Source of the DNA: a virus
Strand: one strand, 5' to 3'
DNA: 64,000 nucleotides
Virus record (IMG/VR): IMGVR_UViG_3300043499_000238
Coordinates: 1 to 64,000 of that record
Of the stretch, positions 1 to 64,000 are shown one piece after another (within the stretch, counting starts at the first letter, position 1; every line of letters starts with the position of its first letter). Below the pieces are notes generated by a model. It was given only the letters and a program-made list of their open reading frames with translations. It had not been told where the DNA came from and ran no database searches. The position numbers and the translations under genes are program-made.

Positions 1-2
1 CC

Positions 3-431
3 AAGGCGGGTGGCTGGGTCGGGCGCGCCGGGTGGGCGATCTCCCCGAGCATCGAGATGCTCTCCACTGCCACCGAGTACGCCGCCGTCGCATGCTCTGA
101 GTTCCTCCGACGTGGTCGCGCCGTCGCATGGCGCACCGTCGAGCAAGTGGTGGCACTGGCACCCCGTCGCTACGTCGACACCGAGGAGGCAGCCGAGATC
201 AACGACGAGTTCTTCGAGCTGACCCACGTCTACCCGTTGCTCGTGATCGACGGCGTGCAGTTGCTCGGCAGCACCGAGCACGAGGAGCGCGTGCTGTTGA
301 AGGTGCTCAACGAGCGCCTCATCCGCAGGGTCGCCACGATGGTGCTCGTGTCGCCCGCCTCGGCCACGGGAGAGGGCACCTCGGTGCTCATCCAGTTCCT
401 GCTCGCCAACTACCTCGCCGAGATCCTCTGA
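3..431 (+). CDS. C-terminal part of DnaC/IstB-like helicase-loader ATPase (5' truncated by window)
   Basis: Open from window start; Walker-B-like LLVIDGV followed by VLNERLIRRVATMV; lies upstream of DnaB. Confidence 0.5.
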   Translation, partial: KAGGWVGRAGWAISPSIEMLSTATEYAAVACSEFLRRGRAVAWRTVEQVVALAPRRYVDTEEAAEINDEFFELTHVYPLLVIDGVQLLGSTEHEERVLLKVLNERLIRRVATMVLVSPASATGEGTSVLIQFLLANYLAEIL

Positions 432-880
432 TGCAGGGCGGGGACATCGAGCAGACCGTGTCGTCGCGCTCCGCCGTCACGCTGATGCCGACGATCGTGC
501 CCGGCCTGCCTGACAACAAGCGTCACCGCTTCCGCTCCACCGAGCGCCAAGCCGATGACGCAGTGGCTGGTGTCCGCTTCAACGTGTTGATGCTGAGGTG
601 GATCGAGTCGATGGGCTACCGCAACTCGGTCGCCTTCGAGGTGTGGCACATCTCTCCGCTGACCGACCTGGAGAACGCCATCTTCGACCGGCTGGTCGAG
701 CGCCTCGCCGACTACTGCGAGCGCGGTGTCGTCGCCTGGGAGCACTACTCCGAAGAGATCGCCACCGAGGTGCTGATGGCCTCGCCCCACATCGACACGC
801 TGTACGACGGCGACCACGACAGGGTCGATCGCTGCTGGCGCTTCCGTGGCTACCGTGTCCCGATCAATGGCACGCCATGA
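431..880 (+). CDS. Conserved phage hypothetical protein (MQGGDI...)
   Basis: TGA/ATG overlap at 431; resembles the gene type found between loader and DnaB in actinophages. Confidence 0.65.
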   Translation: MQGGDIEQTVSSRSAVTLMPTIVPGLPDNKRHRFRSTERQADDAVAGVRFNVLMLRWIESMGYRNSVAFEVWHISPLTDLENAIFDRLVERLADYCERGVVAWEHYSEEIATEVLMASPHIDTLYDGDHDRVDRCWRFRGYRVPINGTP

Positions 881-1179
881 CTGAGCGCTTGTGGGGGCAC
901 GATGCGATGCGCATCGAGATCCCCTACGCCGTCGCCAAGATCATCGCCGACCGTGACCACCCGCATCGCGACGAGGTGCTCAACCACATCTCGACAGCAC
1001 TGGAGCAGATGCTCGCCAGCGCTTCGCTGATCGAGCCGACGCCGATCTCCACCATCCTCGAAGGGATCCTTCTCGACGGTGAGGACATGTCGATGGGGCC
1101 GGTGGCCTACATCCGCAAGACGTTCATGTCCGACGTCGAGCGCAGCTTCGCCACCCTCCAGACGGAGCTGGGTCTGTGA
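877..1179 (+). CDS. Hypothetical protein
   Basis: 4-nt start/stop overlaps on both sides; phage codon usage. Confidence 0.65.
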   Translation: MTERLWGHDAMRIEIPYAVAKIIADRDHPHRDEVLNHISTALEQMLASASLIEPTPISTILEGILLDGEDMSMGPVAYIRKTFMSDVERSFATLQTELGL

Positions 1180-2453
1180 GCGTCGAGTCCTCGATCATCA
1201 GCAACATCGTGCGGGGCGGCGGCGACGACGCACTGACCTACCTCCTCGCCCAGGGGATCACCGCCCAGTACTTCACCGAGCAGCGCACCAACGACGCCTA
1301 CGAGTTCCTGCTGGAGGAGTGGAACACCAACGGCGAGGTGCCGAGTCAGGAGCGCTTCGAGCGTCGCTTCCCCAACTTCCGCCTCGTGGTCGAGCCGGAC
1401 CGGCTGTCCGCTCTCGTCGGTGAGCTACGCAACCACTACGCCATCTCGATCGCACGCGAGCGCGTGCCGCGCATCACCGCCCGCTTCGCCATGCCCAAGG
1501 ATCAGTTCGAGCTGGCCCCTGCGATCGGTGAGCTGACCGAGCTGTTGGAAGCACTCAACCTCGCTCGCACCGTCAACGAGGTGGCGCTCATGTCCGAGCG
1601 CATCGACGCATACCTGGAGGCTCTGTTCGCAATGGATGGCAACGAGGTGCCCGGCATCCCCACCGGCTTCGTCTCACTCGACGCCGCCAGTGGTGGGTGG
1701 CAGCCCGAGAACTTCGGTGTGATCGGCGCCGCACCCAAGCGCTTCAAGACAGCGATCCTGACGTGGATGGCACTGGCCGCTGCCCGAGCTGGCTACCGCG
1801 TCAAGGTGGTCACGTTCGAGATGTCCATCAAGGAGCTGATGGACAGGCTCACCTGCTTCGGCTCGCAGGTGAGCTACACGCACATCCTGCGCGGCACGCT
1901 GAGCAAGAACGAGGTGCGCCGCCTCGGTGAGTTCGCCGACGAGTTCAAGGAGTGGAGCGGCGACATCGAGATCGTGCACGACGTGGCCGCAGCGACCACG
2001 CTCGGTGGTCTCTCGGCGATGGTGCGCTCGGGCGAGCGACCCGACCTGCTGATGGTCGACGGCCTCTACCAGATGACCGACGACAGCCGTGAGTGGTCCA
2101 ACGAGACAGCCGCCCTGACCGCCGTGAGCCGTGGCATCAAGCGCCTCGCTGCCACCCAGCAGATCGCCATCGTCGGCACGACACAGGCGCTCACCTCACG
2201 CATCACGCGCTCGCGCGGTACTGAGATGGACTCGCTCGGCTACACCCGTGCGTTCGCACAGGACGCCAACGTGGTGCTCGGCATTGACCGCACCGACATG
2301 CAGACGAACCAGGCGGTGCTCAAAGTGATCGGCGCTCGTGCGATGGCAGGCATCGCCATCACGATCACCGTGGACATGGACAGCGGCACGATCTTCGAGG
2401 GGGGTGAGGTCACCCTTGGCGGGGACGACGGATCCGAGTACGACGACGACTGA
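1176..2453 (+). CDS. dnaB: DnaB-like replicative helicase
   Basis: GIPTGF..LD...GG, variant Walker A GAAPKRFKT, FEMS, LLMVDGLYQM, SRGIKRLA, QDANVVL. Confidence 0.92.
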   Translation: MSVESSIISNIVRGGGDDALTYLLAQGITAQYFTEQRTNDAYEFLLEEWNTNGEVPSQERFERRFPNFRLVVEPDRLSALVGELRNHYAISIARERVPRITARFAMPKDQFELAPAIGELTELLEALNLARTVNEVALMSERIDAYLEALFAMDGNEVPGIPTGFVSLDAASGGWQPENFGVIGAAPKRFKTAILTWMALAAARAGYRVKVVTFEMSIKELMDRLTCFGSQVSYTHILRGTLSKNEVRRLGEFADEFKEWSGDIEIVHDVAAATTLGGLSAMVRSGERPDLLMVDGLYQMTDDSREWSNETAALTAVSRGIKRLAATQQIAIVGTTQALTSRITRSRGTEMDSLGYTRAFAQDANVVLGIDRTDMQTNQAVLKVIGARAMAGIAITITVDMDSGTIFEGGEVTLGGDDGSEYDDD

Positions 2454-2457
2454 GCAA

Positions 2458-3372
2458 GTGCTGCGCAGCCTCGGCGTGCGCATCACATCGATCGGCTCGC
2501 AGATCCGCGGCCACTGCCCGGTGCACAAGTTCGTCACTGGCCACGAGGACTCCAACCCCTCGTGGGGGATGAACGCCGTCACTGGTGCCTGGCTGTGCTT
2601 CTCGTGCCACGAGACAGGATCACTGCCCACGCTCGTGGAGCTGCTCGGTGGCGACCCCGACAACCTCTCCGAGCTGATCCTCCACAACGCACACGAGCAG
2701 CTCGTCGCCGCCCTCGATGAGACCGAGGTCGAGGAGGTCGAGCCGCAGCCGTACGTGTCGGCGTACGCCTTCAACAAGAACCCGCTGCCGCCGCAGAGGA
2801 TGATCGAGTCGCGTGACCTCGACGTCGACACCTGCACCGAGATGAACATCCGATGGGACAAGGAGGGCCGCTGCTGGCTGCTGCCGATCTACGCCTTCCA
2901 AGGTGCACTGCTCGGTTGGCAGGAGAAGAGCACCGGGTACTTCAACAACGTGCCGAAGGGCGTGATGAAGCGTGACTCGCTGTTCGGCTACCAACTGCTG
3001 ACCGGCACCCAGCAAGTCATCGTGGTCGAGTCGCCACTCGACGCCGCACGCTTCCACCGGTACGGGTACGAGGCGGTGTCCATCTACGGCAGCTATATCT
3101 CCACCGAGCAGATCGAGGCGATCGCCAACGTCGACCCGCGTCAGCGCGTCACCGTCGTGCTCGCCTTCGACAACGACCACGCCGGGCTGACCGCAGCCTT
3201 CTGGTCCTCGCTCCAGTTCCTCGGACTCGGTGTCGACGTCATGTACTTCACCTACCCTGACCCTTCACGCCCCGACGACCCCGGTGACCTCGCACCCCGA
3301 GATCTCCACCGAGGAGTGCGTACAGCGTCCCGCATGATGCCCAAGCCAGTGTGGGTCATTGGACAACGTTGA
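2458..3372 (+). CDS. DNA primase (CHC2 zinc finger + TOPRIM); start approximate
   Basis: CPVH..HEDSNPS..WLCFSC zinc finger; VVESPLDA and AFDNDHAG TOPRIM motifs; DPGD. Confidence 0.9.
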   Translation: MLRSLGVRITSIGSQIRGHCPVHKFVTGHEDSNPSWGMNAVTGAWLCFSCHETGSLPTLVELLGGDPDNLSELILHNAHEQLVAALDETEVEEVEPQPYVSAYAFNKNPLPPQRMIESRDLDVDTCTEMNIRWDKEGRCWLLPIYAFQGALLGWQEKSTGYFNNVPKGVMKRDSLFGYQLLTGTQQVIVVESPLDAARFHRYGYEAVSIYGSYISTEQIEAIANVDPRQRVTVVLAFDNDHAGLTAAFWSSLQFLGLGVDVMYFTYPDPSRPDDPGDLAPRDLHRGVRTASRMMPKPVWVIGQR

Positions 3373-3398
3373 ATGATGGTGCTATACTCATGGCTGTG
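3359..3398 (+). promoter_or_regulatory. Class-1 leaderless promoter with CGTTGAATGA operator-like motif
   Basis: TTGGAC-18nt-(TGC)TATACT-7nt-GTG; same architecture as the 22-32 kb repeats. Confidence 0.7.
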
Positions 3399-3593
3399 AC
3401 CCTGACCACCAACCCGCGCAACGTCAAGTACATCAAGCGACCCGCCCCCGAGCCACACCTGTGGGCGTGCGAGCACTGCGACTCCCACGTCATCCTCTAC
3501 GTGCAGCCGGTCGAGGTGTTGCACCGCTGCCTCCGAACGAGGAACACTCGCCGTCTGGTCGAGCGCCCGCTCGGCTGGAAGCGCACCGCATGA
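3396..3593 (+). CDS. Small Cys/His protein
   Basis: GTG 7 nt after -10 box; CEHC...HRC; ATGA overlap with helicase. Confidence 0.6.
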   Translation: MTLTTNPRNVKYIKRPAPEPHLWACEHCDSHVILYVQPVEVLHRCLRTRNTRRLVERPLGWKRTA

Positions 3594-5173
3594 TCCAAGG
3601 CGTCACCCTCCGCAGCTACCAGAACGAGGCCGTCGAGATGATGGTGGCTCGTGGGCGCGCCCTGCTGTCTCTGTGCATGGGTGCGGGCAAGACCGTCACC
3701 TCACTGGCCGCCGTCGAGGAGCTGATGGACGAGGGCGTCGTCGCCCGTGGTCTGGTGATCGTGCCCGCCTCGTTGAAGTACCAGTGGCAGCGAGAGATCC
3801 GACGCTTCACCGGCCGCCACGCACTGGTCATCGACGGCAGCCCGAGCGCACGCAAGAACCTCTACGCCTTCGTGCCCAAGACCATCTACACGATCGTCAA
3901 CTACGAGACGCTGCGCAGTGCCAAGGACTGGAAGTACTGGCGGGACGCCGACTTCGACTTCCTCATCATCGATGAGATCAGCTACTGCAAGTCGCCGACG
4001 GCGCAGCGCACCAAGAAGGTGCGCTTCATGTCGAAGCGTTGCGACGTGGTGTTCGGGCTAACAGGTCAACCAGTGGAGAACAGAGCCGAGGAGCTGTACT
4101 CGATCATGCAAGTGGTCGACCCCATGGTGCTCGGTGACTACCGAGTCTTCGACCGCACGTTCATCGTGCGCGACCACTGGAACAAGCCGGTGCGCTACCG
4201 CAACTTGAAGACGTTGCGCAAGACGATGTCCGACGTGATGTACCGCAAGACGCGCGACGACATCGCCGACCAGTTCCCTCGCCTCGTGAGCACGGTGGTG
4301 CCGTTCGACATGTCAGCGTCGGAGCACAAGCTCTACAACGTCGCTGCGATACACACGCTCGGCCGACTCGCCGAGGCGATGGAGCGGTACGGCCCGAGCT
4401 TCTCGTTGGCACAGCACTACGGCGAGGCCGACGACAACGCAGAGTCGATGAAGATCCGCGGCGACATCATGGCCGGGATGCTGTTGCTCCGGCTGATCGC
4501 CGACGACCCGCTGCTCGTCATCGACTCGGCCCGCCTGTTCGAGGAGAACGTGGACGACAAGGGCCACAGCAAGGTCGGCTCGGCCCTCGCTTACGACTTC
4601 GTCAAGGCCGGGCTGCTCGACCACGTCGGCGAGGTGTCAACCAAACGTCAACTGTTCGCCGAGCTGCTCGCCGACGTGTACGAGGAGGATCCACGCAACA
4701 AGGTCGTCGCCTTCTCGACCTTCAAGGGGATGATCCGTCGGGTGCAGGACGACGTCGCCGACATGACGCGCAGCGTGCAGTTCACCGGGGACATGAACGC
4801 ATGGCAGAAGAGCCAGGCGATGGCGACGTTCAAGGACAGTGACGACTGCCGCCTGTTCCTGTCGAGCGATGCCGGTGGGTACGGCGTCGACCTGCCCGAG
4901 GGCAACCACCTGTTCAGCCTCGACCTGCCGTGGTCGACCGGCGCCTTCGAGCAGCGCGAGGCCCGCATCATCCGCATCAGCTCCGAGTGGGAGCACGTCA
5001 ACCTGATCAGCCTCCAGGCCGCAGGCTCCATCGATGAGCGCATCTACGAGATGATCAACGCCAAGCACGGGGTGAGCGCCGCCTTCATCGACGGCAAGTT
5101 CGACAGCCAGGGGATCCACACCCCGACCCTCGGCTCGCTCACCGCCTTCCTGTCGGCCAACCTTGTGTCGTGA
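3590..5173 (+). CDS. SNF2-family helicase
   Basis: LRSYQ, MGAGKT, IIDEIS, LTGQPVEN, SSDAGGYGVDL, QREARIIR. Confidence 0.92.
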   Translation: MIQGVTLRSYQNEAVEMMVARGRALLSLCMGAGKTVTSLAAVEELMDEGVVARGLVIVPASLKYQWQREIRRFTGRHALVIDGSPSARKNLYAFVPKTIYTIVNYETLRSAKDWKYWRDADFDFLIIDEISYCKSPTAQRTKKVRFMSKRCDVVFGLTGQPVENRAEELYSIMQVVDPMVLGDYRVFDRTFIVRDHWNKPVRYRNLKTLRKTMSDVMYRKTRDDIADQFPRLVSTVVPFDMSASEHKLYNVAAIHTLGRLAEAMERYGPSFSLAQHYGEADDNAESMKIRGDIMAGMLLLRLIADDPLLVIDSARLFEENVDDKGHSKVGSALAYDFVKAGLLDHVGEVSTKRQLFAELLADVYEEDPRNKVVAFSTFKGMIRRVQDDVADMTRSVQFTGDMNAWQKSQAMATFKDSDDCRLFLSSDAGGYGVDLPEGNHLFSLDLPWSTGAFEQREARIIRISSEWEHVNLISLQAAGSIDERIYEMINAKHGVSAAFIDGKFDSQGIHTPTLGSLTAFLSANLVS

Positions 5174-5202
5174 CTCCGGTCGTTGCTATCGTCACCGGGA
5201 TG
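5163..5202 (+). promoter_or_regulatory. Class-1 leaderless promoter for the Tad1-like gene
   Basis: TTGTGT-18nt-(TGC)TATCGT-CACCGGG-ATG. Confidence 0.65.
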
Positions 5203-5520
5203 GAGCAACCGTTCGACAGTCAGAACAACGACGACGACGAGGGCAACCCAGCCGGGGGGTACGTGGATGGGGTGGGCCTGCACATTCGGTGGCAGGACGG
5301 CCCGCTCGGGCGCGGTGAGCACCGCTCGGCGCCCAACGGTGCGTTCGTGGAGACCGTGCTCGCCGCCGCCAAGCAGCGGATCCAGTACTACCAGCGATCG
5401 AGGTTCGCCTGCGACGAGAACGCCGAGGCGCTCGGCTTCATCGAGCAGGCACTGATGGTGCTGCACCAGCGCACCGCCCAGCGCGAGGCACGCAAGGTCG
5501 AGGGAACGCACGCCGTCTGA
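5200..5520 (+). CDS. tad1: Tad1-like anti-defence nucleotide sponge protein
   Basis: IRWQDG...NG...VL....RIQYYQ..RF...ENA.AL..IEQALM.L..R...R..RKVEGT matches the Tad1 family pattern. Confidence 0.75.
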   Translation: MEQPFDSQNNDDDEGNPAGGYVDGVGLHIRWQDGPLGRGEHRSAPNGAFVETVLAAAKQRIQYYQRSRFACDENAEALGFIEQALMVLHQRTAQREARKVEGTHAV

Positions 5521-5954
5521 TGCCGCGCCTCACGCCGACACCGAAGCGTGTGCTCACACCGGTCACCCTGCCCGAGTACTTCGCTCACTACCTCGCCGAC
5601 AAGCAGGCGGTCGACGCACTGACCGCCAAGGTCAACGGGATGAAGGCCACGCTGATGGCGTACCTCGAAGAGCACGGCATCGAGAACGAGAAGGGCCACC
5701 GCACACTCGTGGTCGACGGGGTCGGCACGATGACGCGCGAGCAGCGCATCAGCGAGGTGTTCCTCGACACCGTCGCCGAGCGGTGGTTGAAGCGCAAGGG
5801 CAAGCGCGACGAGGTGATCAAGGAGGTCATGGTGGAGGAGTGGGACTTCGACGCCTTCATGGCGCTGCTGTACGAGGAGAAGGTGCCACAGTCCGTGGTC
5901 GACACGTTCTACGAGCGCAACCCAGTGTTCGCATTCAAGGCCAAGCGAGCATGA
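5520..5954 (+). CDS. Hypothetical coiled-coil phage protein
   Basis: Coupled to neighbours; N-terminal coiled coil. Confidence 0.7.
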   Translation: MPRLTPTPKRVLTPVTLPEYFAHYLADKQAVDALTAKVNGMKATLMAYLEEHGIENEKGHRTLVVDGVGTMTREQRISEVFLDTVAERWLKRKGKRDEVIKEVMVEEWDFDAFMALLYEEKVPQSVVDTFYERNPVFAFKAKRA

Positions 5955-6223
5955 GCCGCTTCGAGGCGTCGGTACGTCAGGTCGACTTCGGTCGCGAGAT
6001 CGAGATCGGTGTCACCGACACCGAGAACCCGTCGAGGCACATGGTCATCCGTGTGCCCGAGATCCACGTCGATGACGTCGCCGAGATGCTGCAGGCTCTG
6101 CTCGATCAGCTCAACCTCCACCGCAAAGGGGAAGACCCCAAGGACATCACGGCGCCGTCGTTCGACCGGCTCGTCGCGGCGTTCGAGGACGAGGTGAAGA
6201 CCTCACGAGGCGACGACGGGTGA
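5951..6223 (+). CDS. Hypothetical protein
   Basis: ATGA overlap; phage codon usage. Confidence 0.6.
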   Translation: MSRFEASVRQVDFGREIEIGVTDTENPSRHMVIRVPEIHVDDVAEMLQALLDQLNLHRKGEDPKDITAPSFDRLVAAFEDEVKTSRGDDG

Positions 6224-6375
6224 CCAAGGTGATCGAGCGCCCACCGATCGTCCATCAGCTACGTGAGTTCCGCAACGGCGTGGTCACCACCAAGTGCGGC
6301 AAGGAGGGCAAGGCCGCCGAGCTACCGCACTCCTCGTGGCACGTCGACATCACCTGCGACGAGTGCTCACCGTGA
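6220..6375 (+). CDS. Small zinc-finger-like protein (51 aa, below ORF-track cutoff)
   Basis: GTGA overlaps at both ends; H...KCG...ITCDEC. Confidence 0.55.
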   Translation: MTKVIERPPIVHQLREFRNGVVTTKCGKEGKAAELPHSSWHVDITCDECSP

Positions 6376-6833
6376 AGCACGACGCCGCCAAGATGGACGC
6401 CGTCTTCGGCAACGTCGTGGAGAGCATCACCTCCGTTTCCAAATGGCGTGAGCAAGCGACCCCTCCTCCAGAAGTGAAGAGCTGGGACCGCAACCCCGTC
6501 GTGTTGAAGCGCAAGGGCGTGGTCGAGGAGTACTTCGACGTGGCCGCCATGGGCGAGGCGCTCGGGCGTCGCGGCGTGACCATCCGCTCGTGGGAGGAGA
6601 AGGGGTTCCTGCCCAAGGCGTGGTACCGCACCAAGCCACCGCGCCCGTTCAAGAACACCGGCAAGGTCATCGCCGGGCGGCGCCTGTACACGCGCCAGCA
6701 GATCGAGGCGGTCATCGCAGCCGCCAAGGTGTCGCGGGTCTATGATCCCGCCGACAGCCGCATCGCTGATTGGCCTGAGTTCACCCGCCTCGTGCGGGCA
6801 GCCTGGTCGGCGCTGTGGGCATCATCCATCTAG
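6372..6833 (+). CDS. MerR-like HTH DNA-binding protein
   Basis: ALGRRGVTIRSWEEKGFLP...GRRLYTRQQI. Confidence 0.8.
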   Translation: MKHDAAKMDAVFGNVVESITSVSKWREQATPPPEVKSWDRNPVVLKRKGVVEEYFDVAAMGEALGRRGVTIRSWEEKGFLPKAWYRTKPPRPFKNTGKVIAGRRLYTRQQIEAVIAAAKVSRVYDPADSRIADWPEFTRLVRAAWSALWASSI

Positions 6834-6849
6834 ACAATGGAGCACAACC

Positions 6850-7710
6850 ATGTTGATCACGAGCAGCGCGAAGAAGGCTGCACCGGCCAAGAAGGCCGCA
6901 GCCCCGGCGAAGAAGACCGCCGCCCCCGCCAAGAAGGCAGCCGCCCGACCGCGGTACGACGACGACGATGACGATGACGATGCGCCACCGCGCAGCGAGC
7001 GACGACGTGCTCGCGAGAACGGTGGTCGTGGACGTGAGGGTGGTGCGAAGAAGTCAGCCGCCAACGGTGCCGCCGCCGCTGCTGCTCGCAGTGGCACGGC
7101 CAAGGCTGGGTGGCGCGAGGCCGACGAGGTGTTCCAGGGTGGCGAGTTCGCCAACAACCTGACGATGAAGGACGGCGAGGAGATCGTCATCCGCTTCCTC
7201 GAAGACCAGCCGTACGCATCGCTGCGCATCCACTGGTTGGACCGCAAGGGCAAGCGCTCGTACCCGTGCCCCGGCGATCGCAAGAAGGACACCGCCAACA
7301 ACGGGTGCCCGCTGTGCGCCTACAACATCAGCTACAAGAGCGAGTCACGGTTCAACGTCGCTGTGCTGACCGACGAGGATCCGGTGGTCAAGTCACTGAC
7401 CGCCACGCCCCGCACCAAGAAGCGCATCCAGAGCCACGCCGACTCCAAGCACGGCCCGCTGTCTCGCAAGTACTACTTCTACCGACGCACCGGTACGAAG
7501 TTCGACACCGAGTACACGTTCGAGGTGGCACGTACCGTCAATGACGTCAAGGAGGACTACCCGGGCGTCTACATCCCCACCGAGGAGGAGCTGGCCGAGC
7601 TGGTGCTGTTCACCACCGAGCAGGCGAACAAGGAGTTCGCACCGCTCAGTGAGATGCGCAAGGTCGCTGCCGAGATCGTGTCCGGCGAGGACGAAGACGA
7701 CGACGAGTAG
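6850..7710 (+). CDS. Single-stranded DNA-binding protein with N-terminal PAKK repeats
   Basis: IRFLED..HW..YPC..CPLC core, acidic C-terminus EDEDDDE, adjacent to polymerase. Confidence 0.7.
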   Translation: MLITSSAKKAAPAKKAAAPAKKTAAPAKKAAARPRYDDDDDDDDAPPRSERRRARENGGRGREGGAKKSAANGAAAAAARSGTAKAGWREADEVFQGGEFANNLTMKDGEEIVIRFLEDQPYASLRIHWLDRKGKRSYPCPGDRKKDTANNGCPLCAYNISYKSESRFNVAVLTDEDPVVKSLTATPRTKKRIQSHADSKHGPLSRKYYFYRRTGTKFDTEYTFEVARTVNDVKEDYPGVYIPTEEELAELVLFTTEQANKEFAPLSEMRKVAAEIVSGEDEDDDE

Positions 7711-7713
7711 CCC

Positions 7714-9846
7714 ATGGTCATCACCTCCGCCGAGGATCTCCGCGAGCTAGTCAAGGAGTACATGCGGCGGGATGAGTTCGTCTTCGACTTGGAGACGCGC
7801 TTCATCCCGCCGCCCGACCAACAGGCCGAAGCCGAGCGACTGCGTGAGCTGTCGCCGAAGGAACGCAGCGTCGATGAGAAGGCGTGGCTTGTCGAGTACG
7901 ACATGCGCGCCACCGACGAGCGCCTCAACGAGGTGATCTGGTTCGGCCTCGCCACGCTCGGGCGCTCCGACTCGGTGGCCTGCGGTCACCCCAATGGTGT
8001 GATGTTGAAGCCAGCTCGCATCGAGAAGGTCTCGGTGCAGGAGGTGTATCCCGAGGGCCACCCCAAGCGCACGACGAAGAGCGGCATGCCCTCGTGGGCC
8101 AAGGTGCCACGCTCACTGCCCGCAGTGTTCGGTCCACCACCACCGCAGGTGCGCATCGATCAGGCCATCGAGATCCTCGAACCACTGATGTTCAGCGAGC
8201 GTCGCAAGGTCAACCAGAACCTGCGCTTCGACATCCGCTCGTTGGTCAAGTACTACGGCACCCTGCCGCCCGGCCCGTACGGTGAGCTGCAGGTGGCACT
8301 GCACCTGCTGGACGAGAACCGCTTCCTCGGCTGGGACTTGGAGAACTTCGTAGACAAGGTGCTCGGGCACACGTACGACAAGCTCGGCAAGAAGGGCGTC
8401 ACCAACTTCTCCTTCGCTGCCGCCGCCCGCTACGCCGAGCAGGACGCCCGCTTCACCTGGCTGCTGTGGACCGACGCCCGACGCAGGCTGCACAAGAACC
8501 CGGTGATGTGGGAGCTGTTCGAGTTCGAGATGGAGGTGGCGCAGGCGCTGCGCGATCAGGAGATCCACGGCATCAAGGTCAACACCGCCGTGATGAACGA
8601 GCTGCGCGCTCGCTACGAGGCCACGGCCCAGGGCATCCTCGATCGACTCATCACCGACTACGGAGCGTCGCCCACGTTCAACCCCAACGCCACGCTGCAG
8701 AAGGCGGCGCTGCTCTACGACCAGCTCGGCGCCAAGACCGTGACGTACACACCGAAGACCGCCAACATCTGTGTCGACGCCAAGGCGTTGAAGGGTGTCG
8801 TCGCCGAGGGTGGACCAGCCGGTGAGGCAGCGGGGCTGCTGCTGACCCACGCCGAGCACGCCAAGGTGATCGGCACGTACTTCGTCGGCATGTCATCGAA
8901 GCTGCACGAGGACGACTACCTCTACCCGAGCTTCAACCAACACCAGACGGTGACCGGCCGCCTGTCGTGCTACATGCCCAACCTCCACAACATCCCTCGT
9001 GGCTCCGACATCCGAGCGATGTTCATCCCCGAGAAGGGGGAGGTGATGATCGCCGCCGACTACGACCAGATCGAGCTGCGCTTCATCTGCATGTACGCAG
9101 AGGACGAGACGATGCGCGACCTCTTCCTCGGTGACGAGGACATCCATACCGCCACCGCCGCACGCATCCGCGGCGTCGACCCGACGCTGATCAGCAAGGA
9201 GGAGCGCACCGTCTACGGCAAGACGCCCAACTTCCTCATCGGCTATGGCGGTGGTGCCTACCGCCTGCACCAGCAGACCGGCATCGAGATCGACCGCGCC
9301 CAGGAGATCATCGACCGGTACTTCAAGACCTTCCGTCGCATCCTGCCGTGGAAGATGCGCGAGCTGTCGATGGCCCGCAGCCGGGCGCGCTGGGTCACCC
9401 GTGAGGATGGCCGCCGTCGCCTCGCCTCACCGCCCTACGTCGAGACGATGCTCGGTCGGCGGCGCCGCATCCCTGCCCTGGTCAACGTGGATCCACGCCG
9501 TGCCGCCACCAAGGAGGAGTGGAAGAAGCTCAACGCCAAGGTGAATGCGGCAGAGCGACAGGCGATCAATGCTATCGTTCAAGGCTCCGCCGCAGACACG
9601 ATCAAGCTCGCCATGGTGGACATCCGACGACACCTGGCCGAGACGGGGTTCCCGTTGACGCCTGTCCTGAATGTCCACGACGAGATCGTCGCCGTGTGCC
9701 CGGAGGAGTACGCCGAGGAGGGCTTGAAGGTGCTGGTGAGCAGGATGGAGGGCGTCGTGAACTACCGCACGGGAGAGCCGCCTCTGCAGGGCTGGGTGCC
9801 ACTGCTGGCCTCGGGAACGATCGGTGACCGCTGGGCCAAGTCATGA
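7714..9846 (+). CDS. polA: DNA polymerase, family A (3'-5' exonuclease + polymerase)
   Basis: FDLET, NLRFD, YAEQD; TGRLS..PNLHNIP, ADYDQIELR, K..NF..YG, QGSAAD, VHDE. Confidence 0.96.
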   Translation: MVITSAEDLRELVKEYMRRDEFVFDLETRFIPPPDQQAEAERLRELSPKERSVDEKAWLVEYDMRATDERLNEVIWFGLATLGRSDSVACGHPNGVMLKPARIEKVSVQEVYPEGHPKRTTKSGMPSWAKVPRSLPAVFGPPPPQVRIDQAIEILEPLMFSERRKVNQNLRFDIRSLVKYYGTLPPGPYGELQVALHLLDENRFLGWDLENFVDKVLGHTYDKLGKKGVTNFSFAAAARYAEQDARFTWLLWTDARRRLHKNPVMWELFEFEMEVAQALRDQEIHGIKVNTAVMNELRARYEATAQGILDRLITDYGASPTFNPNATLQKAALLYDQLGAKTVTYTPKTANICVDAKALKGVVAEGGPAGEAAGLLLTHAEHAKVIGTYFVGMSSKLHEDDYLYPSFNQHQTVTGRLSCYMPNLHNIPRGSDIRAMFIPEKGEVMIAADYDQIELRFICMYAEDETMRDLFLGDEDIHTATAARIRGVDPTLISKEERTVYGKTPNFLIGYGGGAYRLHQQTGIEIDRAQEIIDRYFKTFRRILPWKMRELSMARSRARWVTREDGRRRLASPPYVETMLGRRRRIPALVNVDPRRAATKEEWKKLNAKVNAAERQAINAIVQGSAADTIKLAMVDIRRHLAETGFPLTPVLNVHDEIVAVCPEEYAEEGLKVLVSRMEGVVNYRTGEPPLQGWVPLLASGTIGDRWAKS

Positions 9847-10217
9847 GCGCCGCCACCAAGCGGACGTTCCTGAACCGTGCCTTCCACCCCGACGGGTGCC
9901 ACGCCTGCGCCGTGAGTGGGATGGTCAACGCCTCGGACGAGGTGCTCCACGCTGAGTTCGTGTCGACGCAGCGCTCACTCGACACCGTGTCCGACGACGT
10001 GGTGCAGCGAGCCATCGAGCGCGCCTCGTGGATGGTCGACGTGCTCGTGCGTGGTGAGTGTCCGATCGACATGGAGTCGGCGATCGGCGAGGGCGAGGGA
10101 GTGTGTGCCGACTGCGGCTCGCCGTGTGCCGTGCTCACTCTGCACGAGCTGCTCGTGAAGTTCTACCTCGCCATGCGCCTCGAAGAGGAGGATGCTCGTG
10201 GGCAACTGGTTCGCTGA
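9843..10217 (+). CDS. Hypothetical protein
   Basis: ATGA overlap with polA; CxxC motifs. Confidence 0.6.
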   Translation: MSAATKRTFLNRAFHPDGCHACAVSGMVNASDEVLHAEFVSTQRSLDTVSDDVVQRAIERASWMVDVLVRGECPIDMESAIGEGEGVCADCGSPCAVLTLHELLVKFYLAMRLEEEDARGQLVR

Positions 10218-10632
10218 CCGTCTCGGTCCACCTCCTGCCCCTGTGGTAGCTCGGTTCCAACCCGGTCAGCCGTGGCCGCCACAGGGGCAGTACCAACCGC
10301 AGCAACAGGCACTGCTACCGCAGCAGCAACCAATGGTGCCACAGCAGCAGGCGTTCGACCCGAGCACCGTGCAGATCGACAACCTCGATCAGCTCCTCGC
10401 ATTGAAGGACGCCTGGCAGGGCACCGCCGAGGAGAAGCGCAACACCGATCTCTGTCCGAAGTGCGGTGGCCCGTTGCAGATGTTCACGCAGATCTCTGCA
10501 CCCAAGATCATGAACCGTAACGGTGTGAGTTGCCGACCGATGGAGCGCTGTCACTACTGCGGCTACAACGGTCACTTCGAGCAGCTCGGACAGCAGGCGA
10601 CAGACTCCGGTGTCGCCATCCGAGCCATCTGA
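10192..10632 (+). CDS. Zn-ribbon protein upstream of RecA
   Basis: NWFADRLG N-terminus, Q/P-rich linker, CPKC...CHYCG. Confidence 0.7.
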   Translation: MLVGNWFADRLGPPPAPVVARFQPGQPWPPQGQYQPQQQALLPQQQPMVPQQQAFDPSTVQIDNLDQLLALKDAWQGTAEEKRNTDLCPKCGGPLQMFTQISAPKIMNRNGVSCRPMERCHYCGYNGHFEQLGQQATDSGVAIRAI

Positions 10633-11696
10633 TGCCAGCCAAGGCGGCGGCGCACCAGTCACTCGATGAGGTGATGCGCGACATCACCAAGGCGTTCGGT
10701 GAGGACGTGGTCGTGCTCGGCAGCCAGATGCGCGGTCGCACGATCAAGCGCATGACCACGGGCGTGCTGAGCTACGACACCGCACTCGGTGGCGGTTGGC
10801 CCATCGGCTCGTGGTCCGAGATCATCGGCAACGAGAGCCACGGCAAGTCACTGCTCGCACAGTCGACGGTGATCGCCAACCAACGTCGCGACCCCAAGCA
10901 CAAGACGTTGTGGATCGCAGGCGAGCCGGTGAACTTCGAGTGGTGCGAGCTGCTCGGCATGGATCTCGACCGTGTGCAGTTCGTGCCCGGCAACAACATG
11001 GAGCAGGCGTACGACGTGTCGCTGCGCTTCATGACCAACCGTCTCGTGGACCTCGTCATCATCGACTCGATCCCCGCCCTGATACCCACGAGTGAGGACG
11101 ACCGCGAGTTCGAGGAGTTGACCATCGGCAAGGCGGCGATGCTCAACAACAAGTACTTCGTGCGCAAGGCCACGACGGCAATGAAGCGGAGCTACACCAA
11201 GGTCGACCGCCCGGTCACCGGTCTCGCCATCAACCAGTGGCGCGAGCGCATCGGTGGCATGGGTGACCCGCGCATCGCACCGGGAGGCAAGGGCAAGAAC
11301 TTCGCCTTCTACATCCGTGTCGAGATGACCCGTACCGAGTGGATCAAGGAAGGCTCACGCTCGGTGGGTGGTCGCTTCCGACTGCGCACGATCAAGAACA
11401 AGACGGCGCCGGTCAACCGAGGGGCCGAGGTCAACTTCTACTTCGATGATGCCACGGGCTTCCCCAAGGGGACGTTCGACCACGCCGAGGACATCGTGAT
11501 GACGGCGCTGTACTACGACCTGCTCGGCGTCGGTGGCGGCGGCTACTACGTGTTCGGTGACCATCGCTGGCGAGGCAAGGACAAGGTGCTGGCGTCAGTA
11601 CGTGAAGATCTCGACCTGCGCGCCGAGCTGAGCGCAGCGGTGATGCACATCGTCAACCCACCGCCCGCCAAGATCAAGCTGGTGCGCAAGAAGTGA
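10632..11696 (+). CDS. recA: RecA-like recombinase
   Basis: ALGGGWP.G..SEIIGNESHGKS, IIDSI, INQWRERIG, PGGKG..F, KNKTAP. Confidence 0.95.
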   Translation: MPAKAAAHQSLDEVMRDITKAFGEDVVVLGSQMRGRTIKRMTTGVLSYDTALGGGWPIGSWSEIIGNESHGKSLLAQSTVIANQRRDPKHKTLWIAGEPVNFEWCELLGMDLDRVQFVPGNNMEQAYDVSLRFMTNRLVDLVIIDSIPALIPTSEDDREFEELTIGKAAMLNNKYFVRKATTAMKRSYTKVDRPVTGLAINQWRERIGGMGDPRIAPGGKGKNFAFYIRVEMTRTEWIKEGSRSVGGRFRLRTIKNKTAPVNRGAEVNFYFDDATGFPKGTFDHAEDIVMTALYYDLLGVGGGGYYVFGDHRWRGKDKVLASVREDLDLRAELSAAVMHIVNPPPAKIKLVRKK

Positions 11697-11992
11697 AGAG
11701 CTGGGACCGCCAGGAGGAGCGCACCGCCAAGCGTTACCGCGGGTCACGCTCACCCGGCTCGGGCAACGGTCACTCCCGCAAGAACGACGTGCGCAACGAG
11801 CACCTGCTCATCGAGAACAAGACCACCGACAACACCAAGTCGATCCGCCTCCTGGTTGAAGACCTGGAATCGTTGCGACGGCACGCTACTGTCGAAGGCC
11901 GTGTTCCAGTACTCCAGTTCGACCTGGCCGGGCGGAGCTACGTAGTCCTCCATGAAGGGGACTTCTACGCCCGTCTCGGAGGGGACGAGTGA
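11693..11992 (+). CDS. PD-(D/E)xK nuclease, Holliday junction resolvase-like
   Basis: GSG..KNDV...LIENKT..KS motif. Confidence 0.7.
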   Translation: MKSWDRQEERTAKRYRGSRSPGSGNGHSRKNDVRNEHLLIENKTTDNTKSIRLLVEDLESLRRHATVEGRVPVLQFDLAGRSYVVLHEGDFYARLGGDE

Positions 11993-12380
11993 ACCACCGA
12001 TCCGCCGCGGTCACGTCGACCTCTCGTCGTGGGCGTACTTCCTCAGCGACCCCATCGATCGCATCCGCACCGACTGGTGGATGGCGTACGGCAAGTGCTT
12101 CCGAGACAGTGCGACGACCGAGTACTTCGTACCCGACGACCTATCGGTGCGTGAGGCGCGACGTCGCACAGCGATCGCCAAGTCGATCTGCAACGGCAAG
12201 GACGGGCTGCCGCCATGCCAGGTGAAGGGAATCTGCGCCTCGTACGCAATCCACAACGAGATATGGGAAGGGGTGTGGGGCGGCATGAGCAAGCGCGAGC
12301 GAAGGCTGGCGCTAAGGCAGCAGCACGTCTTGGTGGCGGCGGTACACGTATCGTTTCGTCGTCCAAGTCGCGTTGGTTGA
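11952..12380 (+). CDS. whiB: WhiB-family Fe-S transcription factor (true start may be downstream)
   Basis: W...GKC...AKSIC...PCQVKGIC..YA...GVWGGMSKRERR. Confidence 0.9.
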   Translation: MKGTSTPVSEGTSEPPIRRGHVDLSSWAYFLSDPIDRIRTDWWMAYGKCFRDSATTEYFVPDDLSVREARRRTAIAKSICNGKDGLPPCQVKGICASYAIHNEIWEGVWGGMSKRERRLALRQQHVLVAAVHVSFRRPSRVG

Positions 12381-13249
12381 CCGACAGCTACCGCAAGACA
12401 CACCCACTCATCGGGGCGCTGCAGCGCCACATCGTCAGCGAGAACACGCGCATCAACGACGTGCGCGACGTGGCGGTGTCGGGCTACATCCACCCGTCGT
12501 CGGCGAGCAAGAGCGACTGGTGTCCGCGCTCCTCGTGGTACGAGATCATGCGCGCCCCGGCACTGCCGCCGGAGAAGGTCGGCCACCGCCTCGCCAACGT
12601 GTTCGCCGAGGGCCACGAGATCCACGACAAGTACCAGCGATGGTTCACGCAGATGGGGATCCTCATCGGCATGTGGGAGTGCCTGGTCTGCGGCTACCAA
12701 CAGTGGGGCAAGGGCATGCAGACCTCGTGCCACTTCTGCCTCGGCGATCGCTTCCGCTACGCCGAGGTGCCGGTCGAGGACGAAGACCTGATGATCCGCG
12801 GGGCGGGCGACGGCATCGTTGACTTCGATGAGCGCAAGAGCCTGATCGAGATCAAGAGCATCGGGCTGCGCTCGATCGAGTTGGACTACCCCAAGCTGTA
12901 CCGCCCGTACAAGGAGGGCCAGCTCGATCTCAACGGGCTGTGGGCCTCGGTCAAGGAGCCGTTCCCGTGGCACATCCGCCAGGCAACGTTGTATCTCCAC
13001 ATCCTCCGCCAGACCTGGTCCGACATCAACGACATCATCTTCATCTACGAGTTCAAGGGCAACCAGGACGTCAAGGCGTTCACGATCGGCTACCGACCCG
13101 AGGCCATCGAGAGCATCCTCGTCGGCGCTCGCGCCATCGCCGACGCCGTCGATCGACAGCGACCGGTGCGCCGCCCGCCGTGGGCCGACGAGCCGACGAA
13201 CAAGGTGTGCAAGGTCTGCCCGTACCGAGCGACGTGCTGGGCCGCATGA
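12377..13249 (+). CDS. Cas4-like PD-(D/E)xK exonuclease
   Basis: HPS..WCPR, DG...IEIKS, QATLY, C-terminal CKVCPYRATC; TTG start overlaps the WhiB stop. Confidence 0.85.
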   Translation: MTDSYRKTHPLIGALQRHIVSENTRINDVRDVAVSGYIHPSSASKSDWCPRSSWYEIMRAPALPPEKVGHRLANVFAEGHEIHDKYQRWFTQMGILIGMWECLVCGYQQWGKGMQTSCHFCLGDRFRYAEVPVEDEDLMIRGAGDGIVDFDERKSLIEIKSIGLRSIELDYPKLYRPYKEGQLDLNGLWASVKEPFPWHIRQATLYLHILRQTWSDINDIIFIYEFKGNQDVKAFTIGYRPEAIESILVGARAIADAVDRQRPVRRPPWADEPTNKVCKVCPYRATCWAA

Positions 13250-13695
13250 GACTCGTGCCCAACCCCAAGACACTCGACGGGTTCAGCGACCCGCGCCAGC
13301 CGAACGTGCCGATCCCCGACATGGTGATCGACGTCGGCGACATGCACGACGACGAGCTGATGGAGCTGTTCAACACCTTCACTGCGTGGGCTGACTTCCT
13401 CGCCGTCGAGTCGGTCAAGGCCAACCTCGTTGAGGAGGAGTACGAGGACAAGATGCTGGAGTTGAAGAGCGAGCACATCGCCTTCGGCGACAGCCTCTAC
13501 CGTGACCGTGCTGCGGCGGAGATCACGCCCGGCATGCACGAGCTACGGTTGCGACTACGGACCTTCAAGAACGTACGGAAGCTACTGGAAGCGAAGTTCA
13601 CCAACTGTGATCGCAACGCCAAGGCGCTCTCTCGTGAGCTGACACGGCGCACCACGATCGCGGAAGGGAACAGGGGGAGACGGTATGGGCCATGA
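13246..13695 (+). CDS. Hypothetical helical protein
   Basis: ATGA overlap; ends ...LSRELTRR. Confidence 0.7.
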   Translation: MRLVPNPKTLDGFSDPRQPNVPIPDMVIDVGDMHDDELMELFNTFTAWADFLAVESVKANLVEEEYEDKMLELKSEHIAFGDSLYRDRAAAEITPGMHELRLRLRTFKNVRKLLEAKFTNCDRNAKALSRELTRRTTIAEGNRGRRYGP

Positions 13696-13937
13696 AACGT
13701 TGCTACGCCTGCGGCCGAGAGGATGCCGACACGCGCCCGTTGGGTGAGCGTGGTCAGGACGTCTGTCTCACATGCCTGGGTCAACCAGCGATACGAGCGA
13801 CCGCCGCCGCTCTCCTCACATCATCGATCAACGCTGCGTACATCGCATCGTCGTCAGGGATGGTCACCATCGACGGCGAGGAGGTGCGGCCGATGACACC
13901 GGATGATGTGTGGATCGTGCCGCAAAGCAACTCTTGA
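13692..13937 (+). CDS. Small zinc-finger protein
   Basis: CYAC...RPLG..G..VCLTC. Confidence 0.6.
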   Translation: MKRCYACGREDADTRPLGERGQDVCLTCLGQPAIRATAAALLTSSINAAYIASSSGMVTIDGEEVRPMTPDDVWIVPQSNS

Positions 13938-14329
13938 CCAACAAGCCTCGGCGCGATGGCACCGACGCCGAGACCAAGGTTCAACGTTGGTTGATCAAGC
14001 GTGGCTATCGCTACGCCAAGAAGCTCCGCCAAGAGGGAGCGCTCGACGTCGGCGACGTGCACATGGGCGACGGGTACCCGGTGTGCATCGAGGTGAAGGG
14101 TGGCCAAGGTGCGGTCACCCACATCTCGACGCACGTCAACGAGACCATCGCCGAGATCGCCAACAGCCACGCTGAGACGGGCGTGGCGATCATCAAGAAG
14201 GCGCGCAGCGCCAACGTCGATGACTGGTACGCCGTGATGCCAGCGAGCGTGTGGCTGGAGTTGATCGCACGTCTCTACCCGCCGCCGCCCAGTACCAAGG
14301 TGAAGCTCCGCTCGAACCGACGCCACTGA
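13910..14329 (+). CDS. Holliday junction resolvase (Hjc-like)
   Basis: GTDAE..V...L...GY...G.LDVGD...IEVK. Confidence 0.8.
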   Translation: MDRAAKQLLTNKPRRDGTDAETKVQRWLIKRGYRYAKKLRQEGALDVGDVHMGDGYPVCIEVKGGQGAVTHISTHVNETIAEIANSHAETGVAIIKKARSANVDDWYAVMPASVWLELIARLYPPPPSTKVKLRSNRRH

Positions 14330-14342
14330 CTACTGTTGGAGC

Positions 14343-14642
14343 GTGGCAACCGCAGTGATGATGGGGTTCGACGCTGACCACCACACCCTTGACGACAAGG
14401 GCTGGGTGGTGAGCTACGACGACGGCACCGGCACCAAGGTCACGACGTACTACGACTCGCTGACGTTGGCCGCAGCAGCGGTGCAGAACATCTTCACTGC
14501 CGACGTCTCGATCGACAACGTGCTGCGCGCCCAGGTGACCACGACGTTCATCGGCTCGGGCGGCAACCCCGCCACCATCAACACCAACCTGACGGCCAAG
14601 CGCACCGCCGAGGGTCTCGACCCAACCACCACCCCGGTGTAG
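14343..14642 (+). CDS. Hypothetical Thr-rich protein (possible virion protein)
   Basis: Leaderless: TACTGT-6nt-GTG. Confidence 0.7.
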   Translation: MATAVMMGFDADHHTLDDKGWVVSYDDGTGTKVTTYYDSLTLAAAAVQNIFTADVSIDNVLRAQVTTTFIGSGGNPATINTNLTAKRTAEGLDPTTTPV

Positions 14643-14664
14643 CGCCCACAACTACGCTGGGATC

Positions 14665-14934
14665 ATGGCGATCCGCTCGCGTCTCGACTACTACGCCGCC
14701 AGCGCAGACCCCAGTCGGGCCACGCTCGGTTCGGACGATCCGAACGCCAACCCGGTGCAGCAGGGCGTGTTCCGCTCGCGCCGCTCGATCGATGAGATGC
14801 GCCGCCGCCCCGAGGCGCTGCGCACCGGCTACGGCAACATCCGAGTCGTCGGTGCGGGCCAGCCCTACCAGTCGGGGATGGGCAAGCCGTTGATCGAGCG
14901 TGAGGACGTCGTCACCCGCGAAGACGGTTCGTGA
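14665..14934 (+). CDS. Hypothetical protein
   Basis: Leaderless: TACGCT-6nt-ATG. Confidence 0.65.
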   Translation: MAIRSRLDYYAASADPSRATLGSDDPNANPVQQGVFRSRRSIDEMRRRPEALRTGYGNIRVVGAGQPYQSGMGKPLIEREDVVTREDGS

Positions 14935-15449
14935 TGCCTGGGCCACACACGGCTCCGCAGACCGTCAACAACTGGTTCAGCATGCAGGAGGTCGCGCTCG
15001 GCCTCGGCGTGTACGGGCCTGGGCCGAACCCGCAGTTCCGTGATGCGCTCGACGCAGCTCGGCTGAACTGGAGGCAGACGCCAGAGGGGTCGTACCCCGA
15101 CGGGTACCTCGGCACGGTCGGCGGGCGCCGCGGCGACAAGCTGCGCAACGCCGTGTGGCGCAACCAGCGACCGTACGATCGCGGGGTCCACAAGGACACC
15201 CGTCTCGACATGAGCGACTACCTCTGGCCGGAGGAGTTCAACCTGATGAGCGGGGTGGTCAACGAGCTGACCGGGCTGCGCTACGTGTCGCCAGCGATCG
15301 CCATCGGCCCGCTGCAGCTCACGAATCGCGGCAAGCCCAACACCCGGGACTACAACAACATGACCGGGCGCCCCGACACCGGCACGCCCATCCAGGTCGA
15401 CCCCGGACAGCAGGCCGCCAAGCGCAGGATGCTGCCGCGGTGGAGCTGA
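14931..15449 (+). CDS. Conserved phage hypothetical protein
   Basis: YPDGYLGT...RGVHK..R....Y.WP motifs. Confidence 0.7.
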   Translation: MMPGPHTAPQTVNNWFSMQEVALGLGVYGPGPNPQFRDALDAARLNWRQTPEGSYPDGYLGTVGGRRGDKLRNAVWRNQRPYDRGVHKDTRLDMSDYLWPEEFNLMSGVVNELTGLRYVSPAIAIGPLQLTNRGKPNTRDYNNMTGRPDTGTPIQVDPGQQAAKRRMLPRWS

Positions 15450-16333
15450 GCAAGCAGTTCGTCACGGCGCCGCGCGGCACGCCTGGTCACCCCCAGCTCT
15501 TCGGCATGGAGGACGAGCCAGCGCGCATGACCGAGTGGCCCGACGTCGGCCGCCAGATGCGCCCCGTGCACGACAAGGTGGGCCAGCCACGAGCCATCAC
15601 GCCGGTCGACGTCGAGGGCGTCGGCAAGGTGCACCCGTTCGTCGGCGGCTACCACCACACCGAGGAGCGCCAGCTCCGCATGCTGATGTCGGCTCGGGAG
15701 ATCCAAGAGCAGTACGCACCGGCCGAGGGCGACCGCATGTACAAGGGCACCGACTACGCCTCCAACCTGGGTGGCCCTCAGCCGCCCGGGCGTGCCGACC
15801 CACGGGCCGGGGAGATCACCGACCGGCGTGCGACGACCGACTTCCGCATGAACGAGCGCTGGGGCCACCCAGTGACCGGTGAGCGGTACTTCAAGCGCAC
15901 CATGGAGCCGATCAGGCCGCCGATCGAGACCAACAACGAGATGTGGCAGCGCAAGGCCCAGGAGGCCGCTGAGACGCCTGAGGAGGGCCACGCACGCCTC
16001 GGGCGGGTCTACGCCGCCAACGGCCTCGCCACGCCCACACAGCTCGCCAAGTACGCCACGGTGCCACCGCGGCACAAGACGTCGCTGATCGAGCACCTGC
16101 AGAGCGGTGCCGACCCCGGCGTGATCCCGCTCGGTGTCCGCTCCAACCCGCTCAGCTCCAACCGCAAGCCGATGGTCGCCGGAGGCCAGCACCGGATCGC
16201 AGCACTGGGTGAGATCGATCCTGACCGCCTCGTACCGGTGGAGCACTGGCGCGACACGCACGACGCCAAGTTCGAGACCCGCAAGACCAAGAGCGGCCGC
16301 ACGGTCTCACTGCCGCGCAAGGGCTACACCTGA
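15440..16333 (+). CDS. ParB/Srx-like domain protein, paralog 1 (starts MELSKQF)
   Basis: QLRMLMSAREI...EMWQRK...GGQHRIAA...DPDRLVPVEH; in-frame GTG at 15440. Confidence 0.7.
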   Translation: MELSKQFVTAPRGTPGHPQLFGMEDEPARMTEWPDVGRQMRPVHDKVGQPRAITPVDVEGVGKVHPFVGGYHHTEERQLRMLMSAREIQEQYAPAEGDRMYKGTDYASNLGGPQPPGRADPRAGEITDRRATTDFRMNERWGHPVTGERYFKRTMEPIRPPIETNNEMWQRKAQEAAETPEEGHARLGRVYAANGLATPTQLAKYATVPPRHKTSLIEHLQSGADPGVIPLGVRSNPLSSNRKPMVAGGQHRIAALGEIDPDRLVPVEHWRDTHDAKFETRKTKSGRTVSLPRKGYT

Positions 16334-16698
16334 TGCCGACGACGTTCTCAGCGGCAGCGAACGCCTCGCTGCTGCGCTCTCAGTACCCGCCGCCCTTCCA
16401 GCTCCAGGGCGAGTACGCCACCGACGAGGTGATCACCCAGGCGCAGATGCCAGCCGACCTGATCCGCATGCGCGCCCCGCAGGTGCCTCAGCAGCTCTTC
16501 CCACCGCGCTACGGCTACGACCGCATCCCGCTGACGATCACCGACGTGCTGCAGACCGACCGGTGGGCGCCGACCTACCGCTCGTGGACGTCGGGGCCGC
16601 GCATCATCCCACCACCGATCGACCCCAACGGACTCAGCGGGGCGCCCGACGGCGGCTTCACCAAGAACGCACTCGTCGGCGGGGTGTACCAGCAGTGA
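16333..16698 (+). CDS. Pro-rich hypothetical protein
   Basis: TGA/ATG overlap; codon usage. Confidence 0.65.
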   Translation: MPTTFSAAANASLLRSQYPPPFQLQGEYATDEVITQAQMPADLIRMRAPQVPQQLFPPRYGYDRIPLTITDVLQTDRWAPTYRSWTSGPRIIPPPIDPNGLSGAPDGGFTKNALVGGVYQQ

Positions 16699-17045
16699 GC
16701 GCAGCCGACCATCTCGGCGAGCAGATGCGACTGTTCATGACGGCGGGCGAGCTGCACGGCACCCACTCGATCGAGATACAGCAGACCCCCGAGTCACGGT
16801 TCGGCATGCCCAGGCGTTCGATGGGCGAGATGTGGGACGTGAAGCGCAGGGAGAACAAGCGCAGCGGGTTGAAGAAGGACGTTGCGGCGCACGGTGTGCA
16901 GCATCCCGTGGAACTGGTCTCCGGTCAGGATGTCGAGGGGACTGTCATCTACACCGGGCACCACCGAGTACAAGCCGCCTTCGAGCACAACCCCGAGTCG
17001 TACGTTCCCGTGGAGCACCACGATCTCGACAAGCGGGGCTTCTAG
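16695..17045 (+). CDS. ParB/Srx-like domain protein, paralog 2 (starts MSAADHLGEQ)
   Basis: HGVQHPV...TGHHRVQAA...YVPVEH; GTGA overlap. Confidence 0.8.
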   Translation: MSAADHLGEQMRLFMTAGELHGTHSIEIQQTPESRFGMPRRSMGEMWDVKRRENKRSGLKKDVAAHGVQHPVELVSGQDVEGTVIYTGHHRVQAAFEHNPESYVPVEHHDLDKRGF

Positions 17046-17434
17046 TGGCTGCCAGCGATCACCTCAGCGATCGACAGCTCCGCATGTTCATGCAAGCCAA
17101 GGAGCTGCGCTCCATGCCGTCGGCAGAGGTCGGCGACCATCTTCATGAGATCGGCGGGTGGTCTTCCCATGAACAGATGTGGGCGTCCAAGGCCAAGGAC
17201 AACGCTGAGGACGGCCTCGGTGCCAGTGTGGCCAAGCACGGTGTCGAGTACCCGGTGACGATCACTCACCGAGACGAGGGCGAGCCGCAGATCGACTCTG
17301 GTCATCACCGCATCCAGGCCGCCTACGACGCCGACCCCAACAGCTATGTGCCAGTCCGACACACCGACCACTCGCGCCGCAGCTATAGCGAGTCGCCGCA
17401 GCCGGTGACCGCTCGCTTCCCGTCCTACCCGTGA
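17045..17434 (+). CDS. ParB/Srx-like domain protein, paralog 3 (starts MAASDHLSDRQ)
   Basis: HGVEYPV...DSGHHRIQAA...YVPVRH; TAG/GTG overlap. Confidence 0.8.
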   Translation: MAASDHLSDRQLRMFMQAKELRSMPSAEVGDHLHEIGGWSSHEQMWASKAKDNAEDGLGASVAKHGVEYPVTITHRDEGEPQIDSGHHRIQAAYDADPNSYVPVRHTDHSRRSYSESPQPVTARFPSYP

Positions 17435-17462
17435 TGTAGCACCCCAGGAGTACGGTGGAGCC

Positions 17463-17741
17463 ATGGCCATTCCCAGCGACCGGTCGATGAACGACGACAT
17501 GCGCATCGGCGCCGTCGAGGGCCGTGTGCGCTTCCTGCGTCCCAACGCCGTCAACGCCGAGATGGGCGAGGCGCTGACCCGCCAGTCGTGCCTCCAGGGC
17601 GACGCTCCGTTCTACGGCTGGTACGGCAACTTCGGCATCGGCTACGGCGACATCGACAAGATCCGCTGCGCCCTGCCTGGCGCCGTGCACCCGCTCGCTC
17701 CCATCCGTGTCAGCAAGCACGAGGTGGTCGATCCGCTGTGA
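17463..17741 (+). CDS. Conserved phage hypothetical protein
   Basis: Leaderless: TACGGT-6nt-ATG. Confidence 0.7.
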   Translation: MAIPSDRSMNDDMRIGAVEGRVRFLRPNAVNAEMGEALTRQSCLQGDAPFYGWYGNFGIGYGDIDKIRCALPGAVHPLAPIRVSKHEVVDPL

Positions 17742-17947
17742 TCAGAGGCCGCCACCCGCGCTACTCGGGACCGGAGTTCGAGGCGCTGGCGCGCTCGATG
17801 GCGCACCACCCGATGGCCGGGCCACCTGACCCCAAGTGGAACACGGCCAAGCCCAACTTCGAGGGCATCGCCATGAACGACGATCCCGACGCCTACGACG
17901 CAGAGCGTGACCGCCGGTTGGCCGGGGAGATCCCTGAGCGCCGCTGA
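17738..17947 (+). CDS. Hypothetical protein
   Basis: GTGA overlap. Confidence 0.5.
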   Translation: MIRGRHPRYSGPEFEALARSMAHHPMAGPPDPKWNTAKPNFEGIAMNDDPDAYDAERDRRLAGEIPERR

Positions 17948-17964
17948 ACGTTACGCTGCCTCCA

Positions 17965-18474
17965 ATGAGGTTGTGCTACTGCTACCACTGCCACACGCTC
18001 AGCAAGATCGCTGACTACGAGGGCGAGTACCGCGAGGACTCACAGCCCCTCAACGACGTGCTGTTGGAGAACTGGGTGCAGCGCCACATGCACGGCTTCT
18101 CCGAGGAGCAACACCCCGGTGGCCGGGTGTTCGCCTTCGTCGGACGTGACATCGAGGTGCAGGGCGGGCGCTTCGACGGCCGCGGCGTACCGGTGGCCAA
18201 CGAGGTCGAGCACGTTCGCACCGAGCTGGCGCGCGCCGGGCAGGAAGTGTTCGAGTTGAAGGACGAGTTGAAGGAGGACGCCCACAAGTGCTTCCTCCGA
18301 CACAAGCGCCCGACCTACCCCGACCGCAAGTGCATCGACTACCACGACGACTCCAAGTGGCTCGGCCGCAAGGAGCACATCGAGGGCCAGACGCTCGCCG
18401 TGCAGCAGGGCTACCTCTGCAGCTACTGCCCCTACGAGGTGAATGTGTCCGTCACCCGGCGTGGCTACAACTGA
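17965..18474 (+). CDS. Cys/His-rich (Zn-binding) conserved phage protein
   Basis: CYHC...EDAHKCF..H.RP...C.DY...YLCSYCP; TACGCT-7nt-ATG. Confidence 0.75.
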   Translation: MRLCYCYHCHTLSKIADYEGEYREDSQPLNDVLLENWVQRHMHGFSEEQHPGGRVFAFVGRDIEVQGGRFDGRGVPVANEVEHVRTELARAGQEVFELKDELKEDAHKCFLRHKRPTYPDRKCIDYHDDSKWLGRKEHIEGQTLAVQQGYLCSYCPYEVNVSVTRRGYN

Positions 18475-18920
18475 TGTCGGCAGTCATCATCGTCCACGCC
18501 GATGGAGTCTTCTGCGACTCCACGCACGAGGTGCCCAACGTCGAGCCGGACGCCAACGCATTGCGCTGGTTCCACAACATGACCGACGCCTCGCAAGAGC
18601 AAGTGATCGTCACCTGCGAGTCGCCGAACAGCACGGTCGTGGACATCTGGCTCCGTACCTTCGACCTCCGCTACAGCTACGTGCTGTCGCTCAAAGAGAC
18701 CAACGAGCGCCAGCAGGTGTTGGAGATCATGCGCCATCTCGGTGCACAGCAAAGCAAGGCCGTGCTCTACATCGGTCAGCGCTTCAACATCTGCAACCTC
18801 ATCGCTGACTTCGGCGTGCCCGCATTGCGCTACCTACCGCCTACCGGTCGGGAACAATGGGAGGTCGATCCACGCGAGAGTTGGGGGATGGTCGTCGCCC
18901 GACAAGGGGGTGAGAAGTGA
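18474..18920 (+). CDS. HAD-like fold protein (degenerate)
   Basis: IIVHADGVF resembles HAD motif I without the first Asp. Confidence 0.5.
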   Translation: MSAVIIVHADGVFCDSTHEVPNVEPDANALRWFHNMTDASQEQVIVTCESPNSTVVDIWLRTFDLRYSYVLSLKETNERQQVLEIMRHLGAQQSKAVLYIGQRFNICNLIADFGVPALRYLPPTGREQWEVDPRESWGMVVARQGGEK

Positions 18921-20215
18921 GGCTGTACTTCTCAGGTGCTGAGGTAGGAGCGCACCGCAAGCGCTTCGCCAAGCTCGATGTGCGACGTGTCGCCTTCAAC
19001 CTCGGACCTGTGCTCAACAGCGGCGGGCACAGCTCAGTGGCGCCCGACGACCTGCTGCCGTTCGTGACGTTGTTCTACGCCTCACAGACAGTTGATGTCG
19101 ACAAGGCGGCCGAGATCATGCGAGCGCATGGTGACGAGACGTCGCTCGCAGTAGGCATGGAGTACTCCGGCCGCTTCCCGGGCACGGCTATCCCCCTGTG
19201 GAATGGTGTCGATGTCGACGCCGCACTCGAAGCGATGGTGGAGCACGGCGCCGTCTGCATCGAGGAGGCCGACCTGCTGGAGAAGCGGAACCAGATCCCG
19301 CTCAACGCCTTCGTCGCCCGCAACCCGAGCGTCCACCTCTACTGCGCCACCTCGAAGGTCGACGCCCTCGCTCTGCCGTGTCTCACCGACGCCATCGTGG
19401 CGGGTTGGATCGCCACGCAGAAGCACCGTGAGTTCCAGGTGTGGGACGGCAAGAAGGTGCGCAAGTTCCCACGTACCGCGCGCAGCGCCGCCGTCGACAA
19501 CGCCATCGGCCAGATCAACAACATGGGCTGCGACCCCACGAAGTTGAAGGAGGGCGACGTGGACGAGCTGGTGCGCCTCTCGTTCGCCTCGTGGCGCCAG
19601 TACGAGTCAGTCGTTGCTACCGCGTCGTTCCAGCAGAGTGTCGAGCCGATGTCCGAGACCGGGGGTGGTGTTGGGATCGCACGTCCCGAACCGCGTCCAA
19701 GAGACCGGGTGCTGCTACCGGTGCTGGCTGCGTTCGAGCAGACCGAGAACGGCGGTGTAGCTCGCACCTCGATCGACTCACTGCGTCAGTGCAACGGCTG
19801 CTTCATCGCTCACGCATGCCCCGGCTACGAGCCGGACCACGCTTGCGCCTACTCGGTACCGGTCGAGATCCGCACCGTCAAGCAGATGCGCGACGCCCAA
19901 CAGCTCGTGCACGAGATCCAGTGGCAACGCATCCTGTTCATGCGACTCGCCGAGGAAGTCTCAGGTAGCGAGCTGGATCCGCACCTCGGTCGTGAGATGG
20001 ACCGCTTCTTCGCTCAGGCCGAGTCGGTAGCTCGCCAGAGCGAGAGCCGCTCGACGCTGACGATCCAGTCCACCGACTCCACAGGTGGTGGTGGGATCCT
20101 CGCCTCGATCTTCGGTGGTGCGATGAGCAAGGGTGCTCAGGCACTCCCACAGCCGGTGCCGAGTGACGAGATCCTCGCCGAGGCGTGGGAGGCGGTACCA
20201 ACGACGGCCGACTGA
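18917..20215 (+). CDS. Conserved phage protein with C-terminal 4-Cys cluster
   Basis: MRLYFSGAE N-terminus; RQCNGCFIAHACP...CAY. Confidence 0.75.
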   Translation: MRLYFSGAEVGAHRKRFAKLDVRRVAFNLGPVLNSGGHSSVAPDDLLPFVTLFYASQTVDVDKAAEIMRAHGDETSLAVGMEYSGRFPGTAIPLWNGVDVDAALEAMVEHGAVCIEEADLLEKRNQIPLNAFVARNPSVHLYCATSKVDALALPCLTDAIVAGWIATQKHREFQVWDGKKVRKFPRTARSAAVDNAIGQINNMGCDPTKLKEGDVDELVRLSFASWRQYESVVATASFQQSVEPMSETGGGVGIARPEPRPRDRVLLPVLAAFEQTENGGVARTSIDSLRQCNGCFIAHACPGYEPDHACAYSVPVEIRTVKQMRDAQQLVHEIQWQRILFMRLAEEVSGSELDPHLGREMDRFFAQAESVARQSESRSTLTIQSTDSTGGGGILASIFGGAMSKGAQALPQPVPSDEILAEAWEAVPTTAD

Positions 20216-20240
20216 GCGTCGCTGAATCGGGGTACGTCGC

Positions 20241-20310
20241 TTTCCAATCGCCCAAACGGCGACACCCCCCTTCCAGAAACGGCACGAACTACGCTCGGCA
20301 TAGAGCCGAG
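20241..20310 (+). repeat. ~70 bp conserved non-coding element, copy 1
   Basis: TTTCCAATC-N11-GAnACCCCCCTTnCAGAAnCGGnAC, then hairpin CTCGGC/GCCGAG; copy 2 at 21713. Confidence 0.8.
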
Positions 20311-20324
20311 ACCAAGGAGACGTC

Positions 20325-20897
20325 ATGACCGAGACCGACACCCCGGAGGGCACCGAGGTCGCACACACGACCAGCCCCGAGCTGCGCGAGCGTGACCCCG
20401 AGACGGCGCCGGATCCCGTCGACACGACCGAGGCCGAGTCGCTCGATGAGGTCCATGCCATGGCGGCCTACAACCGGGCCGTGATGGGTCCGGCGGCCGA
20501 CGATCCCACCATCGCCACGCCCGGCACCGATCCGGTCCCCGAGCCTGGCCCCGGTCCCGAGGACAACGAGGCGCTCGACAACGCCACGGGCGGAGCACTG
20601 AGCAACGCCGCCGAGACCGGTACCGCATGGCCCGAGCCGCGCGACCACGACAGCTTCGCCAACAAGGGCGAGCTGGAGGCGCGCAAGGACGAGAACATCG
20701 GGATCAAGACGACGTTCGACCTCAACGCTCCCGGCGAGCAGGGTGATGTCGAAGGTGACGACGGCAGCGGCGAGTTCGACCCCGGCAATCACACCGTCGC
20801 CGAGGTGCAGGACTACCTCGATGCTCACCCCGAAGAGGAAGAGCGAGTGCTCGCCGCCGAGGCCAACGGCAAGAACCGCGCTGGCATCGTCGGTTAG
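20325..20897 (+). CDS. Acidic protein with C-terminal FDP..HTVAEV..YL...ERVLAAE..GK.R module (likely virion-associated)
   Basis: SD AAGGAG; C-terminal motif seen in actinophage structural-region proteins. Confidence 0.75.
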   Translation: MTETDTPEGTEVAHTTSPELRERDPETAPDPVDTTEAESLDEVHAMAAYNRAVMGPAADDPTIATPGTDPVPEPGPGPEDNEALDNATGGALSNAAETGTAWPEPRDHDSFANKGELEARKDENIGIKTTFDLNAPGEQGDVEGDDGSGEFDPGNHTVAEVQDYLDAHPEEEERVLAAEANGKNRAGIVG

Positions 20898-21151
20898 TCG
20901 TCGTCCCAGCCGGGAACCGACTGACCTACGGCGGAGTCGAGGCGGTCCTCGGCACCTCCAACGACGGGGACCGTCTCCCGCCGTAGTCTCACTTGACGAC
21001 CGTGCCCACTGCCGTTGTGCAGTGGGCACTTGTCGTTGTCGCCCTTGGCCGCCCAGCCGTGCTTACGCCCCGCTCTGAACCGGCATAGGCACGCACCGCA
21101 GATGTGGCACCAGCGCCCGTCGTAGCGCTCTCGACAGCGAACGATGAGCAC
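20894..21151 (-). CDS. Small Cys-rich hypothetical protein
   Basis: Abuts the ParB-like gene; several Cys. Confidence 0.4.
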   Translation of the reverse strand: MLIVRCRERYDGRWCHICGACLCRFRAGRKHGWAAKGDNDKCPLHNGSGHGRQVRLRRETVPVVGGAEDRLDSAVGQSVPGWDDD

Positions 21152-21577
21152 TTAGCCGTACGGGTCGTCGTAGACCGGCGCAGGCACCGGAGCACGAGGT
21201 GCTTCCGGCTCAGGGTTGTCCAGCTCGTGCTGAGTCACGTAGCTGACCGGCACCGGGTATTGACGCTGGGTGCTCTGCTGTAGACCGTGAGCAATGGCGA
21301 CGCGGTGATGCCCCTCAACGAGCTTGTCCGGCGCCCCCTCGATACCGGGCATGATCATGATTGGTCGCTGCACGCCGTGCTCGGCGATGTTCGACTGCAG
21401 CCGCCCGTACAAGCGCCCCGACTCGGCCGTCTTGGCCTCCATCACGTCACCCGGTGAGAGCTGGCGCCCGTAGCGGTCTTCCATGTGCTCGGCAGAGTGC
21501 ATCTCGCCCGCCATCATGCGGTTGTAGATCACCGAGGGATCGAGCTGGGTCGGGCGCTCGGCCGTGGAGCGGATCAC
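21152..21577 (-). CDS. ParB/Srx-like domain protein, paralog 4
   Basis: HGVQRPI...LVEGHHRVAIA...VPV; leaderless TAGCGT-7nt-GTG at 21577. Confidence 0.75.
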   Translation of the reverse strand: MIRSTAERPTQLDPSVIYNRMMAGEMHSAEHMEDRYGRQLSPGDVMEAKTAESGRLYGRLQSNIAEHGVQRPIMIMPGIEGAPDKLVEGHHRVAIAHGLQQSTQRQYPVPVSYVTQHELDNPEPEAPRAPVPAPVYDDPYG

Positions 21578-21703
21578 ACTGCCAACGCTACGCGAAGCAG
21601 GACCGCCCGGGGGACGGCCCTGCTCTCGGAGACAATGGTGAGCACCCCATAGAACTCGATGGCGTGTCGAGACGCAGCATAGGGCAGCCAGTACGCTCGC
21701 GCC

Positions 21704-21930
21704 AGGAGGCCGTTTCCAATCACTGATTTGGAGAGACCCCCCTTTCAGAATCGGGACATGATCTGGCTCGGGACGCCGAGCCGGTAGGTGCGCCGGAGCG
21801 GCGACGCACGCCCACCCCTTCCGCCGGGGGCGGCGAATGGCGAGACCGCCCCGACGCACCGTTCTACCGAGCATGCGGTACTCCGCCCGGCGGACCATGT
21901 CGCACCCCCTGCGTAGGGTCGTGGCATGGG
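21704..21930 (+). ncRNA. Candidate structured RNA
   Basis: TACGCT at 21692 with no start codon after it; stems GACATG/CATGTC, CGGTAG/CTACCG, GGTGCG/CGCACC, GGGGCGG/CCGCCCC. Confidence 0.4.
21713..21782 (+). repeat. ~70 bp conserved non-coding element, copy 2
   Basis: Same spacing as 20241-20310; hairpin GGCTCGG/CCGAGCC. Confidence 0.8.
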
Positions 21931-21954
21931 AGGAAATGTCGACAGATGTTGTGC

Positions 21955-21999
21955 TGAGACGTTGCACGACGTTGAACATCTGCTACTATCACTGGTGTG
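21955..21999 (+). promoter_or_regulatory. Class-1 promoter/operator element
   Basis: TTGCAC-16-(TGC)TACTAT-CACTGGT-GTG; CGTTG at 21960 and 21970. Confidence 0.85.
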
Positions 22000-22806
22000 A
22001 GCAACGCACCTGCCTCTCCCCCTCAGCTCGGCTTCATCGAGCGACTCCTCGCCGAGCGCACCAGCCAGGCGCCCCAGGGTGTCGACGCCTTCATGGAGGT
22101 GCTGCGCACCAAGCGGATCACCAAGGAAGGCGCCAGCTCGCTGATCAACAGCCTGCTGGCCATCCCGGTGGACGTGGTCGAGGCGCCGGTCGCCGAGGCT
22201 GGCACCCCGGCCCGTGACCTGAGCCGCCGCAGCAACGCCTACGCAGGCAAGTGCGGCAAGTGCGGCCACACCGTGGCAGCGCGCGAGGGGTACCTCACCG
22301 GCAGCCGCGGCAACTGGGGCTGCGAGCACCTGGAGGGCGCCTGCCCCACCGAGGCCGCCAAGCCCGGCGTGCACGAGCTGAGCGAGATCGTGGGCGACCT
22401 GGAGGACGGCAACTACGCCATCCCCGCCACGTCCGGTGAGACCGACGTGTGGTACTTCACGGTCAAGACGAACAAGGGGTTCTACAACCCCGACAAGAAG
22501 GGTCAGCGCATCGTGCGCATGGTCGCTGGCGGCGGCAACGAGTTCCCGATCACCAACGAGTGGGTGCGCAAGGCTGTCGCCTCGGTGCGTGCGCTCGGCA
22601 CCACCGAGTCGATGCAGATGTTCGCTCGTGAGATGCACATCTGCGGCCGCTGCGGTGAGGATCTGACTCAGGTCACGAGCAAGGTCACCGGCTTCGGCCC
22701 GGTGTGCCGCCGCAAGATCCACTACGTGGTCTCCCCCGCCGAGGCCGCTGAGATCAAGCGCCTCATCGAGGAGGCCAAGGCTCGTGGCGAAGACTTGTTG
22801 GTCTGA
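21997..22806 (+). CDS. Protein with C-terminal DUF6011-like zinc motif
   Basis: CGRCGEDLT..TS...GFGPVC. Confidence 0.8.
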   Translation: MSNAPASPPQLGFIERLLAERTSQAPQGVDAFMEVLRTKRITKEGASSLINSLLAIPVDVVEAPVAEAGTPARDLSRRSNAYAGKCGKCGHTVAAREGYLTGSRGNWGCEHLEGACPTEAAKPGVHELSEIVGDLEDGNYAIPATSGETDVWYFTVKTNKGFYNPDKKGQRIVRMVAGGGNEFPITNEWVRKAVASVRALGTTESMQMFAREMHICGRCGEDLTQVTSKVTGFGPVCRRKIHYVVSPAEAAEIKRLIEEAKARGEDLLV

Positions 22807-22849
22807 GACGTTGTACATCGTTGAACGACCTGCTACCATCACTGCTGTG
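22804..22849 (+). promoter_or_regulatory. Class-1 promoter/operator element
   Basis: TTGTAC-17-(TGC)TACCAT-CACTGCT-GTG; CGTTG at 22809 and 22819. Confidence 0.85.
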
Positions 22850-24436
22850 ACCACCACCACCAACTACCGCACTGCACTCGGCCCCCTCGCCGACGTCGTG
22901 ATGCCTCACCTCATGGGCGAGGCGCACGTCGTCGCTCGTGGGCTGGCCGCCATGGCAGTCGCCACCGACGCCGACCTCGACACCTCGAACATCCTCGCCC
23001 CCGGCGTGGTGCTGTTCCCCTACCAGCGCGCTGGCATCGTCTACGCCCTGCAGGCCCGTCGCTGCGTCATCGGACACGCCATGGGCCTCGGCAAGACGGT
23101 CCAGGCCATCGCCGCCCTCGCCATCGAGAAGCGCAACACCGGCAGCCTCCGGGCGCTCGTGGTCGCTCCTCCGAGCCTCACCCTGAACTGGGTGCGTGAG
23201 TTCAAGATGTTCGCACCGCACCTCACGGTCGCAGTGGTCAAGGGCCAGACGCCCTCCGAGGTGCCGGACACCGACGTCGTGATCATCGGTCACAGCGTCG
23301 TCAAGCACTGGGAGAAGGCACTCATCGCCGCCCAGTTCGACGCACTCGTGATCGATGAGAGCCAGAACTTCAAGAGCCGCACGGCGCAGCGCACGAAGAG
23401 CATGCAGCAGGTCGCCCGCTGGCTGGACGACGATGCGCTCGTGCTCCTGCTCTCCGGCACGTTCGTCACCAACGACCCGGGCGAGGCCGCCCCGCAGCTC
23501 CAGATCCTCAACGTCATCGACGGGCTGTTCGGCGACGTGTTCGGCTTCCTCGACCGCTACTACCCCAAGGTCAACAAGTGGGACCGCGAGCCTCGCAACC
23601 TCGCCGAGCTGCACGAGATCCTCCTCGACTCGTGCTACTGCCGCCTGACGTTCGATCAGGTGCGTGGCCAGATGGGCGACCGTGCGCCGAAGGGTGTCGC
23701 TCGCCAGAGCACCGCCGTGGAGATGCACGGCAAGGCTGCCACCGACTACAAGGTCGCTCTGGCCAAGCTCCGCAGCTACCTGCTGGAGCACCACGAGGAG
23801 ATCGCTCTGGAGGAGGGCATGACCATCGCCGAGGCCGAGCGCCTCGCCGAGGAGAAGACGGAGCGCAGCATGAAGGCTGAGGCGCTCGTGCAGCTCGGCG
23901 TGCTCCGCCGCCTGGCTGGCGAGGCCAAGATCCCGAGCGTCATCTCGTTCGTGGAGAACCTGGTGGAGCAGGGCGAGCAGGTCATCGTCTTCGGTTGGCA
24001 CAAGGACGTTGTCCGCACCATCGCTGCCCACTTCGGTGCTCGCACGATCATGGGTGGTGACAAGGTGGAGGCTGTCGAGGAGGCCAAGGCTCGCTTCCAG
24101 GCCGGGCTGGACAAGGTCATCGTGCTCAACATCAAGGCAGGCGGCACGGGCCACACGCTCACCGCCGCCAGCCAGGTCGTCTTCGCCGAGTTCCCCTGGA
24201 CGCCCACCGACTACCAGCAGGCCGAGGCCCGCGCCGACCGCATCGGTCAGACCGAGCTGGTCACCTCGCACGCTCTGCTCGCCGCCAACGGTGAGAGCAC
24301 GATCGATGAGGCGCTCGTGGGCATCCTCAACCGCAAGGCGCTGATCGTCGGCGAGCTGCTCGACGGCAAGGCTGACACCCTGATCGAGGATCAGAGTGTC
24401 GCCGACGCCCTCCTCGATTGGGCGAGGGGGGCGTGA
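22847..24436 (+). CDS. Second SNF2-family (HARP-like) helicase
   Basis: LFPYQ, MGLGKT, IDESQ, LSGT, GTGHTLT, QAEARADRIGQ. Confidence 0.92.
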   Translation: MTTTTNYRTALGPLADVVMPHLMGEAHVVARGLAAMAVATDADLDTSNILAPGVVLFPYQRAGIVYALQARRCVIGHAMGLGKTVQAIAALAIEKRNTGSLRALVVAPPSLTLNWVREFKMFAPHLTVAVVKGQTPSEVPDTDVVIIGHSVVKHWEKALIAAQFDALVIDESQNFKSRTAQRTKSMQQVARWLDDDALVLLLSGTFVTNDPGEAAPQLQILNVIDGLFGDVFGFLDRYYPKVNKWDREPRNLAELHEILLDSCYCRLTFDQVRGQMGDRAPKGVARQSTAVEMHGKAATDYKVALAKLRSYLLEHHEEIALEEGMTIAEAERLAEEKTERSMKAEALVQLGVLRRLAGEAKIPSVISFVENLVEQGEQVIVFGWHKDVVRTIAAHFGARTIMGGDKVEAVEEAKARFQAGLDKVIVLNIKAGGTGHTLTAASQVVFAEFPWTPTDYQQAEARADRIGQTELVTSHALLAANGESTIDEALVGILNRKALIVGELLDGKADTLIEDQSVADALLDWARGA

Positions 24437-24447
24437 TGGTTGAGCCG

Positions 24448-24492
24448 AGATGTTGTGCATCGTTGAACGACGGTGCTACACTCACCAGCATG
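24448..24492 (+). promoter_or_regulatory. Class-1 promoter/operator element
   Basis: TTGTGC-18-(TGC)TACACT-CACCAGC-ATG. Confidence 0.85.
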
Positions 24493-25248
24493 AACGCACC
24501 CACGCCCGAGCAGGAGCACGACGACCGGCTCCTCGCCCTCTTCCTCGCCGCCGACCAGGCCGAGCAGCAGCTCGCCTGGAAGACCGACACCTACCGCCGC
24601 GAGTCGTTGACCCGCAACGACCCCCGCCAGGGCTGGAAGGGGCCGAAGGACATCCGCACGATGAACGAGGTCGCCGACGACCTGCAGGCCCGCCGCGACG
24701 AGCTGGTCCCGTTCTGGACCGAGCGCTCGGACAACGCCGAGGACGCCGCCCGCATGATCGCCTACACGGTCGGCGAGCTGGACCAGGTCGAGACGGCGTA
24801 CTTCGAGGCGCTCGGCGCCACGGCTGTCGCCCGGTACGAGATCACCGCCCACGAGCAGAGCTACACCGGCTGGCAGCGCTACTTCCTCGTGACCAGCTCG
24901 GCCGGTCTCGTGCACGCCAGCATGAACTGCAGCACCTGCAACAAGGGCCGCCAGGCCACGACGTTCGCTCTGCTGCCGAGCTGCTCGGGCCGCTCGCACG
25001 AGGCGCTCGTTGCGGCGCTCGGGCCGTCGCTGTGCAGCGTCTGCTTCCCCGACGCCCCGGTCGCCTGGACCGACGAGCAGAGGATCTCCCCCAACGTCGC
25101 CACGGTGCTCGCCACCCAGGGCGAGGAGGCGTTCTGGACGGCGCTCGCCGACAGCCGTGCGAAGGCTGCCAAGCGCGCCGCCACCAAGGCTCGCAACGAC
25201 GCCGAGCTGGCCGCCCGCCGGGCCGCCCGTGCTGCAGGCAATCGTTGA
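24490..25248 (+). CDS. Conserved actinophage protein with H..CSTC...LCSVCFPDAPV motif
   Basis: Motif and promoter-defined start. Confidence 0.8.
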   Translation: MNAPTPEQEHDDRLLALFLAADQAEQQLAWKTDTYRRESLTRNDPRQGWKGPKDIRTMNEVADDLQARRDELVPFWTERSDNAEDAARMIAYTVGELDQVETAYFEALGATAVARYEITAHEQSYTGWQRYFLVTSSAGLVHASMNCSTCNKGRQATTFALLPSCSGRSHEALVAALGPSLCSVCFPDAPVAWTDEQRISPNVATVLATQGEEAFWTALADSRAKAAKRAATKARNDAELAARRAARAAGNR

Positions 25249-25294
25249 ACGACGTTGCGTAACCACCACCACTGCTGCTACCATCACTGACATG
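25241..25294 (+). promoter_or_regulatory. Class-1 promoter/operator element
   Basis: CGTTGAACGACG-TTGCGT-18-(TGC)TACCAT-CACTGAC-ATG. Confidence 0.85.
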
Positions 25295-25522
25295 AGCACT
25301 TCCAATCCCTACGTCGTCAGCCGTGCGGCCCGCGACATCGTCGTCGGCAACGTCCTGCTGGACGGCAAGGTCACCCGCGTCGACGCCGCCACCACGCCCG
25401 GCGTGATCTACCTCTGGCTGAACGGCAGCCTCAACGTCGCCGCCGACGTGGTCCTGAACCACGGCGACCCCGTCAAGGTCTACCCGCAGGGCCGCGGCCG
25501 CGTCGGCGCCCCCCGCGCCTGA
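25292..25522 (+). CDS. Small beta-rich hypothetical protein
   Basis: Promoter-defined ATG. Confidence 0.75.
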   Translation: MSTSNPYVVSRAARDIVVGNVLLDGKVTRVDAATTPGVIYLWLNGSLNVAADVVLNHGDPVKVYPQGRGRVGAPRA

Positions 25523-25565
25523 TCCACCACCCACTGACCAACCACCTCACCAAGGAACCACCACC

Positions 25566-26039
25566 ATGAAGCGCAACGAGATCGCTACCGGCACCCCCGT
25601 GCGGATCCGCCCCAGCAACAGCCGCTACGGCCACAACTACGGCCACAACATCGGCCGCATCGTGAGCGACAACGTGTCGCTCCGCACCGTCGGCTACTTC
25701 GGCAAGACGACCGCTCTGGTCGACGTCGAGTGGTACGCCACGCTGAGCAGCGACGGCTCCACCCGACGCTGGGCCGAGACCCGGGTCGAGAAGACCGACT
25801 CCCGCAAGCTGGAGGCGATCGATGTCGCCAAGCTCGCCGCCGAGTACCGCGCGAGCCACGAGCTGGAGCAGGCCCACCAGAACGACGTCATCGAACGGCG
25901 TGACCAGATCGACGCCAACCTCGCCACCATCCGCGCCGCCCTCGGTAACGACCAGTGGGGCTACGCCCGCAACGAGCGCGAGATCACGCTCACCGCCGCC
26001 GAGCTGGCCGCCATCGTGAGCAAGGTCGTGGCGTCATGA
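25566..26039 (+). CDS. Hypothetical protein
   Basis: SD AAGGAACCACC. Confidence 0.75.
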   Translation: MKRNEIATGTPVRIRPSNSRYGHNYGHNIGRIVSDNVSLRTVGYFGKTTALVDVEWYATLSSDGSTRRWAETRVEKTDSRKLEAIDVAKLAAEYRASHELEQAHQNDVIERRDQIDANLATIRAALGNDQWGYARNEREITLTAAELAAIVSKVVAS

Positions 26040-26302
26040 GCCTCACCGTCGCACTGCAGCACCACCTGCAGTACAACCACTACCCATCGATCAGTGCTCG
26101 GTTCGTGCCGTCCGCTGAGCGCGCCATCGAGCTGGCCAACGAGGACGACTGGGACGCCATGATCGAGCTGCCCAACGGCGTGTCGATCTCGGTCGGCGAG
26201 ATCGTGGACCAGCTCCACCTCACCACGTTCGTCACGTTCCCCGAGGACGAGGAGCTGGAGGACGACCTGGAGGAGATCGAGCGCCAGGAGCTGTCGCGGT
26301 GA
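26036..26302 (+). CDS. Hypothetical protein
   Basis: ATGA overlap; HLQYNHYP motif. Confidence 0.7.
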   Translation: MSLTVALQHHLQYNHYPSISARFVPSAERAIELANEDDWDAMIELPNGVSISVGEIVDQLHLTTFVTFPEDEELEDDLEEIERQELSR

Positions 26303-26469
26303 GCAACCCCCGCGACAACGCCGACGACGCCTACGCAGCGTTCATGAGCATGCCCCAGTCCGAGTGGCTCGGGCTGTGCATGTCACTGCTCGGAGGCGGC
26401 GTGCTGCAGCCCGAGGAGCAGATCGGGTTCGAGCGTGCGCTCGCCGACCGAGCGAAGGCGCAGGGCTGA
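26299..26469 (+). CDS. Small hypothetical protein (56 aa)
   Basis: GTGA overlap; codon usage. Confidence 0.55.
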   Translation: MSNPRDNADDAYAAFMSMPQSEWLGLCMSLLGGGVLQPEEQIGFERALADRAKAQG

Positions 26470-26636
26470 GTCATTCAACAGAATGCCACCATTGCCCTCT
26501 GTACGCCCCTGTGAGCGACGCAAGCGAATCTGCGCACCGAACACCGCACCGAGGCCCGTTACGTCGATCCTGGCGCAACGGGCTTCGTCGCGTAACGGCC
26601 GCTGGTCCATGGCGCAGTAGGCGCAGAGGCTCGTGG
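26470..26636 (-). ncRNA. Candidate small RNA from a divergent promoter
   Basis: Minus-strand TGTTGAACGA...TGCTATCATCAC promoter (26641-26670) with no start codon at +1; stem CGTTACG/CGTAACG. Confidence 0.4.
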
Positions 26637-26682
26637 GCGAGTGATGATAGCAACGCACCATCGTTCAACAAATGCTCGCAAC

Positions 26683-26725
26683 CACGTTGGCACGGCGTTG
26701 AACGTCTGCTAGCATCACTCTCGTG
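26683..26725 (+). promoter_or_regulatory. Class-1 promoter/operator element
   Basis: TTGGCA-17-(TGC)TAGCAT-CACTCTC-GTG. Confidence 0.85.
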
Positions 26726-26902
26726 ACCACCACCCCAACCCCCGGCACCCGCGTGTCGATCCGCAAGTACGGCTCGGTGTACCCGGCCTTCCTCGTGCGC
26801 ACCACGCCCACGCGGGCACTCGTGCGCTTCACCACCAAGGCCGGTCGGGCCAAGGAGATGTTCATCCCCTTGTCCGACGTGCTCGGCAAGTCCCCGTACT
26901 GA
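26723..26902 (+). CDS. Small SH3/KOW-like protein (59 aa, below ORF-track cutoff)
   Basis: Promoter-defined GTG; MTTTPTPGTRVSIRKYG... Confidence 0.7.
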   Translation: MTTTPTPGTRVSIRKYGSVYPAFLVRTTPTRALVRFTTKAGRAKEMFIPLSDVLGKSPY

Positions 26903-26929
26903 CCAACCACCACCACCGAAGGAACCACC

Positions 26930-27703
26930 GTGACTGACACCGCAACCACCACCAACTTCGAGCTGGACATCCTGCTCGCCAAGGTCGAGAAGATGTGGCG
27001 CCGGGCCAACCACCCGAACACGCCCCCGGCCGAGAAGGCCGTCGCCGAGGCCAAGGCGCTGTCGCTCATGGCGCAGCACCGCATCGAGATGGCGATGCTC
27101 AACATCGAGCAGGCCGACGAGCTGGCTGACCACGAGTACGGCGTGTTGAAGGGCGCCTACGGCCTGCTGCACGCCAGCCTGATCTCCGAGGTCGCCCAGG
27201 CGTACGACTGCCGTGTTTGGTGGCGCTCCAGCGGGATGACGTACAACGTGCGCATCAGCGGGTTCCGCTCCGACTTCGAGCGCGTCAAGCGCCTCGCCAA
27301 CTTCCTCCTCACCGATGCGGTGGCGCAGTCGTGCGAGTTCAAGTCGCGGTCGATCGCAGTCACCAAGGACTACCGGCGCTCGTTCGTCGCCGGGTACACG
27401 GTCGAGATCGGCAAGCGCCTGCGCGAGAGCGTGCGCCTCGCTCGCACCGCTGCCGTGGCGCACGCCGCTGAGACCGTGACCGAGGCGGCTGCCGAGCAGC
27501 GCGTCGTGGGCGCCGAGCTGGTGCTCGTGGAGCGCAAGAAGGCCGTCGAGTCGTTCATGCGCACCAAGCGCCTGCGTCACGTCGGCCACTCCACGGGGCG
27601 CAGCTCCAACGGTCGGGCCAACGGCGCCATCGCCGCCCGCAACGCTGACCTCAGCGGCGGCCGCAACCGGGTCGGCTCGGGCACCAAGGCGCTCGGGCGA
27701 TGA
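26930..27703 (+). CDS. DUF2786-domain protein
   Basis: LLAKVEKM..RA..P.TP.AE...A.AKA..LM..H.I; RRSFVAGY. Confidence 0.8.
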   Translation: MTDTATTTNFELDILLAKVEKMWRRANHPNTPPAEKAVAEAKALSLMAQHRIEMAMLNIEQADELADHEYGVLKGAYGLLHASLISEVAQAYDCRVWWRSSGMTYNVRISGFRSDFERVKRLANFLLTDAVAQSCEFKSRSIAVTKDYRRSFVAGYTVEIGKRLRESVRLARTAAVAHAAETVTEAAAEQRVVGAELVLVERKKAVESFMRTKRLRHVGHSTGRSSNGRANGAIAARNADLSGGRNRVGSGTKALGR

Positions 27704-28212
27704 GAGACGTCAGCAAGAGCGTGGCCTACGGCGCCGAGCTGCACGCCTTCACCAACACGCTGCTCGGCGAGCAGCAGGACTTCGCCTCCCTCGTGAGCAC
27801 CACGAGGGAGGTGGAGGCCACGCCGGAGTGGCAGCACGTCTACGGCAACACGCCGCTCAACATCATCAGCACTCGTGGCTCCCACGACTACGCCCGTGGG
27901 TTCACCACCATCGCCTACAAGACGATCGGCTCGTGGCGCTTCGCAGTGCCGCACGAGATGGCCCACATCCTCACCGACGACCGCCACGGCCCGAGCTGGC
28001 GCGCACGCTACGTGTGGCTCGTGCGCATCATGTACGGCAACGAGTGGGCCGAGGCACTCATCGCCGGGTTCGACAGCTCCAAGCTGTCGGTCGTGAGCTT
28101 CCCCGTCGCACGCACCACGCCGATGCTGCCGCCCGAGCTGTTCGACGCTCAGGTCGGCAGCCCTCTGTTCGCACCCACCACCAACGCGCCCGCCCGGGCG
28201 ATCGCACTGTAA
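27700..28212 (+). CDS. HExxH metallohydrolase (TIGR04338/Rv0185-like)
   Basis: PHEMAHIL...HGPSWRARYVWLV; directly after DUF2786 gene. Confidence 0.7.
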   Translation: MRDVSKSVAYGAELHAFTNTLLGEQQDFASLVSTTREVEATPEWQHVYGNTPLNIISTRGSHDYARGFTTIAYKTIGSWRFAVPHEMAHILTDDRHGPSWRARYVWLVRIMYGNEWAEALIAGFDSSKLSVVSFPVARTTPMLPPELFDAQVGSPLFAPTTNAPARAIAL

Positions 28213-28221
28213 GGAACCACC

Positions 28222-28830
28222 ATGGCCAAGATCACCAACGTAGCCTCGGCACGCAAGCGCAAGGACGGCAATGACCCTCACACCTGCTACGCCTGCCACG
28301 AGGACATCGCCGAGGGCCAGTCGTACTCGTGGTGCCAGCCCAGCCGGTACAGCCCTCGCATCAACTGGCACAGCACCTGCCCCACGCCTCCGCCGTCACG
28401 GCTGGAGTCGAACGAGAAGCGTGCCGCCGCCATGGCTGCATTCGAGGAGGGCTACGACGACCTGAGTGCACTGCGCGAGACCGACACCGAGACCACCACG
28501 GTCGACGGTGAGGAGGTCGTGTTCGATCCTGAGGCGTTCGTGGAGGAGATCAAGTCGGTGCTGGGCGCCATCGCCGAGAACGTGCGTGAGGCCGGTGAGC
28601 TGTGGCGTGAGGCCGCCAGCAACATCGAGGACGGGTTCGGTCACTCCACCTCGATGTCCGAGGAGTTCGAGGGGTACGCCGACGATGTCGAGGGCGTCGC
28701 CGATGAAGTCGACAACATCGAGCCGGACGAGTACGACGCTGAGCAGTGGGACGACGTGCAGCAGTGGCTGGAGGCCACGATCGACAGCGTCGTGGACGAG
28801 ATGGGCAGTGCTGAGGGCAATCTGCCCTGA
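28222..28830 (+). CDS. Hypothetical protein (Zn motif + acidic helical domain)
   Basis: SD AAGGAACCACC; CYAC...HSTC. Confidence 0.75.
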   Translation: MAKITNVASARKRKDGNDPHTCYACHEDIAEGQSYSWCQPSRYSPRINWHSTCPTPPPSRLESNEKRAAAMAAFEEGYDDLSALRETDTETTTVDGEEVVFDPEAFVEEIKSVLGAIAENVREAGELWREAASNIEDGFGHSTSMSEEFEGYADDVEGVADEVDNIEPDEYDAEQWDDVQQWLEATIDSVVDEMGSAEGNLP

Positions 28831-28872
28831 GACGTTGCATGTCGTTGAACGACTGCTACACTCACCAGTATG
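28828..28872 (+). promoter_or_regulatory. Class-1 promoter/operator element
   Basis: TTGCAT-16-(TGC)TACACT-CACCAGT-ATG; CGTTG at 28833 and 28843. Confidence 0.85.
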
Positions 28873-29298
28873 ACCACCACTCACATCACCGCCGACCTCT
28901 TCGCCGACGCCAACGTCGCCGGAGGCTGGACCGAGCACGACACGGTTGCTCGCCGGATCTGCACCGCCATGTGGAAGGCCACCGGCGCCTTCGGCCGCAT
29001 CACCAACTACCACTCGGACGTCGTCCTCGACTGCATCACGGTGCAGGACATCGTGGCCAAGCTGGAGCCGGGTCGTGGCTTCGACTTCCTCTACAGCGTC
29101 GGCGCCAACGGCACGATGCTGATGCGTAGCACGAAGAACGAGGACATCGCCTTCTTCCTCGCCGACGACCGCGGTGGCGACTCGGCTCGCTTCCTCGTGA
29201 CCATCAACCGCTCGCACCTGGAGACCACGCCCTACGGGTCGACGTGGGGCGGAGACAAGTACGAGCTGATCGTCCGCACGCTCGAAGCCGCCGCCTGA
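28870..29298 (+). CDS. Hypothetical protein
   Basis: Promoter-defined ATG. Confidence 0.75.
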   Translation: MTTTHITADLFADANVAGGWTEHDTVARRICTAMWKATGAFGRITNYHSDVVLDCITVQDIVAKLEPGRGFDFLYSVGANGTMLMRSTKNEDIAFFLADDRGGDSARFLVTINRSHLETTPYGSTWGGDKYELIVRTLEAAA

Positions 29299-29333
29299 GC
29301 AACCCTGTTACACCCATCAACGATACTGAAAGC

Positions 29334-29720
29334 ATGAACATCCCCATGAGCACCACCCGCACCACCGCCGCCGAGCGCCTCGCCGACGAGATCCTCGCCG
29401 CCAAGGCCGAGCTGGCCCAGCAGGAGCTGGCAGTCAAGGAGCTGCAGAAGGCTCTCCTGGCCCTGGCCCCGGTCGGCACCGTCATCATCCGCGACGCTGG
29501 CAAGGTCACCGTCACCGAGCGCACCGACCTGGTCGCCGATGTCGAGACCCTCCAGGGCGTCGCCAGCCGCTCGCTCTTCAAGAGCCTCACCAAGACGGTG
29601 TTCGACGTCGCTGGCTACCGGGCGCTCGTGACGCTCGGCAAGAGCACGCCGGAGATCGACGCAGTCGTGACGGAGAAGGTGAGCGCGCCGTTCCTGGTGA
29701 CCACGGTCGCCAAGAAGTGA
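29334..29720 (+). CDS. Hypothetical coiled-coil protein
   Basis: GATACT-6nt-ATG; architecture like 5520-5954. Confidence 0.7.
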   Translation: MNIPMSTTRTTAAERLADEILAAKAELAQQELAVKELQKALLALAPVGTVIIRDAGKVTVTERTDLVADVETLQGVASRSLFKSLTKTVFDVAGYRALVTLGKSTPEIDAVVTEKVSAPFLVTTVAKK

Positions 29721-30274
29721 CGTACGACGAGGCCCGCTTCTACCGCAGTGCCAACACTGCGGTAGCGGTGGGCACGGGCGTCATCACCGGGCTGGCCCTT
29801 GGCTGGGCCATCCGCCGCTTCTCAGCTCTGACGTGGCTGTACTTCGTCGCCTCGCAGGGCTGCATGTGGTGGGGCATCCTCATCACGCCGGACTGGGTCG
29901 ACCATCCCGAGCAGGAGGGGTTCACTGGCTTCCAGTGGTGCCTCTTCATCGCCGCCGCCGTGCTGTTCATCCTCGCCATCCGCGAGGGTGGGCGCAGCCT
30001 GCGGCGCTTCGCTCAGGCTCAGCTTGCAGCACAGCAGGAGTGGGCAGCTCAGCAGGTGCCAGCTCCAGTGCCAGCACCGACCACTCAGCGTGTCACACGC
30101 ACCGTCACGGTCACCAGGGCGCCAGTGCGCAACGAAGATGCGCAACAACGCTCACAGGGCACCACAGGCACCTCTCCGAGGCGTCCTGAGCCTCGGCCGG
30201 TACGCAGCATCGAACAGCACGGCAACCTCAGGATCACCGACCGCCGTCCGTTCGACCCTGAGCTGGGCGAGTGA
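29717..30274 (+). CDS. Membrane protein (3 predicted TM helices)
   Basis: Hydrophobic segments followed by a P/T-rich tail. Confidence 0.7.
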   Translation: MTYDEARFYRSANTAVAVGTGVITGLALGWAIRRFSALTWLYFVASQGCMWWGILITPDWVDHPEQEGFTGFQWCLFIAAAVLFILAIREGGRSLRRFAQAQLAAQQEWAAQQVPAPVPAPTTQRVTRTVTVTRAPVRNEDAQQRSQGTTGTSPRRPEPRPVRSIEQHGNLRITDRRPFDPELGE

Positions 30275-30284
30275 CTTCTACGGT

Positions 30285-30326
30285 GCGGCATGACGTTGAA
30301 CACCTCGTGCTACAGTCACCAGCGTG
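30285..30326 (+). promoter_or_regulatory. Class-1 promoter/operator element (weak -35)
   Basis: CGTTGAACA..(TGC)TACAGT-CACCAGC-GTG. Confidence 0.75.
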
Positions 30327-30737
30327 AAGTACACGGCCACCGAGGCAGCTCGGATCGCTGGCATCTCCTACCGGCAGCTCGACTACTGGGATCGCACTGG
30401 TCTCATCACGCCGAGCACACAGGAGGCGCACGGCTCAGGCACGCGCCGTGCCTACAGCTACCGCGACCTCGTAGACCTGCGCACGGTCAAGGCGATGCTG
30501 GACGCCAACATCGGGCTGTCGGCCGTGCGCAAGGTGATGCTCGTGCTGCAGCAGTTCCCCAGCCTCGACATCCCCAACCTCACTGTCGTGATGATGGGCG
30601 ACAGCGTGCGCCTGTGCTCGCAGGACGAGCTAGTCGAGATCGTGCGCACCGAGAAGGGCATGCTCAACGTGCTGCCGCTGAGTGGCATCACCGAGGCTCT
30701 CGACAACGAGTTGATGGTAGACGTTGTACATCGTTGA
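30324..30737 (+). CDS. MerR-family regulator, Rv1830/McdR-like
   Basis: GISYRQLDYWDRTGLITPS..A.GSGTRR.YSYRDL..L..VK.MLD. Confidence 0.88.
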   Translation: MKYTATEAARIAGISYRQLDYWDRTGLITPSTQEAHGSGTRRAYSYRDLVDLRTVKAMLDANIGLSAVRKVMLVLQQFPSLDIPNLTVVMMGDSVRLCSQDELVEIVRTEKGMLNVLPLSGITEALDNELMVDVVHR

Positions 30738-30763
30738 GTGATGCTGCTAGCATCACTGGTGTG
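30720..30763 (+). promoter_or_regulatory. Class-1 promoter/operator element
   Basis: TTGTAC-18-(TGC)TAGCAT-CACTGGT-GTG. Confidence 0.85.
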
Positions 30764-31057
30764 ACCACCACCAACGCCACCACCGTCCGCTGCGCCTGCG
30801 GCTACAACCTCACCGAGCGCCCCTGCCCGCACCACGGCATGGACCGCGCCCACACGTTCCGCACGGTCATCACCACGACCGGCAACGAGTGGCTCGGCTA
30901 CCGCAACGGCATCATCGTCGCTGTCTACGCCAACCGTTGGGTCGGCGAGTCCCGCCTCCAGGCCCGTAAGGTCGACTCGATCGCCCCCGTCGCCCAGTCG
31001 CTCAAAGGCGCCCCCGAGACCTTCATCGGCGAGCGCATCCTCGTGAAGGTGGCGTGA
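30761..31057 (+). CDS. Hypothetical protein
   Basis: Promoter-defined GTG. Confidence 0.7.
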   Translation: MTTTNATTVRCACGYNLTERPCPHHGMDRAHTFRTVITTTGNEWLGYRNGIIVAVYANRWVGESRLQARKVDSIAPVAQSLKGAPETFIGERILVKVA

Positions 31058-31248
31058 TGAGCCGCAAGGACTACCAGCTCCTCGCTGAGGCCATCCGCAA
31101 GGCCCGCATCCTGGTCACCGCCAGCGCCACGCTGACCTGCCCTGCTCAGGGCGTCGGCATCACCGCCAGCTTCATCGCTGAGGCGCTGGCTGATGACAAC
31201 CCAGCGTTCGACGCCGAGCGCTTCCTTGTAGCGGCTGGTGAGATGTGA
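31054..31248 (+). CDS. Small conserved phage protein
   Basis: MSRKDYQLLAEAI...DNPAFD.ERFL.A. Confidence 0.75.
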   Translation: MMSRKDYQLLAEAIRKARILVTASATLTCPAQGVGITASFIAEALADDNPAFDAERFLVAAGEM

Positions 31249-31469
31249 GCCAGTGCATCGAGACCGTCACCGGCCGCGTGAGCGTGGGCATCCTGGGCCG
31301 TGGCACCGAGTCGTTCCGCGACGGTGTCCCGCACCAGTGCCCGCGCCGGGCCGTCGAGGGCGCCACGCGCTGCGCTCAGCACCAGGCCATCGCCGACCGC
31401 CGAGCTGCCGTGGTCGCAGCTCGCAGGGCTGCTGCCCAATCGTTGAACGACGTTGTGGAACTGCCGTGA
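31245..31469 (+). CDS. Small hypothetical protein
   Basis: GTGA overlap; C...C...C..H. Confidence 0.55.
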   Translation: MSQCIETVTGRVSVGILGRGTESFRDGVPHQCPRRAVEGATRCAQHQAIADRRAAVVAARRAAAQSLNDVVELP

Positions 31470-31492
31470 CTGCTGCTAGCATCACCACCATG
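31439..31492 (+). promoter_or_regulatory. Class-1 promoter/operator element
   Basis: CGTTGAACGACG-TTGTGG-18-(TGC)TAGCAT-CACCACC-ATG. Confidence 0.85.
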
Positions 31493-31690
31493 ACCAACGA
31501 CCACGACCTCGGCTTCGAGGCATCAGTCAAGCTGGAGCAGTGGACGGCGATGGAGCAGGAGGCTCTGCGCTTCGCCGCTGAGTACGACGAGAAGGGCTGG
31601 ACCTTCGCGGCCACCCTCGCCCGCCGCCGTGCTCGTGGCTACAAGAGCGCCCGCAACCGCCTCGCCCGTCGCATGGGATGGCTGTCATGA
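31490..31690 (+). CDS. Small basic hypothetical protein
   Basis: Promoter-defined ATG. Confidence 0.7.
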   Translation: MTNDHDLGFEASVKLEQWTAMEQEALRFAAEYDEKGWTFAATLARRRARGYKSARNRLARRMGWLS

Positions 31691-32016
31691 GCACCTACCG
31701 CTGCACCGAGTGCGACGCCACGTTCCCCACGCTCGCCAAGGCCAGCCGGTGCCACTGGGGCATCGGCGGCGTGGAGGAGGTCACCCCTCGCCCGCTGTAC
31801 GAGATCGCCGCCGAGATCACCGCCGACTGGAAGCCGGTGTGGTTCGGTGCGGTGCCCTACGTCGAGGCGATGGGCTGCCTCACCTCGCTGGACCAGATGT
31901 ACGGCATGGAGTCCGGGCGCATCATCGTGAGCTACTTCCTCAGCAACGCCAAGCTCTGGCGCGGCGACACGGCCAAGCGCATCAAGCGTGAGCTGAGGGC
32001 GATCCTCGATGCCTGA
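31687..32016 (+). CDS. Conserved phage protein
   Basis: RPLYEIA.EI..DW....FGAVPY..AM...YFLSNA..WRG.TAKRIK.EL. Confidence 0.8.
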   Translation: MSTYRCTECDATFPTLAKASRCHWGIGGVEEVTPRPLYEIAAEITADWKPVWFGAVPYVEAMGCLTSLDQMYGMESGRIIVSYFLSNAKLWRGDTAKRIKRELRAILDA

Positions 32017-32020
32017 TCTC

Positions 32021-32068
32021 TCAACGACGTTGTGTGTCTCCGATGCTGCTGCTAGCATCACACCTGTG
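32021..32068 (+). promoter_or_regulatory. Class-1 promoter with palindromic CAACGACGTTG
   Basis: TTGTGT-17-(TGC)TAGCAT-CACACCT-GTG. Confidence 0.85.
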
Positions 32069-32431
32069 AGCACCACCACCTTCGCCTGCGACACCTGCTA
32101 CGACACGGGTGAGATCGACTACGAGGGCCGCGTCACTGCGTGCCCCGACTGCACCATCGCCGCCCCCGACACGATCACCATCCGCATCAGCGGCCTGGGC
32201 CACGGCCTCGGCGCCGACGGTCGCCACTACGAGACCGCCGTCGCCTGGACCGCCAGCTCGATCACGTTCGAGGGCACCAAGAGCGCCATCCGCGCCGACG
32301 TGCGCCGGGTGCGTGCCCACGCAGTCGTGGCCGCCAACATCGCCGGGTACAAGGGCCGCACCCGCAACTCGATCAGCTCGGGTGCGATCGCCATCGACAA
32401 CCGCGTGAGCGCAGAGCTGGCCAAGTCATGA
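32066..32431 (+). CDS. Hypothetical protein with N-terminal zinc ribbon
   Basis: CDTC.DTG...CPDC. Confidence 0.7.
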   Translation: MSTTTFACDTCYDTGEIDYEGRVTACPDCTIAAPDTITIRISGLGHGLGADGRHYETAVAWTASSITFEGTKSAIRADVRRVRAHAVVAANIAGYKGRTRNSISSGAIAIDNRVSAELAKS

Positions 32432-32784
32432 GCACCAAGGCCGAGCAGGCCATGGAGCTGGCGCTCGCCGCCGGGTTCGAGGTCACCGAGGAGTTCGACG
32501 CCTCCAACCAGGGCGACAGGTACTTCATCGATGGCAGCTACAAGGTCATCATCATGCGCCGCCTCCACGGCGCCCGGCCTATCCACGGCTTCGACTCGCT
32601 GGAGCTGCGCACCTGCGGCCCCAAGCTCATCAACGCCGTGCTCCGCTTCGGTGACGGTCGTGCGTTCGCCTCCAAGACGTGCACCTCGATCCCAGCGTTC
32701 ACACGGGCGCTGCTCGATGTGCGCAACGGCCCCAAGCGCCGCCGGGCCGTCGCCGCCCACCTCAACATCCCCATCACCATCTGA
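32428..32784 (+). CDS. Hypothetical protein
   Basis: ATGA overlap. Confidence 0.65.
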   Translation: MSTKAEQAMELALAAGFEVTEEFDASNQGDRYFIDGSYKVIIMRRLHGARPIHGFDSLELRTCGPKLINAVLRFGDGRAFASKTCTSIPAFTRALLDVRNGPKRRRAVAAHLNIPITI

Positions 32785-32807
32785 CCAACCACCAAGGAAC
32801 CACCACC

Positions 32808-33185
32808 ATGATCACCATCAAAGTCACCGACGATGGCTGCTTCGTTGAGACGTACACCATCGATGTCGACGCCGCCACCGGCCAGGTCACACTGGCCCGA
32901 GGCACGGGCGGAGTCATCGACTTCGGCGACGACCGTGACGCTGCCAAGAGCCATCTGCTCAACCATCTCCAGGCCGATCTCAACAAGGGCATCGGGTTCA
33001 ACGTGCCGGTGCGTGAGCACGTCACCAAGGTCACCGAGGGCCACCTGGCCACCGGCAACGGCCGGGTGGCTTACTGGGGCACCTGCTCGTGCGGCTGGAA
33101 GGGCACGCCGTGGGAGAGCCGTGAGACTGCTCAGGCGAGCGCCAACGGCCACTTCGTCTTCCCCGAGATGGTGGTGCAGTCATGA
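32808..33185 (+). CDS. Hypothetical protein
   Basis: SD AAGGAACCACC; CSCGW motif. Confidence 0.7.
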   Translation: MITIKVTDDGCFVETYTIDVDAATGQVTLARGTGGVIDFGDDRDAAKSHLLNHLQADLNKGIGFNVPVREHVTKVTEGHLATGNGRVAYWGTCSCGWKGTPWESRETAQASANGHFVFPEMVVQS

Positions 33186-33490
33186 GCGTCTTCACCCCCA
33201 AGAGCGTGGGCGTCACGTTCACCTACGAGGCCAACCCGTTGCTCGAATCCGTCGACATCGGCGCCAACGCCTTCCTCGTGCAGCGCCTGACCGTCAGCAT
33301 CGAGCCTGACGAAGAGGCCGACGACGGCATCTACACCGACGTGCGTACGTGGGGTCGCAAGCTCACCAAGTCCGGTGAGATCGACCAGCGCAGCTCGTTC
33401 GGCGCCGTCTTCGTCCGCCTCGCCGACACCCAGCCATGGGTGGACGACGCCAAGGCCCGCTACGCCAAGCTCGTGGTGCTCGCATCATGA
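33182..33490 (+). CDS. Hypothetical protein
   Basis: ATGA overlap. Confidence 0.7.
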   Translation: MSVFTPKSVGVTFTYEANPLLESVDIGANAFLVQRLTVSIEPDEEADDGIYTDVRTWGRKLTKSGEIDQRSSFGAVFVRLADTQPWVDDAKARYAKLVVLAS

Positions 33491-33822
33491 AGTACACCAA
33501 CTACACCAACCTCGACAGCCGCTACGCGCGTGCGTACGAGCCGGGCGACCGGCTGGTGCGTGGGTACGAGGGCGAGCTGCCCAACCACTTCGCTCTCGTG
33601 GTCGATGAGGCCACCGCTCGTGCTACGGCCGAGGTGGTGTTCTGGATCCACAACCGTGACGATCGCCCCGATGGTCAGCTCTGCCCATCGATGAGCGTCG
33701 GCGACGTCGTGGTCTTCGGTGAGATGGCACTCAGTGCTGAGCCTGCTGGGTGGAGGATCGTGCAGCTCGATGCTGCCGATCTGGTCACCGATCGTACGTG
33801 GTCAGATATGGTGCGATCATGA
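33487..33822 (+). CDS. YodL-like domain protein
   Basis: F..HN.DDRP....SMSVGDVV..G. Confidence 0.6.
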   Translation: MKYTNYTNLDSRYARAYEPGDRLVRGYEGELPNHFALVVDEATARATAEVVFWIHNRDDRPDGQLCPSMSVGDVVVFGEMALSAEPAGWRIVQLDAADLVTDRTWSDMVRS

Positions 33823-34349
33823 GCGACTCCAGAAGCACCACAGAGGCCACTCAGGTGCCCCAGGAGACGAGCAACGACGTGGAAGCACCTACGACAGCCC
33901 AGGAAGCTCCTGAGGCCACACAGCGCGAGCTGGCCTACGGTGACCACGAGCACCTCGTGACCATCGCTCGTGGCCTCGTGACCAACGAGCTGATGATCGC
34001 CGACCTCAGCCGCCACGAGTGGCAGACGTCGCTGGCGATGATGTTGCCCAGCCTCGCCGAGTACACCAACCTCGGCCTGATCCTGGTGCCGTTCGCAGCA
34101 CACGCCAGCATGCCCTGGATCAACAACATCGCGCCCGGCATGGTGATGCAGTGCCAGGGCGTGGCCCGAGAGGACATCGAAGCATTGACCGCCGAGTGCG
34201 AGCGCATGTACGCCGCACTCCACCCCGAACAGGAGAAGACCGTGAGTGACCAGCCGGACGAGCGCAAGCCGGACGAGTACGTGGACGACGAGCCGGGTAT
34301 CGACCCGCGACTCATCGACCCCGACGAGGAGGACGAGCCTGATGAGTGA
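33819..34349 (+). CDS. Hypothetical acidic protein
   Basis: ATGA overlap. Confidence 0.6.
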   Translation: MSDSRSTTEATQVPQETSNDVEAPTTAQEAPEATQRELAYGDHEHLVTIARGLVTNELMIADLSRHEWQTSLAMMLPSLAEYTNLGLILVPFAAHASMPWINNIAPGMVMQCQGVAREDIEALTAECERMYAALHPEQEKTVSDQPDERKPDEYVDDEPGIDPRLIDPDEEDEPDE

Positions 34350-37300
34350 TCGTCACACCAAGGGTCCAGGCCCGTGGTGCGGCACTGCTGGTGGCTACAG
34401 CAACCACAAGTGCAAGTGCGACGCATGCACCACGGCGTGGGCCGACGCGCGCCGTGACTACATGGCACGCAACCCCGAGCAACGAGAACGACACCGCGCC
34501 CGTGTTGCGGTGTGGAAGGCCAACCAGGTCAAGGAGACCGCATCATGAGGATCATCACACTGCCCCACTTCGCCATGGAGCGCGACGAGGACGGCACCGC
34601 CAACGCTGAGTTCCAACGTCTCGTGACGTACGCCATGCGGTGGTGGCCCGAGGGTCTCAACATGAGCGACATCGACTTCGCCAAGGGCGCCGCAGCGATT
34701 CGCTCGCTGGCCCAGGGCGACACGATCAGCTACGACCGCATGCAGCTCGCAGTCGGCTACGTGATCGACTCCATCGCCTTCTACGAGTCCGGCCCGTGGG
34801 AGGGCAGCGAACCGTACGAGGGACGCAACGCAGCAGCGATCGCCGACCTGCGCGCCCTGCTCGATGTGGTCAACGTCGAGGTGCTCGCATGAGCACCATC
34901 AACACCTGCGCTACGTGCGGTGGGCCGATCGCACGTCGCACCAACGTGGCCTACAGCCACGACGAGCAGCCCAACGACGGACCGTGGCTGCACCTCCACG
35001 CCGAGGACTGGCAGGACAACGTGCACGAGGCCAAGCCGGTGGAGGTGGACGCATGATGCGCTGCGACCACTGTGGTGAGGAAGTGCACCACGACGCCAAC
35101 GGCTGGTGGGTGGGCGAGGACGACTCGTCCGACTGCCCAGTGGGCGATCGTGGCCACGAGGTGGGAGGCAGCAGCTCGTGAAGTTCAAGGTTGTCATCGC
35201 CAGCCAGCCGCTCGGCAACACCGTGGGACGCAACGGTGAGGACGTGTACGCCGCCTACGTGTCGCTGGCTGGTGTGCAGGTGCACAGCACCAGTGTGACC
35301 AACCCAGGCGGCCCCACGGCCCACGAGGAGATGCGGCACGAGGCGATGCAGAGCTTCGCCTACCTGCTCCACGACGTGCTCGCCGAGCACACCGTATGAC
35401 CGACAACGAGGTGCAGGACTTCCTGCGCGCCCTGGCGCGCAAGGAGTTGGCACAGATGGCCTACGACGACATGAGCGTGCACGAGGTGCACATCCACGCC
35501 GTCGCCGACGAGCGTCGTGAAGCTCGTGCTGAGTTCAAGCGTGCGTGTGAGTGGGTGAGGGGACACTGATGACCCAGGACCACGAGCCGCCCGCCAACAT
35601 CGATCCACGACCCTGCTGCCACCGTTGGCGTGCACCGCGCAAGGATGTGCCAAGATCTACGCCAGTGGAACACGTCTGCATGCGTCCGGTGGCCAACGCT
35701 GGCCACATGGGCGTGCACATCTGCACCTGCGGTGAGGTCACCACGTACTCAGGAGACGAACCATGACGTGCCCCATCTGTGACGAGGCCATCGACAGCCC
35801 CGACACGATCGTGCTGTACACCGAGGACGGCCCGCGTCCCTCGCACCGTGAGTGCATGCTGCGCGAGGTGATGGGTGGCATCGGCCACCACCTCGGCCAC
35901 GAGTACTGGTGCATCCAGCGCGACGATCCCGACGCCGGACTCACACGCCGCCAGTCAGCGGTGATGGTGGCCAAGCTGTTGGAGCTGCTCGGCCCCGACG
36001 CCATGGCCGCCAACGCCGCAGTCATCCCCATCAATCCCACCGAGGAACCACCATGCCCAAGCACCCCAATCTGAGAGGCACACCGATCGAGGAGATGCGA
36101 GAAGAGTTCCTCGCATGCCGCGCACTGAGACACGCATGGGAGCCGATCGGTGCAACGCCTGGTGGTCGACGCCCTCAGTTCGGTGAGCTGGTGACGCTGC
36201 GCTGCATCCGCTGCGGTGGGCTGCGCTACGACAAGTTCAGCCGCATCACTGGTGAGCGCCTGGGCAAGCCACAGTACGACCAGGCGCCCGGCTACAAGGC
36301 CAGTGAGTCACACTCGTTCGCCTGGTGGAGAGCTGCGTGGGCCGAGACGATCAGTGACATGATCGTGAGCAGTCACGACAACGTCACACCGATCAAGAGG
36401 GGCAAGGCGTCATGACCAAGTATCTCGTCACCTACGTCGTCAGGGGAGCCTTCTCGGTGGAGGTCGACAACCCGTCGGACGACCCGGCGAAGGCCAAGGA
36501 CAAGGTGAGGGATCTCATTCGGGAGATCCCAGGCAGCATGGAGCACGAACTGGTCGTCCACTACCTGGAAGAGTTGTCATGAGCAGCGACACGATGCTGA
36601 TCACCACCAAGCTGGCCGTGGTCACCTGCTGGTGCGGGATGACGTACGCCATCCCCGAGAAGATCACCACCCGCATGCTCCGTCAGCGTGACAACAACGA
36701 GCGCCAGACCGACTGCTACTGCCCGCTCGGTCATGTGTGGGAGTACACCGGCAAGAGCAAGCTGGACGAGGAGCGCGAGCGCGCCGAGCGCCTGGCGCGC
36801 CAGCTCGCATCGCGCGAGGAGGACGTGCGCGCTGAGCGCGCCTCGCACATCGCCACCAAGGGACAGCTCACCCGCGCCCGCAAGCGCGCTGACCGCGGTG
36901 TGTGCCTGCACTGCAACCGCTCGTTCGTCAACGTCGCCCGCCACATCGAGACCAAGCACCCAGGAGTACTCGCACATGAGTGACACCCCGCCCCAACCGA
37001 GCGCCATGCTGCCAGGCGTGGCCGCCCTACTGCTCCAGCGTGGCTGCCCTGACGATCGCCTCGATGAGGCGCTGGATGGCCTCAGCGCCACGCAACTGCC
37101 CACCACACTCACCGAGGCCGTGGAGCACGCCGACCGCGCCGTTGCATCACTCAACGCTCGCCCACCGATCGATACGACAGCAACGTGAGCGACTTACGCC
37201 CTGACGCACAGGGCGTCAACCCGTACTGCGTGAACGACGAGCACGCCCTCTACGTCGGCTGCGTGGCAGGCATCGCCGTGCGCAACGGACTGCGTGTGAG

Positions 37301-38763
37301 CTTCGTTGATGACGAGCGTGGCGTGCACACCGACCGCCTGCTGATACACCTGCCTCGTGGTGTCGAGATCACGGTGATCGTGCCGCCGCCACCAGAGGGC
37401 TGGAAGCTCACCGACTGGCTGCCCGACGATGACGCGAACTGAGGCGCTGCGCCTCTTCGCTGACATGGGGTGCAACGAGCTGGAGGCGTGCGATCTCATG
37501 CGCATCTTGGACAAGGAGAGCTACCCATGGAACAGCACCGCCAGTTCGACCTCGCCATCGAGCAGTACGAGATCTTCAACAGAGGCACGTACGATAAGCG
37601 CAAGCACGTAGAGCACGTCCGCGCCGTGGTGGTACGCGGTCAGCAGCTACTGCGCGAGCTGGGCGAGCCGCCAACCACGAGCGCCAGTCTGAGCGTGATC
37701 ATGGAGGCCAACGTGTGGGCACTGCAGCACTTCGAGGCCATCGACCGCGCCAACGCAGCAGTGCACTGCGCCCCCGTGCGCTACAGCCCGATCACGTTCC
37801 GCCTGGCGCGAGCACTACGTGAGGTGTGGCCGCCCACCGACGAGTTCACGCAAGCGATGACCAACGTGCTCCAGCACGACGGCGTGTACGAAGAGGATCC
37901 AGGCCGATGAGCATCCTCGACAAGCTGCGCACGAGGTACAAGGTGCGCTGCCGCATCTGCAACCACTTCGACGCCGACATGACCACAGTGCACGAGGTGA
38001 TGGACGAGGCCGCCTCCACGATCGAGCTACTGCAGCACGAGCTGGACCGCATGCAGCTCGCCTACATCGAGGCCACCAACCCAGGCATCGACATGCACAG
38101 CGTGCGCCGCCTACGAGGCTGCGGCCCCGAGTGCTCCGAGCACCACACGTACACAGCGCCGTGCGTACTGGACGGTGATGCTCAGATCATGGAGGCAGCT
38201 CGTGCCAGCAACCGTGAGCAGGCGGCCGCCGTCGAGCAGCGCATGCTCGATGCGATGAGGTCACCTGATGCCTGACTGGCCCGAGTGCGATCGCCCACAC
38301 TGCGAGGCGCCTGCTCGTTGGAAGGTCTACGCCGCCTACGAGGCTGAGCAAGACTCCGCCCACCCACGAGTAGCTCGCCACACCGAGCCACTGGCGCGCA
38401 CCTGCGGCATGCACCTGCCACTCACACTGGGCCGCGACGCCGCCAACCACGACAGCACACAGATGTGGGTGGTGCAGCCACTGTGAGAGCACTGCGCTTC
38501 TCGATCGCCTACATGGCAGCGATGACCGTGCTCTACACCGCCGTGTTCTACGCCTTCCACCACGAGGTGCCCTGGTGATCGACGCACTGGTGCTCTGGCT
38601 CGAACGCATACACGGTCGCTACCAATGGCGCCGGTACTGGCGTGACACTGCACGAGCTGCCCAACGCCAACAGCACGCAGCGCGCATGCGCGAGCACGAC
38701 GCCGAGTACAACCGCAACGCCGCCGCCCTCCACACGGCACAGCGCAAGGCCGCCGAACGGTAA
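34342..38763 (+). other. Run of about 17-20 small, translationally coupled hypothetical genes, many Cys/His-rich (e.g. 34342-34548, 34545-34892, 35763-36074, 36579-36983, 37185-37442, 38268-38486, 38575-38763)
   Basis: Consecutive ATGA/GTGA overlaps with phage codon usage; no recognisable enzymes. Confidence 0.65.
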
Positions 38764-39129
38764 GCACCATGTACCGCTACGCACACATCGCCGCACTGGT
38801 GATGAGTGTGATCGCAGTACTGGTCTTCCTGGTGGCCTGGCATCACGCCCGCCGTCACTGAGCACGCTCCACCTCGAACGTCACGCAGCAACTGCCCAAC
38901 GCAGCAGCCAGCCGCCGCCCACTACCGAGTGCAGTGGTCAACCCGCGCCCACGTAACCAACGCACCATGGCCGCCCCGCACAGGGACGCCGTTGGATACT
39001 CACCAAGCTCGTACTCGACGCCGCCCACCGACACGCTCAGTAGGTAGAGGTCGTGGTCGATGAGGATGGACACGGTGGTGGTGGGTAGTGCGTTCACACC
39101 TAGTACAAGGAGCGTTGCGCACCTCGATG

Positions 39130-39850
39130 TCAACGCCACCCGGCACGCCGCCTAGCTAGCCGGACAGGCCGCCCGTAAGTGCTTCACTGCTCCACAGCCA
39201 CTGCATGCACTACTCACACTCACACACGCACCCGTAGCGCTCACAGCACAACGACGTTGCGCTCACGCACGTTGCTACCTGGTGTGCGTCTACCACTCGC
39301 GCGACAGCCGCGCGCGAGCACTCAGGCCCGCACCCCGCCCCTACCGTCATACCGCAGCAAGCGCTCACGCTGCGTGTGCAACAGCTCTAATGAGGAGGCT
39401 GCGCCTCCGCATTAGCGCTTAGTCGTACAACGGCGTTGCGCCATTAGGCACTAATGGGCGCTACGCGCGCACGCCATTAGCACTAAGCAGCGGAGCTGCT
39501 AAGCGCTAATTGCGCAACGCAAGCAAGCAGCGCTGAGCTGCGTAGCAGCGCAGCTCTGCGTTAGCAACGTGCAACGACGTTGCGCATGTCACACCCTGTG
39601 GAGGTTGCGTTCGGCGTAGCCGAGCGCTACCACCCCCCACCCTTAAGTCGGCGGCTGCGCAGCAGTCGGCGGCTGGAGGTAGGCGCAATCCCAGCCACAA
39701 CAGCATCGAGCTACGTACCCCTAGGCCCATTCCTGAGCCGAGATAGCTATTCAGCCGTACCACTAACCACTGCCGTACCCCCGTTAGTTAGCTGGTAGGC
39801 GCAGGCCGTAAGCGGGCGCACTGCTGGGAGTCGTACAACGACGTTGTGGG
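39130..39850. other. Non-coding island rich in hairpins, CATTAG/CTAATG repeats and CAACGnCGTTG palindromes (ori/pac/terminus or ncRNA candidate)
   Basis: No credible ORF; hairpins at 39387-39415, 39441-39457, 39476-39510, 39535-39556; long stem 39511-39519/39578-39586. Confidence 0.7.
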
Positions 39851-39866
39851 GAAGTAGGATGTGTGG

Positions 39867-40121
39867 ATGCCACGCACCATCTACAAGTACCCGTTCATGG
39901 ACTCCACCACCATCGAGGTGACTGGCGGCGAGCCGAAGCCGCTCTTCGCTGGGATCGACCCAGCGACGGGAGCGGTAGCCGTGTGGGTGGAGGTGGATCC
40001 CGATGGCGAGGACACCGCTACCTTCTCCTTCGTCGGCACTGGGTGGGAGGTACCGCAAGGGAGTTACGTCGGTAGTTGTATCGCTCCCGGTGGGTTCGTC
40101 TGGCACGTCTATCGTACGTAG
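39867..40121 (+). CDS. DUF7352-like small phage protein
   Basis: RTIYKYP...VWVEVD...F..VGTG.....YVGS.....VWHVY; TAGGAT-6nt-ATG. Confidence 0.75.
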   Translation: MPRTIYKYPFMDSTTIEVTGGEPKPLFAGIDPATGAVAVWVEVDPDGEDTATFSFVGTGWEVPQGSYVGSCIAPGGFVWHVYRT

Positions 40122-40123
40122 CT

Positions 40124-40327
40124 GTGATCGAGGCGACGTGGTTGGGCGGGCCGCACGACGGTGATACGTGGCCGCTGAGCGGGCCAGCGTGGTTCTCGTT
40201 GGAGTTCCTCGATGAGGAGTGCTACGACGCCAGTGGGCAGCGCGAGTCGCTGACGTTCCACTCTCGCTGGTTCAAGCCCGAGCTGCTCTCTGATGGGCGG
40301 TACGTGATCGTGTGGAGGGAGAGCTAG
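40124..40327 (+). CDS. Small hypothetical protein (GGPHDG motif)
   Basis: Motif common in small phage proteins. Confidence 0.6.
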   Translation: MIEATWLGGPHDGDTWPLSGPAWFSLEFLDEECYDASGQRESLTFHSRWFKPELLSDGRYVIVWRES

Positions 40328-40629
40328 GTTGGCGGGCGGCCCCCCGTCAGCAACTCCATACACGACGTGGTGGTTTCCGCCGCAGGCGGGGGGTCAACTT
40401 GCTCACTGCTCAACGACGTTGTACTGTGACCGGTGACGAAGGGTCTCGACTGGGTTGGCGCTCGGTCGTCCGGTTCCCCTCGTCCCAACCAGGTGGTTGG
40501 CGGCTAGGCGGCGACGTCGAACCCGCCGACCACCGCCTGGTTGTACAACGACGTTGGGACGCTGTAGGACGGCAGAGGGACGCCGTCGAGGGACGTTGAG
40601 GTCTCCAACTACCTTGGGAGGTACCAGAC

Positions 40630-41037
40630 ATGAGACGACTACTCGTCGGCCTCGTCGCCGCCGCCAGCCTGATCGGAGCGGGGAGCGTTGCTACGGCGGC
40701 GCCACCGGCTGCTCAGGAGGTCACCGTGCACCACGAGGCGCCAGCGGCCACCATGCACCCCGAGTGGGTGCGCACCTGTGGGTTCGCCAACTGCTCGGTG
40801 TACTTCAACAAGTCGGAAACCCGGGTGGCCGCCTACGGCGGGGCGCTGCTGTCCACGCTGATCTGCACGATGTTGCGCTCGACGCCAGCGGCGTTGGTGT
40901 GCACGGCGATCTCGTGGGCGGTGGGCAAGGCTGGTGACAACGCCGTGTCGGCAGGCAGGTGCGTGAAGCTGAGCTTCTCGCGCTGGACCGGCGTCGTCTA
41001 CTACATCGGTACCTACTCAGGATGGCAATGCAAGTGA
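40630..41037 (+). CDS. Secreted six-Cys protein (bacteriocin-like)
   Basis: Signal peptide MRRLLVGLVAAASL..ATA; SD GGAGG; 6 Cys; central hydrophobic hairpin. Confidence 0.7.
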   Translation: MRRLLVGLVAAASLIGAGSVATAAPPAAQEVTVHHEAPAATMHPEWVRTCGFANCSVYFNKSETRVAAYGGALLSTLICTMLRSTPAALVCTAISWAVGKAGDNAVSAGRCVKLSFSRWTGVVYYIGTYSGWQCK

Positions 41038-41270
41038 TGGCCCGTCGAGTGATTCCCGTGACCGAGTACCGCTCGCCGTTCCAGGTGCCGAGGACGTTGG
41101 ACGAGTGGTTGGTGACCGCAGTGGCGGTCGCCTGGCCGCTGCTGTTCATCTTCGTGATCTACCCGGACATGGAGCTGAACGCCTTCGGGCAGGTGATCGC
41201 CTGGGGGGCGGCGTTCGCCGTGCAGTGTGGGATCCTGTTCGCACTGCGCAACGCCAGGCGACACGCCTAG
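41037..41270 (+). CDS. Small two-TM membrane protein
   Basis: TGA/ATG overlap; two hydrophobic helices. Confidence 0.65.
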   Translation: MARRVIPVTEYRSPFQVPRTLDEWLVTAVAVAWPLLFIFVIYPDMELNAFGQVIAWGAAFAVQCGILFALRNARRHA

Positions 41271-41280
41271 CATCATCGTT

Positions 41281-41350
41281 GGCGGCCCGGCCGACCGAGG
41301 TTCAGCTCTGGCAACAGACCTAGTTCGTGTAGGTCGAGCCGGGCCGCCGC
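41281..41350. terminator. Structured element at the convergence of + and - transcription units
   Basis: 11-bp stem GGCGGCCCGGC/GCCGGGCCGCC with internal TCTG-GCAA-CAGA hairpin. Confidence 0.55.
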
Positions 41351-43700
41351 CTATTAGAGCAGCAGCAGGATCCCGAGCACGACGGCGCCGATCGCCCACC
41401 ACAAGAGCTGGTTCATCGTGATCCCTGGGTCGTCGCCCTGGTCGTAGACGGGGGGCGGGACGAACGGCTCGTAGTCGATGCCCTGGGCCGCCAACAGGTC
41501 ATCGAGATCGTCGTCCACCGCCCCATCATGGCTCGTAGACGCTCACCCGGCAGTCGACCCAATGGCCGGTGGCCTCCATGTGCTCACGCCGCCAGTTGTC
41601 GCGCTCGACGTGGTTGGTGAACACCTTCACGAGGCGCGCTCTCGACAGTGGCGTCCAGTGCGTCAGGGCGCAGCCAGGGCACTCGGCCTGCCAGAGCAGC
41701 ATCAGTCGGGAGGCGTCGCCCGCAGCTCGTCGCCGAGGCCGCAGAAGAGGTTGTGCTCGATGTAGTCGTCGGGGTCGTCCTCGTAGACCTTGGCGATCAC
41801 GCCGTCGTAGAACCAGCTCCAGCGGAACGTGCCCACCGTCCAGTGCTCGGCGCCCTTCTTGCGCCACCAGCAGCGGTCGCCCACGATCATCGTGCTCGCC
41901 AGCCATTCTGCTTCGTTGCAGCGGTAGCCCTCGATGATCGGCCCGACGAAGCCGGGCGGGTAGGCAGCGAGGCTCACTGGCGCGGCTCGGGCTTCCAGCC
42001 GGGTGCGGGGCCACGGGCCTCTTCCTGCCAGCTCGGCGGGAAGCGCAGGCTGTCAGCGACCCCCTTCATCCACTCGGGGTCACGCCGGTCCACTGTGTCG
42101 ATCCCCATCCCCGCCAGGGCGGCGACCGCAGCATCACGCGCCTGGGTATTGCGGATCGCATCGTCGGCGATCATGCGGGTGATCGGCACCAGCACACGCA
42201 CGAGCGTGTCGATGGTGGCGTGGAACTCGGCGCTGGTCTGGTACATGCGTGGGTAGTTGACGGAGTCGAGATCGAGCACCGCCTCCAGCAGGCGTCGGTG
42301 GGCGTTCATAGCTTCTCCCCCAGCACCCACTCGTCGGCCTCCTCGTCCCACACCATCACGTAGCGGCCGTACACGCCGAGGTCGCCCTCGGTCCACGTCA
42401 CGGTGCAGTCGAACAGCGTCCCGTCGAGACGCTCGCTCAGCGGGTGCTGGATCATCCAGCCGTCGTCACGTAGCTCGATGATGTGGTCGTTGGCGTGGGG
42501 GTCGTTCTCCAGGCGCTGCTGGGTCGCCAGCGGTAGATCTACGGGCAGGTTGCCCTTGTCGATCAGATCCTCGATGTGGTCGGCCACGATGGCGAACAGC
42601 AGCGCCAGGTCGGCGGTCAGCTTCCACATGTGCATGGAGTTGTCGAGGATGGCCGGGTTGTCGGCAGTGCGGAGCGCCATGTTCTCCAACTCGCCGTTCT
42701 TGGCCCGGCACAGGCGCGCGGCGCGCTCCGGTGTCAGCTTCTCGTCCGCTGGCAACCATCCATCATCTCTGTCACCCATCGTTGTCCTTCCTTTCGTGAA
42801 GTGGAGATCGAGACCGAGGTCGATCACGCCCCCGTCCATCAGTGGGCGCTCTCCCGGTAGGAAGGCGTGCCAGGGCCAGTCGATGTCGTCGTCAGCCACC
42901 GAGGTTCCAATCGAACGGGCGACACATGCGCCAGCGTTGCTTCCCGTCATCCTCCATGTCGAACTCCATCCACCCGTCCGGGCCTGCCTCACGCAAGAGA
43001 GGACCGACCGGGGCATCCATCTCCTGCCAGTCGGTGCAGAGCGGCTTGCCCAGCCCGTTGGACTTGAACGCTGGACTGCTCACGGCGGCCCCTCTCCCTC
43101 GTGGAGCACCAGCCCGTTGTCGCTGACGTGCTTCCAGGTCCACACACCGTCGCGGCACCAGTACTCCATGCGGGTGCCGTCGCCGTTGTTGAACCAGATG
43201 TCGGGCATCGCAGCGGCGAGGCGCACCTTGTCCTCGTTCGTCAGCTTGGCGCTCCAGGCGATGTCGCCCTTGCGCTTCACCTCGTCACTCACGGTTGCCC
43301 TCCTTGATGTGCGTGGCCATCCGCTCGATGCAGCCGCCGCCCTCGGCGCGCGATCCGCACTTGCACTCCAGCTCAGTCGGCGGCATGCCCGTCACTCGCA
43401 CGAGGTAGTGCTTGGCGTTCTCGTCAACCATCGTGTCTCTTCCTGTGACGGGCCAACGCAGCGTCTGACCTCTCTTTCACTTCATCCCAGCGGCTCTCTT
43501 CGATGCCCCTCGCTTCGTTGTAGCGGGCCATCGCCTCGGCCGCCTGCACAGGCGGACGCCCGTACTTGATCCACAGCCCGAGTGCGAGCGCCAGCTCGTC
43601 GGCCAGCGCCTTCTCGGCCACGATCTCGTCAGCGGCTCGCTGTGCGATCTCGCGGAAGATGCTGTCGGGCATCCCGATGCGACCGAGATCTTGAACCACG

Positions 43701-43846
43701 TCACTCATCGTCATAGTCCTTGTCCTTGTCCTCGGGAGGATCACTCAGATCACGGCCACAGGAGCATCCACAGCGCCACGGCAGGCAGCGCCCGAAGTGT
43801 CGGTGATCGCTCCGGCACTCACTCGTCGTCATAGTCCTCGTCCTTG
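43701..43846. repeat. 28-bp direct repeat (26/28 identical) flanking a 43-aa mini-gene
   Basis: 43701-43728 vs 43819-43846. Confidence 0.85.
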
Positions 43847-46457
43847 CTCTTGCCACCCTGCTCCAACCAGGCGCCCGCCACGAAGGCGGCGAACAGCAAC
43901 AGCACTGCGACACCCACCGGGATCACGTAACCCATTCAACGACCTCCAGCGCCACCGCCATCCTCAGCGGCATCGTGGCGTACCGATCGAAGAAGCCCTT
44001 GCAGACCGGCTCGATCGGCTTGCCCTGATGCAGGTGATGATGGCACGGGATGCAGCCATCATCGTTGCGCGTTGCCTTGGCCACCATGTCGTCCACCCGC
44101 TCCTGGTCGACCGGCGAGCGCGGCCCGAAGATGCACGTACTGCACTGCTTGCGTCGGATGTGCACCTTGCCGTTGACGTAGATCTTGTGGCGCTTGCGGC
44201 TCACCGTGGATCGCGCTTGATGCAGGTCTTGCAGGTGATCGGCATCGACAGGGGAAGGTCGTGGGGGCTGGTGAAGTAGGCGCTCGTGCCGGTGCTGGGG
44301 CGGCAGGCGAGCACCCACTCCTTCCAGTCCCTCGACCAGAACTGCAGGTGCACCTTGCCCTCACCCCAACGGCTGCCTCCCGTGGCGACGAGGCGATAGC
44401 GCACGCCCATGACGGTGAACTTGGTCTTGTCCTTGATCGGCTTGTCGTTCACTCGATCACCTCCGAGGTACGCCACTTGCCGCTGGTGGGCTTGAACCGG
44501 ATCCAGGCAACGCCGTTGACGCACAGCCAGATGCGGCCGTCCCAGGCCACCTGGACGCCCACCGTGCAGTGCTTGAAGTCGATGTCCATGATCTGATCGA
44601 CGTTCTCGATCGAGAGCTGCCCCTCGGCGTACTGCGGCCCGAAGTCGATCGAGGCGTTGAGCGACGGCTCGTGACCACGCGACGTCCTCTTGCGAGTGAT
44701 GTGAGTCATCCCGCCCGGCAGAGGGTTGTCGCCCTTGCGGGTACGGCACTCCTCGCCGGGTCGCGCCCCGCAGAAGTGGCACAGCACGCTCTTCGGGTCG
44801 TCGTTCATGTCGACGGGTCCGCCATGATCCGCAGACGCAGCTCGGCGCGCAGCTTGGTGAGCAGAGCGTCTGAGTCGAGATACTCCTGCGTCGCCTCGCG
44901 GAATCGGCGAGGGTTCTCGCCTCGGCTGCGGTTGCGCTTGTTCAACGCTGCGTCGCAGGTGATGGCGATCGACTTGATCACGAGCTGCAGCTCGACGTCA
45001 GTCATCGGGAAGTCATCCATCGCCCAACCTCCGCAGTGTCTCGGCGTGCTCGTCCAGTGTCTCTCGGATCATCTCTGACCGATTGGCCTTGTAGGCGCGG
45101 TAGCGCGCCATTACCCGCTCCACGTCGGGGTACTGAGCGAGGTCGACGCCAATGACGTTCAGCCAACCGACCACACTGCGGCTGAGCACATCGGCCAGGT
45201 CATCGACCAGAGCGGTGAACTGGATCTCTCCGGTACGGCTGTTGCGCGGCAGCAGTGCCTCGATCGCAGCGCTGTCCTCGGGCGTCATCTGGTCGCTCAA
45301 CGTCGTGCCTTTCCTTGATGCTGTCGGTGTCGTCGGATACGGCGCGCTCTGCGCTCGTCGGGCGAGCCGAGCACCTTGCGCCCATCAGGGATCGGCATGG
45401 GTGCGCTGGAGTAGTGACGGCTCACGATGGTGTCGTGCCAGGCGTCGTTGCACTGCGGCTCGCCGTGGGGGTGGGTGCCGTGCTTGTAGTAGCGGTACTT
45501 CGTTCCGTACCAGTGCATCCAACGCCACTGACGGCCGCAGGACGGGCACAGGGGGTAGGCGAAGCGCCAACGTCGATGGCGGCTCACGGCAGCGGCTCCG
45601 TCAAGCGCTCATGCAAGGCGTGGTGCATCTCGGCGGTGGCGACCCGCAGGCGCCGCTGGGCCATCCGCAGTTCCCCTTCGAGGTGCTCGACGTCATCGAA
45701 GGCTTCGTCCCAGCGCTTCACCGCCTGGGCGTACGTGAGTCGCTCAACTATCATGACTCTCGCTCCCTCACGCACTTGGAGCCACGGCAGAGTCCTTCGA
45801 CAGGAACCGACCGCAGCACGCCGCAGTTGGGGCACTGCACGACCTCTCTCGCCCGCCCACCCCAGTCGGCCGAGGCGATGTCACTCGTCCACCCGTAATC
45901 ACCCTCGTGCTCGCCGTAGAGGACGGCGTAGTGATCGGTGTGCGGCCCCTTGCGCTCGCACTTGGTGCGCGACTGGTGGCCTGGTCCGTGGTAGATCACG
46001 GCCTCGCACGGCTTGTTCAAGTCGAGCATCTGCTGGGCGAAGGCGGGCCAGTCGGTGGTGCCGTCGTCGTTGGCCGGGATCTCGGGCAGGCCCAGGATCT
46101 GAGCGATGGTCATCTTCGGATCGTCGGTCACGACATCGCCTTCAAGACCATCTCGGCCAACTCTTGGCCCCCGGAGTAGTCACGGTCGAGGCCGAGAGCG
46201 ATCACCGTCTCGGCCTCCTGACGGATCTTGTCCCACTCGTCCGTCTCTTCGACCTTGCAGATGCGGTAGCCCATCGACTCCAGGCCCGCCACGCAGTAGG
46301 TGCAGGCGTCCATCCAGGCACTGTCGGTGCTGGCACCGATGGCCTGCCACAGGTCACCACTCGACGGTGCGTCGGACCCCTTGCGGAGGCCGGTGTGGAC
46401 GCCGATGGCGATGTTCTCGACCGCTTGCTCCCGCTCCATGGGCGTGTACTTGGTGCT

Positions 46458-46498
46458 CATGGTGCCTTATCGTACAACGACGTTGAACGATCATGCAA
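46458..46498 (-). promoter_or_regulatory. Class-1 promoter/operator element (minus strand)
   Basis: TTGCAT-18-TACGAT-8nt-ATG; contains CAACGACGTTGAACGA. Confidence 0.75.
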
Positions 46499-47010
46499 CA
46501 CAGTGCGTAGATCCTCCACCAACTGCATGCGCAAACGTAGGATCCTGGTGTCGAGCTGTTCGTAGAGTCCGAGCAGCTCGACACTGACGCCCAATCGGCT
46601 CATCTTCTGCAGCAGATCGCGCGCATCACGCTCCAGAAGCATGATGTCGACCCTCGTTGAGGCCGTTTCGTTGAAGATCACGGCTGGGGAGCGGCCTTCT
46701 TGGCCCCCGGAGCCGCCTTCTTGGCCGCTGCGGCCTTCTTCACGGGCTGTGAGCGCTCCTGAGTTGGCTCGGGGAGGTAGGCGACGCCCGCGATCGGCCT
46801 CTTCTCGTCTAATCCGAGCAGTTTGACGACCGCACCGCGCAGGTTGGAGTCGTCCTGCACCCCTCGAACGTCCACCACGACCCCCTCGGAGGTCATGAAG
46901 CGGTACGTCGTCCAGCGGTACTCGACCTCGTAGCCCGTCTCAGTGGGCACGAGGCGGATGATGTTCGTCATCCGGTCATCCTAAGTCGTGAAACGTCCTT
47001 GTGAAGCACA

Positions 47011-47032
47011 GAAGCCCCCCGAAGGGGGCTTC
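47011..47032 (-). terminator. Intrinsic terminator
   Basis: GAAGCCCCC-TTCG-GGGGGCTTC on the minus strand, after the surface-protein operon. Confidence 0.8.
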
Positions 47033-47055
47033 CGGCTCACTCCCTGGGCGGGTTG

Positions 47056-47685
47056 TCAGGGGGCGACGTTGAAGGTCCGCAGCACGACCTCCAGTTCTGC
47101 TGGGTCGGCCGTCTGGACCTGCAACACAGCCGTGAACGCATGGTCGGCCGGGTTGGCCACCACCATGTTCCACGTCATGTGCTGTGGGCCGCAGTCCGAG
47201 CCGACCTGAACGACACCGACGAACACCGGATCGTCGTACTCCTTGAAGGCGATCGACGTGCACCCCGACGTCAGCCCGTACTGGTCCATGATCGTGAGCG
47301 GATCAGCGGTGTACGGCACGGCGAAGTAGCTCAGTCCCGGCACGTCGAAGCTCGTGTAGAACTTCTGGATGTCGGGCGAGGCCACGATCGAGGGCTGCCC
47401 CTCGGCAGCGGTCCCCTCCTCGGGGATGAACGCCGTCGTGTTGACGTCCTGCCATGACGGAGGCACCGCCACCGCGATGGTGTGGCTGTCGTCCACCAGG
47501 GGCACGTAGCCCTCGGGGATCGGGATCGTCGTGGTCGGGCCGCTGGGCACGGTCGTGGTCACTCCTGTGGTCGTTGGTGCTGCCGCCACGGTGGTCGGGG
47601 CCGTGGCGGCAGGGGTGGGTGGCGGCGCTGGCGAAGATGCGTGCACCAGCGCCGCCAGAACGAGAGCTGCTCCTGAGATGATCAT
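47056..47685 (-). CDS. Secreted protein with P/T linker and globular C-terminal domain (Acidimicrobiia-type)
   Basis: Signal peptide; GYVPLVDD...VP.SW.DV...YDDPVFVG domain. Confidence 0.8.
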   Translation of the reverse strand: MIISGAALVLAALVHASSPAPPPTPAATAPTTVAAAPTTTGVTTTVPSGPTTTIPIPEGYVPLVDDSHTIAVAVPPSWQDVNTTAFIPEEGTAAEGQPSIVASPDIQKFYTSFDVPGLSYFAVPYTADPLTIMDQYGLTSGCTSIAFKEYDDPVFVGVVQVGSDCGPQHMTWNMVVANPADHAFTAVLQVQTADPAELEVVLRTFNVAP

Positions 47686-47693
47686 CGTTGTTC

Positions 47694-49721
47694 CTAGCAG
47701 GTGAGTGGGAGGAGCATCCCAGGCGTGAACCCGGGCGGCAGAGAGACGGACACCACCGGGTCGACCGGAGCCGTGGTGGGTGGTGCTGGGCAAGTCGTGG
47801 TGGGCGCAACGACGGTCGAAGTCGTCGTCGTACCCACCACGACACTCGTGGTCGACGTGATGACCGTGGTCGGTGTGACCACCGTGGTCGTCGTCGGCTC
47901 GGGATCGCCGCCAGGTGGCTGCGTGGTCGTGGTCGGTGGTGCCAGGCAGTCGATGTCGTCGGCGTTGATCCGCTGACACATGACCACCTGAGCGGTGTTG
48001 CCCGCATCAGCGTCGCCGGTACCAATGATGTTGCCCGCATCGTCCAGAGCGAGCACCTGCACGGCGTCGCCTGACTGCACCCCGTTCACGTTGTTCCCCT
48101 GGCTCACGCTCTGCGTGGTGTTGTTGCCCGTGTTGGCGTTGGCCAGGCCCAGCGAGATGATCACCGTCACCTGACGCATGTTCGCCTGCGCTCCGGTGGC
48201 CGACGTGGTCGTCGTGTCGAGACCCTCGAACGAGGCGTCGAGGCGCAGCAGCACGCCCTGGAACGGCACGTCGATCCCCCGGCTGACGGCGTCCATCGTG
48301 GCGCCGTTGGCAGAGTCGTGCACGAGGGCGAGCATCTCGGCCATGAAGGCCGCCATCATCACGATCGATGAGGCGTCGTCGGCTGAGAGGGTCTGGATGC
48401 CGCCACCCAAGACGTTCCCTCCGGTGTTAGCTGCAGCGGCTCCCATGTTGGCCACGAGGACGTTCTGCACGATGTCCACCACACCGTCGCCCGATGAAGC
48501 CGCAAGAGCAACCTGGCGAACGAACGTGTCGCTGTCGTTACCCACTGCGGTGGCGTCTCCACTGGAGATGGCGCCTGCCGCCGGGCCGTACCCGTACGAC
48601 TGGAGCAGCGCCGGGAGGAGCATGGCGAAGAGGTCTTGTGCGTAGGCGTTGTCGTCGGTCGGGTCGGCGGAGAGAAGTCCACCAGCTACTCCTGAGATGT
48701 CGTTGATACCTGAGTTGGCGAGGGCGAAGCCCACGTTGAGCACCGTGGCGCGTTGCGTCACGTTGAGGGTCGCAGTGTCCTCACCGAGTAGCTGTGCGTA
48801 CTGGTCGATGTTGGTGGTCGACAGGTTGCCGGTAGCGGCCGCATCACCGGCAGTGATCGCACCGCCCGAGCCGCCGGTAGCCCCGGCGCCCGTGACACCG
48901 TTCAGTCCGGTGTTCGCCGTACCGAGGCCCATCCACAGTGAGATGGCGAGCTGCCCGGCGTGGGCGTCGGTGTCCTCGTCGCCCGTCTCGCGCGCCGCCT
49001 GGGTGATGTATTGGCCGATATCGAGGCCGGTGGCGTCGGCGTCGCCCGTGGTGACGCCTGCGGTCAGTCCTGCTCCGCCTGGCGTGCTCGCAACGCCGTT
49101 GTAGCCGGAGTTGGCCAGTGCCACCCCAACATTGATGATGAGGGCCACCTGGACGACGTTGGCGATGGCTTGGTCCTGCAGCGTGATGTCAGCGCCCTGA
49201 GTGACGACATTGGCGTCCTGAGAGCCGACAGCGTCTGCAGCGCCAGTAGCGATGTCAGCAGGAAGCTGCCCACCGCCCGGCTGGCCAGAGTTGTCGACCG
49301 CATTGTTGCCTCCCGTGTTGGCGTTGGCCACCACGGTGGCGGTGACCACGGACTGCTGGTCCTGGTTGACCTGGTTGGGGTTGGAGGTAGGAGCGATCGC
49401 CACCGTCGTCTCGGCGTCGACCACCTGCTGCGGCGTGGTCACAGAATCATTCGATGATTCGGTACCGACGGGCGCTGGCGCTGTGGTGGCTGCCTCGGTA
49501 GGCGCCGGGGTCGTCTCCGGGTCCGTCACCACGATCTGGATCGTCGTGGGAGGATCGGTGTCGGGCGCCTGGGTGGTGGGAGCCTCAGTGACCGGCGCCG
49601 TGGTGGGCGCCTCGGTCGGCGGAGGTGTCTCCGGTGGAGTACTGGCGTCCACCATCGCCGCACCGATCATGGTCAGTGCCGCCGTTGTGACGAAGGCCGT
49701 CACGAGCCTGATGCCGCGCAT
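47694..49721 (-). CDS. Secreted repeat protein with AN(T/S)GxN / TGDAxAxG repeats (beta-solenoid/amyloid-like); ends LPLTC
   Basis: Signal peptide; five to six imperfect repeats; T-rich linkers. Confidence 0.85.
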   Translation of the reverse strand: MRGIRLVTAFVTTAALTMIGAAMVDASTPPETPPPTEAPTTAPVTEAPTTQAPDTDPPTTIQIVVTDPETTPAPTEAATTAPAPVGTESSNDSVTTPQQVVDAETTVAIAPTSNPNQVNQDQQSVVTATVVANANTGGNNAVDNSGQPGGGQLPADIATGAADAVGSQDANVVTQGADITLQDQAIANVVQVALIINVGVALANSGYNGVASTPGGAGLTAGVTTGDADATGLDIGQYITQAARETGDEDTDAHAGQLAISLWMGLGTANTGLNGVTGAGATGGSGGAITAGDAAATGNLSTTNIDQYAQLLGEDTATLNVTQRATVLNVGFALANSGINDISGVAGGLLSADPTDDNAYAQDLFAMLLPALLQSYGYGPAAGAISSGDATAVGNDSDTFVRQVALAASSGDGVVDIVQNVLVANMGAAAANTGGNVLGGGIQTLSADDASSIVMMAAFMAEMLALVHDSANGATMDAVSRGIDVPFQGVLLRLDASFEGLDTTTTSATGAQANMRQVTVIISLGLANANTGNNTTQSVSQGNNVNGVQSGDAVQVLALDDAGNIIGTGDADAGNTAQVVMCQRINADDIDCLAPPTTTTQPPGGDPEPTTTTVVTPTTVITSTTSVVVGTTTTSTVVAPTTTCPAPPTTAPVDPVVSVSLPPGFTPGMLLPLTC

Positions 49722-49742
49722 CAAATCCGCCTTTCATGCAAA

Positions 49743-49772
49743 GGGGCGGGGCCACCGAAGCAGCCCCGCCCC
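49743..49772 (-). terminator. Intra-operon terminator/stabilising hairpin
   Basis: GGGGCGGGGC..TTCG..GCCCCGCCCC followed by TTT on the minus strand. Confidence 0.8.
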
Positions 49773-49806
49773 AGGTTCTCCTCAGACTCCTCAGAGGAGA
49801 GGTTGG

Positions 49807-50841
49807 TCAGCCTGCGTCGCCGGTCGCCGCGGCCGAGTCGGCCGTGGTGTTGTCCTGCGTCTGCGTGACCGTCAACGTCGCGGTGTTGGTGGCCGTGGCC
49901 GCCCCCGTCGTGATGTTGTTGCTCGCCGTCGAGGCGTTGGTCCCGGTGTTGGTGTTGCCACCGCTGCTGGTCCCACCCGCACCACCGGTCGCCTCGGCGG
50001 CATCGCTGCCGCTGGCGGCCGACGCACCCGAGCCGCCGGAGGCGGACGAGGTCGAGTCGCTGGACGAGTCGCTGGTGTGGGCGCTGCCGCCGTCGGCGTC
50101 GCTGTCGGCGTCCTGCGACGCCGAGTTGCTCTGGTTCACCGTGTTGGTCGCCGTGTTGCCGCCCGAGTTGGACGAGGCGTCCTGGCTCACCGAAGCGTGC
50201 ACGGTGGCGTCCTGGTAGACGCTCGCCGAAGCGCTGGCCTCCGCACCGGTCGGCGTCGAGGACGCCGCGGTGGCGCCGCCAGCCGAGGAGGCCGACGTGG
50301 CCGCCCCACCGGTCGCCGTCGCCGTGTTGGTGTTGTCGTTGGTCTGCTCCTGCGAGATGCCGCCGTTGACGGTGTTGCCCGCCGTGGCCGCACCGGCTGC
50401 GATGCCGTTGGTGGCGCCGCTCGTGTTGCCGCCCGTGTTGCCGTTGGTGGCATCGCTGCCGCCGCCGACTCCGCCGGTCGCCTTCACGCCGCCGCCGCCC
50501 TCGGCCGCCGAGGCGCCCGAGCCGGAAGCCGCCGAGACCTCGTCCTCGGAGCGGTCGCTCGAAGAAGCGTCCCCACCGTTGGCGTCGGAGTTGGACTCCT
50601 GGTCGGCGCTGTTGGACTGGTCGACGTAGTTGTACTCGACGTTGTCCCCGGTGTTGGTGTACGCCTTCTGGCACAGCTCGACGTCGGCGACGGCCGACTG
50701 AGTCACGCTGGAGCTGGCGTCCGAGACGGCCGGATCGGGAGCCGGTGCCTCTTCGGCGGACGCCGCAGCGCCGACACCGATGGTCAACCCCGCCGAAGCG
50801 AGGGTGGCGAGAACGACTCGCCGGGTCTTGGAACGAAGCAT
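49807..50841 (-). CDS. Secreted G/S/T/N/Q/A-rich repeat protein (putative functional-amyloid major subunit)
   Basis: Signal peptide; SD AGGAGG; two ~150-aa imperfect repeats containing QSNSA.Q..SDA.GG and I..GAATA.N. Confidence 0.85.
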   Translation of the reverse strand: MLRSKTRRVVLATLASAGLTIGVGAAASAEEAPAPDPAVSDASSSVTQSAVADVELCQKAYTNTGDNVEYNYVDQSNSADQESNSDANGGDASSSDRSEDEVSAASGSGASAAEGGGGVKATGGVGGGSDATNGNTGGNTSGATNGIAAGAATAGNTVNGGISQEQTNDNTNTATATGGAATSASSAGGATAASSTPTGAEASASASVYQDATVHASVSQDASSNSGGNTATNTVNQSNSASQDADSDADGGSAHTSDSSSDSTSSASGGSGASAASGSDAAEATGGAGGTSSGGNTNTGTNASTASNNITTGAATATNTATLTVTQTQDNTTADSAAATGDAG

Positions 50842-51075
50842 TGTGCCTCCTGGTTCAGGGCGTTACCGCCGTTTGCTGCGCCGAGGGGTGCCTGAGTGGA
50901 AGCTGACCCGGTTACCCGCCGTCCCCGCCACACCGTGTTCCTCTCGACTCGGAGCGCAACCTAACACAGATGTGGTGCGTGATGGAAGCGTTCACACACG
51001 CTTCTTTCAAGGATGTGGAGTGTTACGACTAGGTGACAATCAACGACGTTGGCACCTGCGTGAGCGCCTACGCGA

Positions 51076-51111
51076 CAAGACCCCGAGGTCACCTCCATCC
51101 TCGGGGTCTTG
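51076..51111. terminator. Perfect 13-bp inverted repeat
   Basis: CAAGACCCCGAGG / CCTCGGGGTCTTG. Confidence 0.55.
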
Positions 51112-51346
51112 GGGTTCGGTCTTCGGCCTGCGGAACATGCGCAGACTGCGCTCGGGTGTCCACAGCGCCGACAGGTTGGCGCAGCGCGTTCGACGGCCCA
51201 CCGACGACACGCCGATCGCCGCCTGGGTCAACGGTCGGGTGGCCGTCTTCGCCCATTCGTCGTACTGCGGTTTCGTGGGAGCTGGGTCGAGCTTCACGCT
51301 CCGACCGTAGATCCCCAGTGGCGAGGTGATGTTGTGGGTTATGTCG

Positions 51347-51385
51347 TTGCAGTCATTCAACGACGTGTCTAGACTGCCACCCATG
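51347..51385 (+). promoter_or_regulatory. Class-1 leaderless promoter with inverted operator motif
   Basis: TTGCAG-17(TCATTCAACGACGTGTC)-TAGACT-7nt-ATG. Confidence 0.75.
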
Positions 51386-51493
51386 AGCTATCGCCGTGGC
51401 ACCCGCCGCAAGCGCATCGACTGGGGTGGCTACTTCGAGTGCGCCCTTCTCACTGTCGGGATCACGCTGATCGTCCTCGCGATCGCCATCTGA
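51383..51493 (+). CDS. 36-aa membrane peptide
   Basis: Basic N-terminus plus one TM helix; promoter-defined ATG. Confidence 0.55.
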   Translation: MSYRRGTRRKRIDWGGYFECALLTVGITLIVLAIAI

Positions 51494-51504
51494 ACGGAAC
51501 CACC

Positions 51505-52146
51505 ATGAACCTCCGATCACGCCTCACTACTCACTCCGACACCGTGGCCGCCCGCAAGCGCGACAAGCGGTGGGCGCACTTCATCGCCACCTTCCCCGAT
51601 CTCTACCGCATGACCGTGCTTGACCTCGGTGGCACCGTCAGCTCGTGGCAGCACGCGCCGGTCCAGCCTCTCCATGTCCACTGCATCAACCCGTGGGAGG
51701 ACGAGGTGACCGAGGGGCGGATCACCTCCGAGCAGGAGGACGCCTGCGTCCCTCTCGCCTGGAAGTCACGCCGCCAGGTGTACGACCTCGTCTACTCCAA
51801 CTCGGTGATCGAGCACGTCGGCGGCCACCGCATGCGTATGCGGTTCGCCGAGGTCGTGCGGAACAAGGCGGTACGTCACTGGGTGCAGACGCCGTACCGC
51901 TACTTCCCGGTGGAGCCGCATGTGATGGCGCCGATGATCCAGTTCCTCCCCCTGGCGGCTCGGGCCAAGTTTGCCGAGTACTGGCCGCTGCACACCACGC
52001 CGCACGACTTCCGCGACTCGGTCGTCACGCAGATGAACACCGAGCTGCTGGACATCACCCTGATGCGCCTCTACTTCCCCGGCAGCCAGATCCACTACGA
52101 GCGCATGGCCGGTCTGGTCAAGAGCATCACGGCAGTGCAGGCGTGA
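51505..52146 (+). CDS. Class I SAM-dependent methyltransferase (host-like)
   Basis: VLDLGG, DAC, DLVYSNSVIEHVGG, QTPYRYFPVEPH. Confidence 0.88.
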   Translation: MNLRSRLTTHSDTVAARKRDKRWAHFIATFPDLYRMTVLDLGGTVSSWQHAPVQPLHVHCINPWEDEVTEGRITSEQEDACVPLAWKSRRQVYDLVYSNSVIEHVGGHRMRMRFAEVVRNKAVRHWVQTPYRYFPVEPHVMAPMIQFLPLAARAKFAEYWPLHTTPHDFRDSVVTQMNTELLDITLMRLYFPGSQIHYERMAGLVKSITAVQA

Positions 52147-52297
52147 ACCTCGATGACCTCGCCGAGTGGCTGGAGCGTCACCCCGAGATCGAGTCGGTGA
52201 CCATCACCGAGGTCACGGAGACCGTCGTCATACCCGAGCTGCCTCAGTACTTCAACGAACTTGACGGATAGACCGCTCAGTGATGTATCATGAAACG

Positions 52298-52447
52298 ATG
52301 TTCGCAGCAGTCACGCATGAGACCGTGAAGCGCTCCAACACCATCGGGATGCTGGTGATCATCATCCTCGTGCTCCTGGCCCTCCTGGTGCTCGACGTGG
52401 TCATCGAGATCGTGCGCATGCACGATCGTCCCAAAGATCGCCGCTGA
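52298..52447 (+). CDS. Small membrane protein
   Basis: TATCAT-6nt-ATG; one TM helix. Confidence 0.55.
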   Translation: MFAAVTHETVKRSNTIGMLVIIILVLLALLVLDVVIEIVRMHDRPKDRR

Positions 52448-52494
52448 CGTTCAGTTAGTCAGCGTCGAGGTCGCTGTCGGCGGACGGCGACAGC

Positions 52495-52530
52495 AAGAGG
52501 CCCACTCCTCCACGAGGGAGTGGGCCTCTT
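52495..52530. terminator. Bidirectional terminator
   Basis: 14-bp stem AAGAGGCCCACTCC/GGAGTGGGCCTCTT between convergent genes. Confidence 0.8.
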
Positions 52531-52534
52531 CGCG

Positions 52535-52696
52535 TCAGCCCTCGGGATCGTCCTCGTACAGCGCAGCCAGCTCTTCGCTGGCGGCCTCCATCGCCTCAGC
52601 GAGGCGCCCCACGATGGGGTAGGCCGCCGAGGGCAGCGCCTCTTCGAGATCGATGTGGCAGTGGATCATCGGCTGGCTGAGGTCGAGTCGGTTCAT
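52535..52696 (-). CDS. Small acidic hypothetical protein
   Basis: ATG just downstream of the mucin-like gene. Confidence 0.45.
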   Translation of the reverse strand: MNRLDLSQPMIHCHIDLEEALPSAAYPIVGRLAEAMEAASEELAALYEDDPEG

Positions 52697-52707
52697 GGCG
52701 TACCCCT

Positions 52708-54738
52708 CTACCGGGTCGGCGGCAGCTCGGGCGGAGCTGTCGTGGTGGTCGTGGTCGTCGGCGGGAACGGCCCGTTCGGGTTGGCGCACGCCGCCGTCTC
52801 GGGGGGGTACTCCACGAACGCCGTGGCCGTGGGGTTCACCTCGTAGGTGAGGTTGATGCCGTCGCGTAGGTAGTCGTCGCTCGGGTCGAGCACCCAAAAG
52901 CCGTCGCTGTTCAGCTCCCAGCCGGGCACGTCGGCGATCGAGCCATCGGGGTTCACGGCGGTACCGGGGTACAGCACCTGGACCGTGGTGCCCGGCTCGT
53001 AGACCAGCGGCTGCGACGACACGAAGTTGCCGTTGACATCCCGCATCGTCAGCGTGCCAGTGCGGCCCGCCAGCGACGGGAACTGGTTGCGGAAGATGAT
53101 CTGGATCGTCGGCACCTCACGCTGGCACACCGTCTCAGCGTCTCCGAAGGAGAAGAGGCTAGGGATTGGTGGCGGAACGCTGCTGCTCGTCGTCGTGCTT
53201 GTCGATGACGGCGATGATGTGGTCGAGGACGACGGGCTTGTGGTCGTCGTCGTGGGCGTACCCTGCGTCGTCGTCGGAGCAACCGTGGTGGACGTGGTCG
53301 TCACCGCGGGGAGCGAGGTGGTCGTCGTTGAGGCCGTCGTGGTTGTCGGGGCAGCCGTCGTCGTAGTGGTGCCCCCTCCGGGCACGCTCGTGCTCGTCGT
53401 CGTGCTGGTGCTGCTGGGGACGGTTGTCGTCGTGGATGTCGTGCTGCTTGTCGTGGTGGTGGCCGCTGCGGTAGTCGTAGGGCCAGGGGGCTGGGTAGTG
53501 GTAGTCGAGGTGCTCGTCGTCGGGGCCACCGTGGTGGTGGACGTAGACGTGCTGGTAACCGGCACGGTGGAGGTCGTCGTTGAGGGCGCGGTGGTCGAAG
53601 ACGTCGATGAGGTTGTTGTACCCGCTGTCGTCGTGGTCGTACACGTTCCTGGGTAGGTCACCGAGGCCGTCGCCGTCTCCGGGCCGAGCGAGTAGATCAG
53701 GTTGACGTTCTGCGTCGTGTTCGGGTAGGGGATCGTCACCGTCTGGTTCGACTGGAAGACCAGGAACACCGACCCGCCCGTGCTGAACGACAGGACTCCG
53801 GTCTGACCGTCGAGATCCGGCCGGTTGCCGAAGGTGATCGTGATCGTCGGCTGGCCATCCACGCACGACGTGAAGACGTTAACGCCGAACAGGCTCACCC
53901 TCGGCTGCGTCGTCGTCGTCGTGGACGATGTGGTCGTAGTGGTCACGACGGTAGATGACGTTGTTGGGGCCGTAGACGTAGTCGAGGACGTGGATGTCGT
54001 CGGTGGAGAAGTCGTCGTAGTTGAGGTGGGCGGGGAAGTCGTCGTGGTCGTTGATGTCGGCACCGCCGTGGTCGAGGTGGTCGTGGTCGTGGTCGTTGGC
54101 GTACCGGTGCAGCCGAGCACGCTCGGCTCGTCCTGGCCGATGTCGTAGGCGATCACGATGGAGCGGCCCTGGCGGTCAGCGAAGAACGCACCGTCGATCA
54201 CACCGTTCCAGTTGGGGATCGAGTGGATGTCGACCGAGATCGGGTTGTCGCCGGTCTGGAGCCGCTCATCGACTCCCGGCGTCCCGACGAACTTGCAGAC
54301 GAAGACCTTGTGGCTGACCTCAGTCGTCGTGGTCGCGCCACCCGGCAGCGTCGTCGTCGTCAGAGCTGGGGAGGTGGTAGTCGTCGTAGTCGAGGAGGGG
54401 GCCGTTGTTGACGACGTAGCCGTCGTCGTAGAGGTGGTACTGGATGTGGGTGTCGCCGTGGTTGTAGTACCGCCGTCCACGGTGGTGGTGGTGCGAGGAG
54501 GCGATGTTGTCGTCGGCGCCACCGTCGTCGTGTACTTCGGGATGGTCGACGTCGGCGTGATCGTGTTGTGGGTCGTCGTCGTCGGGTTGTCGTGTGGGGT
54601 CGTGACCGGCGCCTGTGTGGTCGACGTCTCGTACCCGCCCCGGAAAGCGTCGCCAGGCACGTCGAAGAACGCCATCGTGGGCGCCCCCACCGCCACCACT
54701 GCTGCCACGGCCACAACTGCTGCTACCCGCACCTTCAT
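52708..54738 (-). CDS. Secreted mucin-like Thr-rich protein with three small globular domains; ends LPPTR
   Basis: Signal peptide; long T/S/P tracts; KVFVCKFVGTPG domain and two related Cys-flanked beta domains. Confidence 0.85.
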   Translation of the reverse strand: MKVRVAAVVAVAAVVAVGAPTMAFFDVPGDAFRGGYETSTTQAPVTTPHDNPTTTTHNTITPTSTIPKYTTTVAPTTTSPPRTTTTVDGGTTTTATPTSSTTSTTTATSSTTAPSSTTTTTTSPALTTTTLPGGATTTTEVSHKVFVCKFVGTPGVDERLQTGDNPISVDIHSIPNWNGVIDGAFFADRQGRSIVIAYDIGQDEPSVLGCTGTPTTTTTTTSTTAVPTSTTTTTSPPTSTTTTSPPTTSTSSTTSTAPTTSSTVVTTTTTSSTTTTTQPRVSLFGVNVFTSCVDGQPTITITFGNRPDLDGQTGVLSFSTGGSVFLVFQSNQTVTIPYPNTTQNVNLIYSLGPETATASVTYPGTCTTTTTAGTTTSSTSSTTAPSTTTSTVPVTSTSTSTTTVAPTTSTSTTTTQPPGPTTTAAATTTTSSTTSTTTTVPSSTSTTTSTSVPGGGTTTTTAAPTTTTASTTTTSLPAVTTTSTTVAPTTTQGTPTTTTTSPSSSTTSSPSSTSTTTSSSVPPPIPSLFSFGDAETVCQREVPTIQIIFRNQFPSLAGRTGTLTMRDVNGNFVSSQPLVYEPGTTVQVLYPGTAVNPDGSIADVPGWELNSDGFWVLDPSDDYLRDGINLTYEVNPTATAFVEYPPETAACANPNGPFPPTTTTTTTAPPELPPTR

Positions 54739-54858
54739 CAACGCCTCCCAGCATCACCAGATCGGACCCAAACTACTCGACCATCCTTGAAGCAGGTGAC
54801 CCTACTCGCCCTGCCCTTGTTGTGCAATGTGGTTGAATGATGGGGTACCATGGCCTGC

Positions 54859-55161
54859 ATGCAGGACTGGAACGTACCAATCGACGTCAGCCACCAGATC
54901 GCCAGGGCGATCCTCGGCAAGGTCCGCACCGACCTGATCGAGATCCACGAGGCCAACGCCTCCTGGGAGCCGTCGCCCGTACCCGACGACTGGCACCCCT
55001 CCCCCGACGACCACCTCCAGCCACGGGCCTACGCCATGCCGCTGCACGTCCTCGGCGATCGGTGGCTGAGACCGAGCCGCAAGGGTGATGTCGTGACGTT
55101 CTACGACTACTCGATGACCAACGTTCCACGACGAGGTTGTATCCTTGAAGGACCGGGATGA
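54859..55161 (+). CDS. Hypothetical protein
   Basis: GGTTGAATGA..TACCAT-7nt-ATG. Confidence 0.55.
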   Translation: MQDWNVPIDVSHQIARAILGKVRTDLIEIHEANASWEPSPVPDDWHPSPDDHLQPRAYAMPLHVLGDRWLRPSRKGDVVTFYDYSMTNVPRRGCILEGPG

Positions 55162-55177
55162 CCCACAGGAGTATCCG

Positions 55178-55615
55178 ATGACCCAGCCCTCCAAGCCCGA
55201 GGCCGACTCTCAGCCCCTCGTTGGCGCGAGCGAGGCCGCAGAGATCATGGACGTCGAGCTGTCGACGTTCTCGCACCTTCGTCGCCGGGAAGAGGCGGTC
55301 GAGGGATCGAAGTTCCCCAAGCCCGTGGCGATCCTTCGCTGCGGCCCGATCTGGAAGACGACCGACATCAAGCGGTTCGCCAACAAGTACGTGGCGCCGC
55401 GGCCCGGTCCCAAGCCTGCGGCCGAGGTGGCGAAGCCGATCAAGAAGGTCGCTGCCCCGGCCAAGAAGGTGCCCGCCAAGGCGGTCGCCACCAACGGCCA
55501 CACCGAGCCGGAGAAGGCGCCCGCCAAGAAGGTCGCCGCCAAGAAGACCGCTCCGCTGCCCACCAAGCGGCCGTTGAAGCGTGCCCCTCGCACCCCGGAG
55601 ACCGTCGGGGTCTAA
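55178..55615 (+). CDS. AlpA/Xis-like HTH DNA-binding protein with PAKK tail
   Basis: LVGASEAAEIM.V...FPKPV..L..GPIW...DI; SD AGGAG. Confidence 0.8.
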   Translation: MTQPSKPEADSQPLVGASEAAEIMDVELSTFSHLRRREEAVEGSKFPKPVAILRCGPIWKTTDIKRFANKYVAPRPGPKPAAEVAKPIKKVAAPAKKVPAKAVATNGHTEPEKAPAKKVAAKKTAPLPTKRPLKRAPRTPETVGV

Positions 55616-55627
55616 CGTTGGTCAGCC

Positions 55628-56038
55628 ATGGCCTCGAACAGCGATCGCAGACATCTCTCTACACCGGGAGATGGATCGCGTCCGGGGCCATGGTTGCCGT
55701 TCCAGTCGACCCGGCTCAACGTCGCTAGGTACGACTCGGGCCTGCAGCAGATCCAGGTCATCTTCCGCGACGGCACACCGTGGGTCTACGACCAGGTGCC
55801 CCGCAACGTGTGGCGCAACTTCCGTCGAGCACCGTCGCCCGGTAGGTACATCGAGCGGGTGCTCAACGGCTTCCCCTACTTCCAGGGATCGTTCAGCTAC
55901 TCAGGCCACCTCGACACGCGCGACGACGAGGAGTTCGGCGGCGACGTCGAGCCGGAGCGTCAGGTCGTCGGTCAGCAGTTCGGCGGGCCGAGGACAAGCG
56001 GCACGCCGCTCCAGTCGGTCGGCAATCCCTGGGTGTGA
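55628..56038 (+). CDS. KTSC-domain protein
   Basis: ST.L..ARYD...IQVIFRDG..WVY..VP..VW..F..APSPGRYI. Confidence 0.85.
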   Translation: MASNSDRRHLSTPGDGSRPGPWLPFQSTRLNVARYDSGLQQIQVIFRDGTPWVYDQVPRNVWRNFRRAPSPGRYIERVLNGFPYFQGSFSYSGHLDTRDDEEFGGDVEPERQVVGQQFGGPRTSGTPLQSVGNPWV

Positions 56039-56340
56039 ACAAGGTCTGGCTCCACACCTACTGGTTGGCGTGGGGGCCGATCGCTCCGTCAGTGACGTCG
56101 CTCAGCGATCGCCAGCCACGCATCCAGCGTGCGTGGATGCGCTCGGTCGCACCTCCCTACTACGAGGGCATCGGCATCGCCATCCGCTTCGGCGTCAACA
56201 CCCTCCGCTTCGGTACCTGCACACCGCTCGGCAGTGTCACCCGGCCGGACCTCGATGACGGGATCATCGAGTCGATCTTCGGCCGCCCCGTCGACAAGGA
56301 GCAGGAGGGCACATGGGGTGGCGTAGAGAGAAGCGCCTGA
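56035..56340 (+). CDS. Hypothetical protein
   Basis: GTGA overlap. Confidence 0.6.
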   Translation: MNKVWLHTYWLAWGPIAPSVTSLSDRQPRIQRAWMRSVAPPYYEGIGIAIRFGVNTLRFGTCTPLGSVTRPDLDDGIIESIFGRPVDKEQEGTWGGVERSA

Positions 56341-56561
56341 CCGAGTACCCGGTGCACGAGGCGGTGGAGGTCTCGTACCAACGCTCGCTGACGATGGACC
56401 GCACGACGTTGCTGACGTGGTCCGAGGCGACGGCCGTCAACATCGATCGGCTGCTCGCCGAGTACCGCAAGGGCCAGCCCAGTGCTGCCATCGAAGCGCA
56501 CCACCAAGCGCTCCAGCTCGTCGGGATGACGCGCGCCATCTACGAGCAGGCCATCGTCTGA
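56313..56561 (+). CDS. Hypothetical protein
   Basis: SD-like GGAGG upstream. Confidence 0.55.
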   Translation: MGWRREKRLTEYPVHEAVEVSYQRSLTMDRTTLLTWSEATAVNIDRLLAEYRKGQPSAAIEAHHQALQLVGMTRAIYEQAIV

Positions 56562-56592
56562 GGTCATGAAACGGTGTCGTACGGTTACCTCT

Positions 56593-56808
56593 ATGAATGT
56601 TCCCGTGATCGCTCGCCAGGTGGCCGACGCCCTCCAGCGGGTGGTCCCTGGTACCGACCTGACCTCCGAGACGTTCGAGGAGGACCGGGTTCGGGTGACG
56701 ATGAACTGGCGCGACGCACTCGTGCTGATCGACTTCATCGAGGAGCACAAGAAGGCGATGAGACCTAGCCAGCGTCAGGTGTCGCTCTTCGGCCCTACCG
56801 ATCAGTGA
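56593..56808 (+). CDS. Hypothetical protein ending in QVSLF motif
   Basis: TACGGT-7nt-ATG. Confidence 0.6.
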   Translation: MNVPVIARQVADALQRVVPGTDLTSETFEEDRVRVTMNWRDALVLIDFIEEHKKAMRPSQRQVSLFGPTDQ

Positions 56809-57242
56809 CGCCGATTGCTGACGAGCTTCATCGGCGGGACGGCGACATACAGCCGGTAGTCCCACGGCCCCAGTGTCTCGCCCGGTCGCTCCCTGAGCGG
56901 CCAGCCAAGCTTGCGTAGGTCGCGCACCCGGCGGAGCGCCTCCGAGCCGTGGACGAGCAGGTCTCTGCCAGGCACCCATTGACGGTTGCGGATCCACAGG
57001 TGCCGCCAGCACTTCCACATCACCGTGCCTCGTACCGCCTCGTACTCCAGCGCCGCCAGGATTGAGTTCCAGGTGCCGTCGTAGTTGGGGCCGACGACCG
57101 CATGCCCATTGCGTTTCGTCTGCAGCTCGAACGTCCCCTCGACATGTCCTATCGGTGCACTCTCCCCGTGCAGTGCATACTCCCGTCCCTGCAGGTCACG
57201 GAAGATGTACGGCTTGCGTTCAGGCACATCGTTGATTATCAC
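56802..57242 (-). CDS. Winged-HTH-like protein
   Basis: GSEALRRVRDLRKLGW....WDYRL. Confidence 0.65.
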   Translation of the reverse strand: MIINDVPERKPYIFRDLQGREYALHGESAPIGHVEGTFELQTKRNGHAVVGPNYDGTWNSILAALEYEAVRGTVMWKCWRHLWIRNRQWVPGRDLLVHGSEALRRVRDLRKLGWPLRERPGETLGPWDYRLYVAVPPMKLVSNRRH

Positions 57243-57274
57243 ACACTCGGAGAGGCCCGTTCTAAGCTGCCCGT

Positions 57275-58861
57275 GTGACGGCAGCCGTACGCGAGATCGC
57301 CGAAGAGCGATACGAGGAGTACGTCGAGGAGCAAGAGGAGGCCGAGGACTTCGTTGAGGTCGACCCCGACTCCGAGGAGTTCATCCACGAGCTGACGATG
57401 CGCTGCATGGTCTTCATGGAGGCGCTGGCCGAGATACAGCTCCACCCCTATCAGAAGGATCTGGCGTACCGCACGATCCAGTCGGTGTTGCTCAACGACG
57501 GCGCCGAGATCACCGCCCTGTGGGCACGCCAGTCCGGCAAATCGACAGCGCTGGCGTCGATCATCGCGACGATGATGGTGCTGCTGCCCAAGTTGGCGGC
57601 CGCCTATCCCGAGCACTTCCCCCAGTTCGCTCGTGGGTTCCTCGTCGGAGTGTTTGCTCCGACTGAGGAGCAGGCGTACACGGTGTGGTCGAAGATCCAC
57701 GACATCCTCACCTGCAAGCGCGGCCGCGAGATCCTCAGCGACGAGGACATCGAGGACGTGCCGCAGAAGGAAGGCTCCAAGGTCAAGGTCGTCCGCCTCG
57801 TCAACAGCGGCTCGCTGTGCCGCATGCAGACCGCCAACCCGAAGGCGCAGATCGAGTCGAAGACGTACCACTTCGTGCTCCTCGATGAGAGCCAGGACTG
57901 CGACTCGGAGAAGGCACGCAAGTCGATCTTCCCGATGCTCGCCTCGACCAACGGCACCAAGGTGTTCACCGGCACCTGCTCGCGCAAGCGCAACTTCTTC
58001 TATGACGCCATCCAGGCCAACAAGCGCAAGGCGCTCCGTCGAGGCTCCCGGCAGGACCACTTCCAGTACAACTGGAAGGTCGTCGTCAAGTTCAACAGCT
58101 TCTACAAGAAGTACATCGCTGGGGAGAAGGAGCGGCTCGGCGAGGACAGTGACGAGTTCCGCCTGAGCTACGCATGCGAGTGGTTGCTGGAGTCGGGGAT
58201 GTTCGTGACCGAGGAGTCGTTGGACTTCCTTGGCGATCCCGGCATGGAGATCCAGCCGTGGTTCGTGGTCGACAAGTGCGTTGCGGGAATCGACGTGGCG
58301 CGCACCAAGGACTCGACCGTCGTCACCGTGATGTGGGTCGACTGGAACAACCCCGACCCGTACGGCTACTGCCAGCACCGCATCCTCAACTGGCTGGAGA
58401 TCCACAACAAGCTGTGGGAGCAGCAGTACGCACAGATCATCGAGTTCCTGTCGCACTACAACGTCGCGATCGTCGGTGTCGACGGTCAGGGCATGGGCCA
58501 GCCCGTCGGCGAGCGCATCGCCCACGAGATGCCGTGGGTCGACGTGCGCATCCTCAGCTCGGACCAGTCCACCCAGGAGAAGCGCTGGAAGCGGCTCAAG
58601 GCGTTGATCGAGCGGCGCATGTTCATCTACCCGGCCGGTCGCAAGACCAAGAGGCTGCGCTGCTACAAGCGCTTCCGGCTGCAGTTCGAGGAGCTGGAGA
58701 CGGCGTACAGCGGCAAGTACATGCTCGCCGCAGCGCCCGAGGCGGTCAACGCCTTCGATGACTACTGCGACTCGGCGGCCCTCGGCGTGGCCGTCACCGA
58801 GGACGAGGACTTCGGCGTGGTGCAGGTGGTCGACTCACCGTTCCATGGTCGCCACCGGTAA
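57275..58861 (+). CDS. terL: Terminase large subunit
   Basis: ARQSGKS, LLDESQD, GIDVAR..DSTV, DDYCDS. Confidence 0.95.
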   Translation: MTAAVREIAEERYEEYVEEQEEAEDFVEVDPDSEEFIHELTMRCMVFMEALAEIQLHPYQKDLAYRTIQSVLLNDGAEITALWARQSGKSTALASIIATMMVLLPKLAAAYPEHFPQFARGFLVGVFAPTEEQAYTVWSKIHDILTCKRGREILSDEDIEDVPQKEGSKVKVVRLVNSGSLCRMQTANPKAQIESKTYHFVLLDESQDCDSEKARKSIFPMLASTNGTKVFTGTCSRKRNFFYDAIQANKRKALRRGSRQDHFQYNWKVVVKFNSFYKKYIAGEKERLGEDSDEFRLSYACEWLLESGMFVTEESLDFLGDPGMEIQPWFVVDKCVAGIDVARTKDSTVVTVMWVDWNNPDPYGYCQHRILNWLEIHNKLWEQQYAQIIEFLSHYNVAIVGVDGQGMGQPVGERIAHEMPWVDVRILSSDQSTQEKRWKRLKALIERRMFIYPAGRKTKRLRCYKRFRLQFEELETAYSGKYMLAAAPEAVNAFDDYCDSAALGVAVTEDEDFGVVQVVDSPFHGRHR

Positions 58862-58885
58862 CGGGGCGGGAACTACGCTGGGACC

Positions 58886-59287
58886 ATGACGATTGCACCG
58901 AACCCGCTCTTCCCCGAGCGGACGTCCCAGGCGTACGAGCTGGCCTTCGCTGCGAACCCTGCGGGCAACCGCGGGGACATGCGGTTCGAGGAGGGCATCG
59001 GCACCGACACTGACGTCCCCAACGACTTCGTGCGTGGAGCGTTCATGGACCCGACCTCGGTTCCCGGGCGGCTCAGCCACAACAACCCCGACATGGTCTA
59101 CAAGAGCGCCGAGGAGACGATGCGCGAGCGCGCACACGTCGGCAGCGCTTCGTGGATCGAGGCGCCAGCGATGCTGAGCGACTTCGTCGCCGGAGCGGGC
59201 GTCGGCCAGACGCCGCCCTCCTTCGAGATGATCCGCGTGCCCGGCACCTACATGTACCGCCGGGCGCCAACGGTCATTGACGACTGA
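58886..59287 (+). CDS. Conserved protein downstream of terminase
   Basis: RFEEGI.TDTDVPNDF...ERAHVGSA.W.EAP; TACGCT-6nt-ATG. Confidence 0.8.
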   Translation: MTIAPNPLFPERTSQAYELAFAANPAGNRGDMRFEEGIGTDTDVPNDFVRGAFMDPTSVPGRLSHNNPDMVYKSAEETMRERAHVGSASWIEAPAMLSDFVAGAGVGQTPPSFEMIRVPGTYMYRRAPTVIDD

Positions 59288-59293
59288 GCTGCC

Positions 59294-59854
59294 GTGGCGC
59301 GCTCGTACAAGTCAGCGCTGCCGACGTGGTCGACGTACACGCCGCACGTCTCCCCGCTCGGGATCCAGGCGCCTGTGAACCAGGAGACCATCTGGCGTAA
59401 TCGAGCGCGCCAGTTCTCGCCTGCTGGCATCCACGGCGAGATGAACCGCGCCATGCTCGGGATCCAGGCACAGGTGAAGGGCACGGGCGCCGGGTACGCC
59501 GCTGTGCAGACGGTTGGCCACACGCCACTCATCGACGCCGCACAGGGCTTCGCCAACCAGCGCCGCGACGCCCAGCGCACCTGGGCGGCGCACATGCAGG
59601 ACTCGCTCCAGCGTCAGGCGCCCGAGGACATGGTCGCCCCCGGCGAGGCGCCTCCGCAGGAGGAGACGCAGGTGCGTGCCGCACGTACCGCACCCGACAC
59701 CGTCAACCCCGCCGACGTGCAGACCCAGGACGCCGCTCGCGGCTCCGCCGAGCAGATGGTCGGAGGCGTGCTGCGCTCGAAGCGCTCCGGCCCGTCCACC
59801 ATCCCCGTGTCGATGACCCAGTCGGGCATCTTCGTACCCACGAGAGGCAGATAG
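59294..59854 (+). CDS. Hypothetical protein
   Basis: ORF with phage codon usage. Confidence 0.65.
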   Translation: MARSYKSALPTWSTYTPHVSPLGIQAPVNQETIWRNRARQFSPAGIHGEMNRAMLGIQAQVKGTGAGYAAVQTVGHTPLIDAAQGFANQRRDAQRTWAAHMQDSLQRQAPEDMVAPGEAPPQEETQVRAARTAPDTVNPADVQTQDAARGSAEQMVGGVLRSKRSGPSTIPVSMTQSGIFVPTRGR

Positions 59855-59856
59855 CC

Positions 59857-60012
59857 ATGGCAGATCAGGACTACGTCGGGCAGCTCGCCCCCGGTGAAGA
59901 GGCGGCCGGTGGGCCGATCGATGAGCCGTACCAGGGCTTCGCTCCGTACATGCACCAGGGCCAGTCGATGAACGAGGCGTTCGCCGAGGGCGCTCAGGCC
60001 GGTCGCTACTGA
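59857..60012 (+). CDS. Small acidic protein (51 aa)
   Basis: ATG 3 nt after previous stop. Confidence 0.5.
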   Translation: MADQDYVGQLAPGEEAAGGPIDEPYQGFAPYMHQGQSMNEAFAEGAQAGRY

Positions 60013-60051
60013 TCGACCCGGCCCGATAGGGCCGTCGCTTACGCTGGGCGT

Positions 60052-60534
60052 GTGGACACCAACTGGGGTATCAGTCTCGTCCGCACCATCGTTGTTCCGC
60101 TCTCGATCGGCTTGCTCGTCTCGTTGCTGATCCCCTTCGGTGGCGGCTCTTCCTCCTTCGTCGGGATCGCAAGAGTCGCCACCATCTTCTCGATCGCCGT
60201 GGCGTGGTATGTCTGCGCCCGTCTGGCCCAGCGCGCACGCCCGCAGCTCGGCTTCCTCCTCGGAGTCTCTGTCCGACCTCGGTACGGAGAGGACGGTGAA
60301 CACGAGCTAGCGCCGTCCCTCCGACGCACGCTCGTGCCGCTCGCCGTCGCCACGGCGGTCGGGTGCTTGGTTGCGGCGTTCATCGGGGGCGCCACGCCTG
60401 CACTGGCCGTCGTGGCGGCCGCACTTACGTACTACGGAAGCCTCCGCTACATCGAGGTCTACGCCCGTCCCTACTCGACAGCTCGGGACGTCGCTGGGTG
60501 GTTCCTCGGCGCCCGAGCTGTCCCCTACTACTGA
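60052..60534 (+). CDS. Membrane protein with internal duplication (4 TM)
   Basis: Two copies of RT(I/L)VP...(L/F)LG...P.Y; TACGCT-6nt-GTG. Confidence 0.7.
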   Translation: MDTNWGISLVRTIVVPLSIGLLVSLLIPFGGGSSSFVGIARVATIFSIAVAWYVCARLAQRARPQLGFLLGVSVRPRYGEDGEHELAPSLRRTLVPLAVATAVGCLVAAFIGGATPALAVVAAALTYYGSLRYIEVYARPYSTARDVAGWFLGARAVPYY

Positions 60535-60543
60535 GGAGTCGAC

Positions 60544-61998
60544 GTGCCGAGGAAGAAGGCCGCAGCAGCGCCAGGACCGATGTCACCGGACGAGCTGCGC
60601 GCCGCATACATCCCCGGCGTGGGGCCGCAGGGATCGATCAACGGCGTCAAGCCGCACCGCACCGCCGCCGGTCGTGAGAAGCAGCGGGCCGCCCGTGAGG
60701 AGATGCACCGCACGATCCCGCAGCAGGAGCTGCCCGAGTCGGGCGAGGCCGTGCGCATGCCCAACCCGAAGTCAGCCAAGTTCCACAAGCCAGCCGTGAT
60801 GAGCGAGGCCGAGTCGGTGCAGGCGGCCAACGCTCGTGCGTCTCGCGCTGCGTGGGAGCAGACGCCCGAGGGCAAGGCGCGCACCGCCAACATGAGCGAC
60901 CTGATGGGCGCCGATGCCAAGGGGATGTCGATCCGCCAGGTGTACGGAGCCAAGAAGGCACCGACGCGCGACCCCGGCCCGGTGACCGGTCAGCTACAGC
61001 TCCCCGGCATGGCCGACCCCCACGCAGCTCCGCGCCCGGCGCGCTGGGAGGAGCTGTCGGAGGCCAACCGCAGCCACGCCCTCAAGGGGCTGGCGCTTCA
61101 CGGCACGAGCATCGAGCAGATGATCGGCGACTATGGAGCGCAGATCGACCAGGCCCACCACCGCGCCTGGCAGGCCGGTGCCGAGCGGCCCTTCTCGCAG
61201 GAGTTCTACAGCGTCGGTGAACCACGCCAGGTGATCAGCCAGTCGGCGCACGAGCTGGGCATCCCCGAGCAGATCCACTCGCACATGAACGCCCTCACGT
61301 CGCCGAACACCAAGTTCAGCCAGCGCACCAAGGAAGGCGAGACGGTCTACCCCAACAACCGCGCCGCCGAGCACGCAGTGCGTCACGTCCAGCAGGGTGG
61401 TGATCCGGCCGACCTGACCAACGCCTTCTCGACCACCGGCATGGAGCGCTGGAAGGGCGAGCACGCCCAGGGCTACGAGAAGAACATGATCAAGGCGGCG
61501 TCGTCGTACCAGCAGCACGAGGCTGGCGTTCCTCCGGCGGAGTGGGTGACCGGCAAGAAGGGCGAGGGTCCGTTCGAGTCATCGCCCAAGACCGGCCCGT
61601 ACTCCAACTCGTGGAACGACTCGCACCCGCAGTTCTTCGTCAGCGACGTGCACTCCGGTGGCGGCGGCTTCCTCCCCCACCTCTCATCGGACAAGCCGGT
61701 GCCGATGGAGGGCGGTCAGATCAAGCGCACCGCCTCGGGCAAGAAGGCGTCGGTGAAGAGCGAGCGCGAGGTCGGCATCGAGCGCACGCCGTTCTTCCAT
61801 GCCGCTGCCGACTACGCAGCGCGCCAGGCGCACGAGGCCCGCGGCATCGCTCACGTACGGGAAGGCCAGGCGGTGCAGTGGGGCGAGGAGCAACTGCAGC
61901 GCGGTGAGGCCGGGATGCGCGGCGCCCCCAAGCAGCGCGACGTCTACCCGGCGGCGGTCAACACCAAGCAGTTCAACCACCCGTCGCTGTTCGACTGA
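60544..61998 (+). CDS. Protein with HhH-GPD glycosylase-like (DUF7178-type) helical domain
   Basis: FY...ALTSP...N...SPKTGPY.N...VSDVHS...QAVQW motif order. Confidence 0.6.
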   Translation: MPRKKAAAAPGPMSPDELRAAYIPGVGPQGSINGVKPHRTAAGREKQRAAREEMHRTIPQQELPESGEAVRMPNPKSAKFHKPAVMSEAESVQAANARASRAAWEQTPEGKARTANMSDLMGADAKGMSIRQVYGAKKAPTRDPGPVTGQLQLPGMADPHAAPRPARWEELSEANRSHALKGLALHGTSIEQMIGDYGAQIDQAHHRAWQAGAERPFSQEFYSVGEPRQVISQSAHELGIPEQIHSHMNALTSPNTKFSQRTKEGETVYPNNRAAEHAVRHVQQGGDPADLTNAFSTTGMERWKGEHAQGYEKNMIKAASSYQQHEAGVPPAEWVTGKKGEGPFESSPKTGPYSNSWNDSHPQFFVSDVHSGGGGFLPHLSSDKPVPMEGGQIKRTASGKKASVKSEREVGIERTPFFHAAADYAARQAHEARGIAHVREGQAVQWGEEQLQRGEAGMRGAPKQRDVYPAAVNTKQFNHPSLFD

Positions 61999-62008
61999 GG
62001 AGACCACG

Positions 62009-62200
62009 ATGAGCAACTACGAGAACGAGCGGGAGATGTGGGACGACATCGCCCGCAACGATCGCCCGAGCGGCCGCATGATCCGTCGGGTCGGTGTGCA
62101 CCCCAGCAACTTCGGCAAGGGACCGGCGCTGCAGAAGAACGCGAGCGGAAGTGGGTACCACGTCAAGGGCGCCCCCGGCTTCGAGGACGATCCCGACTGA
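62009..62200 (+). CDS. Hypothetical protein
   Basis: SD GAGGAG. Confidence 0.6.
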   Translation: MSNYENEREMWDDIARNDRPSGRMIRRVGVHPSNFGKGPALQKNASGSGYHVKGAPGFEDDPD

Positions 62201-62231
62201 TGGCCAGTTACCACTACCCAAGGGGAAGACA

Positions 62232-62450
62232 ATGAAGCAGCTCGCAACCGTCATGCTCGCCGAGATCATGGACTCGCCGGACTTCGCCGAGATCATGTTC
62301 CTCGTGGCGTTCATCCTGTTCGTCATCGAGGTCGTGCGTCTCGCCGTCGGCCGCGGCTCGGCGTGGGACTTCCACTGGATCCTCGTCGTCGCCGGTCTCG
62401 CCTGCATCTCTCTCGGGCTGCTCGCCCTACCGACCGGCGCAGCACCGTGA
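62232..62450 (+). CDS. Small two-TM membrane protein
   Basis: Two hydrophobic helices. Confidence 0.65.
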   Translation: MKQLATVMLAEIMDSPDFAEIMFLVAFILFVIEVVRLAVGRGSAWDFHWILVVAGLACISLGLLALPTGAAP

Positions 62451-62557
62451 CGCCAGCCGTGCTGTCGGCGATCCTCGCTGATGGCATCTATGTCGGCGGC
62501 GGCTTCCTGCTGCTGGTGCTCGTCATCATCCTGATCGTCATCCTGCTGCGGAGATAG
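62447..62557 (+). CDS. Small single-TM peptide
   Basis: GGGFLLLVLVIILIVILLRR. Confidence 0.55.
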   Translation: MTPAVLSAILADGIYVGGGFLLLVLVIILIVILLRR

Positions 62558-62559
62558 CG

Positions 62560-62775
62560 ATGGCCGCCCACGATCATCTCGGCGCCCAGTTCGGTGTCGG
62601 CGACACCGTGCACGTACCAGGCCACGGGCCGGTCACCGTCGAGTCGATGAACAAGCGCTACTTCTCCGGCACCACGGCGTCCGGTGAGCGTCTCGGTCAG
62701 ACCGGCATCGGTCTGGCCGCCGGGCAGGGGATGCGTGGCGGCACCCCGTGGCGGGTCGAGAGAGGCGCCGAGTAG
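62560..62775 (+). CDS. Small KOW/SH3-like protein with MAAHDHLGAQF N-terminal tag
   Basis: N-terminus like the 16695 and 17045 proteins; VGDTVHVPGHGPVTV. Confidence 0.7.
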   Translation: MAAHDHLGAQFGVGDTVHVPGHGPVTVESMNKRYFSGTTASGERLGQTGIGLAAGQGMRGGTPWRVERGAE

Positions 62776-62778
62776 CTC

Positions 62779-63573
62779 GTGACGATCCGAGGCCGTATCT
62801 ACCGAGGGGAGGTGCGCCACGCCGTTCCGACGTACCAGCACCCCGACCCAGCGGCGCATGCGGCCGAGGATCCCGAGGGCTTCCTCCACCAGTGGATGCA
62901 GCCGCACTACCCGTACCCGAAGGGCTGGACCGGCGACGCTCCCACCGTCGGCCAGCACTGGACGCGCTCGCCGCAGAGCATCCCCGAGCGCTTCATCGAG
63001 CCGGTGCTGCTGCGCCCGCAGCCGGGTGTGCCGATGGGCAAGCGTGAGCAGACCGCCGTGATGCGCCGGGAGGCGACCGAGCAGGACACGGGTGGCCCGG
63101 GCTACGGCATGCCCGGCCACGAAGAGCACCAGGAGATGATGCGCAAGTACGCGGCGCATGCCGACCGAGCTGACCGTCAGGGCATCAACACGTACCACGA
63201 TCTCTCCGGCGGCGACCCGGACCGCCCGGGAGCGGCCAAGCCGTACAAGATGGCCGTGGTGTGGGAGGGCCAGCACCATGAAGCTGCCGAGCAAGGCACC
63301 AACTACGAGGACGAGCTGAACATCCCCATGGGTGAGCACGTCACCGTCACTGGTGCGCGCATCTACGTACCGAAGCCAGGCGTGGAGCACGACTTCCGGG
63401 CGCGCCACCCGTCGGTGTTCACGCCCGAGGAGCACGCCCACGCACGGGCCGACGTGATCACTCGATCGGCGTACAGCCACATCGACCCCCACTCGTCTAT
63501 CCCTTGGAGCCGGATCCAGTTCGAGAACGCTCAGCAGCTCAAAGTCGATCGCTACCGGGGAGGGTCGCGCTGA
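62779..63573 (+). CDS. Putative ADP-ribosyltransferase-fold protein
   Basis: IYRG ... GQHWTRS ... EDEL.I..G..V.V (R-S/T-E triad order). Confidence 0.55.
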   Translation: MTIRGRIYRGEVRHAVPTYQHPDPAAHAAEDPEGFLHQWMQPHYPYPKGWTGDAPTVGQHWTRSPQSIPERFIEPVLLRPQPGVPMGKREQTAVMRREATEQDTGGPGYGMPGHEEHQEMMRKYAAHADRADRQGINTYHDLSGGDPDRPGAAKPYKMAVVWEGQHHEAAEQGTNYEDELNIPMGEHVTVTGARIYVPKPGVEHDFRARHPSVFTPEEHAHARADVITRSAYSHIDPHSSIPWSRIQFENAQQLKVDRYRGGSR

Positions 63574-63587
63574 GCTACAGTGATCTT

Positions 63588-63965
63588 GAACGTTGGCGTG
63601 AAGAAGGGGACGAGTTATGCGACAACCGGCTCGCCCTGGAGTAGTCGCTGACGACGGGGTCGGGCCGCAGGCACGCAGGTCCGGTTGGTCCGACCCCGAC
63701 CATTCGATGGAGGGCACGTACTGGTGATCTCGATCGGTGCTGGTGAAGCACGGGCACTTGCCCCTGACGCTTTCCTTGGATGCGACGTACAGCCTTCTGG
63801 TTCGCCGGACTGGCCGAGGCGGGACACCATGGTCTGTCGTTCAGGGAGAGAGACCCGGATGGATCCAGAGACCGACGAGGGCATCGGGTAGGCGTTCACG
63901 GACGTTGAGAAGTGCGGGGGGACCGTGATCCTCCCAATGCGGCGACGTGCCCTCCCTCAATCCAG
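63588..63965 (+). ncRNA. Candidate large structured non-coding RNA (~370 nt)
   Basis: -10 TACAGT at 63576 with no start codon; 11-bp closing stem 63709-63719/63945-63955; 9-bp stem 63655-63663/63690-63698; TTCG-capped hairpin. Confidence 0.6.
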
Positions 63966-63984
63966 CGAGCAGTACGGTTGGTCC

Positions 63985-64000
63985 ATGGCCAAGCACGAGC
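63985..64000 (+). CDS. Start of next gene (truncated by window)
   Basis: TACGGT-6nt-ATG. Confidence 0.5.

Follow-up and report, generated by a model that had tools for sequence, protein, structure and literature searches.

A probable new structured RNA in an accessory module of high-GC actinobacterial phages

In this work we describe a conserved element of ~396 nt that is probably a new structured RNA, new in the sense that neither of its two copies matches a family of Rfam 15. The first copy occupies positions 63574-63969 of the analysed stretch (hereafter the window), which is the first 64 kb of the IMG/VR virus record IMGVR_UViG_3300043499_000238 (111,140 bp, 65% G+C). The second lies in another IMG/VR contig, L016. 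Judged by comparison of both copies, the element is non-coding and evolves under purifying selection, with compensatory changes that preserve its helices. Within a small clade of ~111-kb high-GC actinobacterial phages it behaves as an accessory module. Considered as a whole, the observations are best explained by a structured + strand RNA that is accessory, stands alone and has a -10-only promoter of its own, an account that we regard as reasonably likely. The initial annotation of this stretch had proposed an undescribed structured + strand RNA of ~370 nt. That core idea holds, given the non-coding homolog and the compensatory changes, but several of the proposed helices and a pseudoknot do not.

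Genomic setting and distribution

The element belongs to an island flanked by the terminase (57275-58861) and portal (66098-67789) genes. This terminase-portal stretch is composed of small accessory genes, and the island is absent from more distant relatives. According to the portal protein, the nearest cultured kin are the 112-116-kb Streptomyces phages GiJojo, Alone3 and BRock (53-57% identity), and the terminase-portal interval of GiJojo contains no comparable gap. Directly 5' of the gap there is a gene for a 264-aa protein (62779-63573, stop codon 63571-63573). The downstream gene starts at ATG 63985 and its 70-aa product is the called protein P0001. The gap of 400 bp reported initially is therefore real: positions 63574-63984 contain no protein-coding gene, and the gap ranks fourth by size among the 23 gaps of at least 120 nt in the 111-kb record. 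The element is followed by a cassette of genes for the 70-aa protein, a 155-aa protein and a zinc-protease-like protein, and both carriers have this same cassette. As a separate observation, the family of the 264-aa protein comprises at least 16 clusters and is marked by invariant RGE, HW..SP and YEDE motifs; Pfam and PHROGs gave no match.

The features of the element and its borders, in window positions and all on the + strand, are the following:

63572-63593, +: invariant 22-nt block with the -10-like TACAGT, identical in the window and L016 despite different upstream genes
63574-63969, +: whole conserved non-coding element, ~396 nt, between the upstream stop codon and the promoter of the next gene
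63591-63653, +: predicted 5' stem-loop domain, with an outer helix (63591-63596/63648-63653) and an inner helix (~63606-63616/63628-63637)
63617-63727, +: small ORF A, 36 codons, of doubtful status, preceded by a purine-rich Shine-Dalgarno-like tract at 63600-63609
63655-63698, +: predicted hairpin P1, with a 12-bp G+C-rich stem (63655-63666/63687-63698), terminator-like but without a U tract
63709-63955, +: predicted 3' domain, ~247 nt, closed by an 11-bp helix (63709-63719/63945-63955)
63721-63887, +: predicted long-range helix P3 (63721-63726/63882-63887 and 63729-63732/63876-63879), made of nearly invariant blocks
63796-63809, +: predicted UNCG-tetraloop hairpin with a 5-bp stem, UUCG in the window and UCCG in L016
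63859-63891, +: mini-ORF B, 10 codons, of doubtful status, with a purine-rich tract upstream
63916-63935, +: predicted hairpin P11 (63916-63922/63929-63935), obtained separately in both copies
63973-63987, +: putative leaderless promoter TACGGT and ATG 63985 of the next gene, outside the element and conserved in L016 and L008

Relatives of the locus were obtained by two routes. A sensitive protein search placed the 264-aa protein in its family, and an alignment-based scan then gave contigs L008-L011; a scan with the downstream 70-aa protein gave the IMG/VR contigs L015 and L016. L015 is identical to L016 in the element region, so that there are only two distinct element sequences. By blastn, window positions 63571-66200 align with L016 positions 2591-5224 at 76%. 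Within the element itself identity is 69-71%, with 20-30 gap columns. Homology with L016 starts at the stop codon and TACAGT, and the upstream genes of L016 (422 and 209 aa) are unrelated to those of the window. Consequently, the element travels with its own -10 box.

L008 is the closest relative by flanking genes (75% identical in the 264-aa protein, 89% in the portal), and a spacer of only 42 nt joins its stop codon to the conserved TACGGT-ATG. Some 370 nt are thus absent from L008, and homology resumes at ~63970. The element is thus an accessory module, an indel relative to L008. We considered the L008 spacer as a leftover of the 3' end of the element and rejected it, as the alignment was not convincing. 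In L009-L011 the portal gene lies directly 3' of the 264-aa gene, and L002-L007 lack the entire island.

No second copy or paralog of the element appeared in the rest of the genome or in the relatives by blastn, tblastx or a covariance model. Among GenBank phages there was no blastn match to the window or to the L016 stretch and no tblastn match with two flanking proteins, and plasmids gave no match. With the 264-aa protein as sole query, viral and metagenome contigs returned no match, and exact or degenerate DNA patterns were without a hit in viral, metagenome or genome contigs. Three contigs matched by an 18-nt invariant block (L019-L021) have nothing else in common with the element and were discarded as chance matches. 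Near-identical relatives are represented by NCBI contigs of 2,405 and 111,550 bp, whose proteins cluster with the 70-aa protein. The element does not have the makeup of a MITE-like mobile element with terminal inverted repeats. A 14-nt inverted repeat (63706-63719/63945-63958) is found inside the indel (63574 to ~63969), not at its ends.

Conservation and predicted structure

A codon-usage model trained on 26 long genes of the same genome gave negative log-odds in all frames over 63570-63840, and every ORF of the gap scored negative. None of the ten candidate ORFs of the gap is among the called proteins on record, and the gap ORFs have no Pfam or PHROG match. Substitutions between the window and L016 are distributed by position modulo 3 as 33/45/44, with no third-position bias. 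Indels within the element are of 1, 2 and 10 nt, not multiples of three, and the conserved nucleotide blocks fall in different reading frames in the window and in L016. The element thus has none of the marks of a protein-coding gene (conserved frame, third-position bias, indels in multiples of three). In L016, stops and frameshifts interrupt a minus-strand ORF of 94 aa (63615-63899) that the initial annotation had listed as a potential refutation. Two further coding candidates were rejected. For an N-terminal extension of the next gene, starting at GTG 63925, the frame is open in the window and in L016, but the changes have no wobble bias and L008 starts at the ATG. A gene produced by read-through of TAG 63889 or by frameshift was likewise discarded. 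Elsewhere in the genome, the same model calls no gene in window 38862-39860 (999 nt), 50788-51382 (595 nt) and 21578-21996 (419 nt) or in G000 89561-89940 (380 nt), and it misses some real genes, such as one at ~65800-66097.

The element is more conserved than the four-fold degenerate sites of the adjacent genes, and it contains invariant runs of 18-22 nt. Between the window and L016, identity at four-fold sites amounts to 41% for the 70-aa gene and to 62-65% for the 155-aa, zinc-protease-like and portal genes. Identity above that of neighbouring four-fold sites, together with long invariant blocks, means that the element is not drifting neutrally. A small gene upstream of the portal (L023 2795-3105, which is G000 65795-66105; L016 4770-5130) has ~94% nucleotide identity, whereas identity between the window genome and L016 falls to 68-79% in the genes located 1-2 kb to the left. 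From this contrast we infer that the island is a recombination mosaic. As conservation varies in this way along the genomes, the relevant yardstick for the element is the adjacent 70-aa gene.

The window copy folded alone does not deserve the term highly structured that had been given to it. Over 390 nt, its fold z-score is -0.73 on the + strand and -0.47 on the minus strand, no better than shuffles, and the 253-nt domain alone reaches -1.14. The hairpin at 63655-63698 is the only standout, with z -3.1 on the + strand versus -0.86 on the minus strand. The L016 copy alone has a fold z of -3.3. Regarding known RNAs, no Rfam 15 family matched at gathering threshold anywhere in the window; the families covered include 6S, Ms1, pRNA, group I and II introns, RNase P, SRP, tmRNA, GOLLD, ROOL, HEARO, OLE, raiA and riboswitches. 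At E values up to 10 there was only noise (blv_FSE at 14.6 bits in the window; serC at 12.6 and flavivirus xrRNA at 11.5 bits in L016). ARAGORN found 0 tRNA or tmRNA genes in the window. Both programs are in agreement with the earlier statement that tRNA, tmRNA, RNase P, SRP and group I signatures are lacking.

The evidence for structure comes from comparing the window with L016, where the homolog keeps the fold through compensatory changes. As all covariation evidence derives from two distinct sequences, it does not amount to R-scape-grade statistics, and the finding of a generic structured non-coding RNA (compensatory changes beyond controls, together with strand asymmetry) is provisional. 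On the plain MAFFT alignment, RNAalifold predicted 94 pairs, 14 of them with double changes, at a z of -2.2; 17 of 993 conservation-preserving column shuffles reached the observed energy. MAFFT misaligns the 5' part, where each copy alone folds the outer 5' helix and the 12-bp hairpin at matching places. We realigned the 5' arms by hand, guided by structure, and the strongest numbers depend on this realignment: a consensus of 98 pairs (64 invariant, 20 with one-sided and 14 with double changes, 0 broken) and a z of -6.2 (0/747 shuffles) on the + strand, against -2.3 on the minus strand, where double changes show no excess. The + strand preference proposed initially is therefore borne out, also by the many G-U pairs, which fit that strand only.

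Several comparisons do not require the realignment. In the plain alignment, the 3' domain has 73 consensus pairs, 100% paired, with 9 double changes, whereas slid controls give 0-2 double changes and ~42% pairing. Minimum-energy folds obtained independently for both copies share 18 pairs, with 3 double changes, in the plain alignment, those of the closing helix and of the 63916-63935 hairpin. Shuffles of this alignment share 3.3 +/- 4.2 pairs, reach 18 in 1 of 251 cases and reach 3 double changes in none of 251. After realignment the number of pairs common to the independent folds rises to 39, among which 8 double and 6 single compensatory changes are found (0/247 shuffles). Five helices are predicted separately in both copies, and no pair is broken. 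When the fold of one copy was transferred to the other, 33 of 64 changed pairs were kept versus ~24 in slid controls; in the opposite direction there was no excess over controls. Since the fold transfers only partly between copies, the inner branches of the 3' domain are uncertain, and they differ between the two single-sequence folds.

The predicted RNA would be tripartite, with a 5' stem-loop, then a 12-bp G+C hairpin, and lastly a ~250-nt domain whose closing helix has 11 bp. The outer and inner helices of the 5' domain are predicted separately in both copies, and the outer one shows 1 double and 2 single compensatory changes after realignment. P1 has a 12-bp counterpart in the same place of L016, with 4 double and 2 single changes and 0 broken pairs; it is conserved in shape, not in sequence, and a U tract is absent after it in both copies. 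In the 3' domain, the closing helix is retained in L016 through a C-G to U-A change. P3, as obtained by RNAalifold and pair counts, has 12 pairs, 3 with one-sided compatible changes and 0 broken. The stem of the UNCG hairpin is rewritten by compensatory changes in the same place of both copies, and P11 has 2 double and 2 single changes with 0 broken pairs. A perfect G+C hairpin in the style of P1, with a UUCG loop and no U tract, is also found at L027 ~5961-5984 (G000 ~69961-69984), just after gene 68804-69931 and before the next leaderless promoter.

The helices listed in the initial annotation are all present in the sequence within 1 nt of the positions given for them, and they fared unequally in the comparison with L016. 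A helix described as 9 bp is kept and is really 12 bp long. Also upheld were the 11-bp closing helix, GGGGGA/TCCTCC and the UUCG hairpin, whose loop reads UCCG in L016 and so remains UNCG, and GTGCT/AGCAC was partly supported. GCGAC/GTCGC fails because the region of its 3' arm is not alignable, and the outer helix 63591-63596/63648-63653 takes its place. For GCACTT/AAGTGC, CCCTGA/TCAGGG and the 5'-3' pseudoknot, the partners show no covariation in L016.

Promoter signals and competing explanations

The TACAGT at 63576-63581 comes just after the stop codon of the 264-aa gene, without a start codon at the usual 6-7 nt beyond, and the TACGGT at 63973 is followed by an ATG 6 nt later. This confirms both limits proposed for the gap, a -10 box lacking a start codon at one end and the promoter of the next gene at the other. 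The GC-TAnnnT context of TACAGT fits other promoters of the phage. Before many structural genes, over window 14331-64222 and beyond, there is a late-type arrangement: a stop codon, a few bases, TA(C/G)G(C/G)T, then ATG or GTG 6-7 nt on (58874, 60040 and 63973; further sites at G000 66086, 73210 and 100069). These repeats suggest a separate leaderless start for almost every late gene. TACAGT occupies the exact late-type position, after the stop codon, but the start codon is missing. A different, early-type set of leaderless promoters is found in window 21984-32053 (e.g. 22834, 24477, 28857 and 30748), with a TTG-type -35, a GC-TAnnnT -10 and ATG or GTG 7 nt after the -10. Near the early-type -35 the element GTTGAACGAC occurs in 5 exact copies; its core, TTGAACG, is also present at 63586, within the conserved element and just past its -10 box.

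A promoter scan of 63300-64300 found no sigma-70-type pair of -35 and -10 hexamers at 16-18 nt spacing. The -35 position of TACAGT falls in DNA that is not homologous between the window and L016, and only the -10 is conserved. Promoters with a -10 box alone are common in actinobacteria, and thus the missing sigma-70-type -35 is compatible with a promoter. A scan of the same interval gave no canonical intrinsic terminator (G+C-rich hairpin plus U run). Without a -35 box and a terminator at the 3' end, the RNA ends are guesses. The start site would be at ~63588-63589, 2-3 nt ahead of the first conserved helix.

We hypothesize that transcription from the -10-only promoter TACAGT, starting at ~63588, would give a stand-alone RNA of ~370 nt. 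Its most likely way of acting would be in trans, the 3' domain offering invariant loops and junctions to which a phage or host protein would bind. It is tempting to go further and see in the element the founding member of a new class of large phage non-coding RNAs, with its own promoter in the head-gene region of actinobacterial phages and acting in trans on a host or phage protein or as a catalyst; a polymerase or defence decoy and a capsid-loaded RNA would be examples of action in trans. We put this broader proposal forward only tentatively.

The element could instead be a cis-acting leader or attenuator of the downstream cassette, P1 being a conditional terminator for transcripts from TACAGT. 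Read-through would then be set by translation of ORF A across P1 and the 5' strands of P2/P3, or by a ligand or protein on the 3' domain. We think this unlikely, even if several observations are in its favour. In both carriers the element immediately precedes the same cassette, no terminator separates it from the next gene, and P1 is terminator-like and conserved in shape rather than in sequence. The Shine-Dalgarno-like tract, the start codon (ATG in the window, TTG in L016) and the stop block of ORF A are aligned between copies, with a length difference of 9 nt (36 vs 33 codons). Against it, the next gene is equipped with a leaderless promoter and an ATG of its own, conserved in L008 where the element is absent, and a read-through mRNA would provide that gene with no Shine-Dalgarno sequence. 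Moreover, the large domain is located 3' of the terminator-like hairpin, opposite to the order usual in riboswitches. No conserved regulatory codons are seen in ORF A, whose Shine-Dalgarno-like tract and start codon are both paired in the folds of the two copies.

There is less to recommend a division of the stretch into two units, namely a small RNA of ~115 nt, from the promoter to a terminator at P1, and, apart from it, a structured domain of ~250 nt that would have a role of its own or arise by processing of read-through transcripts. A 5' stem-loop followed by a strong G+C hairpin is indeed a small-RNA layout, P1 and the closing helix are set apart by a linker of 10-14 nt, the consensus contains no helices between the parts, and a G+C hairpin without a U tract also follows gene 68804-69931 in the same phage. 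On the other hand, the U tract is missing after P1 in both copies, no second promoter was seen before 63709, and the parts always co-occur, in two cases only. We consider this division improbable.

Equally improbable is that the stretch has no RNA function and represents a decaying cassette, micro-peptide genes (36 and 10 aa) or an element that acts at the level of DNA, for instance as protein-binding sites or as a recombination junction, because the identity above neighbouring four-fold sites and the long invariant blocks oppose decay, and compensatory double changes and many G-U pairs that fit the + strand only oppose a DNA element. This possibility draws on the window copy folding no better than shuffles, on the position of the element at a mosaic junction, on the alignment of two short ORFs with purine-rich tracts between copies, and on the occurrence of GATC 5 times in ~400 nt in both copies. 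Regarding the ORFs, the middle of the ORF A peptide is unrelated between the window and L016, and its codon score is -0.2 per codon. Mini-ORF B starts with ATG in the window and TTG in L016 and keeps 8 of 10 residues, but all wobble bases of its unchanged codons are identical, and its bases form strands of P3 and P5. Such frozen wobble bases within helix strands point to a constraint at the nucleotide level and not at the peptide level. Taking ORF A and mini-ORF B as genes is thus a minority reading, and regulatory translation is possible. As for GATC, the sites lie at window 63582, 63726, 63733, 63861 and 63927, ~4x the expectation from base composition, and three of them are conserved.

Significance and comparison with known RNAs

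The stand-alone RNA that we favour would have a compact anatomy, in which a putative promoter is followed by two 5' stem-loops and by a 250-nt domain bearing invariant loops, and L008, a close relative without the element at the exact site, provides a natural control. If transcribed, the element would offer a convenient system for studying RNA-based functions within accessory gene islands of phage head modules; host takeover, counter-defence and packaged cargo are possible examples. To our knowledge, very few large structured RNAs from actinobacterial phages have been described, and none from the terminase-portal region.

Hairpin terminators without a U tract ('I-shaped') have been described in actinobacteria. 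P1 is similar to them, a 12-bp G+C hairpin ~80 nt past a stop codon, but an I-shaped terminator would account for ~45 nt and leave the other ~350 conserved nt and their helices unexplained. The put RNA of HK022 and further cis-acting antiterminator leaders share with the element a layout of stem-loops just 3' of a promoter and before phage genes. However, put is ~70 nt long with two stem-loops, whereas the element adds a 250-nt domain and is followed by a gene with its own promoter, and there is no sequence or model match. The pRNA of phi29 is likewise a phage-encoded structured RNA, and our element sits between the terminase and portal genes. Nevertheless, pRNA is ~170 nt long, belongs to small phi29-like podoviruses and is needed for packaging, whereas the element is absent from L008 and from GiJojo-like phages and has no Rfam match. 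Since close relatives lack it, it cannot be an indispensable component of the packaging motor. The RNA polymerase-binding 6S RNA and mycobacterial Ms1, which the initial annotation had brought up, are stable, structured RNAs of 200-300 nt; the element would resemble them as a stable, structured, stand-alone RNA in a likely actinobacterial setting. The architectures differ, since 6S RNA takes the form of a long rod that has a bubble at its centre, whereas the element is predicted to form a branched domain after two stem-loops, and again there is no Rfam match.

About 10,000 candidate structured RNAs were predicted in IMG/VR viruses (PMC10690425), and the element is comparable in kind to these. 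It is likewise comparable to GOLLD, ROOL, HEARO, raiA and OLE, large structured non-coding RNAs of unknown role which are often found in phages or prophages. With ~370 nt, the element is smaller than GOLLD, ROOL and OLE, is known from two distinct sequences and matches no Rfam model. Like those RNAs, it is phage-borne, multi-helix in prediction and several hundred nt long, and it has been recognised, as they were, solely by conservation and compensatory changes.
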